Of a stretch of DNA of 64,000 nucleotides, positions 1 through 64,000 are shown piece after piece. Made by a program: the position numbers and the translations under genes. Source of the DNA: an uncultured Chloroflexia bacterium (lineage in GTDB: Bacteria > Chloroflexota > Limnocylindria > Limnocylindrales > CSP1-4). Positions within the stretch are counted from its first letter, which is position 1. The number at the start of each line of letters is the position of its first letter. The stretch covers positions 96,001-160,000 of the forward strand of contig CAVVCZ010000002.1 of NCBI GenBank assembly GCA_963746845.1. Direction: 5' to 3'. The notes under the pieces are model-generated. The model did no database searches and was not told the origin of the DNA. It saw nothing but the letters and a program-made list of their open reading frames with translations.

Positions 1-297
1 GACCCGATGCCGGCGCGCCGACACCGCGGTGTTCGCCACGATCCGGTTGAGCCAGCCGTCGAAGGCTGCCGAATCGCGCAGGCGGGGAAGCTGTCGCCAC
101 GCGGCGACGAGCGCGTCCTGGGTCGCGTCGGCCGCGTCGGCGTCGTTGGACAGGATCGACCAGGCAAGCCGGTAGCAGCGATCGATCCGGGTATCGACGA
201 GCATCGCGAATGCCGCTTCGTCGCCGGCGCGAGCGCGACGAACGAGCGCGTCATCAACCGACGTCGCTGCAATCGCCGCTGTCGTCACCGCATCCAC
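1..297 (-). CDS. ECF RNA polymerase sigma factor, 5' part (runs off window edge)
   Basis: Not in the ORF track. Manual translation from GTG 297: VDAVTT...LVRRARAGDEAAFAMLVDTRIDRCYRLAWSILSNDADAADATQDALVAAWRQLPRLRDSAAFDGWLNRIVAN, a sigma-70 region 2 pattern. Confidence 0.85.
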   Translation of the reverse strand, partial: MDAVTTAAIAATSVDDALVRRARAGDEAAFAMLVDTRIDRCYRLAWSILSNDADAADATQDALVAAWRQLPRLRDSAAFDGWLNRIVANTAVSARRHRV

Positions 298-631
298 GTC
301 ACCCTCGGATCATGACCGGCGCGCGTGTCGATCGCGTTGTCGCCGGTCGATCGCTGCTGTCAGGTGTCCAGACGCCACCGATCGCGTGACGGTTGGGTCG
401 TGACCGAGAACCGACTCCGCACGACCTCGTCATGCGGGCATCTGGGCCTGTAACCCGACCGATCCGTATGAACGTGCCAAGGCCAGCGCGCGATCCGTGT
501 GGACGGGCTGCACCGGACATCTGGTCCAATCGTCCGCTGGCACTTCCGTACTGGTTGAAGGCTGATGTACCCTCCGGGCCCGGCGGCGGGGACTGCTGTC
601 TGCGCCCGCCGCCATCGTCGGGGGCATCGCC

Positions 632-1468
632 GTGCGGACCATCGCCGTGGTCAATCGCAAGGGGGGAAGCGGCAAGACCACGACCGCGGTCAGTCTCGCC
701 GCCGTCCTCGCTGAGCGAGGCTTGCCGACGCTGCTGATCGACCTCGATCCGCAGGGCAGCGCGTCCGCGTGGCTCGCGGATGGGCGCGACGATCGGCGGG
801 ACCTCGCGGCATTCATCGCACCCCAGGACGCTTGGGCGATCGCCCGGCGGACGACGGTCACCGGCCTCGAGATCGTCCGCTCCTCGGCCGGACTGCTCGC
901 GGCCGAACAGACCCAGAAGGGCGAGTGCAGCCTTCGGGTCGTCCGAGGCATCCAGGGATTGAGCCCGGACTGGGGATTCGTGATCATCGATTGCCCGCCG
1001 TCCCTCTCGTACCTCTCCGTCGGAGCCCTCATGGCCGTCCAGGAGGTGATCATTCCCGTCGAAGCTCATGCGATGGCATTGCCCGGCGTCGCGGCGGTCA
1101 TCCGTGAGATGGGACGGATCCAGTCCACGTTCAATCCGGGCCTCAGGAGCCCCCTGATCGTCGCCTGTCGAGTGAACCGGACGCTCCATGCGAGAGCAGT
1201 CGTCAACGACCTGGAACGCACCTACGGGTGGCGTGTGGCCCGAACGGCCATCCGGGAAAGCATTCGACTCGCCGAGGCCGCGGCGGTCCGTCTTCCGATC
1301 ACTGCCTACGCCCCCGAGAGCGGTGCGTCCGTCGACTATCGGATGCTCGCCGACGAGCTGATCGCGCGCGCCGAGTTCTCGGAGCCGGTCCGCCGGCCGC
1401 AGTCGCGCTGGCGCCGGTTGTTCACGCGTTCGACGCACGTGGCCGCCGCAATCCATCGCACGGGCTGA
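632..1468 (+). CDS. ParA/Soj-family ATPase (orphan, no parB nearby)
   Basis: Deviant Walker A RKGGSGKTT, IDLDPQG, IIDCPPSL, IRESIRLAEA. Confidence 0.9.
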   Translation: MRTIAVVNRKGGSGKTTTAVSLAAVLAERGLPTLLIDLDPQGSASAWLADGRDDRRDLAAFIAPQDAWAIARRTTVTGLEIVRSSAGLLAAEQTQKGECSLRVVRGIQGLSPDWGFVIIDCPPSLSYLSVGALMAVQEVIIPVEAHAMALPGVAAVIREMGRIQSTFNPGLRSPLIVACRVNRTLHARAVVNDLERTYGWRVARTAIRESIRLAEAAAVRLPITAYAPESGASVDYRMLADELIARAEFSEPVRRPQSRWRRLFTRSTHVAAAIHRTG

Positions 1469-1472
1469 CGCG

Positions 1473-2258
1473 GTGACGCAGGACCAGGTCGTCCTCGTGA
1501 TCCTGGGCGCTCTCATCGTCCTGAACGTCAGTGTCGCGATCTGGGTCGCGCTCCGGGCTCGTCGCCGGCGACGGACCACGCCTGCGGCCGCCACCGAGGG
1601 CGGGCCCATCGCGGCCGCGGACGTCGAGGCCTTCGTCGCCGGTGTGCTGCCAGACCCGCCCGCTCCGGCTCGTCAGCCGGCGGACGCGAGTGCGGACGGG
1701 GACGGGGAGGAGGTCGTGGCTCCCGTGACCGGAAACCCGATCATGCGCGAGTCCGGTTCTGGCCCGACCCCTCCGGAATGGTCCGCCAGACTCGTGGACC
1801 CTGCGACGTGGTCCCAAACGATCCGTGAGGAATCGGCACGCCTCGCCCGGTTCGGGCATCCCGTGACGGTGGTCATGGCCGAAGTGCCGCACCTGGACGC
1901 GCTGGCCGACTGGTTCGGTCGCGACATGGCCGACCGTGTCGCCCGGGAGACGGCTCGCCTGCTCGTCGCGCAGGGTCGCAAGGCCGATCGGATCGCCCGG
2001 TTCCCTGGCGCGCGATTCGGGGTCCTGTTGGTCGAGACGGAGGAGAAGGCCGCCGGCGGCTACGTGAAGCGCGTCCGTGCAGCCGCCGATGGCTGGCTCG
2101 AGTCGGCGGGCCTCTCCACCCGGCTGTCGGTCGGTTGGGCGAGCCCAGCGGACGGAGCGGACGTCATGGCCGCAGCAGCGACTGCCGAACAACGGATGCG
2201 CGATGCCGATCGCGGCCCGGCGCTCGATGGCAACCCGGACGGGGTGGGCTGGCCGTAG
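1473..2258 (+). CDS. Membrane-anchored degenerate GGDEF-domain protein
   Basis: N-terminal TM and Pro/Ala linker. GGDEF-like fold (EESARLARFGHPVTVVM...GRKADRIARFPGARFGVLL...LSVGWA...AEQRM) with the signature replaced by PGARF. Confidence 0.75.
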   Translation: MTQDQVVLVILGALIVLNVSVAIWVALRARRRRRTTPAAATEGGPIAAADVEAFVAGVLPDPPAPARQPADASADGDGEEVVAPVTGNPIMRESGSGPTPPEWSARLVDPATWSQTIREESARLARFGHPVTVVMAEVPHLDALADWFGRDMADRVARETARLLVAQGRKADRIARFPGARFGVLLVETEEKAAGGYVKRVRAAADGWLESAGLSTRLSVGWASPADGADVMAAAATAEQRMRDADRGPALDGNPDGVGWP

Positions 2259-2432
2259 ACGCGGAGCCATGCTCGGACTCCTGCCTGACCGGGATCCGAC
2301 GCGACGCGGTGGAGCTGGGCGACCGTCGGCCCCTGCCGACGGGTCGGATGGCCCTTCCGTCGACGCTTGGTCAGGTCCGACGATCGGGACCCGCGAGGCG
2401 CTCGCTGCCGCGCGGACCTGGAGGCTTCGGCC

Positions 2433-2903
2433 ATGGTCACCAACTCGATCGCCCATCAGCATGCCATCGATGCCATCCCGAGGCCCGAGCTGCGCGGGTT
2501 CGGCCTGATCACGATCGCCCTGCTCGTCCTGCTCGGGTTCGGGGCCCTCGCCGGGGGGATTGCCCTGGTGATGCGACCGGACGGCAGCGTCATGGGGTTC
2601 AATGTGACGCTTCTCGCGGGCAGCCCGTTCGCCGACTTCACCGGTCCGGGTCTGATCCTCGGCGGCCTGTTCGGCATCGGCGCGTTCGCCGTCGCAGCGA
2701 TGGGGATCGTCCGCCTCCGCGTGGCGCCCTTCCTCGCGTTCGCGATCGGCTGCGGTCAGATGATCTGGATCGTCGTCGAGCTCGCGATCATCCGCGAGCT
2801 GAGCTTCCTGCACCCGACGTTCTTCGGCATCGGACTGCTGATCGCGGCGACCGCGGTGCCGTGGGGCTGGCCGACCCTCCGCGCCTGGCGCGCCACTCGC
2901 TAG
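2433..2903 (+). CDS. Hypothetical 4-TM membrane protein
   Basis: GGAGG RBS before ATG 2433; hydrophobic helices; LLAGSPFADF..PGLIL segment. Confidence 0.7.
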   Translation: MVTNSIAHQHAIDAIPRPELRGFGLITIALLVLLGFGALAGGIALVMRPDGSVMGFNVTLLAGSPFADFTGPGLILGGLFGIGAFAVAAMGIVRLRVAPFLAFAIGCGQMIWIVVELAIIRELSFLHPTFFGIGLLIAATAVPWGWPTLRAWRATR

Positions 2904-2934
2904 CGACGGCCGACGACCGACCGTCGCCACCTGC

Positions 2935-4083
2935 TCACAGCCAGCCGCGGGCCCTGAAGATCAACCACAGCGTGACGCTCGTCAGCAGCATCAGGCCCAG
3001 GGCGTAGAGATAGCCGTACTGCCAGTCGAGCTCGGGCATGTTGGCGAAGTTCATGCCGTAGACCGTCCCGACGAGCGTTGGTGCGAACAGGATCGCCGCC
3101 CACGCCGAGACCCGCTTGACCTCCTCGTTCTGGTCGAAGCTGGCCTCGGTCAGCCGCTTGATTTCCTCGTTCTGGGCCTGGTTCACGAGGGTTGCATTGA
3201 CGGTCAGGATGTCGCTGAGCGACTGGCGGAAGGCGGCGACCCGCTCGGTGACCGTCGTGGCATGGTCGCCGACGTCACGCAGGTAGCGCTGGAGCTCCTC
3301 GTCCGTCCCGTACTTGTCGAAGCCGGCGGCAAGCGCGTCCAGCATCGGCTGGAGGGACCGCGTCGCCCGCTGGAACTCGATCACCTCCTGCGACAGCTCG
3401 TAGATCCGTCGTGACACCTTCGGGTCGCCCTGGAACACCTGGCCTTCGATCTCGTCGATGTCCTTCTGCAGTCCGGCGACGACCGGCGCGTAGCCGTCGA
3501 CGACACTATCGAAGATCGCGTACAGCACGGCCTCGGGGCCACGGGCGAGGAGCTCCGGGTCGTCCTCCATCCGGTGGCGGACGACGCCGAGGTCCGGCGT
3601 CCGGCTGTGGCGGACCGTCAGGACGAAGTTCGACCCGACGAAGACGTGGATCTCGCCGAACTCGACCTCCTCGACGTCGTCGAGATAGGTGGCCGCCCGG
3701 AGCACGACGAACAGCGTGTCGCCATATCGTTCGAGCTTGGGTCGCTGGTGAGCGACGATGGCGTCCTCGACGGCAAGCTCGTGCAGCCCGAACTCCTCGG
3801 CGACAGGGAGCAGCTGTGCCTCCGCCGGCCGGAACAGCCCGATCCAGCCCATCGTCCCGGGTTGGTCGCGCAGTCGCCGCGCGGTTTCGGCAACGGTCGT
3901 CGGCGTGTCGATGCGGCGGCCGTCGCGGTAGATGGCGGTGTCGACGAGGCTCTGCTCGACCGGCGCCGCGACATCCTCCGGGCGGGCCTCCATGGCCACC
4001 TCGGGGGCCGCCTCATGCGTTCGATGGTCGTGGGCGCGCGGGCGTCGCGTTGGGAGCTGGAAGCGCGGGCGTCGCTCCGTCAT
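2935..4083 (-). CDS. corA: CorA Mg2+/Co2+ transporter
   Basis: HQRPKLERY, YGMNF signature, MPELDW, two C-terminal TMs; GGAGGG RBS before ATG 4083. Confidence 0.93.
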   Translation of the reverse strand: MTERRPRFQLPTRRPRAHDHRTHEAAPEVAMEARPEDVAAPVEQSLVDTAIYRDGRRIDTPTTVAETARRLRDQPGTMGWIGLFRPAEAQLLPVAEEFGLHELAVEDAIVAHQRPKLERYGDTLFVVLRAATYLDDVEEVEFGEIHVFVGSNFVLTVRHSRTPDLGVVRHRMEDDPELLARGPEAVLYAIFDSVVDGYAPVVAGLQKDIDEIEGQVFQGDPKVSRRIYELSQEVIEFQRATRSLQPMLDALAAGFDKYGTDEELQRYLRDVGDHATTVTERVAAFRQSLSDILTVNATLVNQAQNEEIKRLTEASFDQNEEVKRVSAWAAILFAPTLVGTVYGMNFANMPELDWQYGYLYALGLMLLTSVTLWLIFRARGWL

Positions 4084-4276
4084 GTGACACTCCCTCCCGA
4101 GGTCCCCATGGACCTGTCTTCTCTTCCTTGCAAGCCCCGTGGTGGACCCGTTGGCGAGGGAAGAGACCCTACCATCGGTCTGACCGCTTCGAACCCGGTC
4201 GACGCGGAGCAGCCGGCGCCTGCGAACGGGCGGCCCAGCTCCTGGCCAGAGGAGGCCTGGACACCTTCGGTAGTGG

Positions 4277-4326
4277 TTGACGCAACCCAACGGTTGCTAT
4301 ATTGTCAGTAGCAACCGAATGGTTGC
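4277..4326 (+). promoter_or_regulatory. sigma70 promoter with two GCAACC-N4-GGTTGC palindromes (probable ArsR operator)
   Basis: TTGACG 4277-4282, 17 bp, TATTGT 4300-4305; palindromes at 4282-4297 and 4311-4326. Confidence 0.75.
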
Positions 4327-4346
4327 GATGCACCCCGGAGGCTGTC

Positions 4347-4784
4347 ATGGGTTTTCCAGATCGAATCGAGCGGACCGTCGAGATCGCGCATCCGCCGGCC
4401 ATTGTGTGGGCGGCGTTGACCACGGCCGAGGGCCTCGGCACCTGGTTCGGCGACGCGGCGACGGTCGATCTGCGGCCCGGCGGCGCGGCCGAGATGACCT
4501 GGACAAGCGGCGACACGGCGTCGCTGCGCATCGAACGCGTCGAAGAGCCGAGGGTCTTCGGGTTCACCTGGGGCATCTACGGCCTGCCCGACGACGATCC
4601 GCGCCACACCTACGTCGAGTTCACGCTCGAGCCGACCAGCGCGGGCACTCGCTTGACCGTCATCGAATCGGGCTTCGCGCAACTGCCGGACGACAGCTAT
4701 CGCACGGCGTTCGAAGCCAACACCGACGGCTGGGCCAGTGAGCTGGGCGAGCTGGTCGAGTACCTCGATGCCGTCGCGGCCTGA
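4347..4784 (+). CDS. SRPBCC/AHSA1 domain protein
   Basis: IERTVEIAHPPAIVWAALT, DLRPGG, GTRLTVIESGF, GW..ELGEL. Confidence 0.88.
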   Translation: MGFPDRIERTVEIAHPPAIVWAALTTAEGLGTWFGDAATVDLRPGGAAEMTWTSGDTASLRIERVEEPRVFGFTWGIYGLPDDDPRHTYVEFTLEPTSAGTRLTVIESGFAQLPDDSYRTAFEANTDGWASELGELVEYLDAVAA

Positions 4785-5151
4785 CATCGAGGCCGTTGCC
4801 GAGGAGGTCTTCACCGCCCTGGCCGACCCGAGCCGGCGGGCGATCCTGGCCGCACTCGCGGCCGGCGGGCCCGCCACAGCCACGGATCTGGCCGCTCGCC
4901 TGCCCATCACCCGTCAGGCCATCGCCAAGCACCTGGCACTGCTGGCCGAGGCGGGGCTGGTGGCTGCCGAACCGGGAGAGCGGCGCCGGGTGCGCTACCG
5001 GCTTCGCTCCGCTCCGATGCAGGTGGCGCAACAGTTCCTGGCCGCCCTGGCCCGGGATTGGGACCAGCAGCTGGAAGCGCTCCAGGACCACCTCGACGCC
5101 GTCGTGACCGTTCAGCCCACGCGAAGGAACAAGGGAAAGAAGCAGTCATGA
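4768..5151 (+). CDS. ArsR/SmtB-family transcriptional regulator
   Basis: VFTALADPSRRAIL...ITRQAIAKHLALLAEAGLV. Confidence 0.9.
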   Translation: MPSRPDIEAVAEEVFTALADPSRRAILAALAAGGPATATDLAARLPITRQAIAKHLALLAEAGLVAAEPGERRRVRYRLRSAPMQVAQQFLAALARDWDQQLEALQDHLDAVVTVQPTRRNKGKKQS

Positions 5152-5954
5152 ACAACGACGCCTCAACTGCCTGGATCCGCCCCCCGGAGTGGCTTCCAGA
5201 TCGACAATCCGTGGCTGGTCACCGGTACGGAACGCGAGAAGAGTGGGCGGCCGCGCGCGAGGACTTGCTTGCCCGCGAGAAGGAGCACACGAGACTGGGC
5301 GACGAGTTGGCGCGCCAGCGACGCGCGCTACCGTGGGTCCGCGTCGAGAAGGACTACTGCCTCGACACCGACGACGGCCCGCGGGGGCTTGCAGAGCTCT
5401 TCGATGGCCGCAGTCAGCTCCTCATCTACCACTTCATGTTCGGCCCGAGCTACCAGGACGGCTGCCCGATCAACTCGTCGATCGCCGACAGTGTCAATGG
5501 CCTCATCCCGCACCTGAACGGGCGCGACGTGACGATGCTCCTCGTTTCGGGGGCTCCGCTCGAGCAGCTGCAGGCGTACAAGCGGCGCATGGGCTGGAGC
5601 GTCCCCTGGGCGTCATCGGCCAATAGCGAGTTCAACCTCGACCTCGGCTACTCGATCAGCGAGGAACAGGCCAGCGCATGGGTTGCGAACAACCTCGGGT
5701 CCCTGCCGCCGATCGTCGACCGCAATGCCGGCGCGAGCGGCACCGACGTCGCCGGGTACCTGACGGAGAGCCCGGGGTTCAGCGCCTTCGCCCTGGAAGA
5801 CGGGGTCGTCTATCAGACCTATCAGACCTGGTGGCGTGGGCTCGAGTTCCTGATGGGCTACTACCCGATCCTCGACCGGGCGCCGAAGGGCCGTGACGAG
5901 GACGCCGGGTGGCAGCTCTGGATCCGCCGCCACGACGAATACGACAGCCAGTGA
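5148..5954 (+). CDS. DUF899 thioredoxin-like protein
   Basis: LLAREKEHTR..DELARQRRALPWV, LFDGRSQLLIYHFMFGP, LDRAPKGRDE; ATGA overlap with arsR. Confidence 0.9.
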   Translation: MNNDASTAWIRPPEWLPDRQSVAGHRYGTREEWAAAREDLLAREKEHTRLGDELARQRRALPWVRVEKDYCLDTDDGPRGLAELFDGRSQLLIYHFMFGPSYQDGCPINSSIADSVNGLIPHLNGRDVTMLLVSGAPLEQLQAYKRRMGWSVPWASSANSEFNLDLGYSISEEQASAWVANNLGSLPPIVDRNAGASGTDVAGYLTESPGFSAFALEDGVVYQTYQTWWRGLEFLMGYYPILDRAPKGRDEDAGWQLWIRRHDEYDSQ

Positions 5955-6095
5955 AACCACGAAGGAGACGCCACGGAAAGGAGGATCGTCTCGGTGTGCG
6001 CCGAGAACCGAGCGTGGAGCCCGATGAAACGCACCAGATTCACGAGCTGCTCGACCGCTGAGTGATGTCGGCGCCGCTCAAGAAGAGCCGATGGG

Positions 6096-6890
6096 TCAGG
6101 GCTTGATTCGGATCGAGTCCACGATCGCCTTGAGCTCCGAGCGGTGTTTCGCCGACGTGCCCGGGTAGTCCGTGCTCTGGACCACGAAGCGGAGGCCATC
6201 CACGTCGAGGATCCAGAGATGCCACTGGTGGCTCGGCCCCTGGGCGAAGATGCCGGGGTCCCAGGGACGGTAGACCTCGCACTTGGAGAGATCGGCCGGC
6301 ACCTGCAGGTCGATGTACTTGCCGGCGTATCCGGCCAGGGTGACGTCGACAGGATCCGATGCATCCAGCAGTGGATGACCCGCGATGGCGTTGGCCAAGT
6401 CGTCGACGCTCGGCCCGACCTCGATGTCCGGCGGGATCGCGTGCTCGGCCTTCGTGCACGGATCACTCAGCAGCCAGGCGCCCCTGCCGACGAGCAGACC
6501 GGCCCCGTCGGGCGCCCCATTCCCCTTCTCGGCCAACCAGATCGTGCCCGCGATCCCCTCCCAGCCGTCGGGCACGGTGAGGGTCACGCGGGCGGCGTCA
6601 TGCGCGGGCGATTGGCTGCACCCTGGCTGGTGTTCGCTGCAGCCCGTGTCCCACTGCGGAATCCTGTAGGTGCCGGCCGGGAGCGGGCCATCGGGGATCG
6701 AGGCCACTCCGGGGCTGGCTGCCGGGCTGGGTGGGCTTGTCGGGGTCGACGCGGGGACGGACGCCATGCTCGGCACAGCCAGGGTCGGCGAAGCGGACCC
6801 GCTCCCAGGCGGTTGCCCGGTCGTACAGCCGGCGATGACAAGCAGAGCGACCACGACGACGGGTGCGAACCTGCGGTTCACATCGATCAA
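6096..6890 (-). CDS. Lipoprotein of unknown function, last gene of the ECF-Kelch operon
   Basis: Lipobox IAGC, Pro/Ser linker, globular C-terminal domain; TTGA overlap with the upstream gene. Confidence 0.75.
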   Translation of the reverse strand: MIDVNRRFAPVVVVALLVIAGCTTGQPPGSGSASPTLAVPSMASVPASTPTSPPSPAASPGVASIPDGPLPAGTYRIPQWDTGCSEHQPGCSQSPAHDAARVTLTVPDGWEGIAGTIWLAEKGNGAPDGAGLLVGRGAWLLSDPCTKAEHAIPPDIEVGPSVDDLANAIAGHPLLDASDPVDVTLAGYAGKYIDLQVPADLSKCEVYRPWDPGIFAQGPSHQWHLWILDVDGLRFVVQSTDYPGTSAKHRSELKAIVDSIRIKP

Positions 6891-9675
6891 CTCTCGCCCA
6901 TCCAGCCGGACAGCCCTTCCTCATTGATGTGGATCGAGCCCGAGGGCGGAAAGACGGTCCACCCGATCACCCCTCCGGTGTCGGTGCCTGGTCGCGGGTT
7001 CACGAAGATCGACCATCCACCCGCGTCCGTCGCGGGCACGTGAAAGGTCACATCCACGGTGGTGCCGGGTAGCACGACACTCGGGGTCGCGGACCCGACG
7101 ACCTTTCCCATGAGGCCCTGATCGCTTTCCTCGGCGACGACCAACGTCGCGGGTCGAGAACTGCTGTTGCTGACCCGGATCTTCCAGGGCCGTCCGCCAG
7201 GCCCCGCCGAGGTAGGACCGGAGTCGGGCTCGGAGTCGCGGTCGGGATCGGGGTCTGGGTCGGGATCGGGAGGGCTGCCACGGCGGGTGGCGGCGACACG
7301 CCGCGAGGCACATACAGCTCCGCCATGCCCGACGCAACACACGCCCCGTTCAGGCAGTCCCGGCCGCCTGCCACGAAGACGGTCCCATCGAGCAGCAGCG
7401 TTGGACGAGAGTCGTGCCCCCGGAGCGGGTACCCGGTTGTGGTCCAGGACCCGGTGTCCGGGTCGTACAGCTCGGCACCGTAGTCATCCGCCACCAGCAC
7501 CATGCCATCGGACAACAGCGTGGCCGAACCGTAGTACGCGCTCGGTCTGGCGAAGCCCTCAGTGGGGGTCCAGGTCCCGCTCGCCGGGTCGTACACCTCG
7601 GCCGTCATCACATACCCGGACTCGGTCACCCAGTCGTTGCCCATCACGAGCACCTTGCCGTCGCGTAGCAGCGTGGCTCTGGCCCCTGCCTTGGGACTGT
7701 GCATGCTCCCCGTCGCGGCCCACGTCCCCGTGTCCGGATCGTAGAGCTCGGCCGTGTCGAATCGTTGATTGTCGGTGCCGCCACCCGCGACGAGGACACG
7801 GCCATCGGACAGCAGGACGGCCGCGCCGCCGCGGCGCCGCAGGAAGCCCTTCGGCGGAGCGATCATGCTCCCGGTGGCGGCCCAGGTCCCGCTGTCGGGG
7901 TCGTACAGCTGGGCGCCCTCGCGACCCGCCACCAGCACCCTCCCGTCGAGCAGTCGCGTCGCCGAGAGCCAGCAATCATCCCTGATTGCCACCTTTCCGG
8001 TGGCGGACCATGTCCCAGTGGCCGGGTCGTACACCTCTGCGCCAAGGGTCAGGCTGTCGGCGTCAGGGTCGTCGACGACCCCCACGAGCACCTTGCCGTC
8101 GCGCAGCAACGTGGCCGCGAAGCATCGCGGGGGCTTGGCCATGCTCCCGGTGGCGGCCCAGGTCCCGGTGTCCGGGTCGTACAACTCCGCGGAGGTGTCG
8201 TTCTCGTCGCCGTTGCCGCCGCCCACCACGAGCACCCGGCCATCAAGCAGCCGAACCGACATGTGGCCGGAGCGAGGCGTACCCATCGTCCCGGTGGCGA
8301 TCCAGGCGCCGGTCGCAGGGGTAGCCGCCAACGCAGGTGGTGGCGAGGCGCCGGCCGGGATGTACAACTCGGCTGAGCCCCCGCTTCCCGCCACGAGGAC
8401 CGTGCCATCGAGCAACAACGTGGCGGAGCCCTCGGTGGGCATGACCATCTTCTCGGTGAACGTCCAGGTCCCGCGGTCGGGGTCGTAGATCTCGGCGCCA
8501 CTGGCATCCCCGACGAGCACCTTGCCGTCGTCCAGCACAGTGGCCGGGAAGCGAGTGTGTGTGTTGAGCATGCTTCCGGTGGCGGACCAGGTCCCCGTGG
8601 CCGGGTCGTACACCTCCGCGGACGTGTCGTCTTGATCGTCGTTGGCGCCGCCCACCACGAGCACCCGGCCATCGAGCAGCGGCACCGCGAGGTGTTCCAC
8701 GCGAGGCGTCCCCATCGTTCCGGTGGCGACCCACGTGCCCGTGCCCGGATCGTAGAGAGCCGCCCGGTCCCCGTCCCGAGTCGTGTCCTCGCCGCCTGCC
8801 ACGAGCACCTTGCCATCGAGCAGCGTGATCGGCGTCGGGATGTCCACGGGCGGTGTCAGCTGCCCCGTGGCGGTCCAGGTCCCGCTGTCGGGGTCGTAGA
8901 CCTCGGACCTGCCGCCGTCGTGGACGACGAGCACCCTGCCGTCGCGCAGCAACGTGGCCTTGCCCCAGTGACTCGATCCGTCTTCGTCGATCACGGCCAT
9001 CTTTCCGGTGACGGTCCAGGCCCCGGCGTCCGGGTCGTACACCTCGGCGCCCTTCTCATCCCCCACGAGCACCTTGCCGTCGCGCAGCAACGTGGCCCCG
9101 AACGGGCCGCCTCCCGGGTGCCTGACCAGGCTTCCCGTCGCGGACCAGGTCCCGGTGTTCGGGTCGTACAACTCGGCGGAGGTGGCGCCCTTCTCGTCGT
9201 CGGCGCCGCCCACGACGAGCACCCGGCCATCTAGCAGTCGGACCGCGGTGTGGCCGGAGCGAGGCGTTCCCATCGCCCCGGTGGCGATCCAGACCCCTCC
9301 CGGAGCCGCGACCGTGGACGAGGTCGGCGCCGTCGCGCTGGGCGACGAACTTGGCGGCACGACGGCAGGTAGGCTGGGGCTGGGATGCACGCTCGGTGCC
9401 GGGCTCGGACCCCCGATCACCGCGAACACACCACCGAGTGCGACCGCCGCGACGATCGCCGCCGCGGCCAGTGTGGTTCTGAAGATGCGCCGCTGACGGC
9501 CGCGATGAATGTCGTCCAGGAGCCGACGCCGAGCCGGCCCGGTGACGGCTCTCTTGGGATGGCCGACCGCCACGGCTCGCGCAATGGCCGCAGAGTCCAC
9601 CGACTGCACGCCGCTCGTGGCGAACACCCGGACGCGCTCTCCGAACCGGTCCTCGAACGCGGTCATCTCATCCAT
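6887..9675 (-). CDS. Single-pass membrane Kelch-repeat protein, putative anti-sigma/sensor (frameshift near 7200)
   Basis: Short cytoplasmic N-terminus, TM, many LLDGRVLVxGG..AELYDPxTGTW repeats. C-terminal domain continues in the 6887..7342 frame (RPWKIRVSN...GWMGES). Confidence 0.85.
8160..9292. repeat. Three near-identical intragenic Kelch blade copies (about 8160-8305, 8580-8735, 9140-9292)
   Basis: Shared DNA such as cacgagcacccggccatc...gcgaggcgt.cccatcg..ccggtggcga.cca, encoding ATGxMGTPRxxHxxVxLLDGRVLVVGG. Confidence 0.75.
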
Positions 9676-10222
9676 CGCCAAGCTCCGATCGAAGACGGCC
9701 AAGCAATCGGGCCAGTCGAGCCCGGGTGCCGGAGGGGCTCATGTGCAGAGCGCGTGCCAGCTCTGTGGAATCGAATCCGGCGACATAACGCAGCGCAATC
9801 AGGGCGCGGTCCTCGGGACTCATTCCGGCGAGGGCATTGCGGAGGTCGATGTCGCCGACGCGGGAGCCGGGATCCGAGGGGGTTGTCGCTGATGGATCGC
9901 GGGCGACCGAGATCTCGAGCACCCGACCCCGCCGCCGGCGACGCGCCAGCTGTCGGGCTTCGTTGACGGCGATCGAGATGAGCCAGGGCCGAAGACGCTC
10001 GGGATCACGGATCGTGTCCAGCTTTCGCCAGGCGATCGGCCAGGCGGACTGGACCGCCTCCTCGGTGAGCTCGGCATCGCCGCCCGTGACCACGAAGCAG
10101 ACGCTGCTCATGTCCGCGTGATGCGCGTCAACGAGCCCAGCGAAGGCGAGCTCGTCGCCGTCCGCGGCGAGGCGCATCAGCCCGGCCAAGGTCTCGGTCG
10201 CGCTTCCGGTCATGGTCACCAT
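9668..10222 (-). CDS. ECF sigma factor
   Basis: GDELAFAGLVDAHHADMSSVCFVV..VQSAW..RDPERLRPWL; region 4 LRYVAGFDSTELA..GTRARLAR. Confidence 0.92.
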   Translation of the reverse strand: MVTMTGSATETLAGLMRLAADGDELAFAGLVDAHHADMSSVCFVVTGGDAELTEEAVQSAWPIAWRKLDTIRDPERLRPWLISIAVNEARQLARRRRRGRVLEISVARDPSATTPSDPGSRVGDIDLRNALAGMSPEDRALIALRYVAGFDSTELARALHMSPSGTRARLARLLGRLRSELGDG

Positions 10223-10229
10223 CGCCCGA

Positions 10230-10258
10230 TAGATGCACGAGACCGCCGGGGTGATTCA
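10230..10258 (-). promoter_or_regulatory. Putative ECF autoregulatory leaderless promoter TGAATC-N17-CATCTA
   Basis: CATCTA lies 7 nt before ATG 10222; the same -10 precedes the paralogous ECF at 24835. Confidence 0.5.
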
Positions 10259-10389
10259 TGCGTTGCCATGCCGGGGCGATCGTGCGCGGCCGGGACCACG
10301 GTGTCGATTCCTGCCCTCTTGCGCTCCGTCCGCATATGCGTATACTGCTACGTATAGTTACTCCGCTCGATGAGAGTTACGATGCTGAC

Positions 10390-10908
10390 GTGCCGAACAA
10401 GACGATCTATGTCTCCGACGGGGACCTCAAGCTCTACCAGCGCGCGCAGGAGCTCGCCGGTGGCAACCTCTCGGCCGCCATCGTCGCGGCGCTCCGTCGC
10501 TATGTCGACGTCGAGGAGGGCCGCCGGGAAGGCTTCGACGAGATCACCGTTCGGCTCGAGTCGAAGCCTCGTCGGAAGGTCCGGTTCACCGGCGTCCTTC
10601 TCGGCGAGTGGGCCAACACGTCACCCAGTCGCGTGGAACACTTCCGGGTCTACCGGGGTCGGTCGGGCAAGTACGTGCTCCACATCGAACGCGGCCCGAC
10701 CTACACGATGGTCGATGCCGCGGGCAAACCCGCCGGCTGGCGGGGCTACCTCGGGATCGGGAACATCAGCTACGGGTCGGCGCCCGGCGAATCGACCATC
10801 GAGGTTGTCGACACCCTCGAGGAGCTTCGCGAGCGGATCCCGCCGCAGCTCTTCGACATGGTCTCCGGCTTCGCCCAGCAGCCCGCCGTGGTCGACCTGG
10901 ACATCTGA
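10390..10908 (+). CDS. EXLDI-family protein (probable regulator with RHH-like N-terminus)
   Basis: MPNKTIYVSDGDL..YQRAQELAGGNLSAAI; ends VVDLDI; lies before an ABC exporter. Confidence 0.8.
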   Translation: MPNKTIYVSDGDLKLYQRAQELAGGNLSAAIVAALRRYVDVEEGRREGFDEITVRLESKPRRKVRFTGVLLGEWANTSPSRVEHFRVYRGRSGKYVLHIERGPTYTMVDAAGKPAGWRGYLGIGNISYGSAPGESTIEVVDTLEELRERIPPQLFDMVSGFAQQPAVVDLDI

Positions 10909-10947
10909 CCCGGGGCTCCGCCTCTCCCACCAGGCGGGAGGTGCGGC

Positions 10948-11908
10948 ATGACGGCCACCGGGACCCGATCGGCGATCCATGCGTCCGGCCTTCGCAAGTC
11001 GTACGACACGCAGGTCGTCCTCGACGCCATCGACCTGGACGTCGCCGAGGGTACGGTCTACGCGCTGCTCGGGCCGAACGGCGCGGGCAAGACGACGATG
11101 GTCCGGATCCTGTCGACGCTCATCACCGCGGACGGCGGCACCGCGCGAGATCGCAGGCCACTCCATCGCGCACGACCCCGACGCGGTTCGGGCGGTCATC
11201 GGCGTCACCGGCCAGTTCTCCGCGGTCGACGGGCTGTTCACCGGCGAGGAGAACCTCCGGCTGATGGCCGACCTCCGGCATCTCGACAAGGGCGAGGGCC
11301 GCCGCCGCGTCGACGAGCTGCTCGAGCGGTTCGACCTGGTCGAAGCCGCGAAGAAGCCCGCCCAGACCTACTCCGGTGGCATGAAGCGCCGATTGGATCT
11401 GGCGATGACCTTGATCGGCGATCCGCGGATCATCTTCCTCGACGAGCCGACCGCGGGCCTCGATCCCCGCAGTCGTCGCGTGATGTGGCAGATCGTTCGG
11501 GAGCTCGTCGCCGGCGGCGTGACCGTCTTCCTGACGACGCAGGACCTCGACGAGGCGGACCGACTCGCCCATCGGATCGGCGTCCTCGACCGAGGCGTGC
11601 TCGTCGCCGAAGGCACGCCGGACGAGCTCAAGCGGCTCGTTCCCGGCGGTCACATCCGGCTCGCGTTCGCCGACGCGACCGAGCTCGAACGGGCCGCGCG
11701 GACCTTCGACGACGCGTCCCGCGACGACGAGTCGCTGACCCTGCAGGTCCCGAGCGACGGTGGGATCGAGGCGCTGCGCCATCTGCTCGACCGGCTCGAC
11801 GCCGGCGCGATCACGGTCGACGAGGTCTCGATGCAGACTCCCGACCTCGACGACGTCTTCCTGTCCCTGACCGACGAATCCCATGCAGCACCGGTGACCG
11901 TCCGATGA
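10948..11908 (+). CDS. DrrA-type ABC exporter ATP-binding subunit (frameshift near 11145)
   Basis: GPNGAGKTT in one frame; YSGGMKRRLDLA and IIFLDEPT in the next. Confidence 0.9.
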
Positions 11909-12696
11909 TCGCGAACACGTACGTCCTGACCGACTCCGCCACGATGCTCCGGCGGAATCTCCGCCGAATGCGCCGCTACCCTTCGCTCACCCTCTTCATC
12001 GCCGGCATCCCCGTCGTCCTCCTGCTGCTGTTCGTGTACGTCCTCGGCGGCACGCTCGGCGCCGGGCTCGGGATCCCGACCGGCGGCCGCGACGACTACC
12101 TGGCCTACGTGATCCCGGGCATCCTCGTGATCACCGTCGCCGGCGCCGGACAGGGGACCGCGATCTCCGTGGCGATGGACATGACCGAGGGGATCATCGC
12201 CCGCTTCCGGACCATGGCCATTGCCCGTGTGTCCGTCCTGACCGGCCACGTCGTCGGCAGCGTCATCCAGACGATGTTGGCCCTGGTGATCGTCACCGCC
12301 GTCGCCCTGCTCATCGGCTTCCGGCCGACGACGGGCCCGCTCGAGTGGCTGGCGGCGGCGGGCCTGCTCGCCCTCACTGCGCTTGCCATCAGCTGGCTCT
12401 GCGTCGCGCTGGGCATGGCCGCGGGCAGCGTCGAGACCGCGAGCAACAGCCCGATGTTCCTCATCCTCCTGCCGTTCCTGAGCAGCGGCTTCGTCCCGAC
12501 CGATTCGATGCCGGATGCCGTGGCCTGGTTCGCCGAGCACCAGCCGTTCACGCCGATCATCGAGACGGTTCGCGGTCTCCTGTTCGGGACGGCGATCGGC
12601 AGCGACGGCGCGGTCGCGGTCGGCTGGTGCCTCGCGATCTCGGTCGCGGGCTATCTCTGGTCGAGACGACTCTACGATCGCCGCTCGGCCGTCTAG
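11905..12696 (+). CDS. ABC-2 type permease (DrrB-like)
   Basis: DMTEGIIARFRTM, FLSSGFVPTDSMP, QPFTPII; six TMs. Confidence 0.9.
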   Translation: MIANTYVLTDSATMLRRNLRRMRRYPSLTLFIAGIPVVLLLLFVYVLGGTLGAGLGIPTGGRDDYLAYVIPGILVITVAGAGQGTAISVAMDMTEGIIARFRTMAIARVSVLTGHVVGSVIQTMLALVIVTAVALLIGFRPTTGPLEWLAAAGLLALTALAISWLCVALGMAAGSVETASNSPMFLILLPFLSSGFVPTDSMPDAVAWFAEHQPFTPIIETVRGLLFGTAIGSDGAVAVGWCLAISVAGYLWSRRLYDRRSAV

Positions 12697-12703
12697 GTCC
12701 GCG

Positions 12704-13069
12704 TCAGGTCTTGCCGTTACCGCCGCGCTTCGAGCGTTTCCGCGCTCGATACCACGCCAGATACTCGAGCAGCTCGTCCCGTTCATCGTCGGTGAGGTCG
12801 GCGAACAGCGCCTCCCCGACGGTGCTCGTGGTGGACGGATCCGATTCGTTGGGCAGCGGGTAGCCGCTCAGGCGGAGCAGCTCTCCGTACGGCACCCTCA
12901 GCGCCTCGCTCAGCTGGTGGAGGACGTGTGGAGATGGCCGCTTGACCGCGTCGTTCTCGAGCCGGTTCAGGTAGGCCGTCGAGATCCCGGCCGCGCGTGA
13001 CGCGTCACCAGCCGACAGTTGGCGAACCTCTCTGGCCTGCCTGAGGACCGCTCCGATCGTCGGTGACAC
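12704..13069 (-). CDS. XRE-family HTH regulator
   Basis: IGAVLRQAREVRQLS..AAGISTAYLNRLEND..KRPSPHVL; GGAGAGG RBS. Confidence 0.88.
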   Translation of the reverse strand: MSPTIGAVLRQAREVRQLSAGDASRAAGISTAYLNRLENDAVKRPSPHVLHQLSEALRVPYGELLRLSGYPLPNESDPSTTSTVGEALFADLTDDERDELLEYLAWYRARKRSKRGGNGKT

Positions 13070-13080
13070 GGCGCACCTCT

Positions 13081-13135
13081 CCTACAGTTGGTGACGGAAC
13101 CTACAGTTGACAATAGCACCCCGTGATGATTGAAT
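13081..13135 (+). promoter_or_regulatory. Operator (2x CCTACAGTTG, 19-bp period) overlapping TTGACA-N17-TTGAAT
   Basis: Repeats at 13081-13090 and 13100-13109; a 30/32-identical copy lies at 24718-24749. Confidence 0.75.
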
Positions 13136-13223
13136 GCAATGAACGGTATTGGCCGGTGTGTCGCACGGCGTGGCCCTTGTTGCCTCGCTTCCCCGGATGC
13201 CTCGCGCATTGAAGGAGGAAGCC

Positions 13224-13637
13224 TTGGCCATCGATCAGGTCGACCAGACGGTCGTCACCCAGGAGCCAATCACGCCGACCGGTCAACAGACTGTGCGGAC
13301 GGATCACCGGCAGACGGCCGTGAGCGGCCCAGGCGGTTCGGAGATGAGCCGCCGGGTCATCATCCTGGTGTTCGGGCTCATCCAGATCGTCATCGGAGCA
13401 CGGATCGTCCTGCTCCTGCTCGACGCCCGGGAGTCCAACGCCCTCGTCGCCGCCATCCTGAACGTGAGCCAGGTATTCGTGGCCCCGTTCAACGGGATCC
13501 TCCGCACGGACTCTCTCCACGCCGCGGGCTCGGTCCTCGACATCACCGCGATCGTGGCGCTCGTCGGCTGGACGGTCCTCGAGCTGATCGCGCTCTGGGC
13601 GGTCGGCATCTTCCGGCGCGAGCCCGCATCCGCCTGA
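13224..13637 (+). CDS. YggT-like membrane protein
   Basis: GGAGG RBS then TTG; RIVLLLLDA..NALV..I.NVSQVFVAPFNGI. Confidence 0.7.
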   Translation: MAIDQVDQTVVTQEPITPTGQQTVRTDHRQTAVSGPGGSEMSRRVIILVFGLIQIVIGARIVLLLLDARESNALVAAILNVSQVFVAPFNGILRTDSLHAAGSVLDITAIVALVGWTVLELIALWAVGIFRREPASA

Positions 13638-13747
13638 CCCTCGCCTGACGACCGCCTCTCGCGGTCCCGGTGCGGGCAGGGCTTCGCCCGCAAGACTCCA
13701 GCCGACCCCCGCCCGGGACCGCGGCACACTCGAAAGGAATCAGTTCG

Positions 13748-14014
13748 ATGGGCTTCATCGCATGGATCGTCGTCGGCGCCATCGCCGGCTTCCTTGCCAA
13801 TCAGGTCATGGGCTCGCGTGAGGGCCTGTTGATGATGGTCGTGCTCGGCATCGTCGGCGGTCTGGTCGGCGGCTTCGTTGCCGCGAGCGTCCTCAAGATC
13901 GGATCCGTCAACGGCATCAACATCGAGAGCATCCTGATCGCCACGCTCGGGGCGATCGCCGTGGTCTTTCTGGCGCGGTTCGCCAGCGGATCGCGTCGAA
14001 TGTCGCGCGGCTGA
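13748..14014 (+). CDS. GlsB/YeaQ/YmgE stress-response membrane protein
   Basis: MGFIAWIVVGAIAGFLA..LGIVGGLVGG..ATLGAI. Confidence 0.9.
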   Translation: MGFIAWIVVGAIAGFLANQVMGSREGLLMMVVLGIVGGLVGGFVAASVLKIGSVNGINIESILIATLGAIAVVFLARFASGSRRMSRG

Positions 14015-14101
14015 GCGACTCAACCAGCCATCACCGGGCCGACCCGTCCAGGGTCGGCCCTGCCCGTCATCTGCGGATCGGGTACCCAGTTGGAGCCGAA
14101 C

Positions 14102-14482
14102 ATGAACCAGAATCCCGAGACCCAATCAGCGTCCTCGCCGGCCGTCGCTCCCGACGGGCAGAGCCGACCGGGGGTGGTTGCGGTGCGGGCGTCGCAGGCC
14201 GTCGGTCTCGCTCGTGCGACGGTCCGGACGACGGTCACCCGTCTGCCCGGGACCATGCATGCGACGCGGGCCGGTGCGTCAGCGACCACCAGTGCCCTGC
14301 AGCACTTGCCCGACTCGACCCTTCAGGGGCTCGCCGCGGGCTCGGTCGGCCTCGGTGCCGGGTTCTACCTGGCGGGGTTGCCGCGGTTCGTGGCGGCGGT
14401 CGCCGTCGCGCCGGCGATGATCCTCGGCGCGGCGATCGCGCTGCGTCCGGCCCATCGCCTGGCGGAGGCCGACGGGGCCTGA
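14102..14482 (+). CDS. Hypothetical membrane protein
   Basis: GGAG RBS; C-terminal hydrophobic helices; fills the gap before the convergent gene. Confidence 0.55.
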   Translation: MNQNPETQSASSPAVAPDGQSRPGVVAVRASQAVGLARATVRTTVTRLPGTMHATRAGASATTSALQHLPDSTLQGLAAGSVGLGAGFYLAGLPRFVAAVAVAPAMILGAAIALRPAHRLAEADGA

Positions 14483-14495
14483 GTGCGTGGGCCCG

Positions 14496-15428
14496 TCAGG
14501 ACGGGTTCTCCATCAACGCCTGCACGGTCGCGATCGCCTCATCGAGCGAACCGGGTAGCAGGATGCGATCGGCGGCCTTCTCCAGCTCGTGAGCGCGTGG
14601 CCCACCGATCGCCACCTTGAGCGGGCGTGACCCCCGGCCCAACGCCGCAACGACCTCGGCCGTGGCAGCGACATCCGGAGCCGCCACCACGCCGAGGACC
14701 GCGACGGCAGCCGAGGTGGACGCGGCGGCGGTGAGCCAGCCGGTCAGAGGCACGTCGGCGCCCAGGTAGAGAACGCTCACGCCACGCCGCCGCGCGGCGA
14801 CCGCAAACGCGAGCGCACCCAGCTCGTGATGACTGCCCGGTGGCAGGCCGACGATCAGGTCGGGTTCGTCCGTGGACGAGACGGCCTCGTAGAACCGGGC
14901 GAGCCGGCGGCGAACGGTCTCGCTCGCCGCATGCTCCATCGCGACGTCGATCGAGCCCTCTGCCCAGGCGTCACCGACCGCGCGCATGGCCGGGAACACG
15001 ACGCGTTCCATCGTCGACTCGAACCGCTCCGAGGCAAACGCCTCGTCGAGGATGCGCTCCATGGCGGGGATGTCGAGGGCCCGGGTGGCGACGACGAATG
15101 CGTCGATGGCCGCACCGGCTCGGGGTGGGGCGGCGACGACCTCGGAAGGACGGCTCTCGGCCACCGCGTCCGAACGCCTGGCCTGTCGGACGAGCTCGTC
15201 GAGGTCCGTGTCCGCCGCCATCACCCGGGCCGCCGCCTGCCGCGGCCGCATCCCGCCGTGCTCCACGAGGTGGCGCATCGCGATCAGGCGCTCGATCGAC
15301 GCGTCGTCGTACAGGCGATAGCCGCTCTCGGTCCGCGCCGGGTGGACGACCCCGTAGCGCTGCTCCCAGACCCGGACCGTCGGGACCCGCAAGCCGCTGC
15401 GCGCTGCAGCCTGGGCGATCGTGTACAT
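14496..15428 (-). CDS. carH: CarH/LitR-type cobalamin-dependent MerR photoreceptor-repressor
   Basis: MerR HTH (RVWEQRYG..RTESGYRLY), Wx9EH motif (WAEGSIDVAMEH), B12 loop PPGSHHELG, YLGADVP. Confidence 0.82.
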   Translation of the reverse strand: MYTIAQAAARSGLRVPTVRVWEQRYGVVHPARTESGYRLYDDASIERLIAMRHLVEHGGMRPRQAAARVMAADTDLDELVRQARRSDAVAESRPSEVVAAPPRAGAAIDAFVVATRALDIPAMERILDEAFASERFESTMERVVFPAMRAVGDAWAEGSIDVAMEHAASETVRRRLARFYEAVSSTDEPDLIVGLPPGSHHELGALAFAVAARRRGVSVLYLGADVPLTGWLTAAASTSAAVAVLGVVAAPDVAATAEVVAALGRGSRPLKVAIGGPRAHELEKAADRILLPGSLDEAIATVQALMENPS

Positions 15429-15437
15429 GGTTTGTTG

Positions 15438-15520
15438 ACAGTATCAGCGCGTGGCGCACTTGACAAGGCTTGAACAAACGCAATACAGTCCGCTCATACC
15501 CTCAACAAAGAGTCAACAAC
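15438..15520. promoter_or_regulatory. Divergent promoters with 11-bp-phased TnnACA repeats (CarH operator-like)
   Basis: ACA at 15463, 15474, 15485 and at 15505, 15516; TTGACA(15460)-N18-TACAGT(15484); TGaTACTGT on the minus strand for carH. Confidence 0.7.
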
Positions 15521-15532
15521 CAAGCGGACGAC

Positions 15533-16501
15533 ATGACCATCCAGGACCTCATCGACGACGCGCTCGAGATCGCCGTCATCCCGAGCTTCTCGCGGATCGG
15601 CTACGCGGTCCGGCGACGGCTGTACGACTGGGACCCGACCGCGCCTGGCGCCCTCGAGGGTCGAACGGCTCTCGTCACCGGCCCGACCTCGGGCCTCGGC
15701 CGGGCGGCGGCGGACGAACTCGCCGCGGCCGGCGCGCGGCTGATCCTCGTCGGGCGATCCGAGGAGCGCCTGGTCGCCGTTCGCGATGACCTCGTCCGCA
15801 CCCACGGCGAGGACCGCTTCCGGACCGTCGTCGCCGACCTGGCGTCGCTCGCAGCCGTTCGAAGCGCGGCCGCCCGGATCCTGGCGACCGAACCCCGGCT
15901 CGATGTCGTCATCGACAACGCCGGCGCGATCTTCGCCGGCCGTTCGGAGAGCGTCGATGGCATCGAGTCGACGCTCGCGACGATGGTCGTCGGACCGTTC
16001 GCGCTGATCACGGCAGTGCTGCCGCTGCTCCGTTCGACGGGCGGAGCCCGCGTCGTCGCGGTGACCTCGGGCGGCATGTACGTCCAACCCCTCGATCTCG
16101 ACGACCTCCAGTGGGAGGACCGCCCCTACCAGGGCACGCGCGCGTACGCGGGAGCGAAGCGGGCGCAGGTCTGCCTGACCCGCGAGTGGGCGCGGAGGAT
16201 CCCCGCGGCGGAGGTGACCTTCAACGCGATGCACCCGGGCTGGGCGGACACGCCCGGGATCTCGGCCTCGCTGCCCGGCTTCGCCGACCTGATGCGGCCG
16301 ATCCTGCGGAGCCCGGCCGAGGGCGTGAATACGGCGGTCTGGCTCGCCACCGATCCCGCCGTCGCGACCGTGACCGGCGGCCTCTTCCTCGATCGACGCC
16401 CCCGGCCGTTCGACCGGTGGCCCGGGACCCGTGTCTCCGCCACCGATCGGCGGGCGCTCTGGGACGTCGTCACGCATCTCAGCATCGGAGCTCCTGCATG
16501 A
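15533..16501 (+). CDS. Short-chain dehydrogenase/reductase (DHRS12-like)
   Basis: TGPTSGLG, NAG, YAGAK, MHPGWADTPG. Confidence 0.9.
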   Translation: MTIQDLIDDALEIAVIPSFSRIGYAVRRRLYDWDPTAPGALEGRTALVTGPTSGLGRAAADELAAAGARLILVGRSEERLVAVRDDLVRTHGEDRFRTVVADLASLAAVRSAAARILATEPRLDVVIDNAGAIFAGRSESVDGIESTLATMVVGPFALITAVLPLLRSTGGARVVAVTSGGMYVQPLDLDDLQWEDRPYQGTRAYAGAKRAQVCLTREWARRIPAAEVTFNAMHPGWADTPGISASLPGFADLMRPILRSPAEGVNTAVWLATDPAVATVTGGLFLDRRPRPFDRWPGTRVSATDRRALWDVVTHLSIGAPA

Positions 16502-16959
16502 CCCGCATCCACGAGCGGATCGAGACGGCCCTGCCCGTCGACGACGCCTTCGACTTCATCGCCGACTTCGCCAACACGGCGGTCTGGGACCCGGGAACCG
16601 TCTCCTCCCGGCCGCACGGCGACGAGCCGCCGGGACCCGGCGCGCGCTACGACCTCGAGGTGCGGATGGGCGGCCGAGTCGCGCCGATGGAGTATCGCGT
16701 CCGCGAGTACCAGCGTCCCCATCGCGTCGTCCTCGTCGGCCGGGGCGCCAACGTCGAAGCCGTCGACGACATCCGGTTCGGGCGCGTCGGTGACCGGACC
16801 GTCGTCGACTACTCCGCCGACATCCGTCTGGGTGGCTGGCTCCGGCTCGTGCAGCCGTTCCTGGGTCGCACGTTCCGGACGATCGGGCGCGATGCCGCGG
16901 CGGGGATGGCCCGAACGCTGGACGCCCGAGCGGCCGCCCCTGAAGCGGCGCCCCGCTGA
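16498..16959 (+). CDS. SRPBCC/polyketide cyclase-like lipid-binding protein
   Basis: [17 protein letters not shown]; ATGA overlap. Confidence 0.8.
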
Positions 16960-18252
16960 TGCGCATCGCGGTGATCGGCGGCGGGATCAGCGGGCTGAGC
17001 GCCGCCTGGGCGTTGCACCGAGAGCACGAGGTCCGGCTGTACGACGCGGAGTCGCCGGTCGGCGGCCACGTCAAGACCGTGACGGTCGACACGCCCGAAG
17101 GTCCGCTTGCCGTCGACATGGGATTCATCGTCCACAACGACGTCACGTACCCGCGGTTCCTGGAACTGATGGCGGAGCTTGGCGTGAAGACGCAGGCCAG
17201 CGACATGTCGTTCGGCCTGACGTGCCGCCGGTGTGACCTGGAGTTCAGCTCCCGCGGTCGCGGTGGCTGGCTGGCCACGCCGGGAGCGGCGTTTCGACCC
17301 GGCTACTGGCGCATGTTCGCGGACGTGCTGCGCTTCTACCGCGACGCGCGGCAGCGGCTCGACACGGGAGCCACGTCCCGGGCGACGCTCGGCGACTACC
17401 TCGACGACCTCGGGTTCGGGCCGGGCTTCCGCGACCACTTCCTCGTCCCGATCACCTCGGCCGTCTGGTCGACGGCGTCGGCACGGGTCCTCGACTTCCC
17501 GATCGACTACCTCCTGCGGTTCCTCGACCACCACGGACTCATCGGCGTTGGTCGCGCACTGCGAGTGGCGGACGATCACCGGCGGGTCGATGACCTACGT
17601 CGAGCGGATCGTCGAGCGCCTCGGGCCGGATGCCGTGCGGGCGGGCGACCCGGTCGTGGACGTCGTCCGGACGGAGGCCGACGTCACGGTTCGGACCGCG
17701 CGCGGCACGAGCGACCGGTTCGACGCCGTCGTGATCGCCGCCCACGCGGACGACGCGTTCCGGATGCTGCGCGACGCGGATGGTCGCGAGCGGGCCGCCC
17801 TGGGAGCGTTCGAGTACTCGAGCAACCGGGTGGTCCTGCACACGGACGCGAGCCTCCTGCCGCGGCGACGGGCCGCGTGGGCCTCGTGGAACGTGGACCA
17901 GGCGGACTGCCGCCGGCCGGGCGACGTCCTGACGATGACCTATCACCAGAACCGCCTGCAGACGCTGCCCGGACCCGCCCAGTACTGCGTCTCGGTCAAC
18001 CCGGATGCCCGTCTGAACCCGGCGACGATCCTCGCGGACCGGACGATGCGCCACCCGCTGTACACGTTCGCGACCCTCGATGCGCAGGCCCGGGTCGGGG
18101 CGCTCCAGGGCTGGCGTCGGACGTTCTATGCCGGCGCCCACCTCGGCTACGGGTTCCACGAGGACGGCTGCCGCTCCGGGTTCGAGGCCGCGGCGTTGGT
18201 CGCGGCCCTCCCGCGCGGCTCCCGTGATGCCGCCGAGGAGCGTGCCGCATGA
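16959..18252 (+). CDS. FAD-dependent oxidoreductase, COG2907/UfaD-like (frameshift near 17560)
   Basis: [33 protein letters not shown]; then [18 protein letters not shown] in the second frame. Confidence 0.88.
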
Positions 18253-18990
18253 GGTCGCACCTGCTGGAAGGCGTCGTCCGGCATCGGCGGGCTACGCCGT
18301 TCGTCTACGCGCTGGAGCACCGCGTCGCGTATGTCGCCCTCGACCTCGATGAGCTCGACGCAGTCGAGCGATCGTCGCGGCTGCTGCGTCGCAACCGGCG
18401 CGGGATCGTCGAGGTGCGCGATCGCGACCATCTCGATCCGCCCGCGGACGACCTGCGCGGGGGCGTTCCTCGACCATCTGCGCTCCGAGGGACACGACCC
18501 GACCGGCTGGCGGGTGACCCTCGTCACGAACCCGCGGATCCTCGGCTACGTCTTCAACCCGGCCAGCTTCTTCCTGTGTCGGGATGCGGCGGGCGAGCTC
18601 CAGGTGGTCGTCGTCGAGGTCCACAACACGCACGGCGAGCGCCATTGCTACACGCTCCGCCGGCAGGCCGGGACCTCGACCTTCGCGGCGTCGATGCGCA
18701 AGGAGTTCGACGTCTCGCCGTTCATCGAGATCCGCGGCGGCTACTCCGTCCGCGTCCGCGATGAGGACCGGCGCCTCCGGATCACGATCAACCAGGAGCA
18801 GCCGGAAGGCCTGCTGCTCCACGCGAGCCTGGACCTGGTGCGGCGGCCGCTGACGGACCGAACGCTCCTGCAGATGCTGGTGCGTCACCCCTTCGTGACC
18901 CACCGAACGATCCTGCTGATCCACTGGCACGCGCTCCAGCTGTGGCTGCGCGGCGCCCGATTCCATCGACATCGGGAGGTGGTGCGATGA
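18249..18990 (+). CDS. DUF1365 protein, UfaO-like (frameshift near 18460)
   Basis: GVVRHRR; [14 protein letters not shown]; [12 protein letters not shown]; KEFDVSPF; IHWHALQLW. Confidence 0.88.
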
Positions 18991-20249
18991 CCTCGACCAC
19001 GATCACGGCGCAGCGACCGCCGCTGCTGGGCTCCATCCTCGAACGAGCCGCCTGGCGCGTCGGGCTGGCGGCCGCCGAGCGGATCCGCGTCGGGCGGTTG
19101 ACCGTGGTCCTGCCGGACGGCTCGTCGCGCGCGTTCGGGGACGCCGCCTCCGCCGAGATCGCCGAGATCCGGATCCACAACCTGCAGGCCCTCGTCCGGA
19201 TGCTGCTCCGCGGGGAGCCCGGCGCCGGCGAGGCGTACATGGACGGCCTGTGGTCCAGCCCGGACCTGGCGGCGCTGCTCCGGCTCGCGGCGCGCAACCG
19301 CGACGCCCTGGCCCTGTCGGCAGGCTGGTTCCGCGTCCCGGCCCACCTCGCCCGGACGGCGGCCCACCGGCTGCGACGGAACACGCGCTCCGGCAGCCGG
19401 CGCAACATCGCGGCCCACTACGACCTGGGCAACGACTTCTACCGGCTGTTCCTCGACGAGACGATGACCTATTCGAGCGCGGTGTTCGCGCGCCCGGACC
19501 AGGACCTCGCGGATGCGCAGCGACACAAGTACGCGGTGATGGCCGCCAACGCCGGGCTGGAGCGCGGCCGGCACGTCCTCGAGATCGGCACCGGCTGGGG
19601 CGGCTTCGCCCTGTACGCCGCCGGCGAGCTGGGCTGCCGGGTCACCTCGGTCACGATCTCGCGCGAGCAGCACGAGCTGGCGCGCGAGCGCGTGCGGGCC
19701 GCGGGTCTCGACGACCTCGTCGACATCCAGCTGCGCGATTACCGCGACATCGAGGGCACGTACGACGCGATCGTCTCGATCGAGATGCTCGAGGCGGTCG
19801 GGTCCGAGTACTTCGAGACGTTCTTCGCGGTCTGCGATCGGGCGCTCCGGCCGGGTGGGCGGATGAGCCTCCAATCGATCACGTTCCCCGACGCGGCCTA
19901 CGAGCGGCAGCGTCGCGGCGCGAACTGGATCCAGACGTACATCTTCCCGGGCGGGCTCTGCCCGTCGCTCTCGGTCATCGAGCGCTCGACCCGCGACACG
20001 CGCCTCCTGATCACCGCCGTGACCGACGTCGCCGCCTCGTACGTGCTGACGCTCCGGGCGTGGCGCGAGCGGTTCCTCGCGCGGCTCGACGACGTCCGCG
20101 GGCTGGGCTTCGACGATCGCTTCATCCGGATGTGGGAGTACTACCTCGCGCTCAGCGAGGCGGGCTTCGCGACCGGGATCAGCCAGGACCTCCAGATCGC
20201 GCTGGAGAAGGAGCGCGGCAGCGGCGACGGACGGAAGGCTGGGCGGTGA
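18987..20249 (+). CDS. cfa: Cyclopropane-fatty-acyl-phospholipid synthase family methyltransferase
   Basis: NIAAHYDLGNDFY, MTYSSA, LEIGTGWG, SIEMLEAVG, YIFPGG, RMWEYYL. Confidence 0.92.
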   Translation: MTSTTITAQRPPLLGSILERAAWRVGLAAAERIRVGRLTVVLPDGSSRAFGDAASAEIAEIRIHNLQALVRMLLRGEPGAGEAYMDGLWSSPDLAALLRLAARNRDALALSAGWFRVPAHLARTAAHRLRRNTRSGSRRNIAAHYDLGNDFYRLFLDETMTYSSAVFARPDQDLADAQRHKYAVMAANAGLERGRHVLEIGTGWGGFALYAAGELGCRVTSVTISREQHELARERVRAAGLDDLVDIQLRDYRDIEGTYDAIVSIEMLEAVGSEYFETFFAVCDRALRPGGRMSLQSITFPDAAYERQRRGANWIQTYIFPGGLCPSLSVIERSTRDTRLLITAVTDVAASYVLTLRAWRERFLARLDDVRGLGFDDRFIRMWEYYLALSEAGFATGISQDLQIALEKERGSGDGRKAGR

Positions 20250-21234
20250 TCAGACGGCGGACGGATGCCCGTGGTCGAGCGGCCGCTGCGACCCGATCGC
20301 CGGCGACGCGCAGACCCGCGCGAGCGTCTCGCTGAAGCTGGCCGTCGCGAGGGCGATCACCGTGTCCGCGGCGCCGTAGTACAGGTGCAGACGGTCGTGC
20401 TCCACGTCGTGGACCCAGCCGCACGGGAAGACGACCCGGCCGACGTCGCCGGTGATCTCGTATGGCGCCTCGGGACCGAACACCCAGCTCTCCGTTCGGC
20501 GGATCAGCAGCCCGGGGTCGTCGAGGTCGAGCAGGCCCAGCCCGACCCGGTAGATCGGACCGTCCGACGTCGTCCGGACGCCGTGGTACATCACGAGCCA
20601 GCCCTCGGGCGTCTCGAGCGGCGGCGGGCCGAGGCCCACCTTGCCCGCATCCCACCACGCACCGTCGCGTGCCTCGAGCAGCAGTCGGTGGTCGCCCCAG
20701 TGGCGAAGGTCGGGCGAGTACGACAGCCAGATGTGGGCACCGCCGCGGAGGGGCGAGGGGCGATGGATCATCGCCCAGCGACCCGAAGCGACGCGGGAAC
20801 AGGGCCGCGTCCTTGTCCTCGGGCGGCATGACCGGCCCGAGCCGGGTGACGCTCCGGAAGTCGCGCGTCGTCGCGAGCCCGACGAGGGGGCCGCGCCGGC
20901 TGTACGCGGTGAAGGCGATCGCCCATTCATCGCGCTCCGGCAACCACGTGAGCCGCGGATCCTCGCAGCCCCAGGTCTCCTCGGGATCGTGGTCGACGTC
21001 GGCCTGGAGCAGCGGCTCGGGGTCGAACCGCCAGTCCGACACGCCATCCCGGCTGCGCGCGACGTGGAGCAGGGAGATCCCGCGGAGGTCCTCGACCCGG
21101 ACGAGGAGGATCGTCTCGTCCCCCACGCGGACGGCGCCCGGATTGAAGACCGAGTTCGCCGGATACGGGACGTCGGCGGCGGTCAGGATCGGGTTCGCGG
21201 CATTGCGCCGGAACAGCGGCTCCGGCTGGGTCAT
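20250..21234 (-). CDS. GH130-family glycoside phosphorylase/hydrolase (frameshift near 20780)
   Basis: NPIL..SVFNPGA, GCEDPRL, EDKDAALFP; WLVMYHGV, VVFPCG, LYYGAADT. Confidence 0.85.
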
Positions 21235-22326
21235 CGGGAGACGGCCATGACCGGCTCGGCGGCCGCCATGGACCCGGATCGTGGATCGCGGATGTCCCGG
21301 ATGTGCTCGACGGCGATCAACCACATCAGCGTCGACTCCGCTCCTTCATTGAGGTTGACCCCCGTCCGTGTGAGGCCGTCGCGACACGCCCCTCGCGCGG
21401 GGACGGCGACGTCCTCGGAGAGGTCATTGCCACCCAGGAACCACGCATAGCACCGTTCCATCGCGGCGAGCCAGGACGCATCGCCGGTTGCGCCGTAAGC
21501 GGCCTCGGCGGCGAGGAGCAGGGCCGTCGGCTCGATCGGCTGCTGGTCGAACTGCGACATCGTGCCGCCACGTGGCCACCACCCGTTCCCGACCGGTGTG
21601 AGGTGCCCATCGGTCGCGGTCTGCGCGTCGATGAGCCAGTCGAGGACCCGGAGGCCCGCCTCGAGCATCGAGTCGGACGCGAGCGCCCCTCCGGCGACGA
21701 TCATTGCACGTGGGAGCAGCGCATTCTCGTAGGTCACGGAGGACTCCGGCCACGGCCAGGCTCCGCCGACCCGACGCCGGAACCGTGCGTGCATCCGCGC
21801 CGCCAGCAGCTCGAGCATCGCGGCCGAGGAGCCGCCGAGGCGGGACTCCAGCGTGGCGGCACACCCGAGCATCACCGACGCCTGGGCCCGAGGGAACGTG
21901 AGCTCCTTCGCCGCGGGCAGGGCCGCGAGGAAGAGCGTCACGGCCTCGTCGACCAGTCGCGGATCCGGGGCGGCCGCGATCACGTCGCCCAGGGCGAGCA
22001 TCGCCCGCCCATAGCTGTCATCCGAGCCCACGCCGCCGATCCACGATCCATCGATCGACCGGAAGTTGCGGAAGCGGCCGCTGGCGGGATCCGCGGCGTC
22101 GTGGAGGAACCGCAGGCCCCGCGACGCGCTCTGCGGCCACGGCGGCCCAGCCGAGCCGGTTCGCGTGCAGCAGATCCACCTGGAGCGCGCGGGCCACGTC
22201 GTCGACGCAGTACCCGTGGGCCGGATCGGGCCGGGACCCGATCGCATGCTGGTGGATCCCGACGTCGTCCGTCAGGACGTCGAGGTGGTGCCGGTTGACG
22301 GGATGGAGCGGTGCCCGGTCAGACAC
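21231..22326 (-). CDS. Glycosyltransferase-associated accessory protein (frameshift near 22130)
   Basis: LTDDVGIHQHA..HGYCVDDVARAL; GRFRNF; DDSYGRA; FDQQPIE; WFLGGN; NLNEGAESTL. Confidence 0.75.
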
Positions 22327-23482
22327 CCGCGGCCGCCAGGACGGCCGGCCGCGCGAAGGTTCGCATCGGGGCGGCCACCCGGGCGAACAGGTCGCCGTAC
22401 TCGGCCCCGATCGCGGACCAGACCATCCGGCGACTATAGGCATACGCGCGGCGACCGATGGCCGATCGCAGCCCGGCGTCGCCGAGCACCTCGTTCAGCC
22501 CGGCGGCCATGCTCGCGGGCGATCCCGGCTGCACGAGGACCCCGCGTCCGTCCGCCAGGAGCTCGCGGGCGTAGGCGTACGGCGTCGAGACGATGGCTCG
22601 CCCGGCGCCCATGGCGTAGGAGAGGGTCCCGGACACGATCTGGTCGAGATTGGGATAGGGCGTGACGAAGACGTCCGCCGCCTCGAGCCACTGGGTCAGC
22701 TCGATCCGACCGACGAAGCGATCGACGAACCGGACGTGCCCCTCGAGGCCCAGCCGACTGACGGTGTCGAGCAGGCTCCGCCGATAGGACTCGCCCTGGC
22801 TGCGGATCAGGTCGGGGTGGGTCGCGCCGACCACGACGTACAGGGCGGTGGGATGGGCCGCGACGACGGCGGGCAGGGCGGCGAGCGCGAGCTCGTAGCC
22901 CTTGCCGGGGCCAAGCAATCCGAAGCTCAGGATGACCTTCCGTCCGTCGACGCCGAGACCGGGCTTGACCGTTTCCGAGTCGACGAGCGGCAGATCCGGG
23001 ACGCCGTGCGGGATCACGTGCAGGCGGTCGCGGTCGACCCCGTACGCGCTCGTCATGAGCGCCGCCGCCGACTGCGACATGACCACGGTCGCCGCCGTCC
23101 GGGCAACGAGGTCCGTGAGCAGCGCCCGCTGACGTGTCGTCGGGTGCTCCAGGACCGTGTGCAGCGTGGCGACGGCCGGGACGTCGAGCGCGCCGACGAA
23201 GTCGATCACGTGAGAGCCGTCGTCCCCGCCCCAGATGCCGTATTCGTGCTGGACCGAGACGACATCGACGCAGGCGGCCAGCTCACGGGCCGTCCGCACA
23301 TGGTCGTCCTGCTCGTGCTTGCGAATCCGGTGATGAACTTCGAGCGGATAGGCGGCCGACGCCTGCTCCGGCGGGTGCAGGGCCACGATCTCGCGATTGG
23401 TCGTGCTCGCGGCAAGGTCGTGGGTGAATGCGGCGATCCCGCAGTGGCGTGGCGGATACGTGGAAACAAACGCGGTGCGCAC
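22319..23482 (-). CDS. GT4 glycosyltransferase
   Basis: STYPPRHCGIAAFT, QHEYGIWGG, IPHGVP, FGLLGPGKGYE, SGTLSYA; AAAGGAG RBS. Confidence 0.9.
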   Translation of the reverse strand: MRTAFVSTYPPRHCGIAAFTHDLAASTTNREIVALHPPEQASAAYPLEVHHRIRKHEQDDHVRTARELAACVDVVSVQHEYGIWGGDDGSHVIDFVGALDVPAVATLHTVLEHPTTRQRALLTDLVARTAATVVMSQSAAALMTSAYGVDRDRLHVIPHGVPDLPLVDSETVKPGLGVDGRKVILSFGLLGPGKGYELALAALPAVVAAHPTALYVVVGATHPDLIRSQGESYRRSLLDTVSRLGLEGHVRFVDRFVGRIELTQWLEAADVFVTPYPNLDQIVSGTLSYAMGAGRAIVSTPYAYARELLADGRGVLVQPGSPASMAAGLNEVLGDAGLRSAIGRRAYAYSRRMVWSAIGAEYGDLFARVAAPMRTFARPAVLAAAGV

Positions 23483-23560
23483 GATGGCGTGGCTCCTTTC
23501 GGGGCCCCCGACTCGCTGCGCGGATTGATCCCGGACCCGGACGCGCGGTGCAGAGGGCGT

Positions 23561-23583
23561 GGCCCGCCGCGAGGCGGCGGGCC
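23561..23583 (-). terminator. GC-rich hairpin after the cold-shock gene
   Basis: GGCCCGCCGC-gag-GCGGCGGGCC 10-bp stem; no U-tract. Confidence 0.4.
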
Positions 23584-23591
23584 ATCGGGCG

Positions 23592-23795
23592 CTAGGCGGA
23601 TCGCACCTGGGTCGCGCGCGGGCCCTTCGGGCTCGCCTCGATCTCGAACTGGACGTGCTCGCCGCCGACGAGGCGGTCGAAATCGAGAGAGGCGTCGAGG
23701 CCACCACGATGGAAGAAGTATTCCTTCGAGTCCTCGGCGGCGATGAAGCCGAAGCCGCGGTCGGCGACGATCTTCTTGATGGTTCCGGCGGTCAT
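23592..23795 (-). CDS. csp: Cold-shock protein
   Basis: GTIKKIVADRGFGFI..EYFFH..KGPRA; GGGAGG RBS. Confidence 0.92.
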   Translation of the reverse strand: MTAGTIKKIVADRGFGFIAAEDSKEYFFHRGGLDASLDFDRLVGGEHVQFEIEASPKGPRATQVRSA

Positions 23796-23936
23796 GGTGA
23801 CCTCCCAGGACTTCCCGAACACCGATTGCAGATCGCACGGCCCGTTCGAAAAGGGGTCGACCACGCGGAGCCGTCGCACAGACGCAACGGCACCAAGCCT
23901 AGCACAAATGTTCGATCATGGGCGTCCGGGCCCGGG

Positions 23937-24590
23937 TCATCCCGCCGCCCAGGCCTGTCCGTCGCCGAGCGCCAGCGCCCGAAGCGCGTCCAGACGCGTC
24001 CGGGCGTCCCATGCGGTGACCCTCGCCACCTCCGCGACACCGAGGCCCAGGCCGCGGTCTTCCGAGATCCGACCTTCGAGCGTCCGGGTGGCGCCGTCGA
24101 GGGCCTCCCAATCGTCTCGGAAGCTCGCCCGCGCGATCTGGGCGGGAAACGCCGGGCCCCGAGGGAACGCCGCGTTGGCGGCGTCGACGATGCTGACGCT
24201 CTCGGCAAGCGTCGTGGTCATCGGTGGGTTGGACGGCATGTCGTGCGGGTCGCCCGCGTTCCCGATCAACCCGATCCGGACCAGCCGCCCGGACCGGCCG
24301 TGCGTGAACTGCCGGAAGACCATGGCGACCGTCCACATCAGGACGTCGAGCGCGGCCAGGATCGCGACATAGATTGGCACGTAGACCAACCCTCGGAACC
24401 GGCCGGCATCGGCGGGCATGGTCAGCGCGGCGAAGACGATGGGTGGCAGGAGCACGAACAGGACCAGGAAGACTTGCCGGCCTCGGCCATCGGGAAGCGG
24501 CGTTCGACCGAGGTGGAGCCGGATCAGCCGCATGGCCACCAGCCCGGTCATGGCGACAACCCCGAGAAGGACCAACTGCGGAAGCGGCAC
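23937..24590 (-). CDS. Hypothetical membrane protein (3 TM plus cytoplasmic domain)
   Basis: AAAGG RBS before GTG 24590; downstream of the operator/promoter copy. Confidence 0.65.
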   Translation of the reverse strand: MPLPQLVLLGVVAMTGLVAMRLIRLHLGRTPLPDGRGRQVFLVLFVLLPPIVFAALTMPADAGRFRGLVYVPIYVAILAALDVLMWTVAMVFRQFTHGRSGRLVRIGLIGNAGDPHDMPSNPPMTTTLAESVSIVDAANAAFPRGPAFPAQIARASFRDDWEALDGATRTLEGRISEDRGLGLGVAEVARVTAWDARTRLDALRALALGDGQAWAAG

Positions 24591-24694
24591 GGCGAGCAAC
24601 CTTTCGCCCGGGCGAGCGTTCGGGTCGTCACTCTTGCAAGCGGGGTCCACGAGACCACCGCCGGGAGACGCATCGGGTCCACCTCGGTGCCTCC

Positions 24695-24749
24695 AGTGAA
24701 CCACGTGGACACTCTGGTGTCAACTGTAGGTTCCATCATCAACTGTAGG
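24695..24749 (-). promoter_or_regulatory. Second copy of the XRE-associated operator/promoter
   Basis: Reverse complement reads CCTACAGTTGatgatggaaCCTACAGTTGACA, then N17-TTCACT. Confidence 0.75.
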
Positions 24750-24799
24750 CGACACGGATCGCGGGGACGTCCGCACCCGACACGATGCCCCGGACCGGG

Positions 24800-24828
24800 T
24801 GGGACACTTCGGCATCGAGGGGCATCTA
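24800..24828 (+). promoter_or_regulatory. Putative ECF leaderless promoter TGGGAC-N17-CATCTA
   Basis: CATCTA lies 6 nt before ATG 24835; no RBS. Confidence 0.45.
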
Positions 24829-24834
24829 CCTCGC

Positions 24835-25395
24835 ATGTCGGACATCGCCGTGCAGGACGGGACAGCTCGAAGCGCGACCGCTCTCGACGCGACCGTGCGG
24901 CTTGCCGCCCGCGGCGACGAGGCTGCCTTCGATCGGCTCGTCTCCGAGCACCACGCGGCGATGTCTCGCGTCGCCTTCGTGATCTGCGGCGACGCCGAGG
25001 TCACGCGTGACGTCGTCCAGACCGCCTGGTCGACTGCCTGGCGTCGCCTGCACACGTTGCGCGACCCCGAGCAGGTCCACGCCTGGCTGATCGCGATCGC
25101 GGCGAACGAGGCGCGCCAGTCGCTCCGCCGCCAGCGCCGGCGTCCGGTCGTCGACATCTCCGACGCCCTGGACCACGGCGCCGGCGGCGATCCCGCCGAC
25201 ACGATCGATCTCGTCGACCTGCAACGGGCGCTCAGCCGCGTGAGCCCGGACGACCGACGGCTCCTGGCCCTCCGGTTCGTCGCGGGGTTCGATTCGACCG
25301 AGATCGCCCGCCAGATCGGCGGCTCGGCCTCCGGCGTCCGGAGCCGCCTCGCGCGGCTCATCGATCGACTGCGAACGGACATCGACCATGGATGA
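24835..25395 (+). CDS. ECF sigma factor (paralog of 9668..10222)
   Basis: GDEAAFDRLVSEHHAAMSRVAFV; LRDPEQVHAWL; LRFVAGFDSTEIA. Confidence 0.92.
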   Translation: MSDIAVQDGTARSATALDATVRLAARGDEAAFDRLVSEHHAAMSRVAFVICGDAEVTRDVVQTAWSTAWRRLHTLRDPEQVHAWLIAIAANEARQSLRRQRRRPVVDISDALDHGAGGDPADTIDLVDLQRALSRVSPDDRRLLALRFVAGFDSTEIARQIGGSASGVRSRLARLIDRLRTDIDHG

Positions 25396-27793
25396 GCGGA
25401 TGAGCTTCGAAGCGCGCCTCGCCGACGCATTCGCCCGGTACGCCGACCTGGCGCCGGTCGCGGTCGACGGCTCGATCGCCGCAACCGCGATCGCGGCCGG
25501 CGGACGGCGCGGGTTCACGATGCCGTGGCCGCGAACTCGACGAGCGGTCGTCTGGGCGACCCTTGCCCTGCTCCTCGTGGCGCTCCTCGCCGCGCTCGCG
25601 GTCGGGGCGCTCGTGAGCCGGCACGACCGGCTGCCGGGTGCCTTCAGCCAGGCCGGTCCGAGCCAGATCCAGTTCGTCTCGGCGACCGCCCTCCTCGGCG
25701 ACGGCCGGGTTCTCGTCCTTGGAGAGAACGGCTACGCGGCGGACAATTCGTCGATCCCCGCCCGCGTGGAGCTGTTCGACCCTCGTACGTCGACGTTCGC
25801 GCCAACCGGCTCGATGGCCGCCCCGCGGTACAACGTCACGGCGACGACGCTCCGCGACGGGCGTGTCCTGGTCGCGGGCGGCGCCTGGACACCGCCTGGC
25901 GCGGGCGAGACCTCCGTCGCGACGGCCGAGCTCTACGACCCCCGAACCGGGTCATTCACGCCGACCGGGAGCATGGGTACCCGGCGCAGCCAGCACACCG
26001 CCACGCTGCTGGCCGACGGACGCGTCCTCGTGCTTGGCGGGATGACGTCGACGAACTCCGAGACGGCCTACATCTACACCGCGGAGATCTACGACCCCGC
26101 GACCGGGGTCTGGACCGCGGTCGGCTCGATGCGGGAGCACCGGTTCCTGTACTCGGCGACGCTCCTCCTCGATGGCCGCGTGCTCGTGGCAGGTGGCTGG
26201 GACGAGAACGGCAACGACCTGCGGTCGGTCGAGCTGTTCGATTCGTCCAGCGGCACCTTCCGGGACGGCGGGGAGATGACCGGCAACCGGCGCAACCAAG
26301 GCGCCGCCCTCCTGCCCGATGGCCGCGTGCTGCTCGTCGGCGGCGCGACCGGGAACTTCGACAGCTCCTCGGCGGAGCTGTACGACCCGGCGACGGGCCG
26401 CTCTGTTCTGACGGGCTCCCTGATCACCGGCAGGAGCGACGAATCGGCCACGATGCTCGCGGATGGTCGCGTCCTGATCGCGGGCGGCTGGAACGCGATC
26501 GGCAACCCCTTGAGCAGCGAGATCTATGACCCGGCCGCCGGCACGTTCCTGCGGGCGGCATCGGCAGCCAGCGATCACAGCCGGGTCGCGGTCCGTCTCA
26601 ACGATGGTCGCGTCCTGGTCCCGGGCTCGCGCAACGAGATCTTCGATCCGCTCGCCTCCACAGACGTGGCACCGGTCGCGCCTCGCCGGGACCGGACGTT
26701 CGTCCCGACGGGTCGCGCGCTCTACGACCGCACCGGCCATGTGGCGATGAGGCTGGCCGACGGCCGGGTGCTGCTCGTGGGCGGCCGCGAGTCGCGCGAC
26801 GGGGCCTTCGAGGACAACCGAGGGGGACCGAGCGCGGACGTCTTCGATCCGAGCGCCGGCTCGTTCAAGTGGATCGGCCCATTCGCATCCGGGGGCCAGC
26901 CCCAGGTCAGCAGCACCGTCCAGCTCCCCGACGGCCGCGTGCTGGCGCTGGCCCAGCAGCACGTCCATCGCCAGGGTCCCATCTGGGAGATCTACTCGTT
27001 CGATCCGGCGACCGGACACGTCTCGTTCGATGGCCAGATCGCCTCGGAGGCCGAGGTGGAGCGGTCCGTCCGCATGGTCGAGCTGTCGGACGCACGCGTC
27101 CTCGTCCTTGGCGCACCTCTGACGCCGCAGGCGATCCCGAACGAAGACATGGTCGTGTATCGGCTCGATCGGTCGCCAGAGCCTTCGACGATCGTCCACT
27201 CGGCCGACAGTCTCACGAAGATCGGCGACCTCCCGGGCTGCGGCAACATCACGGACGTCGTGGTCGGCGCGGGGGACCGGGTCGCCGTCGCCTGCCTCGC
27301 TCCCGATGCCGCCATCTCGTCGCTCTTCCTGTTCGACCCGTCGACGGGTGCCACGACGCGGCTTGACGCTCCACTCGGTGTGGGCCCCGCGGTCCTTGCT
27401 CGCCTCGCGGACGGTCGCGTTCTGGCAGCGGCGGGCTCCGGGACGACCAGCCTCCTGATCGTCGACGTTTCGACGGGCGCCTCGACGATGGTCGGCTCGA
27501 CGGTGATTGCCGCGCGCGATCCGTCCGCGTCGCCGACGGCGCCGGGGATGACCTTGACGCTCCTGGCAGACGGCCGTGTCCTGATCCTCAGCGGCATCGA
27601 CGCGAGCGTCTTCGATCCCGCCACGAACGACGTCCGTCAGGTGCCCGGACCTACGGCGTTGCGGATGGGCCAGACCGCGACGCTCCTCGACGACGGTCGG
27701 GTCCTCGTGTTCGGCGGGACGACCTGGCCGGCCGACACCGGCGTGCCCACGCCCCCGAGCGCAGAGATCTTCGATCCCGCCGCGATCCCCTGA
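25388..27793 (+). CDS. Single-pass membrane Kelch-repeat protein, putative anti-sigma/sensor
   Basis: MDERMSFEARL N-terminus, TM, repeated LxDGRVLVxGG..AELYDP; ATGGATGA overlap with the sigma gene. Confidence 0.85.
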   Translation: MDERMSFEARLADAFARYADLAPVAVDGSIAATAIAAGGRRGFTMPWPRTRRAVVWATLALLLVALLAALAVGALVSRHDRLPGAFSQAGPSQIQFVSATALLGDGRVLVLGENGYAADNSSIPARVELFDPRTSTFAPTGSMAAPRYNVTATTLRDGRVLVAGGAWTPPGAGETSVATAELYDPRTGSFTPTGSMGTRRSQHTATLLADGRVLVLGGMTSTNSETAYIYTAEIYDPATGVWTAVGSMREHRFLYSATLLLDGRVLVAGGWDENGNDLRSVELFDSSSGTFRDGGEMTGNRRNQGAALLPDGRVLLVGGATGNFDSSSAELYDPATGRSVLTGSLITGRSDESATMLADGRVLIAGGWNAIGNPLSSEIYDPAAGTFLRAASAASDHSRVAVRLNDGRVLVPGSRNEIFDPLASTDVAPVAPRRDRTFVPTGRALYDRTGHVAMRLADGRVLLVGGRESRDGAFEDNRGGPSADVFDPSAGSFKWIGPFASGGQPQVSSTVQLPDGRVLALAQQHVHRQGPIWEIYSFDPATGHVSFDGQIASEAEVERSVRMVELSDARVLVLGAPLTPQAIPNEDMVVYRLDRSPEPSTIVHSADSLTKIGDLPGCGNITDVVVGAGDRVAVACLAPDAAISSLFLFDPSTGATTRLDAPLGVGPAVLARLADGRVLAAAGSGTTSLLIVDVSTGASTMVGSTVIAARDPSASPTAPGMTLTLLADGRVLILSGIDASVFDPATNDVRQVPGPTALRMGQTATLLDDGRVLVFGGTTWPADTGVPTPPSAEIFDPAAIP

Positions 27794-28015
27794 GGCCGCT
27801 CGCCGAGGCCCGGGTCAGCCCGCAGGCGGTCTCGCTGTCCGATGGCCGAGTCCTCGTGGTGGCCGGTTCGACCGACGCCAACGGAAAGCTGTCGTTCGCG
27901 ACCGCCGAGCTGTTCGACCCCGGATCCTGATCGCCGCATGGGCGGTCGCCGAGGCCCGTCGGGTAGGCTGATGCGACCGCCGAACCGTTGCGGACCCGCG
28001 GATGCCGGAGACCCG

Positions 28016-28399
28016 ATGCCGAACCTCGTGGAGCTCGCCGAGATCACCCCGATCCAGGTCTGGGAGGACGTCGTCGCCCGTCGCGTCGAGGGCGAGAAGG
28101 TGACCCTCGCCGTCGTCGAGCTCGCGCCGGACTCCGTCGTGCCGGAACATCGCCACCCGAACGAGCAGTGCGGCATCGTCATCGAGGGCGAGTTGACGTT
28201 CCGGATCGGTGGGGAGGTCCGGCAGCTCGGACCCGGCGGAACCTGGCGGATCCTCTCCGACGTGCCGCACGAGGTCCACACGGGTCCAGCCGGCGCCGTC
28301 GTCATCGACGTGTTCGCGCCCGCGCGCGAGGACTGGGACGACCGGCCGACCGTCGGCACGGCGGAATCGCCGGCGGTCCCGGTCTGGCCGCGCGGTTGA
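28016..28399 (+). CDS. Cupin_2 domain protein
   Basis: VPEHRHPNEQCG..G..W..SDVPHEV..IDVFAPAREDW. Confidence 0.88.
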   Translation: MPNLVELAEITPIQVWEDVVARRVEGEKVTLAVVELAPDSVVPEHRHPNEQCGIVIEGELTFRIGGEVRQLGPGGTWRILSDVPHEVHTGPAGAVVIDVFAPAREDWDDRPTVGTAESPAVPVWPRG

Positions 28400-28457
28400 T
28401 CAGGATGGTGGCACCGCGGCCGGGGAACAGATCTCGTGCCATGATCGTCGCGGCGTC

Positions 28458-28901
28458 ATGAACCGAACTACGCAACCCATCGCTCTCGCCGCCGCCGTCC
28501 TGATGGCATCGATCCTCGTCGCCTGCTCCGGCGCGGCCGCACCGACCGCCGCTCCGTCGGGCGCCGGCCCGACGACACCGAGCCGAGGCGCCGCATCGCC
28601 GAGCGGACCCACCGGTGCGATCACGACCGCAGACGCCGCCGTCGCCGCCGTCCAGGCGCTCGACCCGCGGTTCGCCCTGGTCGAGCCGTACAACCCGGAC
28701 ATGATCGGTCAGTGCTGCTTCTCCAAGGTCGCGACCACCGCCGATGGCTGGACCGTGACGATCGAGATCGGCTGGGGGGACTGCCAGGCCGGCTGTATCG
28801 CCCGGCACCAGTGGGTCTTTGCCGTCACGCGCGACGGCGTGGTGACGCAGACGGGTGAGACGGGGCCGCCCGTCCCGTCCGGCGTCCCCGCCGGCGCCTG
28901 A
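28458..28901 (+). CDS. Lipoprotein, Cys-containing
   Basis: Lipobox LVAC; QCCF and GWGDCQAGCI motifs. Confidence 0.72.
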   Translation: MNRTTQPIALAAAVLMASILVACSGAAAPTAAPSGAGPTTPSRGAASPSGPTGAITTADAAVAAVQALDPRFALVEPYNPDMIGQCCFSKVATTADGWTVTIEIGWGDCQAGCIARHQWVFAVTRDGVVTQTGETGPPVPSGVPAGA

Positions 28902-28990
28902 CGGACTCCTCCGCGGGGAGCGAACGGCTTCCCGTCCGAGGTACGAATGGGCGATGGCTTCCCGGGCCCTGACCGCTCAACCTTCACGCC

Positions 28991-29218
28991 ATGAAGAAGC
29001 GCCTGCTCGTGTCGGCCCTGTGGTTCTTCGCGATGTGGAACGTCGGTGCGCTCATCGCGGACCTCTTCGGCTTCTCGCAGGCCCTCGCGCCGATCCTCGG
29101 GGTCGCGGCCGCGCTGATCATCGGCGTCGACCCGCGCGGGATCCTGTGGAACGTCCCCGCGAAGGAGACCGCGAAGGCCCCGCAGGCCCGGATCGACACG
29201 ATCCAGACGCAGGTCTGA
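28991..29218 (+). CDS. Small membrane protein (tandem paralog 1)
   Basis: KR..LWFFAxW...DP..LW shared with the next ORF. Confidence 0.7.
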   Translation: MKKRLLVSALWFFAMWNVGALIADLFGFSQALAPILGVAAALIIGVDPRGILWNVPAKETAKAPQARIDTIQTQV

Positions 29219-29239
29219 GCGAGCGAAGGAGCAGGGTCC

Positions 29240-29479
29240 ATGACGAAGCGAGCCGCCGCGGCGATCCTGTGGTTCTTCGCCGGCTGGTATGCGGTGGCCC
29301 TCGTGGCCATGCTGCTCGGTCTCTCGCCGTTCCTCGGACCCGTCGGCGGAACGATCGCTGCGGCGCTGGTCGCCGGTGACCCCTTCCACCTGATCTGGAA
29401 GCCGCGTCCGTCCCCACGCAGCGAGGCCGCGGGCACCGCCGCGGCAATCGGCGTCGAGTCCGCTCAGACGACTGTCTGA
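29240..29479 (+). CDS. Small membrane protein (tandem paralog 2)
   Basis: AAGGAG RBS; same motif pattern. Confidence 0.7.
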   Translation: MTKRAAAAILWFFAGWYAVALVAMLLGLSPFLGPVGGTIAAALVAGDPFHLIWKPRPSPRSEAAGTAAAIGVESAQTTV

Positions 29480-29508
29480 GCCGGGTCACCGCTCGGCGGC
29501 GACCCCCT

Positions 29509-30651
29509 TCAGCGGACCAGCTGGATGGCGCCCGAGTAGGTGACGAGCAGGTTCGGGTCCGGCGAGTCGTACGGGTTGCCGGTCGCCGGATCGAGTCCGA
29601 GCCGAAGAACGCCCTCGATGTCCTTGCCTCCCTTGATGTGGACGATCTCGAACGCCGAGTAGCCGACGATGTGGTAATAGCCGTTGCTGCCGTTGCCGTT
29701 TGCGGTGTCCCAGATCGGAACCCAGACCCACAGGTTGTTCGTCTCGACGTAGTCCACGCCCGGCGTCCCGTCATTGACAGACGCCTTGTTGCCCGGAAGG
29801 CTCCCGATGTCATTGCCATTTCCGGCGGCCGCCGAGGCGCTGACGCTCGTGCAGCAGCCGTACGTGTTCGGCGGCGCCGGCGGCGTCCCCCACTCGGTAT
29901 CGAGGAACGGCTTGCTGTTGGAACAGCCGCCCGACGAGCCCTGGCCAAGACCGAACGGGTCGTTGTTGGCATCCGGTCCGCTGCAACCGAACTTCAGCCA
30001 GCCGAACCCACCCGGGAGGTTCAGGGCTCCGGGCGTCAGGTGCTGGGTTCCGCACGACTCGGCCGTCTGTCCGGCCGGGCAGGTGGGGAAGGCTCCGGCA
30101 CCCTTGACGGAAGCAAGCGACACGCCGATCGGGACGACTCCGCCGCCGCCGCCGGTTGACGGCGAGATGGCGACCGCATTGGCACTGGCGATCCAGTTGT
30201 TGACGCCGATGAGACCGAGGAAGAACGGCCGCCACGAGGTCTGGGCGACGAGGGAAACGCCCTGCGCGGTCACGGGAACCTTGCCCGCAAGGCCCGGGTC
30301 GCCCACGTACGTCAGTCGGGTACCTGAACGGTCGACGTACCGCGGGCCGGTCGCAGCGTCGAACGTGATGGGCTGGGCGTGGTTCGACGCGAGAACGGCG
30401 GTGATCGCGCCCTGGACATTCCCGTCTGCTCCATTGACGGTGTCACCGAGCCGGGCCAGGGCAACGACTCTCGCGCCGGCAGTCGCGGCGAAGTCTGCGG
30501 CGTTCTGCGCCGTGCGTCGCTGGGCGAACGCGAACCCTCCGTCGACCACGAGCCCGATGACGAGGACGAGTGCGATCAGCGCCAAGGCAAACAGGACGAT
30601 CATCTGGCCCCGAGCGCGGCGAGCGGGGATGGGCATGCTGTTGTTCCTCAC
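29509..30651 (-). CDS. tadG: TadG-like pilus tip protein, cassette 1
   Basis: RGQMIVLFAL TM, VVDGG..QRRTAQNAADFAATAGA; Cys/Gly-rich C-terminal domain. Confidence 0.8.
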   Translation of the reverse strand: MRNNSMPIPARRARGQMIVLFALALIALVLVIGLVVDGGFAFAQRRTAQNAADFAATAGARVVALARLGDTVNGADGNVQGAITAVLASNHAQPITFDAATGPRYVDRSGTRLTYVGDPGLAGKVPVTAQGVSLVAQTSWRPFFLGLIGVNNWIASANAVAISPSTGGGGGVVPIGVSLASVKGAGAFPTCPAGQTAESCGTQHLTPGALNLPGGFGWLKFGCSGPDANNDPFGLGQGSSGGCSNSKPFLDTEWGTPPAPPNTYGCCTSVSASAAAGNGNDIGSLPGNKASVNDGTPGVDYVETNNLWVWVPIWDTANGNGSNGYYHIVGYSAFEIVHIKGGKDIEGVLRLGLDPATGNPYDSPDPNLLVTYSGAIQLVR

Positions 30652-31206
30652 CTAGTTGATCGCCATGGACGCTGACGCGGAGCGAGCGACGGAGCCGATG
30701 ATCACCGCGGCAATGGGCGTGATCGGTCGATAGGTGAACGAGATCCGCACGGACACGATATCGCCGGGCTTCTTCCGGAACACGTGGCGGGCGATGCTGC
30801 CCAATTGCCGGTCGGGGGGCTGCCCGCAGCGTCGCACCGTAGATCCACGCTGGCGATGGTCCCCACGCCAGCCGTTTCGCGGTTCACGGCGTTCGTCACG
30901 TCAGTCAGGAGGTTGGCCGGCGCGTTCGGGCAGACGTGAGCTCCAGGGGTTGATGGTTGGATTGATGGCTGCCGCGGTCGCGACGCAGCTCGGGTCATCG
31001 GCGACCGTCTTCCCGATCCAGCCGGCTTCAACGGCGCCGACTCGAGCACCCTCGCGAGCAGCCTGCGACAGCACGCTGTCGGTGAAGACAAAGCGGCCAC
31101 CGTCGATGAGCCCGAACAGGATCAGCAGGAACACGGGCAGGACCAGCGCGGTCTCGACCAGCGCTTGCCCGCGCCGCGAACTGGTACGCACTCGGTCAGG
31201 GACCAT
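30652..31206 (-). CDS. tadE: TadE-like minor pilin, cassette 1 (frameshifted 30780-30920)
   Basis: RGQALVETALVLP..AAREGAR; ends VSVRISFTYRPITP..SMAIN. Confidence 0.75.
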
Positions 31207-31219
31207 CGAGGCGTCAGGT

Positions 31220-32038
31220 CTACTTGCCAAGGGTCAGTACCGGCTGACTGAAGGTGTCCGAGGACCCACTTCGAGAGACCTTGAGCGTCACGGTGTACAA
31301 GTCGCCTGCGACGGAAAATCGTGACTGGGTGATGCTCGTTCGTTCGGGCCCGGTGCTGCCGTCGCCGAAGTCCCAGAGCCACGCGGTCACTGCGCACCCG
31401 GACGGCGGAGCGGGGGTCGAAGCGTCCGAGAACACCACCGGCTTGTTCTTCTTGGATTGGCTGAAGGTGAAGTCCGCAACGATGGCGCACGGGTCCGGTG
31501 TCGGCGTCGGGGCGGGTGTCGCCGCGGGAGTCGGGGCGGGGTTGTACACGGCCGAAGTCGCGGAGGCCGTCATGGTCAGCGTTCCGAACATGCCCCCGAT
31601 GATCGGCGTCAGGAAGGTGAATGGCCGGCTGACGGCAACGGTGACCTGGTTTCCCGTCCCGCTGCTGGTTGCCACCGCGGTCGAGCAGCTGATAACGACC
31701 GGCGGGGCCGCGGTGGTCTGACAGACTGGGGGATTGACGGTCAACGCACCCTCGCCGCCCTGGGTCTGGGTATTCGCCTCCTGGCCTGCACGCGACGCGA
31801 TGCTTGCCTGCGGCACCGTGGGGTCGATTGCCACATATGCCGCGGCCTCTCGCGCGGCATTCGTGACCTCGACATATGAGAAATAGAGCCGTCCAAAGTC
31901 GATCGCAACGAGCAGCAGCAGGATCATGATCGGCAGGATCAGCGCGAACTCCGCCAGGGCCTGCCCCCTCGTGGGAGTCTCGCTGGCGCGGGGCTGACGT
32001 CGACCGGAGGATCGGCGCGTCGGTGTCGGAGAGTCCAT
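31220..32038 (-). CDS. tadE: TadE-like minor pilin with C-terminal PKD domain, cassette 1
   Basis: RGQALAEFALILP..NAAREAA; Pro/Thr linker; WLWDFGDG..YTVTLKV. Confidence 0.82.
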   Translation of the reverse strand: MDSPTPTRRSSGRRQPRASETPTRGQALAEFALILPIMILLLLVAIDFGRLYFSYVEVTNAAREAAAYVAIDPTVPQASIASRAGQEANTQTQGGEGALTVNPPVCQTTAAPPVVISCSTAVATSSGTGNQVTVAVSRPFTFLTPIIGGMFGTLTMTASATSAVYNPAPTPAATPAPTPTPDPCAIVADFTFSQSKKNKPVVFSDASTPAPPSGCAVTAWLWDFGDGSTGPERTSITQSRFSVAGDLYTVTLKVSRSGSSDTFSQPVLTLGK

Positions 32039-32102
32039 AGGTTTGCTCGTGTGCGACTTTGGTGCGGTACAGAAGAGTCCGGGGCGGATGATCGGCTGCG
32101 GA

Positions 32103-32124
32103 CCTTGCAACGAGCCTTGCAACG
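32103..32124. promoter_or_regulatory. CCTTGCAACG direct repeat (12-bp period) upstream of Tad cassette 1
   Basis: Exact copies at 32103-32112 and 32115-32124. Confidence 0.6.
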
Positions 32125-32180
32125 GCGCACCCGTGCACCGATCGGCAGGACCATCGGCGGCCCACCACTGGACCGGAGTC

Positions 32181-33711
32181 CTACTCTGCCGCTCCGCCTT
32201 CCTCCGGCGGCTCACCGGGCAGGAACACGCTGAACGCCGCGCCGCGGCCGGCCGCGGCCGGCTCGAGGACGAGGTCGCCGTCCATCGCCCGGCACAGCTC
32301 CCGCGACACGTAGAGGCCGAGCCCGCTGCCGTCGTCGGCGGTCCGCTCCGCCCCTCGCTCGAACCGCCGGAACAGCCGCGCCCGGTCCGAGTCCGTGACG
32401 CCCGCCCCGTGGTCGACGATCGTCAGCCGGATCCTGGGCTCGCCGGCGGTCGTGTCCGGCGCGATCTCGATGTCGATCGGGGACCGCTCGCCGTACTTCA
32501 CCGCGTTGTCGAGGAGCGCCCACAGGACCTGGTCGAGCTGGTCGAGATCCGCGACTGCGAGCCAGCCGTCCGACCGGTCGTCCACCGTGAACGGGACGCC
32601 GCTGACCGCGAGCGCCTCCCACGCCCGGCGCACCGGTGAGGCCAGGGCGACGACCTCGCCCCGCGGCCGGAGCGCGCCGGACTCCAGCCGGGTCACGGTC
32701 AGCAGCTGGCGGACCATCCGCGACAGCCGATCGGTCTGCTCGACGATGATCCCGAGCCGCCGGTCCGGCTGGTCGCGGGCGAGCTGATCCGCGGTCGCGC
32801 GGATGCTCGTCAGCGGGGTCTGGAGGTTGTGGCTGACCCCGCGGAGGAAGTCGTCCTTCGCGGCGTCCAGCTCGAGCAGCTGGGCGTTCTGGGACTCGAC
32901 CTGGGCGAAGAGCTGGGCATTCCGGATCGCGACCGAGATTTCGCTGGCGTACAGCTCGAGGAGGTCCTGGTCGGCCCGGTCCCACGTGCGGGTCGCCGGC
33001 AGGTGTCCCGCGAGCAGGCCGATCGCCTCCGTCCCGAGGTGGAGATCCGCCCGGACCGGCAGGGACTCGCCGGGGATCCGCACCTCCCGCGGGATCGTCG
33101 TCGGGTCGACGAGGAGGACCGACGCGTCGATCATCCCGAAGGCGGTCCGGGCGTTGCTGGCCGCGCGACCCGCGATGAACTCGGGGCCGTCGCGCGGCGA
33201 GCCGCTCTCGATGGCCTCGAGGATCCGCCCCAGCTCGCGGTTGCGTCGCTCGAGGTCCGCGGCGAGGCGGTTGTGGCACTCGGCGAGCTGCGCCAGCTCG
33301 TCCTCGCCGGGCACGATGATCGGGGTCGACAGGTCGCCGGCCGAAGTCCGCTCGACGGCTGCCGCGATCGCGCGGAGCGGGGCGGTCAGGTCCGCGGCCA
33401 GGAGGTAGGCGAGAAAGACCGCGATCATCGCCGCGAACACGAGGACCAGCAGGAGCAGCCGCCCGGCCGTGGCGGTGTCGATCTGGCCGATGAGGAAGAC
33501 GACCGCCCCGAACAGGGCCAGCGGGATGATCGCCGCGGCGATCAGCCCGGTCATCAACCGCGTCCGGAACGACGGGTTGATCCCGAGGATTCCGCCGCCC
33601 GCGGTGGTGCGTGCGTCGGGCGGGGTCGGTGTCGTCGGTGCCGACGTCCGGGAACACGAGCCCGTCGTCGCCGGGGTGGTCGGCGTCGTAGGCCCGGCCC
33701 TGGTCAGGCAT
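32181..33711 (-). CDS. Sensor histidine kinase, TM-TM-HAMP-GAF-like-HisKA-HATPase (frameshift near 33600)
   Basis: SHNLQTPLTSI, LDNAVKY, DHGAG, GSGLGL; start overlaps the response regulator stop. Confidence 0.88.
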
Positions 33712-34459
33712 CGCCGGCGTCGTCGGCGCGGGGAACCCCGGGTGGATCGTTCGTCGCGATGGCCAGCCGGTAGCCGACGCCGCGGACGGTCTGGAGGTGG
33801 ACGGGGCGGTTCGGGTCGATCTCGACCTTCTGGCGGAGCCGGCGCATCGTCACCCAGACGTAGGACGGGTCGGCGTCCTCCGTCTCGGCCCAGCCGCGTG
33901 CCAGCAGCGTCTCCGTGGTGACGGTCTGGCCGAGGTTCGCGGCCAGCGCGTACAGCAGGCGCGACTCGGTCGGGGTCAGCTGGACGATGTCCTCGCCGAC
34001 CGTGGCCTCGCGGCGGTGCAGGTCGAGGGTCAGGTTCGGCCCGAGGACGAGGCTCTGCCGGGGGACCTTGTCGCCGAGCCGGCGCAACACCCGGTTGATC
34101 CTCGCCCGCAGCTCGGGGTAGTGGTAGGGCTTCGTGACGTAGTCCTCGGCGACCTCCTCGAGGAGATCGGCCTTGGAGTCGCCGGCATCGATCGCCGACA
34201 GCACGATGATCGGCAGGTCGGCCCGGCCCTTGATCTCGCGGGCGAGGGTGAGGCCGTCCATCCGCGGCATCATCATGTCGATCACGAGGAGGTCCGGCCA
34301 GCCGCTCCGGAGTCGGCGGATCGCCTCGTCGCCGTCGCGCGCGGTCTGGATCTCGAAGCCGTCGGACCGGAGCTGGTCCGCCAGGAGGACGAGCAGGTTC
34401 GGGTCGTCGTCGACGATCAGGATCCGCGGCGCCGCGTGGCCGGATCCGCCGCTCAGCAT
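33704..34459 (-). CDS. OmpR-family response regulator
   Basis: ILIVDDD, IDMMMPRMDG, DYVTKP, LTPTE, LQTVRGVGY. Confidence 0.92.
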   Translation of the reverse strand: MLSGGSGHAAPRILIVDDDPNLLVLLADQLRSDGFEIQTARDGDEAIRRLRSGWPDLLVIDMMMPRMDGLTLAREIKGRADLPIIVLSAIDAGDSKADLLEEVAEDYVTKPYHYPELRARINRVLRRLGDKVPRQSLVLGPNLTLDLHRREATVGEDIVQLTPTESRLLYALAANLGQTVTTETLLARGWAETEDADPSYVWVTMRRLRQKVEIDPNRPVHLQTVRGVGYRLAIATNDPPGVPRADDAGDA

Positions 34460-34542
34460 CGTTCGAGGATACCGGACGGCGCATGGCGGCAACGGACCCG
34501 GACCATTGGGCCGGACCATCGTCCGGGGCCAAGGGGCCCTTT

Positions 34543-34560
34543 TTGCAATGGACGGTGCAA
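34543..34560. promoter_or_regulatory. TTGCAA-N6-GTGCAA repeat upstream of Tad cassette 2
   Basis: 12-bp period, 54 bp before GTG 34614. Confidence 0.5.
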
Positions 34561-34613
34561 GGCGCCTCCCATACGGTCGGTTCGTCAGCCCATCTGACTC
34601 GGAGAGCCAAACC

Positions 34614-35291
34614 GTGAGGCATCCCTTCCATCGATCCGGTGCGCATGCCGGGCCACCTGCACCGACCGACGGCCGATCGACGCCGTTCGGCTTCGGGCGG
34701 GCCCGCGCGCGCCGACGACGGTCGGGCCAGTCCCTCGTCGAGTTCGCGCTCGTCGTGCCGATCTTCTTCACCCTCCTGACCGGCATCATCGAGTTCTCGC
34801 TGGCCCTCAACGCCGTCCTCGCCGTGAACTTCGCGAGCCGCGACGCCGCGCTCATCGCCTCCGAGGGTGGCAACTCCGTCGGATCGGACTGCGCGATCCT
34901 CCGGACCGTCCAGGATCGCATCGGCCCGCCCGCCGACGACGACAAGATCATCGACGTCACGGTCTACCGGGCGAACACCGTCGGCCAGGCCGTCCCGGTC
35001 GGGTCCCCCGACAAGAACGTCTACGCGCGCGGCGGATCGATGGACTGCCCGTTGCCCGGCGACCCGACGTCGACGATCGCGTTCCACCTGGTCGGCTCCG
35101 CGGGCTATCTCGAGACGACCCGCTGCAACACCCTCGCGGGCTGCGGCGGCGGACGGACGCTCGACCACATCGGCGTCGAGATCCGCTACACGTACGAGTG
35201 GCACACGCCGCTCAAGGCGTTCATCGGGCTCTCGGGCAACGGCTATACCGTCGACAAGGCCAACTCGATGCGCATCGAGCCGATCCTGTGA
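34614..35291 (+). CDS. tadE: TadE-like minor pilin, cassette 2
   Basis: SGQSLVEFALVVP..NFASRDAA; ends MRIEPIL. Confidence 0.85.
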   Translation: MRHPFHRSGAHAGPPAPTDGRSTPFGFGRARARRRRSGQSLVEFALVVPIFFTLLTGIIEFSLALNAVLAVNFASRDAALIASEGGNSVGSDCAILRTVQDRIGPPADDDKIIDVTVYRANTVGQAVPVGSPDKNVYARGGSMDCPLPGDPTSTIAFHLVGSAGYLETTRCNTLAGCGGGRTLDHIGVEIRYTYEWHTPLKAFIGLSGNGYTVDKANSMRIEPIL

Positions 35292-35901
35292 TCCGCTCGC
35301 TGGCCGTTCGACCCTTTGGCGCTCGTCGTCGCCGGCGGACCCGCGGGCAGTCGCTCGTCGAGTTCGCGATCGGCGTGCCGCTGTTCCTGCTCCTCCTCCT
35401 GGGGATGGTGGAGTTCGGGTTCGTGTTCACCCACCACATCGGGCTCGAGTACGCCACGCGCGAGGGCGCCCGGATGGGCTCCGCCCTCGCCTCGGGGACC
35501 TCGCAGGTCGCCTGCACGCGACGTCGACAACAACGTCATCGCCGCGCTCCAGCGCGTCGTGACGTCGCCCGGCTCGCAGATCAAGGTCGGGAACATCAGC
35601 CAGATCCAGATCTACAGCGCGAACGCGAGCGGCAACCCGGTCGGCTCGCTGATCAACACGTGGGTCCCGGGCACGGGCCCGACGCGTCGACGGCGTCGCG
35701 CTGCTGTTCCGCAACACGAGCGTCGGTTGGCCCGCCTGCCCGGTGGGCAACCGGGACAACGGCGCGTCCCCCGACTCGATCGGGGTCAGCCTCACCTACA
35801 CCTACGACTTCGTGACCCCGCTGGGGAACTTCGTCGCCGCCTTCGGGACGAGCCACCTGACCATGACCGACAAGACGGTCATGGCACTGAATCCGAGCTG
35901 A
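35288..35901 (+). CDS. tadE: TadE-like minor pilin, cassette 2 (frameshifts near 35515 and 35685)
   Basis: RGQSLVEFA..LEYATREGAR; ends DKTVMALNPS. Confidence 0.78.
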
Positions 35902-35907
35902 GTGAGC

Positions 35908-38086
35908 ATGCCTGAGATCGCCGTCCGCACCTCGGCCCCGAGTTCGGGGCTCCGACCGCACGAAGCCGCCGCGGTCGCGCGGCCAGATCGTGGTCATGCT
36001 GGCGATGTCGATCATCGTCCTGTGCGGGATGGTGGCGCTCGTCATCGACGTCGCCTGGTACTGGTCGTCCTCGCTGCGGGTCCAGCGCGCCGCCGACGCG
36101 GCGGCCCTGGCCGGCGTGGTCTGGCTGCCCGGCAACCCGACGACGGCCTATTCCGTCGCGAATGCGGAAGCGACGAAGAACGGCTTCACGAACGGCGTGG
36201 CGGGGACGGTGATCACCACCCTGAAGGACGCCACGAACGACCGCCGCCTGAACGTCACGATCAGCACGCCGGTCGACACGTTCTTCATGCGCGTGTTCGG
36301 CATCACCTCGATCCCCGCCGTCCGCTCGTCGAAGGCGGAGTTCGTCCTGCCCGTGCCGATGGGCAGCCCGCAGAACTACTACGGCGTCGGGTTCTACGAG
36401 GGTCTGACCGGCGGTGCGAACCAGACGACGGGCCCGAACCTGCCCACGTCGAGCCTCAGCAGCGGATCGTTCGCCCAGTGGGCGAGCCGGACCAACGGCT
36501 ACACGAGCAACAACCAGTACGCCACCGGGACGGTCGGCCAGGGAACGGCCGGTCAGACCCAGGCCTACGGGACGTTCGGCCTGAACGTGCCCGGGACGAA
36601 CACGATCAGCGGCATCGAGATCCACATCGAGGCCAAGGCGAGCGACCCCGCGGGGTGCAAGCTCGCCGTCGAGCTCTCGAAGGACAACGGGACGACGTGG
36701 ACGTCGACGAACAAGATGATCGACCTGACCGGCAGTGACCCGGCATCGCCCTGGCCGCTCCTCGGTGGCTCGAGCGACCTGTGGGGCACGACCTGGACGG
36801 CGCCCGACTTCGCCGACGGCAAGTTCCTCGTCCGTCTCCGGGCCTTCGACCCGGAGGCGACGAACGACGCCGCGAACAGCAACGCAGCCGCCTGCAACAA
36901 CACCGCGATCGTGTCGACCGACGCCCTGAACGTGACCGTCTACACGAAGACGGCGCGCGTCAAGACGCTCCTCAACGTCAACGACCCGCTCAGCGGCACC
37001 CCGCTGACGCCGCAGAACATCTGGGGCGCGGCGTTCACATCGGGCGGCACCCGCGAGAACGGCGACGAGTTCGACCCGATGTACCTCGGCAACGGTGCCG
37101 GCGGGGCGAAGGGCGACCCGAACCCCAACTACGATCCCGACGGCGTCGACTACACGGTCGAGTTCAGCGGGGGCGCGAGCGGCGGCCAGGTCCAGCTCTT
37201 CGACCCGATGTTCTGCGCGACCGGCGACAACGGCCACGGCGGCTCGTACGGCGCCGGCGACCACTGGACCGACCATGCGCCGTCCCAGGTCACCGCGCCC
37301 GTCGCGGTCACCTACCGCCTGTACGACATGCACGGCACGCCGCTCGACAACAGCGACGACGGCGCCCCGATCGCGACCCTGAACTACGACCCGGGCACGA
37401 AGACCATGGGCGACTTCAGCGGCGACTTCGGGACGCCGGCCAACTCGACCGACCCCAACGGCCAGGACTGCTCGACCAACCCGGCCCACAACCACTGGGT
37501 GGCGCTCGCCTCGGGTCTCGCCCAGGGCATGTACCGGGTCAACGTCAACACGACCGTCGACGCGGGCAATGCGAACGTCGGCGCCGAGAACCTGTACTCG
37601 ATCTACGTCAACGCGACCGGCGGCAAGGCCCGCGTCTACGGTGGCGGGCGGATGGTGGCCTACGCGAACATGGACGCCGCGACGAGCACGTTCTACTTCG
37701 CCCAGATCGAGAAGGTCCACGCCGGCAAGACGATGGTCATCTCGATCTTCGACCCGGGCGAGTCGTCCGGCGACGCGTTCCTCCGGATCAAGAGCCCGGA
37801 CAACAACACCTACACCAACGTCAACTTCACGTGGGCCGCCGATGACGGCCGAACCGGCTCGGGCACCCAGATCCAGACCTCGGTCGGCGGGGCGGCCCAG
37901 TTCAACAACCACCTCGTGACGATCTCGATCCCGCTGCCGGCGACGTACGGCTCGGTCGGCCTGACGCCACCGGGCGAGACGGAGCCCGGCTGGTGGAAGA
38001 TCGAGTACCAGATGAACGGCGCCAACGACACGACGACGTGGGGCGTCAACATCAACGGCAACCCGGTCCACCTGATCATCCCCTGA
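35908..38086 (+). CDS. tadG: Large TadG-like tip adhesin, cassette 2 (frameshift near 35960)
   Basis: RGQIVVML TM, VIDVAW..VQRAADAAALAG, long beta-rich T/N/G domain; ends GNPVHLIIP. Confidence 0.83.
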
Positions 38087-38116
38087 CCGATCCGCGATCG
38101 GGCACCGCGGAATCAA

Positions 38117-38145
38117 GAGGCTGACCGGCGATGCCGGTCAGCCTC
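38117..38145. terminator. Hairpin between the convergent Tad cassettes
   Basis: GAGGCTGACCGGC-gat-GCCGGTCAGCCTC 13-bp stem; followed by gttcgttc on + and ttgatt on -. Confidence 0.75.
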
Positions 38146-38176
38146 GTTCGTTCGTGACGGAAGACGATCCCGCGGA

Positions 38177-38287
38177 TCAGCTGACGTCCGGCGGTTGGCC
38201 GTACAGGTAGATGAACGTCGCCAGGGCCGCGGCGAAGATCACGACCAGGACCGTCATCACGATGACGGCGATCAGCGGGCGACTCAT
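38177..38287 (-). CDS. 36-aa single-TM peptide
   Basis: MSRPLIAVIVMTVLVVIFAAALATFIYLYGQPPDVS; GC3-rich codons; too short for the ORF track. Confidence 0.55.
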   Translation of the reverse strand: MSRPLIAVIVMTVLVVIFAAALATFIYLYGQPPDVS

Positions 38288-38312
38288 CGTTGCCAAGGTC
38301 AGCGCGTCCCGC

Positions 38313-40676
38313 TCACCCGGTCACGAGGTGGACGGGGTTGCCCCGGATGTTGACGGACCAGGTCGTCAGGTCGGTCGAGGGGTTGTCGTTGGAGTTCCCA
38401 CCCATCGAGTACTGGATCTTCCACCAGCCCCCTTCGGCCTCACCGGTCGGCTTCGGCGCCTTGTACAGGTTGTCGATCTTGATGCACAGCCGGAGCCAGT
38501 AGCCGTTGTACAGGCCGCCGTTGCCGTTGCTCGTCTGGATGGTCTGGGTCGGCGTTGCTCGAGTTCTGGTCGCAGACGAAGGTGGACGGGATCGTGGTGC
38601 CCTGGATCGACTTGTAGTAGAAGGTCGCCTTCTGGTAGCCGCTCGTGCGGTCGGCATCAGGATCGACAGGTCGGCGGGCAGCTGGCCCGTGTCGCCCGGG
38701 TCCCACAGGTCGATGTCCATCCACTTGCCGGCGTACTCCTTGTCGATCTGGGCGAGATAGAACGTCGACGTCTGGTCGGCCGGCAGCGGGAAGTACGCCT
38801 CCATCGAACCGAGGCCGTGGACCCGCGGCGTGCCACCGGAGGCCTTCGTCCAGAGCGCGAACGCGTTCAGCCCGGTGCTGTCGCTCTGGTCGTCGCCGCC
38901 ACTCTGCGACTCCGACGTCGTGTGGACGCGATAGGTCCCCGGCACCGAGGCCGCCGGCAAGCTGCCACCACCCCGACTGCGTGCCCCCGGGCGTCTTGTG
39001 CCAGCTCGCGTTGGCGCAGGACGCCGGTGAGCCGGTGTAGCCGTTGCTGTTGTCGCCGTCGAGGTTCGGGTCGTAGAGATAGCTGCGGGTGAACGTGGTG
39101 CCGGACGTAGCGACCATCGTGTCGTCGGACCGGTCGTAGAGCGTGTCCTTGGTGTTCCACAGCTCGTACAGGGCCGACACCGGGTGCTTGCTGGATGCGC
39201 CGTTCGAGCCGCCCACGGTCCAGTACTCGCCGGTGCCCTCCCCGAATCGACGTCACAGAAGCCCGGGTCGAAGATCCAGACCTCGCCAAGCGACGCACCG
39301 TTCGGGATGTCGACTTCGTAGTTGTAGTAGTTGTCGGGGTCATAGGCGGGGTTCGTCGCCGACTTGCGGGTCGCGTAGCCGGTCATGAAGGCGTCGCCCT
39401 GGATCGACGGTGAGCCGTAGCTGTTCATCGCGCCCCAGAAGAGCTGCGGGGCGAGGACGGTGCCGTCCGGCGCCTTGACCGGCTGAGGCGACGGCGGGTT
39501 CTCGTGACGGTCGTCGTCGTCCTCGTGTAGTTCACCTGGGCCTGGAGGCGTCGAGCGCGACCCCACGGTCCACGCCGTTGTTGCCGGTGGACCCGCAGCC
39601 GGTGCCCTCGACCCAGCGCAGCCGGACCTCGAAGATCGTGGTCGTCGAAGTCGTTGTACGTCCAGGATGGCCGCGAACGCTGCGATGTCCGCTACGTCGA
39701 CGGACGACGAGCGTCTGGTCGGTGGTGCTCGTGATCGGGACGATGATCGGATTCAGCCAATGCGCCTGCGACGGCACGGCGCCGCCGCCCCAGAGGACCT
39801 GGATCTCGACCTGAGCAGTTCGTCTTCGCGTTCTGGGTGTTGGTCGGCGTGAGGTGGATGTCGCGGAGCCGGACCTCGACCTGGGTGATCTGGATCTGGC
39901 GTCGTCGTGGTGACGTTGCCGTTCGTGGTCGTGCCGGGTGTCGGGATGTTCGAGCTGCCCTGGAGGCCGAAGTCGCGCCAGATCTGCAGTGTCGCCGTTG
40001 GTGTTCTCGATGCGCGTACTGCGGGTTGTCGTTCTCGTCGTTCTCGGCGCGACGTCGGGGCTCGTCCCAGGTCTGCGAATCCGGCAGGTTGCCCTGGTTG
40101 TTGCCGTTCCGGGTGATGCGTGTCGTTCGGCCGCTCGAAGCCCGTGTTGCCCGGACCGGCTGGCCCGTGTGGTCGTCGTGAACGTCGGGCACGTTGTACA
40201 GGCCGACGCCGTAGTAGTTCTGCGGGCTGCCCATCGGAACCGGGAGGTTGTACTCCGCGTCCGACTGCCGGCTCACCATCACCGTCGGGAAGCCGACGAG
40301 CCGCATGAAGAACGTCTGGACCGGCGCCGTGATGAGGACGTGCATCCGGTGCAGGTTCTGGGGATCCTGGTTCGGCGCCACGACCGTCGTGCCGCCCGGG
40401 ACGTAGCCGTTCTTCTTGGCCTCCGCGAGGGCCAGACCGATCGCCCTTGCCGGGGTCGTTCGGGAGGGTCACGGCGCCCGCCAGGGCCGCGGCGTCCGCG
40501 GCGCGCTGGACCCGCAGGGCGTTCGACCACAGCCAGCTCACGTCGATGACGATCGCGACCATCAGGAGGAGGAGCGTGATCGCGCTCGCGAAGATGACCA
40601 GGACCTGACCGCGCGGGCGCTTCCGGCCCGCGAGCGTCCTGGCGGGACCGGGCTGGGTCAGGGACACGCTGTTCAA
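38313..40676 (-). CDS. tadG: Large TadG-like tip adhesin, cassette 3, many frameshifts (error or pseudogene)
   Basis: RGQVLVIFA..VQRAADAAALAG; PVPMGSPQNYYGVG; GWWKIQY; GNPVHLVTG, spread over several frames. Confidence 0.75.
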
Positions 40677-40702
40677 GGGACACCGGACGCTCCTCCATCC
40701 GA

Positions 40703-41328
40703 TCAGGGGTTCAGGGCCATGATGGTCCGATCCGAGATCGTGATCTGGGTACCCGCGCTGTTGAGGAGCACGCCGAGGGGCGTGATGCTCTTGTAGGTGT
40801 AGGTCAGGGAGATCCCGATCGAGTCCGCGGCCGGAACCTTGACGCCGGTTGCACGCGCTCCAGCGGTCCCGCCGGTCTGCTTCCAGAGCAGCTTCGTTCC
40901 GTCGACGTGTCGCCGCTGGCGCTCGGGACCCAGCTGTTGAACGAGGTCCCGACCTGGTTGCCGTTGGTGTCCGCCTTGTAGATCCGGATCTCGGAGACCT
41001 GGCCGGGCGGCACCTGCGACCCGGGCGACGTCAGGACGCGCTGGACCGCGGCGATGATCTGCCAGTCGATGGGCTCGACGCCGTTGATCACGGCGCCGCC
41101 GCACGGCGGGATCGGACCACTGCCGAGGGCGGCCCCGACCCGCGCCCCCTCGCGCGTCGCGTACTCGAGGGTCAGGTGGTGCGAGAACACGAACCCGAAC
41201 TCGAGCATGGCGAAGAGCAGGATCATGAACGCCGGGACGAGGATCGCGAACTCGACCACGCCCTGACCGCGCCGGCGGCTCCGCGCGTCGTCCGCTCCGG
41301 GCGCGGCGAGGGCCCACGGCCGGGTCAC
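40703..41328 (-). CDS. tadE: TadE-like minor pilin, cassette 3 (frameshifts 40850-40910)
   Basis: RGQGVVEFA..LEYATREGAR; ends DRTIMALNP. Confidence 0.78.
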
Positions 41329-41921
41329 AGGATGGGCTCCATCCGCATGACGTTGCCCTTGACCAGGGTCGACGTCCCGTTCGTCGTGAAGAACCCGCCG
41401 ATCGGGGTGCGCGACTTGTAGAGGTAGGTGACCTCGACCCCGATCTGGTCGATGTTGGTCCGCGTGGCGCCGAGGTTCAGACAGCCGGCGAGGATGTTGC
41501 AGCGGTTGGCCGGAGGATAGGCCTGCTGCCCGTTCACCGGCGAGTACGGGACCGTGATCGTGGTCCCGCCGGGCTGCTGGCAGGTCTTCGCGCCGCCGCG
41601 GGTGAAGATCGACGATTCGAGAGCGTTGCCGGCCTTGTCGGACCGGAAGATCCGGACCTGGGTCACCTGCGCCCGGTCCGCCGGGGCAGTGATGCTCGTC
41701 TCGACCGCAGCGAGGATCAGGCAGTCCGCGTCGCCCTCGTCACCGGCCTCGGCCGCGACGAGCGACGCCTCGCGGCTGGCGAAGTTGATGGCCAGCACCG
41801 CGTTCAGGACCATCGCGAACTCGACCACTGCGGTCAGCAGCAGGATGAAGATCGGGATGACGAGCGCGAACTCGACGAGTGCCTGACCCTTGCGTTCAGG
41901 CTTCCGCCGACGAACCAACAA
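41325..41921 (-). CDS. tadE: TadE-like minor pilin, cassette 3
   Basis: KGQALVEFALVIP..NFASREAS; ends MRMEPIL; GAGGGG RBS then TTG. Confidence 0.85.
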   Translation of the reverse strand: MLVRRRKPERKGQALVEFALVIPIFILLLTAVVEFAMVLNAVLAINFASREASLVAAEAGDEGDADCLILAAVETSITAPADRAQVTQVRIFRSDKAGNALESSIFTRGGAKTCQQPGGTTITVPYSPVNGQQAYPPANRCNILAGCLNLGATRTNIDQIGVEVTYLYKSRTPIGGFFTTNGTSTLVKGNVMRMEPIL

Positions 41922-42029
41922 TGGTTGCCCCCTCGGCCGTCGGTTCCATGGATGAGGACGTGCCACTGGGCGATGAAATCGGAAGGAAGGGCGGGAACCG
42001 ACTGAGGCGCGGATGCTCCGGCGCGGACA

Positions 42030-42055
42030 TTGCAATCAACCTTGCATCGTTGCAA
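42030..42055. promoter_or_regulatory. Three TTGCA boxes upstream of Tad cassette 3
   Basis: TTGCAA 42030, TTGCAT 42042, TTGCAA 42050; flanks GGAC and GGCGCAC also occur at cassette 1. Confidence 0.6.
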
Positions 42056-42149
42056 TGGCGCACCGTGCGGGACGGGAATGGTGCGGTCCGGTGCGGATGA
42101 GGCCAGTACGTCGGTCCGGGGTGCCACCGGGACCATCGGCGGGCGACGG

Positions 42150-43003
42150 TCAGGGAGCCTTCGGGTCGACGAATCGGCAGCGGTCGCGGATGGGGCAGAG
42201 CTCGTGCTTCGGGCTGCGGGCCTGGCAGATCGCCCGGCCGTGGTGGATCAGCAGGACGTGCGTCTCGTACGACCGATCGGGCGTGTCGGCGAGCATCGCG
42301 AGGAACGCATCGTGGGCGAGGTCCGGCATCGCCTTCGCGGGCAGCAGGCCGATCCGCTTGGACACCCGCTCGACGTGCCGGTCGACCGGCATGAGCGGCT
42401 GGTCGAAGCAGAAGAGGAGCAGGACCGAGGCGGTCTTCTTGCCGATCCCGGGGATCGCGGTCAGCCAGTCGCGGGCGGCGATCGGCGCCATCTCGCCGAG
42501 GAACTCGAGGGAGTAGTCGCCGCGCTCCTCGCGGATCTTGCGCAGGGTCGCCTGGATCCGCGGCGCCTTCTGATTGGCGAGGCCGCCCGGCCGGATGACG
42601 TCGACCAGGTCCTCGATCGGTGCCGCCTCGACGGCGGCCCAGTCCGGCGGCGCGCCGTCCGGCAGCCCGTCGCCGCCCCAGCCGACGCCCGGGCTCGTGA
42701 TGCTCCTCGGCGAGGCCGGACGGGATACGCGGCGCGCAGGGCGACGAAGGCGGTCTCGGCGTTGATGTCGGCGGTGTTCTGGGTGAGGATCGTGAGGATC
42801 AGCTCGGACGTCGGGTCGAGCCGGCGCTGCCAGACCTGCGGTCCGTACAGCTCGGTCAGCCGGTCGAGGGTGTCGTCCAGCAGGTGCGGCCGGTAGCGGG
42901 TCAGCCGGCGCGCCCAGGCAATCGCGGGATCCGGCTTCGCGCGCTTGCGCTTCTTCGGCTTCGCCCGGGGCTTCGTGGACGCCACGGTCCTGGTGGGGCT
43001 CAC
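42150..43003 (-). CDS. nth: Endonuclease III family HhH-GPD glycosylase (frameshift near 42720)
   Basis: LILTILTQNT; IPGIGKKTA; PVDRHVERV; C-x6-H-x2-C-x5-C. Confidence 0.85.
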
Positions 43004-44130
43004 GACCGGGATGATGCGGCAACGAGCTCGCCGGTGGTGACCAGCCTGGCGATCCGCTCGCCGCAGCGCTCGACCGGCGCGGCGCCGGCGGCCATCGCCG
43101 CCTCGACCATTTGCGGGCGCTCCGTGACCGGTACGGTCACGACGTCGACGGCCGCAAGGGCCTCGATCCCTTCCGGCTCGACCCCACCGCCGACCGCGAT
43201 GCAGGCCACGCCGGCCGCCCGGGCCCGGCGGGCGACGCCGAGCGCCGTCTTGCCGAACGCGGTCTGGGCGTCGATCCGCCCCTCGCCGGTGATCACGAGA
43301 TCGGCCCGGGCCAGCTTGGCGTCGAAGCCGGCGGCCTCCATGACGAGGTCCACGCCGGGCCGGAGGCGAAGCGATCGGAACCGGTCCGTCAGGCACAGGA
43401 GGCCGAAGCCCGTCCCACCCGCGGCGCCCGCGCCCGGCGTGTCCCGCTCGCGTCGGCCCGTCGCTCCCTCGAGGCGGTCGGCCCAGGCTTCGAGCCGCTG
43501 ATCCAGCTCGACGACCTGGTCGGGGGTGGCGCCCTTCTGCGGCCCGTAGGTCGCCGCGGCGCCTGTCGGCCCGAGGAGCGGGTTCGTGACGTCGCAGGCG
43601 ATCTCGAGATCCACCTCCGCGAGCCGCCCGTCGAGACCGGACAGGTCGACCTGCGTGCCGTCGTCGCGCGCGCCAAGCGCCTCCAGGATGCCGGCGGCCC
43701 CGTCGGTCGTGGCACTGCCGCCGATCCCGAGGACGATCCGCCGGATGCCACCGGCGACGGCCTTCTCGACGAGCCGACCCGTCCCGCGCGTCGAGGCCGC
43801 GAGGGGATCGTGCGCCCCGGGCGTGACTCGTGACAGGCCCGATGCCTCGGCCAGCTCGATGTACGCGCGCGCTCCGTCGTCCGAGCGAAGCCAACCGGCA
43901 TTGACGTCCGGACCGAGCGGTCCCGCGACGGTCGCCTGGATCCACTCCCACCCGCCGGCGAACGCGATCGCGTGGATCGAGCCCTCGCCACCGTCGCCGA
44001 GCGGCGCGTGCTCGACGACGTCGTCGGGCCGCGCCCGCGACCACCCGGCGGCGAGCGCCCGCGCGACCTCGACCGAGGTCAGCGACCCCTTGAACGAGTC
44101 GGGGGCGAACAGGACCGTGAGCGACCTCAC
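43000..44130 (-). CDS. glxK: Glycerate kinase
   Basis: APDSFKGSL, DGGEG, GIGGSATTDG, CDVTNPLLG, YGPQKGA, TGEGRID. Confidence 0.93.
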   Translation of the reverse strand: MRSLTVLFAPDSFKGSLTSVEVARALAAGWSRARPDDVVEHAPLGDGGEGSIHAIAFAGGWEWIQATVAGPLGPDVNAGWLRSDDGARAYIELAEASGLSRVTPGAHDPLAASTRGTGRLVEKAVAGGIRRIVLGIGGSATTDGAAGILEALGARDDGTQVDLSGLDGRLAEVDLEIACDVTNPLLGPTGAAATYGPQKGATPDQVVELDQRLEAWADRLEGATGRRERDTPGAGAAGGTGFGLLCLTDRFRSLRLRPGVDLVMEAAGFDAKLARADLVITGEGRIDAQTAFGKTALGVARRARAAGVACIAVGGGVEPEGIEALAAVDVVTVPVTERPQMVEAAMAAGAAPVERCGERIARLVTTGELVAASSRS

Positions 44131-44672
44131 GTCCGGAGGTCCTTGTAGAAGTACGTCGTGTCCGAGAGGTCGCCCGCCGCCGTCAGGGCGTGGTTCGGCA
44201 CCTCGCCGAACGGCACCCAGCCGAGGCGTCGGTACAGGCGGTCGGCATCGCTGCCGGTCGTCGTGTCGAGGATCAGGAGCCAGCGGCCGTCGCCTCGGGC
44301 GAGGTCCTCGACGGCGGCCATCAGCCCGGCCCCGATCCCGCGGCGGCGCGCGCGACGATGGACGAGCACCTTGGCGATCTCCGCGCGATGCGCCGAATTC
44401 GGATTCCGGGATGGGACCAACAGGACGCAGCCGACGACCTCGCCGCCGAGATGCGCGACGATCGGCCGGATCACCCCCGACGCCACGTCGCCGGCCCGGC
44501 CGGTCCAGTACGCGGCCGCGTCGGCGACCGCGAAGGGCCGGACGAAGTTGACCGACGCGCCCGAGTCGACCGCGTCGGCAAGGAGCTCGGCGAGGGCCGG
44601 GACGACCGCAGGGAACGCCGCGTCGTCCACGACCTCGTAGCTGACCGCGCCGGCCATCGGGCCGGCCATCAC
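44127..44672 (-). CDS. GNAT N-acetyltransferase
   Basis: HRAEIAKVLVHRRARRRGIG; LDT..GSDA..LY..LGW. Confidence 0.88.
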   Translation of the reverse strand: MMAGPMAGAVSYEVVDDAAFPAVVPALAELLADAVDSGASVNFVRPFAVADAAAYWTGRAGDVASGVIRPIVAHLGGEVVGCVLLVPSRNPNSAHRAEIAKVLVHRRARRRGIGAGLMAAVEDLARGDGRWLLILDTTTGSDADRLYRRLGWVPFGEVPNHALTAAGDLSDTTYFYKDLRT

Positions 44673-46651
44673 CGCCCGACGGGTTCGAGCGCCTCGGCTC
44701 CGAGGCCGAGGCCGCCGTGGCCGCCCGCGCCGTTCGATCCGTCGTGCGCCCGCCGCCGCTCCAGGTACTCGGGGATCCGGATCATCGGCGGCCGCTCCTG
44801 GTCGGCCAGCTCGATGACCTCGAGCGACAGCCGGCCGCGACCCGATCGCGGCAGCTTCATCGTCGAGCCGAGCTCCGCGAACAGCCGCGCCTTGCGCCGC
44901 TCCTCCAGCCGCTTCATCACCGCCTGGAGGATCACGAAGGACATCCGCGACAGCCCCTCCAGCTCCTGGTTGCGGTGGACTCGCCGCTCCAGATCGACCT
45001 GGCCCAGGCCCTCGATCCCGACCCGCTCCGCCGCGTCGATCAGGTGTCCGATCTCGACCGCGTAGCCGGTGAAGAACGGGATGCTCTCCAGCAGCGCGCG
45101 GCGCCCCGCGTACTCGCCGGACAGCGGCTGGATCATCCCCGACAGCTCCGGAAAGAACAGGTTGATGAGCGGCCGCGCGACCAGCTCGGTGACCCGGCCG
45201 CCGCCGCCCTCCTTGAGCACGCCCCCCTCGACGATCGGGCGCTGGTAGTAGCCCTTCACGTACTGGAGACGCGGCTCGTGGAGCAGAGGGCCGAGCGTCC
45301 CGTACACCATCCGCGGGTGCCAGTTCCGGACATCCGTGTCGGCCCAGACGATGATGTCGCCGCTCGTCTCGTGGAGCGACTTCCAGAGCGCCTCGCCCTT
45401 GCCCCGGAAGGACCCATATCGCGACAGCACGTCCGGGTGCTGGATCACCCGCGCGCCCTCGGCCTCCGCGATCTCGCGCGTCCGGTCGGTGGACGCGGAG
45501 TCGATGACGAGGATCTCGTCGACCAGCGGTACGCGGCCCATCATCTCCCGGATCGCGCGGCGGACGATCGGCCCGATCGTCTCCTCCTCGTTGAGCGTCG
45601 GCAGCACCAGCGACACGCTGACGCCCTGCTTCTCCTTGAGCTGGACGAGCCGGCGGAGGTCCGAGAACTCCGCGTGGTGGAAGTTCGACTCGCCGAACCA
45701 GCGCTCGACCCGGATCGGGACGGCGCGAGCCTCCTCGGCGGCGCGGTCGGCCGCGGCAAGGGTCTCGGCACGGGATGCGAGCTGCTCGAAGGTGGCCCGG
45801 CCGATGACCTCGCGGGTCTTGACGACGATCACCGTCGGGCGGGCGCGGGTCGCGATCGCCTCCGGCAGTGCGCCGAACAGGTACGGCTCGCCATCCGATC
45901 CGGCCGGCTGGGCGGAAGCGCCCATGACCACGAGGTCCGCGCGCTCCGCCTCGCGGAGGATCGCGTTGCGGACGTTCGCCGCCTCCCGGACGATCCCTTC
46001 GCCGCGGCCCTTCAGGTGCTGGCGGATGAACTGGGCCAGGGCGTGCTCCGCCTGGGCGCGGACGGCCAGCGTGATCCCGGGCGGGACGAAGTGCAGGACG
46101 GCGACCGTCGCGCCCGTTCGCTGGGCGATCGCGTTCGCGTAGCGGACGGCCAATTCGGCGTGGGGGCCGCCCCGGACCGGGACGACGATCCGGCGGATCT
46201 CCTTGCTGCCGCGCTGCTTGACGACGGCGATGTCGGCGGGGGCATCGCGGACCACCTCGTCGATCGTCGGCGAGATGACCGAGCCGCCATCACGACCGGC
46301 AGGCGCCTTTCCGCCCCAGCCGAAGATGATGAGATCCGCCTCCTGCTCCGCGGACGCTTCGATGATCCCCTCGGCCGCATGCCGGCCGATCCGGACGATC
46401 GGGTGGATCGCGGTTCCGTCGGGAGCGAAGTCGAGGACCCGCTGGAGCAGCCGCCGCGCGTGCCGCGCCCGGGTGGCGCCCTCGCTGAGCGGCATGCCCT
46501 CGGGGACCTCGACGATGCCGAGGGCCGTCAGCTCGCCCGCCCGCGGGTCGAGGAGCGCGGCTCCGAGCCGGATCAGCTCCTCCGCTGTCGCGGGGTTGGC
46601 GACCGGGATCAGGATCCGGGCGGGCAGGGGCCCGCGGGCCGCGGCGTTCAT
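44669..46651 (-). CDS. gpgS: Glucosyl-3-phosphoglycerate synthase fused to two N-terminal USP domains
   Basis: ILIPVANP and IVVPVRGGPHA USP starts; then PTLNEEETI, GKGEALW, DTD, GGRVTELVARP, QPLSGEY, RVHRNQ. Confidence 0.85.
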   Translation of the reverse strand: MNAAARGPLPARILIPVANPATAEELIRLGAALLDPRAGELTALGIVEVPEGMPLSEGATRARHARRLLQRVLDFAPDGTAIHPIVRIGRHAAEGIIEASAEQEADLIIFGWGGKAPAGRDGGSVISPTIDEVVRDAPADIAVVKQRGSKEIRRIVVPVRGGPHAELAVRYANAIAQRTGATVAVLHFVPPGITLAVRAQAEHALAQFIRQHLKGRGEGIVREAANVRNAILREAERADLVVMGASAQPAGSDGEPYLFGALPEAIATRARPTVIVVKTREVIGRATFEQLASRAETLAAADRAAEEARAVPIRVERWFGESNFHHAEFSDLRRLVQLKEKQGVSVSLVLPTLNEEETIGPIVRRAIREMMGRVPLVDEILVIDSASTDRTREIAEAEGARVIQHPDVLSRYGSFRGKGEALWKSLHETSGDIIVWADTDVRNWHPRMVYGTLGPLLHEPRLQYVKGYYQRPIVEGGVLKEGGGGRVTELVARPLINLFFPELSGMIQPLSGEYAGRRALLESIPFFTGYAVEIGHLIDAAERVGIEGLGQVDLERRVHRNQELEGLSRMSFVILQAVMKRLEERRKARLFAELGSTMKLPRSGRGRLSLEVIELADQERPPMIRIPEYLERRRAHDGSNGAGGHGGLGLGAEALEPVGR

Positions 46652-48081
46652 CGCCGGCCCGTCGCCCCGGCCGGCGCCGGAGATGCGGCGCCGCCTTCCG
46701 TGCCGTTCGTCGCCGAGGCCTCCTCCCAGCGCTGGACGAGGTACGGCTTGAGCAGCTCGAACTCGCGCGCCTGGCGCTCGACGCGGTCTTCGGCCTGCTC
46801 CGTCGTCTGGTGACGGTTCTCGATCACGAAGCTGCCCACGCGGCCGAAGTAGATCGGGACCAGGGCGGCGACCAGCCCCTCGATCGGCGGATGGTCCGAG
46901 CGAGCGTCGACGACGAGGTCGTAGATCAGTCTCGCCCACAGGTCATCGGGGAAGTGGAAGGCCGACAGCGCCTCCGCCATCTCGGCGGTCGTCGCGGAGG
47001 TCGACGTCCCGTCGCCGGCGATCCCCAACCGCGCCCGCGCCTGGTCGACGAGCGTCCCGGCCTCCGCGGCGAGGACGAAGACGGTGTCGGCGTTCGCCTT
47101 CGCGAACATCCCACGCCACGTGTCGGCGAGGGTCAGCGAGCCGGTGTGGAACTCGGTCAGGAGGCGGAGCGTGTTCACCTCGAGCGGCGGCGGGTCGATG
47201 ATCCGCTCGAACCCGTACGCCGGCACATCGTGGCTGCCGTGGATCGACAGCCAGTTCTCGGGGTGGGTCGCGGCGAGGCGGAGGATCGTCCCGACGACCT
47301 GGCGGAACATCGGGCCGAGATCGGCGCCCGGGTCCTTCGGATCGTGGACCTTCGCCCCGAGCCGGGCCTGACAGACGGCGAACCCGCCGGTCAGCGCCGA
47401 TGTCGTCATCCAGATGTCGATCCCGAACCGGCTGATGTCCTCGGTCCAGTCGTCGAGCTCCAGATAGTGCTTGACGAGGTCGCCACTCACCCCGAAGTCG
47501 CCGCCGATCGGCTGACGGATCCGGTTGCCGTACAAGGCCCGGGTCAACGGGTAGGTGACGGTGTTCGTGATCGTGCCGTCGTACTTGTAGCGGGCGTAGA
47601 GCGGGGCGACGTAGTCGTAGCCGCCCTTGACGATCGGGCCGGCGAGGAGCTCGATCCACTCCGGGATGATCGAGCGCAGGTCGCTGTCGACGACGACGAG
47701 CGCCTGGACCTCCAGCGCCGCGGCGATCTCGAAGATCGTGCGGAGCGCCGCGCCCTTGCCGCCTACGCCGTCGATCTCGGGGTAGGTCAGGCTGACCCGG
47801 GACAGCTTGTTCGTCGGGCGGACGAGAAGGATCTGCTCCACGTAGTCCGGCGGCTCGGTCTCGACGACGACACGGCTCGTGCCATCGGGTGAGCCGGCGT
47901 CGCTGTTGACGAGGACCGGGCGCAGGTCCGGGAAGTACTGGACGAGCCCGGCCTGCGCCGCGCGCACGACGTAGCCGATCGTCGCTGCGTTCTTGAACGA
48001 CGGGATCCCGACCATGATGTCCGCGTGGCCGAGCCTCGCGATCTCGTCGCGGATCGCCGGGGTCAATCCTCGTGTGGGCAC
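46648..48081 (-). CDS. GT2-fold glycosyltransferase (glucosyl/mannosylglycerate synthase-like)
   Basis: VGIPSFKNAATI, GKGAAL, VDSDLRSI, DGTITN, QPIGGDFG, FGIDIWMT, KVHDPKDP. Confidence 0.75.
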   Translation of the reverse strand: MPTRGLTPAIRDEIARLGHADIMVGIPSFKNAATIGYVVRAAQAGLVQYFPDLRPVLVNSDAGSPDGTSRVVVETEPPDYVEQILLVRPTNKLSRVSLTYPEIDGVGGKGAALRTIFEIAAALEVQALVVVDSDLRSIIPEWIELLAGPIVKGGYDYVAPLYARYKYDGTITNTVTYPLTRALYGNRIRQPIGGDFGVSGDLVKHYLELDDWTEDISRFGIDIWMTTSALTGGFAVCQARLGAKVHDPKDPGADLGPMFRQVVGTILRLAATHPENWLSIHGSHDVPAYGFERIIDPPPLEVNTLRLLTEFHTGSLTLADTWRGMFAKANADTVFVLAAEAGTLVDQARARLGIAGDGTSTSATTAEMAEALSAFHFPDDLWARLIYDLVVDARSDHPPIEGLVAALVPIYFGRVGSFVIENRHQTTEQAEDRVERQAREFELLKPYLVQRWEEASATNGTEGGAASPAPAGATGRR

Positions 48082-48181
48082 GTCCGGACCCTACCACCGT
48101 GGGTTCCGCGGCGCGCGTGACGGGCCGTTCGTCGCGCATGGGCGTCGCTGACGCACCCGCGGCGTCAAGGCGCGCAGCCCT

Positions 48182-48880
48182 CTACCTTCTCGGGATCTCG
48201 GCGATGGCCCAGTCCTGGTTCTTCTTCCCCGGGACGTAGCGGCTGTTCGCGGCCTTGAACGCGAGGCGCGTGAAGCCGACCGTGCGCCAGCCGCCGAGCC
48301 ACGCGTCGATCGGCGGCTTCACGAACACGCCGACCCGGACCAGGTGCGACTCCGTGAGCACGGACTCCAGGAGCCTGCGCCGCTCCTGCAGCGGCACGTC
48401 GCAGATCGACTCGTCGTCCAGCCACAGGAGATCGACCGCGACGAGCGCCACCGGGATGAACAGGTTGTCGGCGGTCCGTCGTTCGACCTCCTCGACATGG
48501 TCCGCCAGCTTGTCCTTCCGGTTGCCACGCTCGCCGATGACCATCGCGGTCATCGCGGTCCGCGGTTTCGGCATCATGAGCGCTTCGCGGGCGGCGACAT
48601 CGGCCGGACCCTGGAGCGGCTCGGGAGTGAGGGTCGCCTCGATGAGCAGGCTCGAACCGCCGGCGGCCACGACGAGCTCCGCCCGGATGTCGTCGTGGGC
48701 CTCGACCGGACTGCCTTCGGCGTCGGTCAGCAGCGTCTCCTCGCCGGAGACGTACGCAAGGATCCGCGGACCGGTCCAGAGCGGCTCGATGATCGGGTCG
48801 GCAACGTTCTGCGCGCGGCGGTCCCCGAACAGCTGGGGACGCCACGTCGAGGCGGCGGTCAGGACATCGCTCGCGAGCAT
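48182..48880 (-). CDS. ATP-dependent DNA ligase adenylation-domain homolog, degenerate
   Basis: IEPLWTGPR, VDLLWLDDESI..PLQERRRLLE, FKAANSRYVPGKK..W; no OB domain. Confidence 0.7.
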   Translation of the reverse strand: MLASDVLTAASTWRPQLFGDRRAQNVADPIIEPLWTGPRILAYVSGEETLLTDAEGSPVEAHDDIRAELVVAAGGSSLLIEATLTPEPLQGPADVAAREALMMPKPRTAMTAMVIGERGNRKDKLADHVEEVERRTADNLFIPVALVAVDLLWLDDESICDVPLQERRRLLESVLTESHLVRVGVFVKPPIDAWLGGWRTVGFTRLAFKAANSRYVPGKKNQDWAIAEIPRR

Positions 48881-48937
48881 CGGGCGGCCATGATACGCGG
48901 CCCCATCGCCGGCCTCGCGGCCCTCTATGATCCGCGC

Positions 48938-50329
48938 GTGACGGCGACCGACGTCCCGGTCGATGCGGGCAGCGGTGCCGCGGGCGGTACCCGGATCGGG
49001 CGTGCGCTCGGCGCCCTGACGCCATCGGGTCGGGCATCCGTCCCGGTCAGCTGGGCGCTCTACGACTTCGCGAACACGATCTACAGCTACGCGATCGTGT
49101 CGTACGCGATCGGCCTGTGGGCGGTGGATCGGCTGGGTCCCGCCGACGGCCAGTTCTGGGTCCTGCTGGCCGGCGCGATCAGCGTCCTCCTGAACGCGAT
49201 CGTGTCGCCGGTGCTCGGGGCGATGAGCGACCGGACCGGCGGCCGGATGCGCTACCTCCTGTTCTTCACGGTCATGACGATCATCGGCAGCGCCGCGATC
49301 GGCCTGACGAACTCCGCCGCGATCGGCCTGACGTTGTTCGCGATCGCCAACTTCGGGTACCAGGCAGCGCTGATCTACTACGACGCGACGCTGCCGGTCG
49401 TGTCGCTCCGGGCGTCCCGCGGCCGGGTCTCCGGGATCGGTGTCGCGGTCGGCTACCTTGGCACGATCGTCATCGCCTTGCTGATCCTTGTCCTGGACTC
49501 GAAGGCCGGACCCCTCACGTTCTTCCTCGCGGCCGGGCTGTTCGCCATCTTCGCGGTCCCGATCTTCGCGATCGTCCGCGAGCCCGCGAAGGCGGATCCG
49601 GAGCCGTTCCGGATGCGCGACGTGACCCGCTCGTGGGCCCAGCTCCGCGAATCGATCCGGCACGCGATGGCGGTCCCGGGGCTCGGCCGGTTCCTGCTCG
49701 GCCGGTTCTTCTACACGGACCCGGTCAACACCGTGATCGTCGTGATGAGCGTGTTCGCGACCCAGGCCATCGGGCTCAGCCAGAGCATGGCCAACGTCGT
49801 CCTGCTCGTGCTCACCGTCGTCGCGGTGTTTGCGAGCTTCGGCTGGGGCCAGCTCGTGGAGCGGATCGGGCCGAAGAAGACGCTGCTGATCGTCCTCGGC
49901 ACGTGGTGCGTCGGGCTCGTGGTCGCGGGCGCGGTCCTCAGCCTGCCGACGTTCCTCCTGGGTGGCGCGCTCCTCGGAGCGGGGCTCGGTGGCGTCTGGA
50001 CCTCGGACCGGGTGTTCATGCTCCGGCTGTCACCGCCCGAGCAGGTCGGAGAGTTCTTCGGGCTGTACGGGATCGCCGGCAAGTTCAGCGCCGTGACCGG
50101 GCCGATCCTGTACGGCGTGATCGTGTCCACCCTGCTCGATGCGGGCTGGGGCTCGCTCGCATACCAGGTCGGGATCTTCAGCTTCCTGATCCTGCTCGTG
50201 ATCGGCGTCTGGCTGCTCCGCGGGGTACCCGAGCCGCCGGCCGACCACTGGGACCGCGTTCTCGAGGACCTGCCCGGACCGCCGCCGGAGCGATTGGCGC
50301 CGATGACCGCGCCGACCGCGCCGCGCTGA
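48938..50329 (+). CDS. MFS transporter (UMF1/ATG22-like)
   Basis: SWALYDFAN, GRVSGIGVAVGYLG, GEFFGLY..GK; about 12 TMs. Confidence 0.88.
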   Translation: MTATDVPVDAGSGAAGGTRIGRALGALTPSGRASVPVSWALYDFANTIYSYAIVSYAIGLWAVDRLGPADGQFWVLLAGAISVLLNAIVSPVLGAMSDRTGGRMRYLLFFTVMTIIGSAAIGLTNSAAIGLTLFAIANFGYQAALIYYDATLPVVSLRASRGRVSGIGVAVGYLGTIVIALLILVLDSKAGPLTFFLAAGLFAIFAVPIFAIVREPAKADPEPFRMRDVTRSWAQLRESIRHAMAVPGLGRFLLGRFFYTDPVNTVIVVMSVFATQAIGLSQSMANVVLLVLTVVAVFASFGWGQLVERIGPKKTLLIVLGTWCVGLVVAGAVLSLPTFLLGGALLGAGLGGVWTSDRVFMLRLSPPEQVGEFFGLYGIAGKFSAVTGPILYGVIVSTLLDAGWGSLAYQVGIFSFLILLVIGVWLLRGVPEPPADHWDRVLEDLPGPPPERLAPMTAPTAPR

Positions 50330-50562
50330 TGTCCGGCCAGCGGCCGCCCGGCGTCCGGGTTGAACGCTTCATGCGCTCCCTGCTGCCGTTGGGCGTCGTG
50401 TACGCCGTCCTGGTCGCGATCGAGGTCGGTGCGACCGTGATGGACACGGCAGCGGTGACGGCCCTCCGCGTCATCACCATCCTTGTGCACGCGAGCACGG
50501 CAGTCGTCCTCATCTCGAGCGGGATCCTCTGGCGGCGCGAGCGTCGCGGAGGCGGCGCATAG
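50329..50562 (+). CDS. Small 2-TM hypothetical protein
   Basis: TGATG coupling to the MFS gene; hydrophobic. Confidence 0.5.
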   Translation: MSGQRPPGVRVERFMRSLLPLGVVYAVLVAIEVGATVMDTAAVTALRVITILVHASTAVVLISSGILWRRERRGGGA

Positions 50563-50574
50563 GCTCGCGCCGGT

Positions 50575-51582
50575 CTAGGAGATCCGCGAACCGGTCGCGG
50601 GATCCAGGTGCCGGCGGCGCCACTCCCAGGCGGAGCCGATCATCTCCTCCAGGGACGGCCGGACCGCCGTCCAGCCCAGCTCGCTCGCGGCCCGGTCGAC
50701 GGCGGCGACGAGCACCGGCGGGTCGCCCGCGCGCCGGGGCCCGGTCGTCACCGGGATCGTCCGACCCACGACCGCCTCGCAGGCAGCCAGCACCGCGCGG
50801 ACGCTGAACCCGCGGCCGATCCCCAGGTTGTACGCCACTGCGGGCGCCGCGCCATCCGCCACCGCCTCGCTCGACGCCTCGAGCGCTCGGAGGTGCGCGT
50901 CGGCGAGGTCCGCGACGTGGATGTAGTCGCGGATGCAGGTCCCGTCGGGCGTCGGATAGTCGGTGCCGAACACGGTGAACGGCGTGTCGGTCTCGGCAGC
51001 CCGAAGGACGTTCGGGATCAGATGCGTCTCGGGGTTGTGGAGCTCGCCGTTCCGCTCGGTCGCGCCGGCGACGTTGAAGTACCGGAGCGAGACGCTCCGC
51101 AGGCCGTACGCCTCGCCGTAGAAGCGGAGCGCGCCCTCGAACCCACGTTTCGTCTCGCCGTACGGATTGATGGGAGCGAGCGGCGCCGTCTCGGGAATGG
51201 GCGTCACGGACGGGACTCCGTACGTCGCGGCGGTCGAGCTGAAGACGATCCGCGCGATGCCCGTCGTGCGCGCGGCGTCGAGGAGCACGAGGCCACCGAC
51301 CACGTTCTCGCGAAAGTATCGGGCGGGGTCACGTACGGACTCGCTGACGAGCGACCGGGCCGCGCAGTGCAGGATGGCATCGACCCGGGCGCGGGCCAGG
51401 AGCCGGGCCATGGCATCGGGGTCGCCGTAGCTGCCGACGTGAAGGGAGGCGACGCCCGGCACCGCCTCGCGGTGACCCGTCGACAGGTCGTCGAGGACGA
51501 CGACCTCGTGGCCCGCCGCGACGAGCCGCTCGACGGAGACGGAGCCGACGTAGCCGGCCCCACCGGTCACGAGGATGCGCAT
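50575..51582 (-). CDS. galE: UDP-glucose 4-epimerase
   Basis: TGGAGYVG, FSSTAA, NPYGETK, LRYFNVAG, DGTCIRDYIHV. Confidence 0.93.
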   Translation of the reverse strand: MRILVTGGAGYVGSVSVERLVAAGHEVVVLDDLSTGHREAVPGVASLHVGSYGDPDAMARLLARARVDAILHCAARSLVSESVRDPARYFRENVVGGLVLLDAARTTGIARIVFSSTAATYGVPSVTPIPETAPLAPINPYGETKRGFEGALRFYGEAYGLRSVSLRYFNVAGATERNGELHNPETHLIPNVLRAAETDTPFTVFGTDYPTPDGTCIRDYIHVADLADAHLRALEASSEAVADGAAPAVAYNLGIGRGFSVRAVLAACEAVVGRTIPVTTGPRRAGDPPVLVAAVDRAASELGWTAVRPSLEEMIGSAWEWRRRHLDPATGSRIS

Positions 51583-51616
51583 CCGGACCTCCGGGTCATG
51601 GGCATCGACGGCGCCA

Positions 51617-51994
51617 TCATCGACGACGACGCAGGAGCCGGTCGACCAGCCCGGACGACGCCGTCGCCCCGTCGAGGGCATCCGGCGGCGCGGCCGGGCC
51701 CGGGGCGATGGTGTCGGGCACGTCCGGGAGGCTCTCGCCACGTCCCCGCATGATCTCGGCCATCCGCATCGCGAGGTGGCTCGCCGCCGGGTTGTCCGGA
51801 TCGAGCTCGAGCGCACGTCGCGCCTCGAGGTAGGTTGTCCGCTCGTCGCCGCGCTCGAGCGCCACCCGGGCGAGCCCGACGATTGCGATCGCGTTGTTCG
51901 GGTCCGCGGCGAGCGTCTGACGGTAGAGCCGCTCCGCCTGGTCCAGCAGCCCGACGGCCATCGCCCGCTCGGCCTCGAGCATCATCTCGATCAC
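51617..51994 (-). CDS. TPR-repeat protein
   Basis: AERLYRQTLAADPNNAIA..ALELDPDNPAA; GTGA overlap. Confidence 0.8.
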   Translation of the reverse strand: MIEMMLEAERAMAVGLLDQAERLYRQTLAADPNNAIAIVGLARVALERGDERTTYLEARRALELDPDNPAASHLAMRMAEIMRGRGESLPDVPDTIAPGPAAPPDALDGATASSGLVDRLLRRRR

Positions 51995-53109
51995 GACGAG
52001 AGGGTGCCCGCCAGCGGATCCCAGTCGTCGGGCAGGGGCTCGGGTCGCGTCACCCGGCTCTCGACGGTCACGAACCCACTGGTCTGCGCCGCCTCGCCGA
52101 TCGACGTCATCACGTCGAGGACATGGTAGGCGAGGGCGCCGTCGGCACGATGCGGTCGACCGGCGCGGATCGCGCGGGCCATCTCGAGGACGCCCGTCCC
52201 GCGCCCGGACCGCTCCGTCGTCGACGCGAGCGTCGTCGCGTCCTTCATGCCCCGGTGTTGGACCCGGATCGCGCCGTCGAAGGTGTTCGGGTCGGACGAG
52301 ATCATCGTCCCGTCGGTCCCGTTGAGCTCGAGCAGCGACCGGACCTGGATCGTGTCGAACGAGAAGATCGCCTGGGCGGACGCTCCGCTCGCGAATTCGA
52401 GCAGCGCACCGACATGGCTCGGCGCGGTGACCTCGAACGGCTCGCCCTTGAGCGGCCCGGAGCCGACGACGCGCGTCGGATGCCCGGTCGAGGCGAGGGC
52501 GGCGACCCGGGCGACCGGCCCGAGCGCCTGGACGAGCGCGGTCAGGTAGTACGGCCCGAGGTCGAACAGGGGACCCGCGCCGACCTGGAACAGGAACGCG
52601 GGGTTCGGATGCCACGAGTCGGGGCCCGGCGACTGGAACAGCGCGAGCCCCGACAGCGGACGGCCGATTGCCCCCGCGTCGATCGCCCGGCGCATCGCCT
52701 GGAGGCCGTCCCCGAGGAACGTGTCCGGCGCGCAGCCCACCCGAAGACCCGCGTTCGCGGCCGCATCGAGAAGGCGGCGGCCGCTCACCCGGTCGAGTGC
52801 CAGCGGCTTCTCGTTCCAGACGTGCTTGCCGGCAGCGATGGCGGCCTCGCCGACCTGCGCGTGCGCCGCGGGGATCGTCAGGTTCACGACGATCTCGACG
52901 TCGGGGTGGCCGAGCACGACATCGACGTCCCCGGCACTCGCGACCCCGTGCTTCGCCGCCTGCGCCCGGGCGACGTCCGGAAGCCGATCGCCGATCGCGA
53001 GCACGGTCGTGTCCGGAAACGTGCCGAGGCTCACGAGGTACTCGGTGCTGATGTTGCCCGCCCCGACGACCCCGACGCCGACGGGCCCGCGCCGCGCCCG
53101 GTCAGGCAC
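51991..53109 (-). CDS. Gfo/Idh/MocA oxidoreductase
   Basis: GVVGAGNIS, GKHVWNEKP, APDTFLG, GPLFDLGPYY. Confidence 0.9.
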   Translation of the reverse strand: MPDRARRGPVGVGVVGAGNISTEYLVSLGTFPDTTVLAIGDRLPDVARAQAAKHGVASAGDVDVVLGHPDVEIVVNLTIPAAHAQVGEAAIAAGKHVWNEKPLALDRVSGRRLLDAAANAGLRVGCAPDTFLGDGLQAMRRAIDAGAIGRPLSGLALFQSPGPDSWHPNPAFLFQVGAGPLFDLGPYYLTALVQALGPVARVAALASTGHPTRVVGSGPLKGEPFEVTAPSHVGALLEFASGASAQAIFSFDTIQVRSLLELNGTDGTMISSDPNTFDGAIRVQHRGMKDATTLASTTERSGRGTGVLEMARAIRAGRPHRADGALAYHVLDVMTSIGEAAQTSGFVTVESRVTRPEPLPDDWDPLAGTLSS

Positions 53110-53849
53110 CCGCGAGCTCCAGCAGGTAGCGCCGGCTCTCCCGGACGGCTTCGAGCATGTCGCCGGCCGTGTCGTCGATCTCCACGACACGCAGCGCGGC
53201 CGGGGCGGATTCGACGATCTCGCGGATCGGCAGCCTGCCTCGGCCGACCGCGACCTGGTGGGGGCTGTCCACGGTGCCGTCTCCGTCCTTGACATGGATC
53301 GCGGTGACCCGGCCGCCGAGCCGCCCGAGCAGCGCCGGAACATCGGCGCCGCCCGCGAACGCCCAGTACGTGTCGACCTCGAGGACCACCACCGGGCTCG
53401 AGGTGATCGGCGAGGACCTCGAGGGCGTGTCGACCGTCGATCCGATTCTCCAGCTCGAAATGGTGGTTGTGGTAGCCGACGCGGAGACCGCGCGTCTGCG
53501 CCCGGTCCGCGGCGGCGTTCAGCTCGTCGGCGATGGCCCGGACGTCGTCCTCGGTCGTCCACCGGGCCGGATCCAGCCACGGCTGGACGACGGTCCCGAT
53601 CCCGAGCTCCGCGGCCGCCTCGAAGACGGGCGCCGGATCGCTCGTGATGACGTCGGCGTGGGTCGTCGGGGCGGTCAGGCCATGCCGCGGCAGCGCTCCG
53701 CGCAGACGATCGGCGTGGTCCAGGAGCTGGAACGGCTCGACCAGCCGGAAGCCCATCGCCGCGAGGGCCGCGAGCGTCGCATCAGTGTCCGCGGCGAGCG
53801 CGTCACGAACGGTGTACAGCTGGACGGACAGATCGGTCGGATCGGGCAT
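53102..53849 (-). CDS. Sugar phosphate isomerase/epimerase, TIM barrel (frameshift near 53393)
   Basis: SVQLYTVRD, GYHNHHFE; LEVDTYW, IHVKDG. Confidence 0.85.
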
Positions 53850-53909
53850 ACGTCCTCCAGCGCGGATCCGGGCGGCCGGTGGGCTCCGGCGGCGTCGCGG
53901 TGCGCGTCC

Positions 53910-55343
53910 TCATTCTCGCGGATCGGGGGCCTCGTCCGGCGGGAGGGTCGCGGGTGGCCTCGCGGGCGGATCCGCGGGCGGGCTGGCGGCCACGATCCGC
54001 GCCCGGGCGAGCAGCGTCTCCCGCGTGTTGAGGCCCGGGTCGTCCATGACCCCCTCGAAGAGCTCGCCGAGGATCCGACCGAGCTCGGGACCCTCCTCGA
54101 GGCCGAGCTCCGCGATCAGGTCGGACCCGTCGATCGCCAGTCCGGACCGATCGAGCAGCGGCCCCGCCGCGATCTCGGCGGCGACTCGCGCGCGCAGGAC
54201 CGCGAGCCCGTCGGCGTCGGCGGCCACGCCGCTCCCGATGTTGTCGGCCTCGCGCAGCGCGAACAGGTCCTCGATCGCCGCGGGTCCGATCTTCCCGAGG
54301 AACCGCCGCACCGCGCTGTCGCCCCAGCTCGGCTCGTACCGGAACATGTGCTGGCGGACGAGATGGACGACCCGGTCCGACGTCGCACGCGGCGCGTGGA
54401 GCCGCTCCAGGACACCCCGGGCGATGTCCGCCCCGACCGACTCGTGCCGGTAGAAGTGGCCGTCCACGCCGGTCGCCGGCTTGCCGATGTCGTGGAGCAG
54501 CGCGGCCAGCCGGACGTCGGGTCGATCGACCGCGGCATCGACCGTCCGGACCGTGTGATCCCAGAGGTCCTCGCCCGGGATCTTGTTCTGGGCCATCCCG
54601 CGCTGGAGCGCGAGCTCCGGGGAGATCGCGGCAAGCACGCCCGTGTCGGCGAGCAGCCGGAGACCGATCGACGGGCGCTCGGCGGCGAGGATCCGGGTCA
54701 GCTCGGCGCTGACGCGCTCCCCGGAGAGGTGGGCGACGAGCGGCGCCTTGGCCCGGATCGCGTCGAGCGTCGCCGGCTCGATCGTGAACTCGAGGGTCGT
54801 GGCGAAGCGGATCGCCCGCACGATCCGGAGGGCGTCCTCCTCGAACCGCAGACGCGGCTCCCCGACGGCCCGGATCAGGCGCGCCTCGAGGTCCGCGCGC
54901 CCGTCGTGAAGATCGACCAGGCGCCCCGGCTCGCCGGGCGGCGCGCCCCACGCGAGCGCGTTGACCGTGAAGTCGCGACGGGCCAGGTCGGCCTCGATCG
55001 CGTCCGTGAACTCGACGTGGTGCGGCCGCCGGTGGTCGGCGTAGTCGTGGTCGCTCCGGAACGTGGTGATCTCCTGGTCGGCGCCGTCGCGCCGGACCAC
55101 CACGGTCCCGAACCGGTTCTCGAAGATCGCGTCGCCGAACAGGGCGGCCGTCACCTCGGGCAGCGCCGACGTCGCGAGATCCCAGCTCGGAGACGGCCGC
55201 CGCCCGATCAGGACGTCGCGCGGACCGCCACCGACGACATACGCGGCGTGGCCCGCCGACCAGAGCGTTTCCAGGAGCGCGCGGACCGCGTCGGGCAGGG
55301 CCTCGGCGAGGATCGCGTCGTCGTCGCGGACGCCGTTGCTCAG
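53910..55343 (-). CDS. cca: CCA tRNA nucleotidyltransferase with HD domain (start uncertain: CTG 55343 or GTG 55373)
   Basis: VVGG..RD, EITTFR, DLARRDFTVNAL, EDALRIVRA.RF, SGERV, LLHDIGKP. Confidence 0.88.
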   Translation of the reverse strand: MSNGVRDDDAILAEALPDAVRALLETLWSAGHAAYVVGGGPRDVLIGRRPSPSWDLATSALPEVTAALFGDAIFENRFGTVVVRRDGADQEITTFRSDHDYADHRRPHHVEFTDAIEADLARRDFTVNALAWGAPPGEPGRLVDLHDGRADLEARLIRAVGEPRLRFEEDALRIVRAIRFATTLEFTIEPATLDAIRAKAPLVAHLSGERVSAELTRILAAERPSIGLRLLADTGVLAAISPELALQRGMAQNKIPGEDLWDHTVRTVDAAVDRPDVRLAALLHDIGKPATGVDGHFYRHESVGADIARGVLERLHAPRATSDRVVHLVRQHMFRYEPSWGDSAVRRFLGKIGPAAIEDLFALREADNIGSGVAADADGLAVLRARVAAEIAAGPLLDRSGLAIDGSDLIAELGLEEGPELGRILGELFEGVMDDPGLNTRETLLARARIVAASPPADPPARPPATLPPDEAPDPRE

Positions 55344-55855
55344 TTGCGACCCAGGAACAGGTACGTCCGCCACGCCTCGTTCCGCTCGTCGGCGAGGTAC
55401 GGCGTGAACATCGAGTAGATGTCGCTGCGCGGCTCGAAGGGAGCTCGGTGGAGCCGGAACCGCGCCTCCTCGACGGTCTTGCCGCCCTTCCGGTGATTGC
55501 AGGCCTTGCAGGCGGTGACGAGGTTCTCCCACGTGTGCCCCCCGCCGCGATGGCGCGGGACGATGTGGTCGAGCGTCAGGTCGTGGCTCTGGCGGCCGCA
55601 GTACTGGCAGGTGTGCCGGTCGCGGGCGAAGATCTCGCGCCGGCTCAGCTTGACCCGCGGCCGTGGCCGCCGGACCTGGTACTGGAGCCGGATCACGGAC
55701 GGCGCGTGGTACTCGGTCCGCGGAGTCCGGATGACCTGGTGGTCGTACTCGATGATCTCGGCCTTCTCGCCGAAGACGAGCCGGAACGCGCGCGGCAGGT
55801 TGCACACGTTCAACGGCTCGTAGTTCTGGTTCAGCACGAGCACGACACCGTACAT
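55340..55855 (-). CDS. HNH endonuclease
   Basis: VLVLNQNYEPL, RDRHTCQYCG, TLDHIVPR.RGG.HTWENLVTAC..CN..KG. Confidence 0.9.
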   Translation of the reverse strand: MYGVVLVLNQNYEPLNVCNLPRAFRLVFGEKAEIIEYDHQVIRTPRTEYHAPSVIRLQYQVRRPRPRVKLSRREIFARDRHTCQYCGRQSHDLTLDHIVPRHRGGGHTWENLVTACKACNHRKGGKTVEEARFRLHRAPFEPRSDIYSMFTPYLADERNEAWRTYLFLGRN

Positions 55856-55899
55856 CTCGTCGCGCACGATACCAAGAACGGCCGATCGTGCTGCGCCGC

Positions 55900-56826
55900 T
55901 CAACCGCGGCCGGTCGCGGCTCCCGTGGAGGCGTCCCAGCCACCGGCCTGACCGACCTTGGTCGCCAGCGGCCTGCCGAGCGCCTGGGCGATGAACCGCG
56001 CGGCGTGCAGGACACCCCCGAGGTCCGCGCCGTGCTCGAGCCCGATCGCGTCGAGGAGGTACACGAGGTCCTCGGTCGCGAGGTTGCCTGCGGCGCCCGG
56101 CGCGTACGGGCAGCCGCCCGTGCCCCCGGTCGACGCGTCGAAGCAGCGGACGCCGGCGGACAGCCCGGCGGCGACGTTGGCGAGCGCGGTGCCGCGGGTG
56201 TCGTGGAAGTGGAAGGCGATCTGCTCGAGCGGGATCCCGGCGTCGGTGGCTCGGGCGACGATCTCGCGGACCCCCGGCGGCACCCCGACGCCGATCGTGT
56301 CGCCGAAGCAGACCTCGTCGAGCCCGAGGGCCAGGAGGCGGATCGCGACGCCGACGGCCTGTTCTGCGGACACCGCGCCGGAGTACGGACACCCGAAGGC
56401 GGTCGAGACATAGCCGCGCCGCCACCAGCCGAGCTCGCCGGCACGGGCGAGGACCGGATCGAACGCCGCCAGCGACTCGTCGATCGTCATCCGGATGTTC
56501 CGTGTCGTGAAGGCGTCGGTCGCGGCGGTGAAGACGGCGATCGCGTCGACGTTCGCCGCCTCCGCGCGGGCGAGACCGCGGACGTTCGGGACGAGAACGG
56601 GATACCGGACGCCGGGTCGCCGGGGGAGGGTCGACATCAGCTCGTCGGCGTCGGCGAGCTGGGGGATCGCGTTCGGCGCGACGAACGACGTCGCCTCGAT
56701 CTCATGGAGGCCCGCGTCGGCGAGCAGCTCGAGGTAGCGGAGCTTGGTCGCGAGCGGGATCGGTAGTGCTTCGTTCTGGAGACCGTCGCGCGGCCCGACC
56801 TCGTAGATCCGGACGCGATCGGTCAC
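55900..56826 (-). CDS. hmgL: Hydroxymethylglutaryl-CoA lyase
   Basis: EVGPRDGLQNE, GDTIG, HFHDTRG, GGCPYAPGAAGNLATED. Confidence 0.93.
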   Translation of the reverse strand: MTDRVRIYEVGPRDGLQNEALPIPLATKLRYLELLADAGLHEIEATSFVAPNAIPQLADADELMSTLPRRPGVRYPVLVPNVRGLARAEAANVDAIAVFTAATDAFTTRNIRMTIDESLAAFDPVLARAGELGWWRRGYVSTAFGCPYSGAVSAEQAVGVAIRLLALGLDEVCFGDTIGVGVPPGVREIVARATDAGIPLEQIAFHFHDTRGTALANVAAGLSAGVRCFDASTGGTGGCPYAPGAAGNLATEDLVYLLDAIGLEHGADLGGVLHAARFIAQALGRPLATKVGQAGGWDASTGAATGRG

Positions 56827-56836
56827 CGGGTCGGGG

Positions 56837-57112
56837 TCAGCCGCGAGGCGGGACGGCCGAGCGATCGACGTCGGCGATCCGGATCTCGATCCGCGCGAGC
56901 TCGTCGACCGCCGCACGGTAGGCCTCGCTGCCGAGCGCCGCCGCCGCCCGGCGGGCGCGAGCCTCGGCGTGGAGGGCGATCAGCTTGTCGCGGTCCGGCG
57001 GGAGGCTCTTGTCGATGCGCGCCGGCCGCCCATGAGCGCCGGCCGCGTGGTGCTCGCCGTCCATGCCGTGTCCGCCGTCGGTTGCGGCCTTCGCCTGCTT
57101 GTCCTTGGCCAA
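56837..57112 (-). CDS. Small hypothetical protein with His/Gly-rich N-terminus
   Basis: AGGAGGG RBS then TTG; helical C-terminus. Confidence 0.55.
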   Translation of the reverse strand: MAKDKQAKAATDGGHGMDGEHHAAGAHGRPARIDKSLPPDRDKLIALHAEARARRAAAALGSEAYRAAVDELARIEIRIADVDRSAVPPRG

Positions 57113-57150
57113 TCCAGCCCTCCTGTCCCGACAGCGTAGCGCAGCGCGGG

Positions 57151-59151
<2,001 letters not shown>

Positions 59152-59301
59152 GGCTGACGCGATTGTCGCGTCCGGTGGTGAAGGGCGCAAGATGCGGCGC
59201 CGAAAGCGAACCTGGCCGTCAGGCTCCTCGACGGTGAGGATCACCCGAAACGCGACAAACGCGACGGCGGCGCCGATCTGGATCGCGCGCAGCGACCCTG
59301 C

Positions 59302-60066
59302 TCACCACCAGCCGAGCATCAGGACGATCAGCAAGGCGATCCCGACGACGATCGGAGCGAGTAGCTCCTGGGCGGCGGTCAACACCAGCACACGAACCGG
59401 GACGTCCGCCGGGCCGATCCCACGACTGGCGACCGCGAAGGCGTGGCGCCACGGACGACCGTGGGTGCTGTCGACCCAGGCGGTCGACCAGGCGAGGGAG
59501 AGCCGGTGGTACCGCTGGGCCTCCGCCGGCAACACCTCGATCGCGGCCAGGGCCGCCCGCGGATCGACGCTCCCGGTCTCGATGCCGTCGACCGCCGCCA
59601 GCATCCGGGCCACGCGCGCGGCGTCCTCGGGGTCGTCGCGCGGCGCGGCTTCGATGAGCGATCGCGCCTCGCTGACCCGACCCGCCATGAGCTCGACAGC
59701 GGCCCTCGTGAGCGGTGACGCGGTCTCGTCGGATCGAGCGAGCCAGCGGTCCGCGCCGGCCGGCGTCCGGGGCAGGTCGGCCTGGCGACGCCGTTGCTCG
59801 GTTCCCAGCCATGCCATCCCGAGTCGGATCCGCCAGCCGTCGGCGTCCACCAGCGACGGCACGGTGACCGCGATGAGGATGACCAGGAAGACGGCGGCGG
59901 GGCTGATCGCCTGCGCCGCGGTCAGGACCACCCCGACGGCGCCACCGACGACGAACCCTGCGAGCACCCAGGCGGTAGGAGGTCCCGCGTCGCGGACGAG
60001 CCGCCGGGCGGGAGGCGGCGCGAGGCGCCGCGGCAGGGCCCATCCTCGGGCCGAGTCGTCAGGCAT
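59302..60066 (-). CDS. Hypothetical membrane protein
   Basis: Two N-terminal TMs, helical middle, C-terminal TM; overlaps the upstream stop. Confidence 0.65.
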   Translation of the reverse strand: MPDDSARGWALPRRLAPPPARRLVRDAGPPTAWVLAGFVVGGAVGVVLTAAQAISPAAVFLVILIAVTVPSLVDADGWRIRLGMAWLGTEQRRRQADLPRTPAGADRWLARSDETASPLTRAAVELMAGRVSEARSLIEAAPRDDPEDAARVARMLAAVDGIETGSVDPRAALAAIEVLPAEAQRYHRLSLAWSTAWVDSTHGRPWRHAFAVASRGIGPADVPVRVLVLTAAQELLAPIVVGIALLIVLMLGWW

Positions 60067-60868
60067 CCGGATCGGGGGCCCAGGCCGGCCGGCGCTTCTC
60101 GACGAACGCGCGGAAGCCTTCCTGCGCCTCCTCCGAGACCCGCTGCCGGGCGATCACCCGGGCCGTGTGCCACTTCGCCGACCCGTGCCCGAGCCCGTGC
60201 ACCTCGCGGACGATCGCCTTCGCCGCCCGGACGGCCGTCGGGCCCGAGGCCAGGATGTCGCCGATCGCTGCGTCGACCGCGGCGTCGAGCGCTTCCTCGC
60301 CCTCGACGACCTCGTGGACGAGCCCGATCCGCTGCGCCCGGATCGCGTCGAACCGGCGGCCGCCGGGGAACAGGGCCCGGGCATGCGTCTCGCCGATCCG
60401 GGCGACGACGAACGGCGAGATGACCGCGGGCAGGATCCCGAGCCGCGTCTCGGTGAAGCCGAACTTCGCACCAGCTTCGGCGATCACGAGGTCCGCGACC
60501 GCGCACAGGCCCGCGCCGCCGCCGAGCGCGCCGCCGTGCACGCGGGCGATCACCGGCACCGGGCAGGTGTCGATCCCCTCGAGCATGTCGGCCATCGCCA
60601 TCGCGTCCTGCTCGTTCGCCTCGAGGTCGAGCTGGATCGCGGCCCGCATCCAGTCGATGTCGGCGCCGGCACAGAAGGTCGGCCCGTCGCCGGCGATGAC
60701 GACGACCCGGAGCTCGGTCGGGCCCTCGCGCGCCAGGGCGGCGAAGGCCTGACGGAGGTCCGCGATGAGCGACGCATTGAAGGCGTTGTGGGCCTCCGGC
60801 CGGGTGAGGACGACCCGGGCGACGGCATCGTTCGGCCCCGTCCGCTCGATCCGCAGCAGGTCGCTCAC
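60059..60868 (-). CDS. Enoyl-CoA hydratase (methylglutaconyl-CoA hydratase-like)
   Basis: RPEAHNAF, FCAGADI, ALGGGAGL, TETRLGILPAVISP. Confidence 0.9.
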   Translation of the reverse strand: MSDLLRIERTGPNDAVARVVLTRPEAHNAFNASLIADLRQAFAALAREGPTELRVVVIAGDGPTFCAGADIDWMRAAIQLDLEANEQDAMAMADMLEGIDTCPVPVIARVHGGALGGGAGLCAVADLVIAEAGAKFGFTETRLGILPAVISPFVVARIGETHARALFPGGRRFDAIRAQRIGLVHEVVEGEEALDAAVDAAIGDILASGPTAVRAAKAIVREVHGLGHGSAKWHTARVIARQRVSEEAQEGFRAFVEKRRPAWAPDPDA

Positions 60869-62190
60869 GCGGGGATCGTAGCCGGGTCGGCGGGCGACGA
60901 ATCGCCATCGAGGCGGAACCGGCCGCGCGCCCAGATCCGCCGAAGGCCGAGTGCCTCGAGGTTCGTCGCCGAGACGGTGTCGAGGTCGGCGGTGGCCATG
61001 ACCTGGTGCGCGCCGCCGTCCGCAGCACGCCGGATCCGGTCCGCGATCATCGCCCGCTGCACGCCCCGACCGCGCGCCTCGGGGAGCACCGTGCCGCCCC
61101 CGAGCCACCCGACCCGGCGCCGCGTGAACAGCGCCGACACCCCGACGTCGACGCCGTCGAGCGACGCGATGAACTCGTGCTCGCCCCGGGCCGCGGCCAG
61201 ATGCCGGTTCAGCCGGCGCATGGCGTCGGCCTCATGGCCCTCGAGCCCGAAGCCCGCGATGGTCAGCTCCGCCCAGCGGTCGACATCCGCACGATCCGTC
61301 GGGTCGACCGCCCGGATCGCCAGGCCATCCGGGCACGCGAAGGCCGCGGCCCTCGCCAGGGCGGCGTCGATCCCCGCGACGTGGACCCCACCGACCGCGT
61401 CCGCCACCGCGCCGGGCCAGGGTGGGTCGTCGGCATCGGCGAGCACCCAGCCGTCCGTGCCAGCGTCCGCGAAGAACGCTCGGATCTCCGGCAGGACGAT
61501 CGGGATCTGGTCGATCCCGAAGGCCCGGTTGAAATCGTCGCCGGGCAGGTCCGGCGCGGCCGCGGCCGCGAGATCTCCATGGTCGACGATCCGGATCTCC
61601 TCGCCCGCCGCGGCCGCCGCCCGCCAGACCGTCAGCCACGCCTCGCGATCGATGTGGTCGAGCAGGTCGAGCTCGCGCCGCAGGCCGGCTCGGGAGTCCG
61701 GTGTCGGCGGCAGCACCCGAATGGCGTCACCTTCTCGGACGGTTCCCGCGGTGACGACCCGGGCATACATTCGCGAGTCCATCGGGTGGAGGAGGATCGA
61801 GATCCGCCCGGACTTGCCCCTGACGAACACGTCCCGGATCACGTCACACGGGTTGGCGGGCGACGAGAGCTCGAGGAGGACCTCGTCGCCGATCGCCAGG
61901 CGCGTCCCGACCGGCAACACGGACAGCTCGATGCCGACCGTCGTCAGGTTCTCGCCGACGGCGCCCGGCTCGATCCGGTGCCCGTCGGCCGCGACGCGCT
62001 CGATCGCCTCGAGGGCGAGGAGGCAGACGGCCCGGTGCGGACCCCCGTGGGACCGGTAGTGGTCGTGCGCGTCGCCGACGAGGCCCATCCGCTCGATCCG
62101 CGCCTCGGCCACAGCGAGCTTCGGGACGCCACCGGGCGAGATGTTGACCTGGTGGACGCGCCCGTCGGCCGCGGTGCTCGCGTCCATCAC
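60865..62190 (-). CDS. MOSC domain-GNAT fusion protein
   Basis: [30 protein letters not shown]; then [15 protein letters not shown]. Confidence 0.8.
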
Positions 62191-63803
62191 ATCCGGAACA
62201 CGCCGAAGCGCGTGTCGGGGATCGGGGCGTGGAGTGCGGCCGCGATCCCGAGCGAGAGGATGCGCCGCGTATCCAGCGGGTCGATCACCCCGTCGTCCCA
62301 GAGCCGCGCCGTCGCGAAGTACGGCGAGCCCTCGCGCTCGTAGGTCTCGAGGATCGGCGCCTCGAACGCGTCGCGCGCCGCGTCGTCGCCGAACGGGCCG
62401 CCGACGGTCGAGAGCACCCGCGCGGCCTGCTGCCCGCCCATCACGGAGATCCGGCTGTTCGGCCAGGTCCACAGGAACCGGGGCCCGTACGCCCGCCCGG
62501 CCATCGCGTAGTTCCCGGCCCCGAAGCTCCCGCCGATGAGGATCGTGAACTTCGGGACCTCGGCGCACGCGACCGCGGTCACCATCTTCGCGCCGTCCTT
62601 CGCGATCCCGCCGGCCTCGTATTCGCGGCCGACCATGAACCCGGTGATGTTCTGGAGGAACACGAGCGGGATCTTCCGCTGGGCGCACAGCTCGACGAAG
62701 TGGGCGCCCTTCAGCGCGGACTGGCTGAACAGGATCCCGTCGTTGGCGACGATCCCGACGGGCCAGCCGTCGACGTGAGCGAAGCCGGTGACGAGGGTTT
62801 CGCCGTAGCGCGGCTTGAAGTCGTGGAACCGGCTCCCGTCGACGAGGCGGGCGATGATCTCGCGAACCTCGACGGGGCGGCGCGGGTCGGCGGACACGGC
62901 AGCGTACAGGTCGGCGGCCTCGGCGGAGCCGCAGGGATCGACCGCCGGCTCCTCGGGCGGCCGGCGGTCCCACGGCGGCGCCGGTGGCTTGCGGTTGAGG
63001 TTCGCGACGATCGACCGGCCGAGCGCGATCGCATGCTCGTCGTCGAGCGCGAGGTGGTCGGCGACACCGGAGACCGCGGTGTGGACGTCGCCCCCACCGA
63101 GATCCTCCGCGCTGACCTCCTCGCCGGTCGCGGCCTTCACGAGCGGCGGACCACCCAGGAAGATCGTGCCGGTCCCCTTCACGATCACGGTCTCGTCGCT
63201 CATCGCCGGGACGTAGGCGCCGCCCGCGGTCGACGAGCCCATGACCAGCGCGATCTGGGGGATCCCGGCGGACGACATCCGGGCCTGGTTGAAGAAGATC
63301 CGCCCGAAGTGCTCGCGATCCGGGAAGACGTCGGCCTGGAGCGGAAGGAACGCGCCGCCGCTGTCGACCAGATACACGCATGGCAGCTGGTTCTCGAGCG
63401 CGATCTCCTGTGCCCGGAGGTGCTTCTTGACCGTCATCGGGTAGTAGGTGCCGCCCTTGACGGTCGCGTCGTTGGCGACGACGACGACCGTCGTGCCTTC
63501 GACCGTCCCGATCCCGGTGACGATCCCGGCGCTCGGGGCGTCGTCGTCGTACAGGCCGGTCGCGGCGAGCGGGCTCAGCTCGAGGAACGGCGAACCCGGG
63601 TCCAGCAGGCGGTCGATCCGTTCGCGGACCGGCAGCTTGCCGCGCTCGCGATGGCGGGCGATCGAGCGGTCATCGCCGCCCGCGCCGCGCCCGGCGACGG
63701 CGGTCTGGCGGTCGCGCAGCTCCGCGACGAGGGCGGCCATCGCGTCGTGGTTGGTGCGCGCCTCCGGGCTCGTCGGGTCGAGGCGGCTCCGAAGCACGGG
63801 CAT
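62187..63803 (-). CDS. Methylcrotonyl-CoA carboxylase beta (carboxyltransferase) subunit
   Basis: [56 protein letters not shown]. Confidence 0.93.
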
Positions 63804-63855
63804 GCCGGCAAGGATAGGTCGGAACCGGATCGGCCCGGTCGCCGTCAGCGCGGTC

Positions 63856-64000
63856 ATGCGTCGCCTGCCCGCGCACGTCCTGCTTGCCGCTGCCGTCCTC
63901 GCCGGCTGCTCGTCCGATCCCGTTCGACCGAGTGGACCGGCCTCGGTTCCGCCGGCTGTCGTCACCTCATCGGCGTCACCGACGAGTCCGATCGCGGAGC
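63856..64000 (+). CDS. Lipoprotein, 5' part (runs off edge)
   Basis: [20 protein letters not shown] lipobox followed by a Pro/Ser linker. Confidence 0.6.

Follow-up and report, generated by a model that had tools for sequence, protein, structure and literature searches.

Genes of the region

The window, a 64,000-nucleotide stretch of a Limnocylindria-like Chloroflexota genome, contains a conserved island of Tad-type minor-pilin genes. Pfam identifies three TadE-TadE-TadG triplets (cassettes 1 to 3), at the places and on the strands given by an earlier, sequence-only reading of this DNA, and an OmpR-type regulator/kinase pair, which lies between cassettes 1 and 2 as that reading had it. PF07811 (TadE) matches the N-termini of the six small genes (E 1e-10 to 3e-17) and PF13400 (Tad/TadG-like) matches the three large ones (E 3e-8 to 4e-9), the coverage of both models being confined to the N-terminal helix. 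The leader motifs first read from the letters hold in the translations: all six TadE proteins carry G/Q-x-x-x-E, while all three TadG proteins have R-G-Q with L, M or I at +5 and thus no Glu+5. Pfam finds no VWA domain in TadG1-3. The host is a soil or freshwater Chloroflexota bacterium.

The three cassettes were first described as alike. Each does have two TadE genes and one TadG gene, but clear paralogy is limited to cassettes 2 and 3, and TadG1 (380 aa) falls outside the subfamily of TadG2 and TadG3 (about 700-780 aa). Cassettes 2 and 3 form an inverted pair whose N-terminal coding parts hold inverted repeats of 70-84%; by tblastn their TadE-a proteins are 42-45% identical, and TadG2 and TadG3 share 52-64% identity at the N-terminus and 31% at the C-terminus. 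The identities of the nine genes stand as first assigned, but frameshifts that break five of them had gone unnoticed. The uninterrupted genes are TadE1a, TadG1, TadE2a and TadE3a; the others carry single-base frameshifts.

Cassette 1 and the two-component system

Cassette 1 is on the minus strand. TadE1a (31220..32038, 272 aa; Pfam TadE E 3e-14; G/QALAE) is uninterrupted and has a C-terminal PKD domain (Pfam E 5e-6), a form that recurs in the related locus L001. TadE1b (30652..31206; G/QALVE), whose N-terminal piece matches Pfam TadE at E 3e-17, has two apparent frameshifts, a +1 near 30918-30933 and a -1 at about 30767. Frameshift-aware alignment to the L049 and L024 orthologues gives two frameshifts and no in-frame stop, and three-frame reading places a stop within the out-of-frame stretch. 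TadG1 (29509..30651; PF13400 E 4e-9) is uninterrupted, with the leader R-G/Q-M-I-V-L and no Glu+5, and its similarity to TadG2 and TadG3 is confined to the N-terminus (tblastn). Convergent with the cassette is a plus-strand gene (28991..29215) for a membrane protein of 75 residues and two helices. It has a very high GC3 of 0.96, no Pfam match, and tblastn matches in 12 loci (including L002, L013, L015, L021-L025, L031, L042 and L064); in relatives it is found again next to the kinase or a TadG1-type gene. Whether this small protein belongs to the system is uncertain.

The sensor histidine kinase (32181..33554, minus strand) lies immediately upstream of cassette 1 and is read in the same direction. 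Its translation shows two N-terminal membrane helices joined by a very short outside loop, followed by HAMP (Pfam 2.5e-9), a weak GAF-like stretch, HisKA (1e-13) and HATPase_c (1.7e-21); its best NCBIfam matches are WalK/MtrB-like, all far below cut-off. The OmpR/PhoB-type response regulator (33704..34459, minus strand; Response_reg 3e-27, Trans_reg_C 7e-21), with a best NCBIfam match that is MtrA-like and below cut-off, is co-directional with the kinase and cassette 1 and divergent from cassette 2. The kinase, almost without an extracellular loop, probably senses a membrane-level signal, and the pair would likely drive both cassette 1, downstream of it, and cassette 2, which is divergent. A search for a shared regulatory motif upstream of the cassettes found none, which counts against co-regulation.

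Cassettes 2 and 3

Cassette 2 is on the plus strand. TadE2a (34614..35291; Pfam TadE 3e-12; G/QSLVE) is uninterrupted, with an uncertain start codon, and has orthologues in most loci. TadE2b (35300..35901; 1e-14 on the N-terminal piece; G/QSLVE) shows in the frame plot a +1 frameshift at 35519 and another at 35685, each next to a GTCGAC. Against the intact L002 orthologue it is 64% identical with two frameshifts and no stops; TadE-b orthologues in L002 and L003 are in one frame, and those in L001 and L042 break elsewhere. TadG2 (35908..38086, about 725 aa; PF13400 5.5e-8; R-G/Q-I-V-V-M, no Glu+5) is shifted once, by +1, at about 35944, shortly after the ATG at 35908, the remainder (35990-38083, 698 aa) being open; a database protein 98% identical to it (P0002) is intact from the same ATG. 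More than 1100 homologues were found. TadG2 consists of a pilin-like N-terminal module and then all-beta domains, and its AF2 model (pLDDT 92) has a long N-terminal helix, a small sheet and then beta domains.

The convergent cassettes 2 and 3 are separated by a GC-rich hairpin with a 10-bp stem (38119..38143), read from the sequence, that is likely a terminator; it is absent from the list of a consensus terminator scan. Downstream of TadG3, six-frame translation gives a minus-strand ORF (38177..38287) with high GC3 in its phase, encoding a 36-residue single-helix membrane peptide. As a Flp pilin this peptide is rejected by motif, since it has no G-x4-E site.

Cassette 3 is on the minus strand. 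TadE3a (41325..41921; Pfam TadE 1.3e-10; G/QALVE) is uninterrupted; its nearest relatives, its own protein aside, are 81% and 69% identical, and its orthologues adjoin endonuclease III in three loci (L003, L004 and L060). TadE3b (40703..41328; 1.7e-14; G/QGVVE), read in three frames, has one to three frameshifts relative to the L003 orthologue: one clear, near 40908 beside GTCGAC, and two doubtful. TadG3 (38313..40676; PF13400 3e-8 on the N-terminal piece; R-G/Q-V-L-V-I, no Glu+5) contains 14-16 single-base frameshifts by frame plot and frameshift-aware alignment. With the frame followed, it is colinear end to end with full-length homologues and has no in-frame stop. Its nearest database relatives are 53-54% identical by BLASTP, none being near-identical. 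The cassette is missing from the closest relative (L042) and also from L001, L002 and L024.

Nature of the frameshifts

The frameshifts in cassette 3 imply either poor assembly or decay. Across the region, the preferred reading for most of them is error in the consensus of a long-read assembly, with cassette 3, which varies between strains, affected the most. Pfam domains are also split in unrelated genes outside the region (an ABC ATPase, an amine oxidase and a GH130 gene), and L042, a relative with a broken copy, is likewise broken in its regulator, kinase and glycerate kinase genes. At the 17 mapped sites, GTCG occurs within 8-11 nt in 12 (background 0.24), and GATC or TCGA in 11 (background 0.31; binomial p 0.004). 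Since five GTCGAC sites inside TadG2 are without a frameshift, the motif alone is not the cause. A mutational process would not be expected to target it.

The distribution of the events counts against an artefact. Cassette 3 has 15-19 frameshifts in its 3.6 kb, cassettes 1-2 together have five, and the 51 kb outside the region has about 3-5. So uneven a density is not predicted by uniform sequencing error; low read support in a strain-variable island is a candidate reason. The frameshifts might instead be real, so that cassette 3, the TadE-b genes and perhaps TadG2 are pseudogenes, the island is a decaying remnant and pilus function is lost or being lost, with at most the outer genes of cassette 1, TadE2a and TadE3a still functional. 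The packing of the events, the absence of cassette 3 from four relatives, the want of any TadE3a relative above 81% or close TadG3 relative in the protein collection, and the stop in the out-of-frame stretch of TadE1b all fit such a dispensable, decaying copy. However, about 2.3 kb of corrected TadG3 is free of nonsense codons and large deletions, no in-frame stop appears in any corrected reading, every event is modelled as ±1 nt, the conserved motifs are kept from end to end, and each piece keeps a GC3 of 0.93-0.97. Frameshift-aware alignment of the corrected TadG3 with P0122 and P0123 gives 60-61% identity. The uninterrupted TadE3a has 53% identity to P0266 and 57% to P0267, proteins on contigs equal in length to those of P0122 and P0123 and taken to come from the same ones; TadG3 therefore shows no excess amino-acid divergence. 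Decay of the island is judged unlikely.

Conservation among related loci

The layout is conserved in Limnocylindria-like Chloroflexota, as seen in 78 related loci, 61 of which hold an uninterrupted full-length match. TadG2-family genes number one in 45 loci, two in 25 and three in eight, giving 33 loci with two or three paralogues. The proposed linkage to the two-component system is borne out in many of them: 46 loci encode a regulator at 48% identity or more (75-97% in 21, 49-59% in 25), as do 39 of the 60 loci that are 20 kb or longer. The 32 loci with no regulator, 21 of them among those 60, count against it.

Paralogous TadG proteins (within L008, within L014, and the pair L003_2/3) are 76-94% identical in the N-terminal module, 25-39% in the middle and 36-54% in the C-terminal part. 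Such near-identical modules with divergent heads fit, at the sequence level, the pattern that exchangeable tips on a common base would be expected to have.

Machinery and proposed function

As first noted, the window has no flp or tadABC gene: Pfam scans covering 24 ORFs of the region and its surroundings and 52 elsewhere in the window find no T2SSE, T2SSF, Flp or Peptidase_A24 domain, and none lies within the 10-kb flanks of the 12 loci scanned (of 78). As neither the window nor these flanks yielded a Tad ATPase, a platform protein, a prepilin peptidase or an Flp pilin, it is family names and leader motifs that tie the genes to a Tad fibre. The sequence-only reading had proposed alternative tips for one Tad machine encoded elsewhere. 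The separation of the cassettes from machinery, the conserved regulator/kinase linkage, the paralogue arrays, and the conserved base with its divergent head favour that proposal; tip location, a shared machine and regulation are inferred. We hold with moderate confidence that these sets around an OmpR-type two-component system provide one adhesive pilus, served by a Tad machine encoded elsewhere, with alternative tips, and that the frameshifts are mostly artefact. A prepilin peptidase would cut each subunit after the conserved Gly, and each set would assemble into a small priming and capping complex for a Tad/Flp fibre that the machinery elsewhere builds. The N-terminal pilin module of TadG would dock into the fibre base, while its variable all-beta distal domains, displayed at the tip, would decide what the pilus binds.

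The TadE/TadG-like proteins may instead form a short pseudopilus or membrane-anchored surface adhesins independent of a long Flp pilus, as the lack of flp or tadABC around each of the 13 regions examined, the reach of the Pfam models, the failure of every NCBIfam Tad model to attain its cut-off, and the VWA and TIG adhesin domains on related TadG-like proteins of these loci would suggest. Yet a class-III-type leader with its Gly cleavage site is kept by all nine genes, and Glu+5 by the small subunits; these features serve filament assembly. Tad pili are reported in other Chloroflexota. The constant set of two small subunits and one large one also matches the TadE/TadF/TadG sets genetically tied to the Myxococcus Tad pilus (PMC12075869). 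A role independent of a Tad fibre is considered quite unlikely.

That each cassette serves its own Tad machine elsewhere, the sets not being interchangeable, is highly improbable. Nothing points to it directly, even if cassette 1, with its other TadG subfamily and PKD-bearing TadE, could serve another system. In every locus examined the cassettes cluster together and not with machinery. In two loci (L008 and L014) a single TadE pair precedes two or three TadGs whose N-terminal modules are 76-88% identical, which argues for a shared docking partner.

Comparison with known systems

Canonical tadE-tadF-tadG pseudopilin genes sit inside tad loci (Aggregatibacter, Pseudomonas and others), and Rv3654c/Rv3655c are an actinobacterial TadE-like pair. 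The present sets share with them the PF07811 and PF13400 N-terminal helix domains, G/xxxxE on the small subunits and one large subunit per set. They differ in not being adjacent to tadZABC/flp/tadV, in numbering three and not one, in TadGs without a VWA domain, and in TadE genes that score far below the cut-offs of the curated NCBIfam TadE models. In Pseudomonas aeruginosa, the type IVa minor-pilin/PilY1 priming complex (fimU-pilVWXY1Y2E), a tip or priming complex of minor pilins with a large non-core subunit, adjoins and is controlled by the FimS-AlgR two-component system. The likeness is that of a tip or priming set with a large subunit beside a two-component system; the pilus class and protein families are different, there is one set, and the regulator is LytTR-type whereas here it is OmpR-type.

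The sequence-only reading knew of no description of such an architecture, but the Tip clusters of Myxococcus xanthus, published in 2025, provide one. There, four paralogous TadE/TadF/TadG-like clusters (KilL/KilM/KilN, Tip1-4) serve one Tad (Kil) pilus, with genetic proof, and three of the four lie apart from kil-gene cluster II (Herrou et al. 2025, PMC12075869). The concept of alternative tips is therefore already published, and the Chloroflexota layout resembles that system. Both systems have several paralogous minor-pilin sets per genome, most of them away from the machinery, and a large TadG-like member that acts as backbone and exposes a variable C-terminal domain without a solved structural relative; the role proposed is that of exchangeable tips on one Tad fibre. 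The term-searched text of the paper mentions neither two-component systems nor Chloroflexota. The Myxococcus host is a predatory member of the Myxococcota, its sets are scattered and they have a T3SS-like partner link. The Chloroflexota sets, known from genes, have no such link, lie side by side in tandem or inverted, flank a conserved OmpR-type two-component system, carry distal domains of an unrelated all-beta family, and in some relatives combine one TadE pair with two or three TadGs.

Gene organization

The region consists of three TadE-TadE-TadG triplets (cassettes 1-3) arranged around an OmpR-type regulator and a kinase, and Pfam searches confirm this gene content, as the sequence-only reading had described it. 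Because the window is about 70% G+C, genes were called by third-position GC periodicity first and by domain searches second. Cassette 1, on the minus strand, comprises TadG1 (29509-30651), the second small pilin TadE1b (30652-31206) and the first small pilin TadE1a (31220-32038), which has a C-terminal PKD domain. Upstream of it on the same strand come first the kinase, of HAMP-HisKA-HATPase_c type (from 32181 to about 33554), and then the regulator (from 33704 to about 34459); both point the same way as cassette 1 and could be transcribed with it as a unit. Cassette 2, on the plus strand, is divergent from the regulator and is made up of TadE2a (34614-35291), TadE2b (about 35300-35901) and TadG2 (35908-38086). 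Cassette 3 (TadG3, 38313-40676; TadE3b, 40703 to about 41328; TadE3a, 41325-41921) returns to the minus strand, so that it converges on cassette 2; an endonuclease III gene lies upstream of it. The space between the convergent TadG2 and TadG3 holds a strong hairpin with a 10-bp stem (38119-38143) and a 36-residue single-helix ORF (38177-38287). A scan for promoters and terminators gave no promoter-like sites, and no more terminator-like sites than in shuffled sequence.

The window has several other features of its own. In two places, 7051-10255 and 24730-27790, an ECF-type sigma factor is paired with a very large protein of Kelch repeats (stop-to-stop ORFs of 896 and 849 residues), and the repeated pairing suggests sigma/anti-sigma-like modules. 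An amine oxidase, a DUF1365 protein and a cyclopropane-fatty-acid-synthase-like methyltransferase follow one another at 16944-20246, a lipid-modification trio that is commonly seen.

Pilin and regulator families

All six TadE genes carry an N-terminal TadE domain (PF07811) at 41.6-62.7 bits, against a Pfam gathering score of 22.9, and all six translations have a class III leader with the cleavage-site Gly and Glu+5 (G|Q-x-x-x-E), the motif being quoted as G/xxxxE in section 6 of PMC12075869. The curated NCBIfam minor-pilin model TadE_Rv3655c scores 20.5-20.7 bits, below its cut-off of 40. PF13400, the Tad/TadG-like helix, is matched at 33.4-37.1 bits (gathering score 22.3) by TadG1, by TadG2 and by the N-terminal fragment of TadG3. 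The leaders of all three TadGs read R-G|Q with a hydrophobic L, M or I at +5 in place of Glu. The model of TadG2 has the TadG-type build of a pilin-like N-terminal module followed by a large extra domain. A VWA domain is found in many annotated TadG proteins; TadG1-3 have no Pfam match to it.

The regulator combines a receiver with a winged-helix Trans_reg_C domain, and the kinase HisKA with HATPase_c, which places the pair in the OmpR/PhoB family by Pfam. The best NCBIfam equivalogs all fall under their cut-offs: MtrA for the regulator (170 bits, cut-off 300), and WalK (130 bits, cut-off 725) and MtrB (129 bits, cut-off 450) for the kinase. The translated kinase has two membrane helices joined by a loop of about eight residues.

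Pfam searches covered 24 ORFs from the region and its surroundings and 52 from elsewhere in the 64-kb window; none of them matched a secretion ATPase, platform protein, prepilin peptidase or Flp family. Two small ORFs were considered as Flp pilins and rejected. One, at 28991-29215, adjoins cassette 1 and encodes a 75-residue two-helix membrane protein (GC3 0.96) that has neither a G-x4-E site nor a Pfam match; the other, the single-helix ORF at 38177-38287, also has no G-x4-E site. At 566-2255 a ParA/MinD-like ATPase (AAA_31) precedes a GGDEF protein. Since it has no receiver domain, this ATPase is not a TadZ by domain content, and its best NCBIfam match, below cut-off, is to a ParA partition protein.

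Frameshifts in the cassette genes

The frame plot switches phase within genes of the region, a feature that the sequence-only reading overlooked. When intact relatives were aligned to the DNA by a frameshift-aware method, two frameshifts were placed in TadE1b (near 30918-30933 and at 30767), two in TadE2b (35519 and 35685), one in TadG2 (about 35944, twelve codons past the ATG), one to three in TadE3b (near 40908) and 14-16 throughout TadG3. The TadG of related locus L003 was tried as a reference for TadG3 and set aside at about 40-44% identity; since it was too distant, the homologues P0122 and P0123 were used instead. The corrected readings contain no stop codons.

The frameshifts may be errors of assembly or marks of real decay, and several results point to the first. 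The homologue P0002, 98% identical to TadG2, is unbroken from the same start. TadE-b orthologues run in a single frame in two related loci, L002, whose contig carries a k-mer-based, short-read-style name, and L003; those of loci L001 and L042 are broken at positions unlike the window's. The closest genome, L042, whose DNA is about 89% identical to the window over cassette 2, has fragmented regulator, kinase and glycerate kinase genes as well. Outside the region the window has three Pfam domains each split across two overlapping ORFs (ABC_tran at ~11142, Amino_oxidase at ~17548 and Glyco_hydro_130 at ~20770) and a likely fourth split gene, AP_endonuc_2 at about 53435, beside a GTCGAC site. Of 17 mapped frameshift sites, 12 have GTCG within 8-11 nt (background 0.24), three lie directly at GTCGAC, and 11 have GATC or TCGA (background 0.31, p 0.004); five GTCGAC sites within TadG2 carry no frameshift. 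This clustering may be a methylation-linked base-calling signature. The project named on most of the related records is described in a paper as producing Nanopore-only assemblies polished once (PMC12313526). Corrected TadG3, finally, can be aligned collinearly with full-length homologues, has the motifs conserved among them, and reaches 60-61% identity to P0122 and P0123. For TadE3a, which is intact, the identities to P0266 and P0267 are 53% and 57%; the contigs of these two match those of P0122 and P0123 in length and are taken to be the same ones.

Decay draws its support from cassette 3, where the density is extreme, with 15-19 frameshifts in 3.6 kb as compared with about three to five in the 51 kb of the window beyond the region. 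This cassette is, moreover, accessory: 74 bases stand in place of 38100-42145 in L042; endonuclease III directly follows TadG2 in L001, L002 and L024, and a cassette is kept at this spot, on the endonuclease III side, in L003, L004 and L060. Besides the window's own entry no relative of TadE3a exceeds 81% identity, and TadG2 has relatives at 98% and 90%. The density of frameshifts together with the accessory status would be explained by a strain-variable island with thin read support, and also by a dispensable, decaying copy. The frameshifts are probably artefacts of assembly rather than real. Single-base indels in long-read metagenome assemblies can thus accumulate in variable surface-protein loci and imitate pseudogenes.

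Related loci

A profile of TadG2 homologues (A1), run against species-representative genomes, retrieved 78 related loci. By label almost all of them belong to Chloroflexia, Limnocylindrales or Limnocylindria; the few exceptions bear the labels of other Chloroflexota, Anaerolineae-type, Dormiibacterota or Sulfotelmatobacter. With the window proteins as tblastn queries, the same building blocks appear in all of them. There is one TadG2-family gene in 45 loci, two in 25 and three in 8, so that 33 of the 78 have two or three TadG paralogues, the window itself having three sets; an uninterrupted full-length TadG2-family match is present in 61. The arrangement varies. In L008 the order is regulator, kinase, TadE, TadE, TadG, TadG, TadG; L014 has two full sets and one extra TadG; and in L003 the sets flank the regulator pair on both sides. 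Relative to L042, the window has 1.2 kb extra at 49071-50296, spanning much of an MFS transporter gene, and L042 has about 940 bases extra (its positions 7557-8500) between the regulator and cassette 2.

The regulator, at 48% identity or more, is found in 46 of the 78 loci (39 of the 60 that are at least 20 kb long), with 75-97% identity in 21 and 49-59% in 25, and the kinase usually adjoins it. No Tad machinery was detected by Pfam scans within 10 kb of 12 related loci (L001, L003, L008, L009, L013, L014, L020, L029, L034, L038, L053 and L059), just as no cassette has its own machinery in the window. About 6 kb from the cassette of L059, a lone gene combining a receiver with an AAA_31 ParA-like domain (17922-19256) has the TadZ/CpaE architecture; no other Tad machinery is near it. 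The sequence-only reading had depended on a conserved link between regulator pair and cassettes and on the cassettes having no machinery of their own beside them, and both points are answered in its favour.

TadE genes paired with TadG-like genes whose large subunit has VWA and IPT/TIG domains adjoin TadG2-type cassettes in three loci (L013, 12282-17219; L020, 12270-15149; L034, 86-2810), and the islands therefore mix several tip types. By tblastn, homologues of the small membrane protein at 28991-29215 occur in 12 related loci, next to either the kinase or a TadG1-type gene, and L042 has two of them. An alignment of the intergenic region between regulator and cassette 2 from five genomes revealed no convincing common regulator-binding repeat.

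Base and head of TadG

Among intact relatives, TadG paralogues of the same locus (L008, L014 and the pair L003_2/3) are 76-94% identical over their first 136 residues, against 25-39% in the middle domain and 36-54% in the C-terminal domain. The remaining copy of L003 is 48-49% identical at its N-terminus, and between TadG2 and TadG3 of the window the identity is 52-64% in the N-terminal and 31% in the C-terminal part. The conservation of the N-terminal part next to divergent distal domains is, at the level of sequence, evidence for what would be exchangeable heads on a common base.

TadG2 was modelled with AlphaFold2 on an alignment of 96 sequences (pLDDT 92). In the model an N-terminal helix of 42 residues (2-43) and a small sheet, predicted to be pilin-like, precede all-beta domains; the C-terminal 362 residues were modelled at a pLDDT of 86.5. 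In fold searches with the whole model and with these 362 residues, TM-scores did not exceed 0.24, and the only resemblances were weak and generic ones of beta-sandwich or jelly-roll type, to reelin repeats, AftD, BcsB, phage baseplate and viral capsid proteins, so that no specific fold is assigned to TadG2. Profile searches of solved structures with alignments A2 and A5 returned no match, and an ESM Atlas search with the C-terminal part no usable one. A trimer prediction was run on the orthologues from L002, which are intact (residues 10-345 of TadG and the mature forms of TadE-a and TadE-b, with alignments A6, A4 and A5); the median score was 0.31, the mark being 0.32, and one control scored higher.

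Since the DNA identity of cassettes 2 and 3 is only about 65-84%, recombination from a silent cassette, as with Neisseria pilS, was rejected as unlikely for cassette 3, and a fold-back assembly artefact was rejected for the inverted pair.

Proposed mechanism

What is observed consists of the gene families, the leader motifs, the paralogy, the synteny and the pattern of conserved base and variable heads. Judging from the families and the Myxococcus precedent, a prepilin peptidase would cleave the subunits, two TadEs and one TadG would assemble into a priming or capping complex, the TadG head would be displayed at the tip of the fibre, and all sets would use one machine. From its position, the adjacent regulator may control the cassettes. 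The signal perceived by the kinase probably lies in the membrane and may be the pilin pool or the small membrane protein accompanying the locus in 12 relatives; the latter may be a partner of this loop-less kinase.

A fuller proposal, which we regard as tentative and rather improbable as a whole, is regulated tip-switching in Limnocylindria-like Chloroflexota, with a dedicated 'tip library' that serves one Tad pilus under two-component control. At one hotspot of the chromosome, sets or extra TadG genes would come, go and change orientation. The docking module of TadG would stay near-identical among paralogues, possibly through gene conversion, as the heads diversify, and the loop-less kinase would sense the membrane pilin pool or a small partner protein and so set the choice of tip. 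If true, such switching would go beyond the constitutive tip combinations of Myxococcus.

Comparison with known systems

Pseudomonas offers a precedent for a two-component system beside minor-pilin genes: FimS-AlgR adjoins the operon fimU-pilVWXY1Y2E. A search of the literature on Limnocylindria found no description of pili, and only passing mentions of the pilus.

The closest parallel is the Kil (Tad) pilus of Myxococcus xanthus, for which PMC12075869 reports genetic demonstration of alternative tips on one pilus. These tips are paralogous TadE/TadF/TadG-like sets encoded away from the machinery, and their combinations are described there as constitutive; similar tips are proposed in the same paper for TadE/F/G of other bacteria. 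The sequence-only reading knew of no description of the architecture, and the concept of alternative tips had been published for Kil in 2025 (PMC12075869). What stands of that reading is a real and conserved locus; it was overstated, and the frameshift problem went unnoticed. The locus is moderately interesting, a variant of the kind described in 2025.

The likeness to the Kil Tip sets lies in having two or more paralogous three-gene minor-pilin sets apart from the machinery, three in the window. By this analogy the locus would supply alternative tips to one pilus, built by a putative Tad machine. On the evidence available, it would work like the Kil system without being a homologous member of it: membership of the Kil Tip family by homology is unlikely because the tip1-4 profiles are reported as restricted to Myxococcota (PMC12075869, section 16).

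If the analogy holds, exchangeable Tad-pilus tips would not be confined to predatory Myxococcota, and would be a general means of retargeting one adhesive fibre, present also in a lineage of Chloroflexota for which all genomes are metagenome-assembled. The conserved docking module and divergent heads form a clean natural data set for separating the fibre-fitting from the target-binding parts of TadG. The tight, conserved two-component link gives a testable handle on tip choice, a point that the Myxococcus work does not address; the terms two-component, response regulator, histidine kinase and Chloroflex do not occur in the text of PMC12075869. New in the present locus, compared with Kil, are its host lineage (Chloroflexota), the placing of its sets side by side at one hotspot, its conserved OmpR-type two-component system, the runs of several TadG genes that follow one TadE pair in this type of locus, and the family of its head domains.
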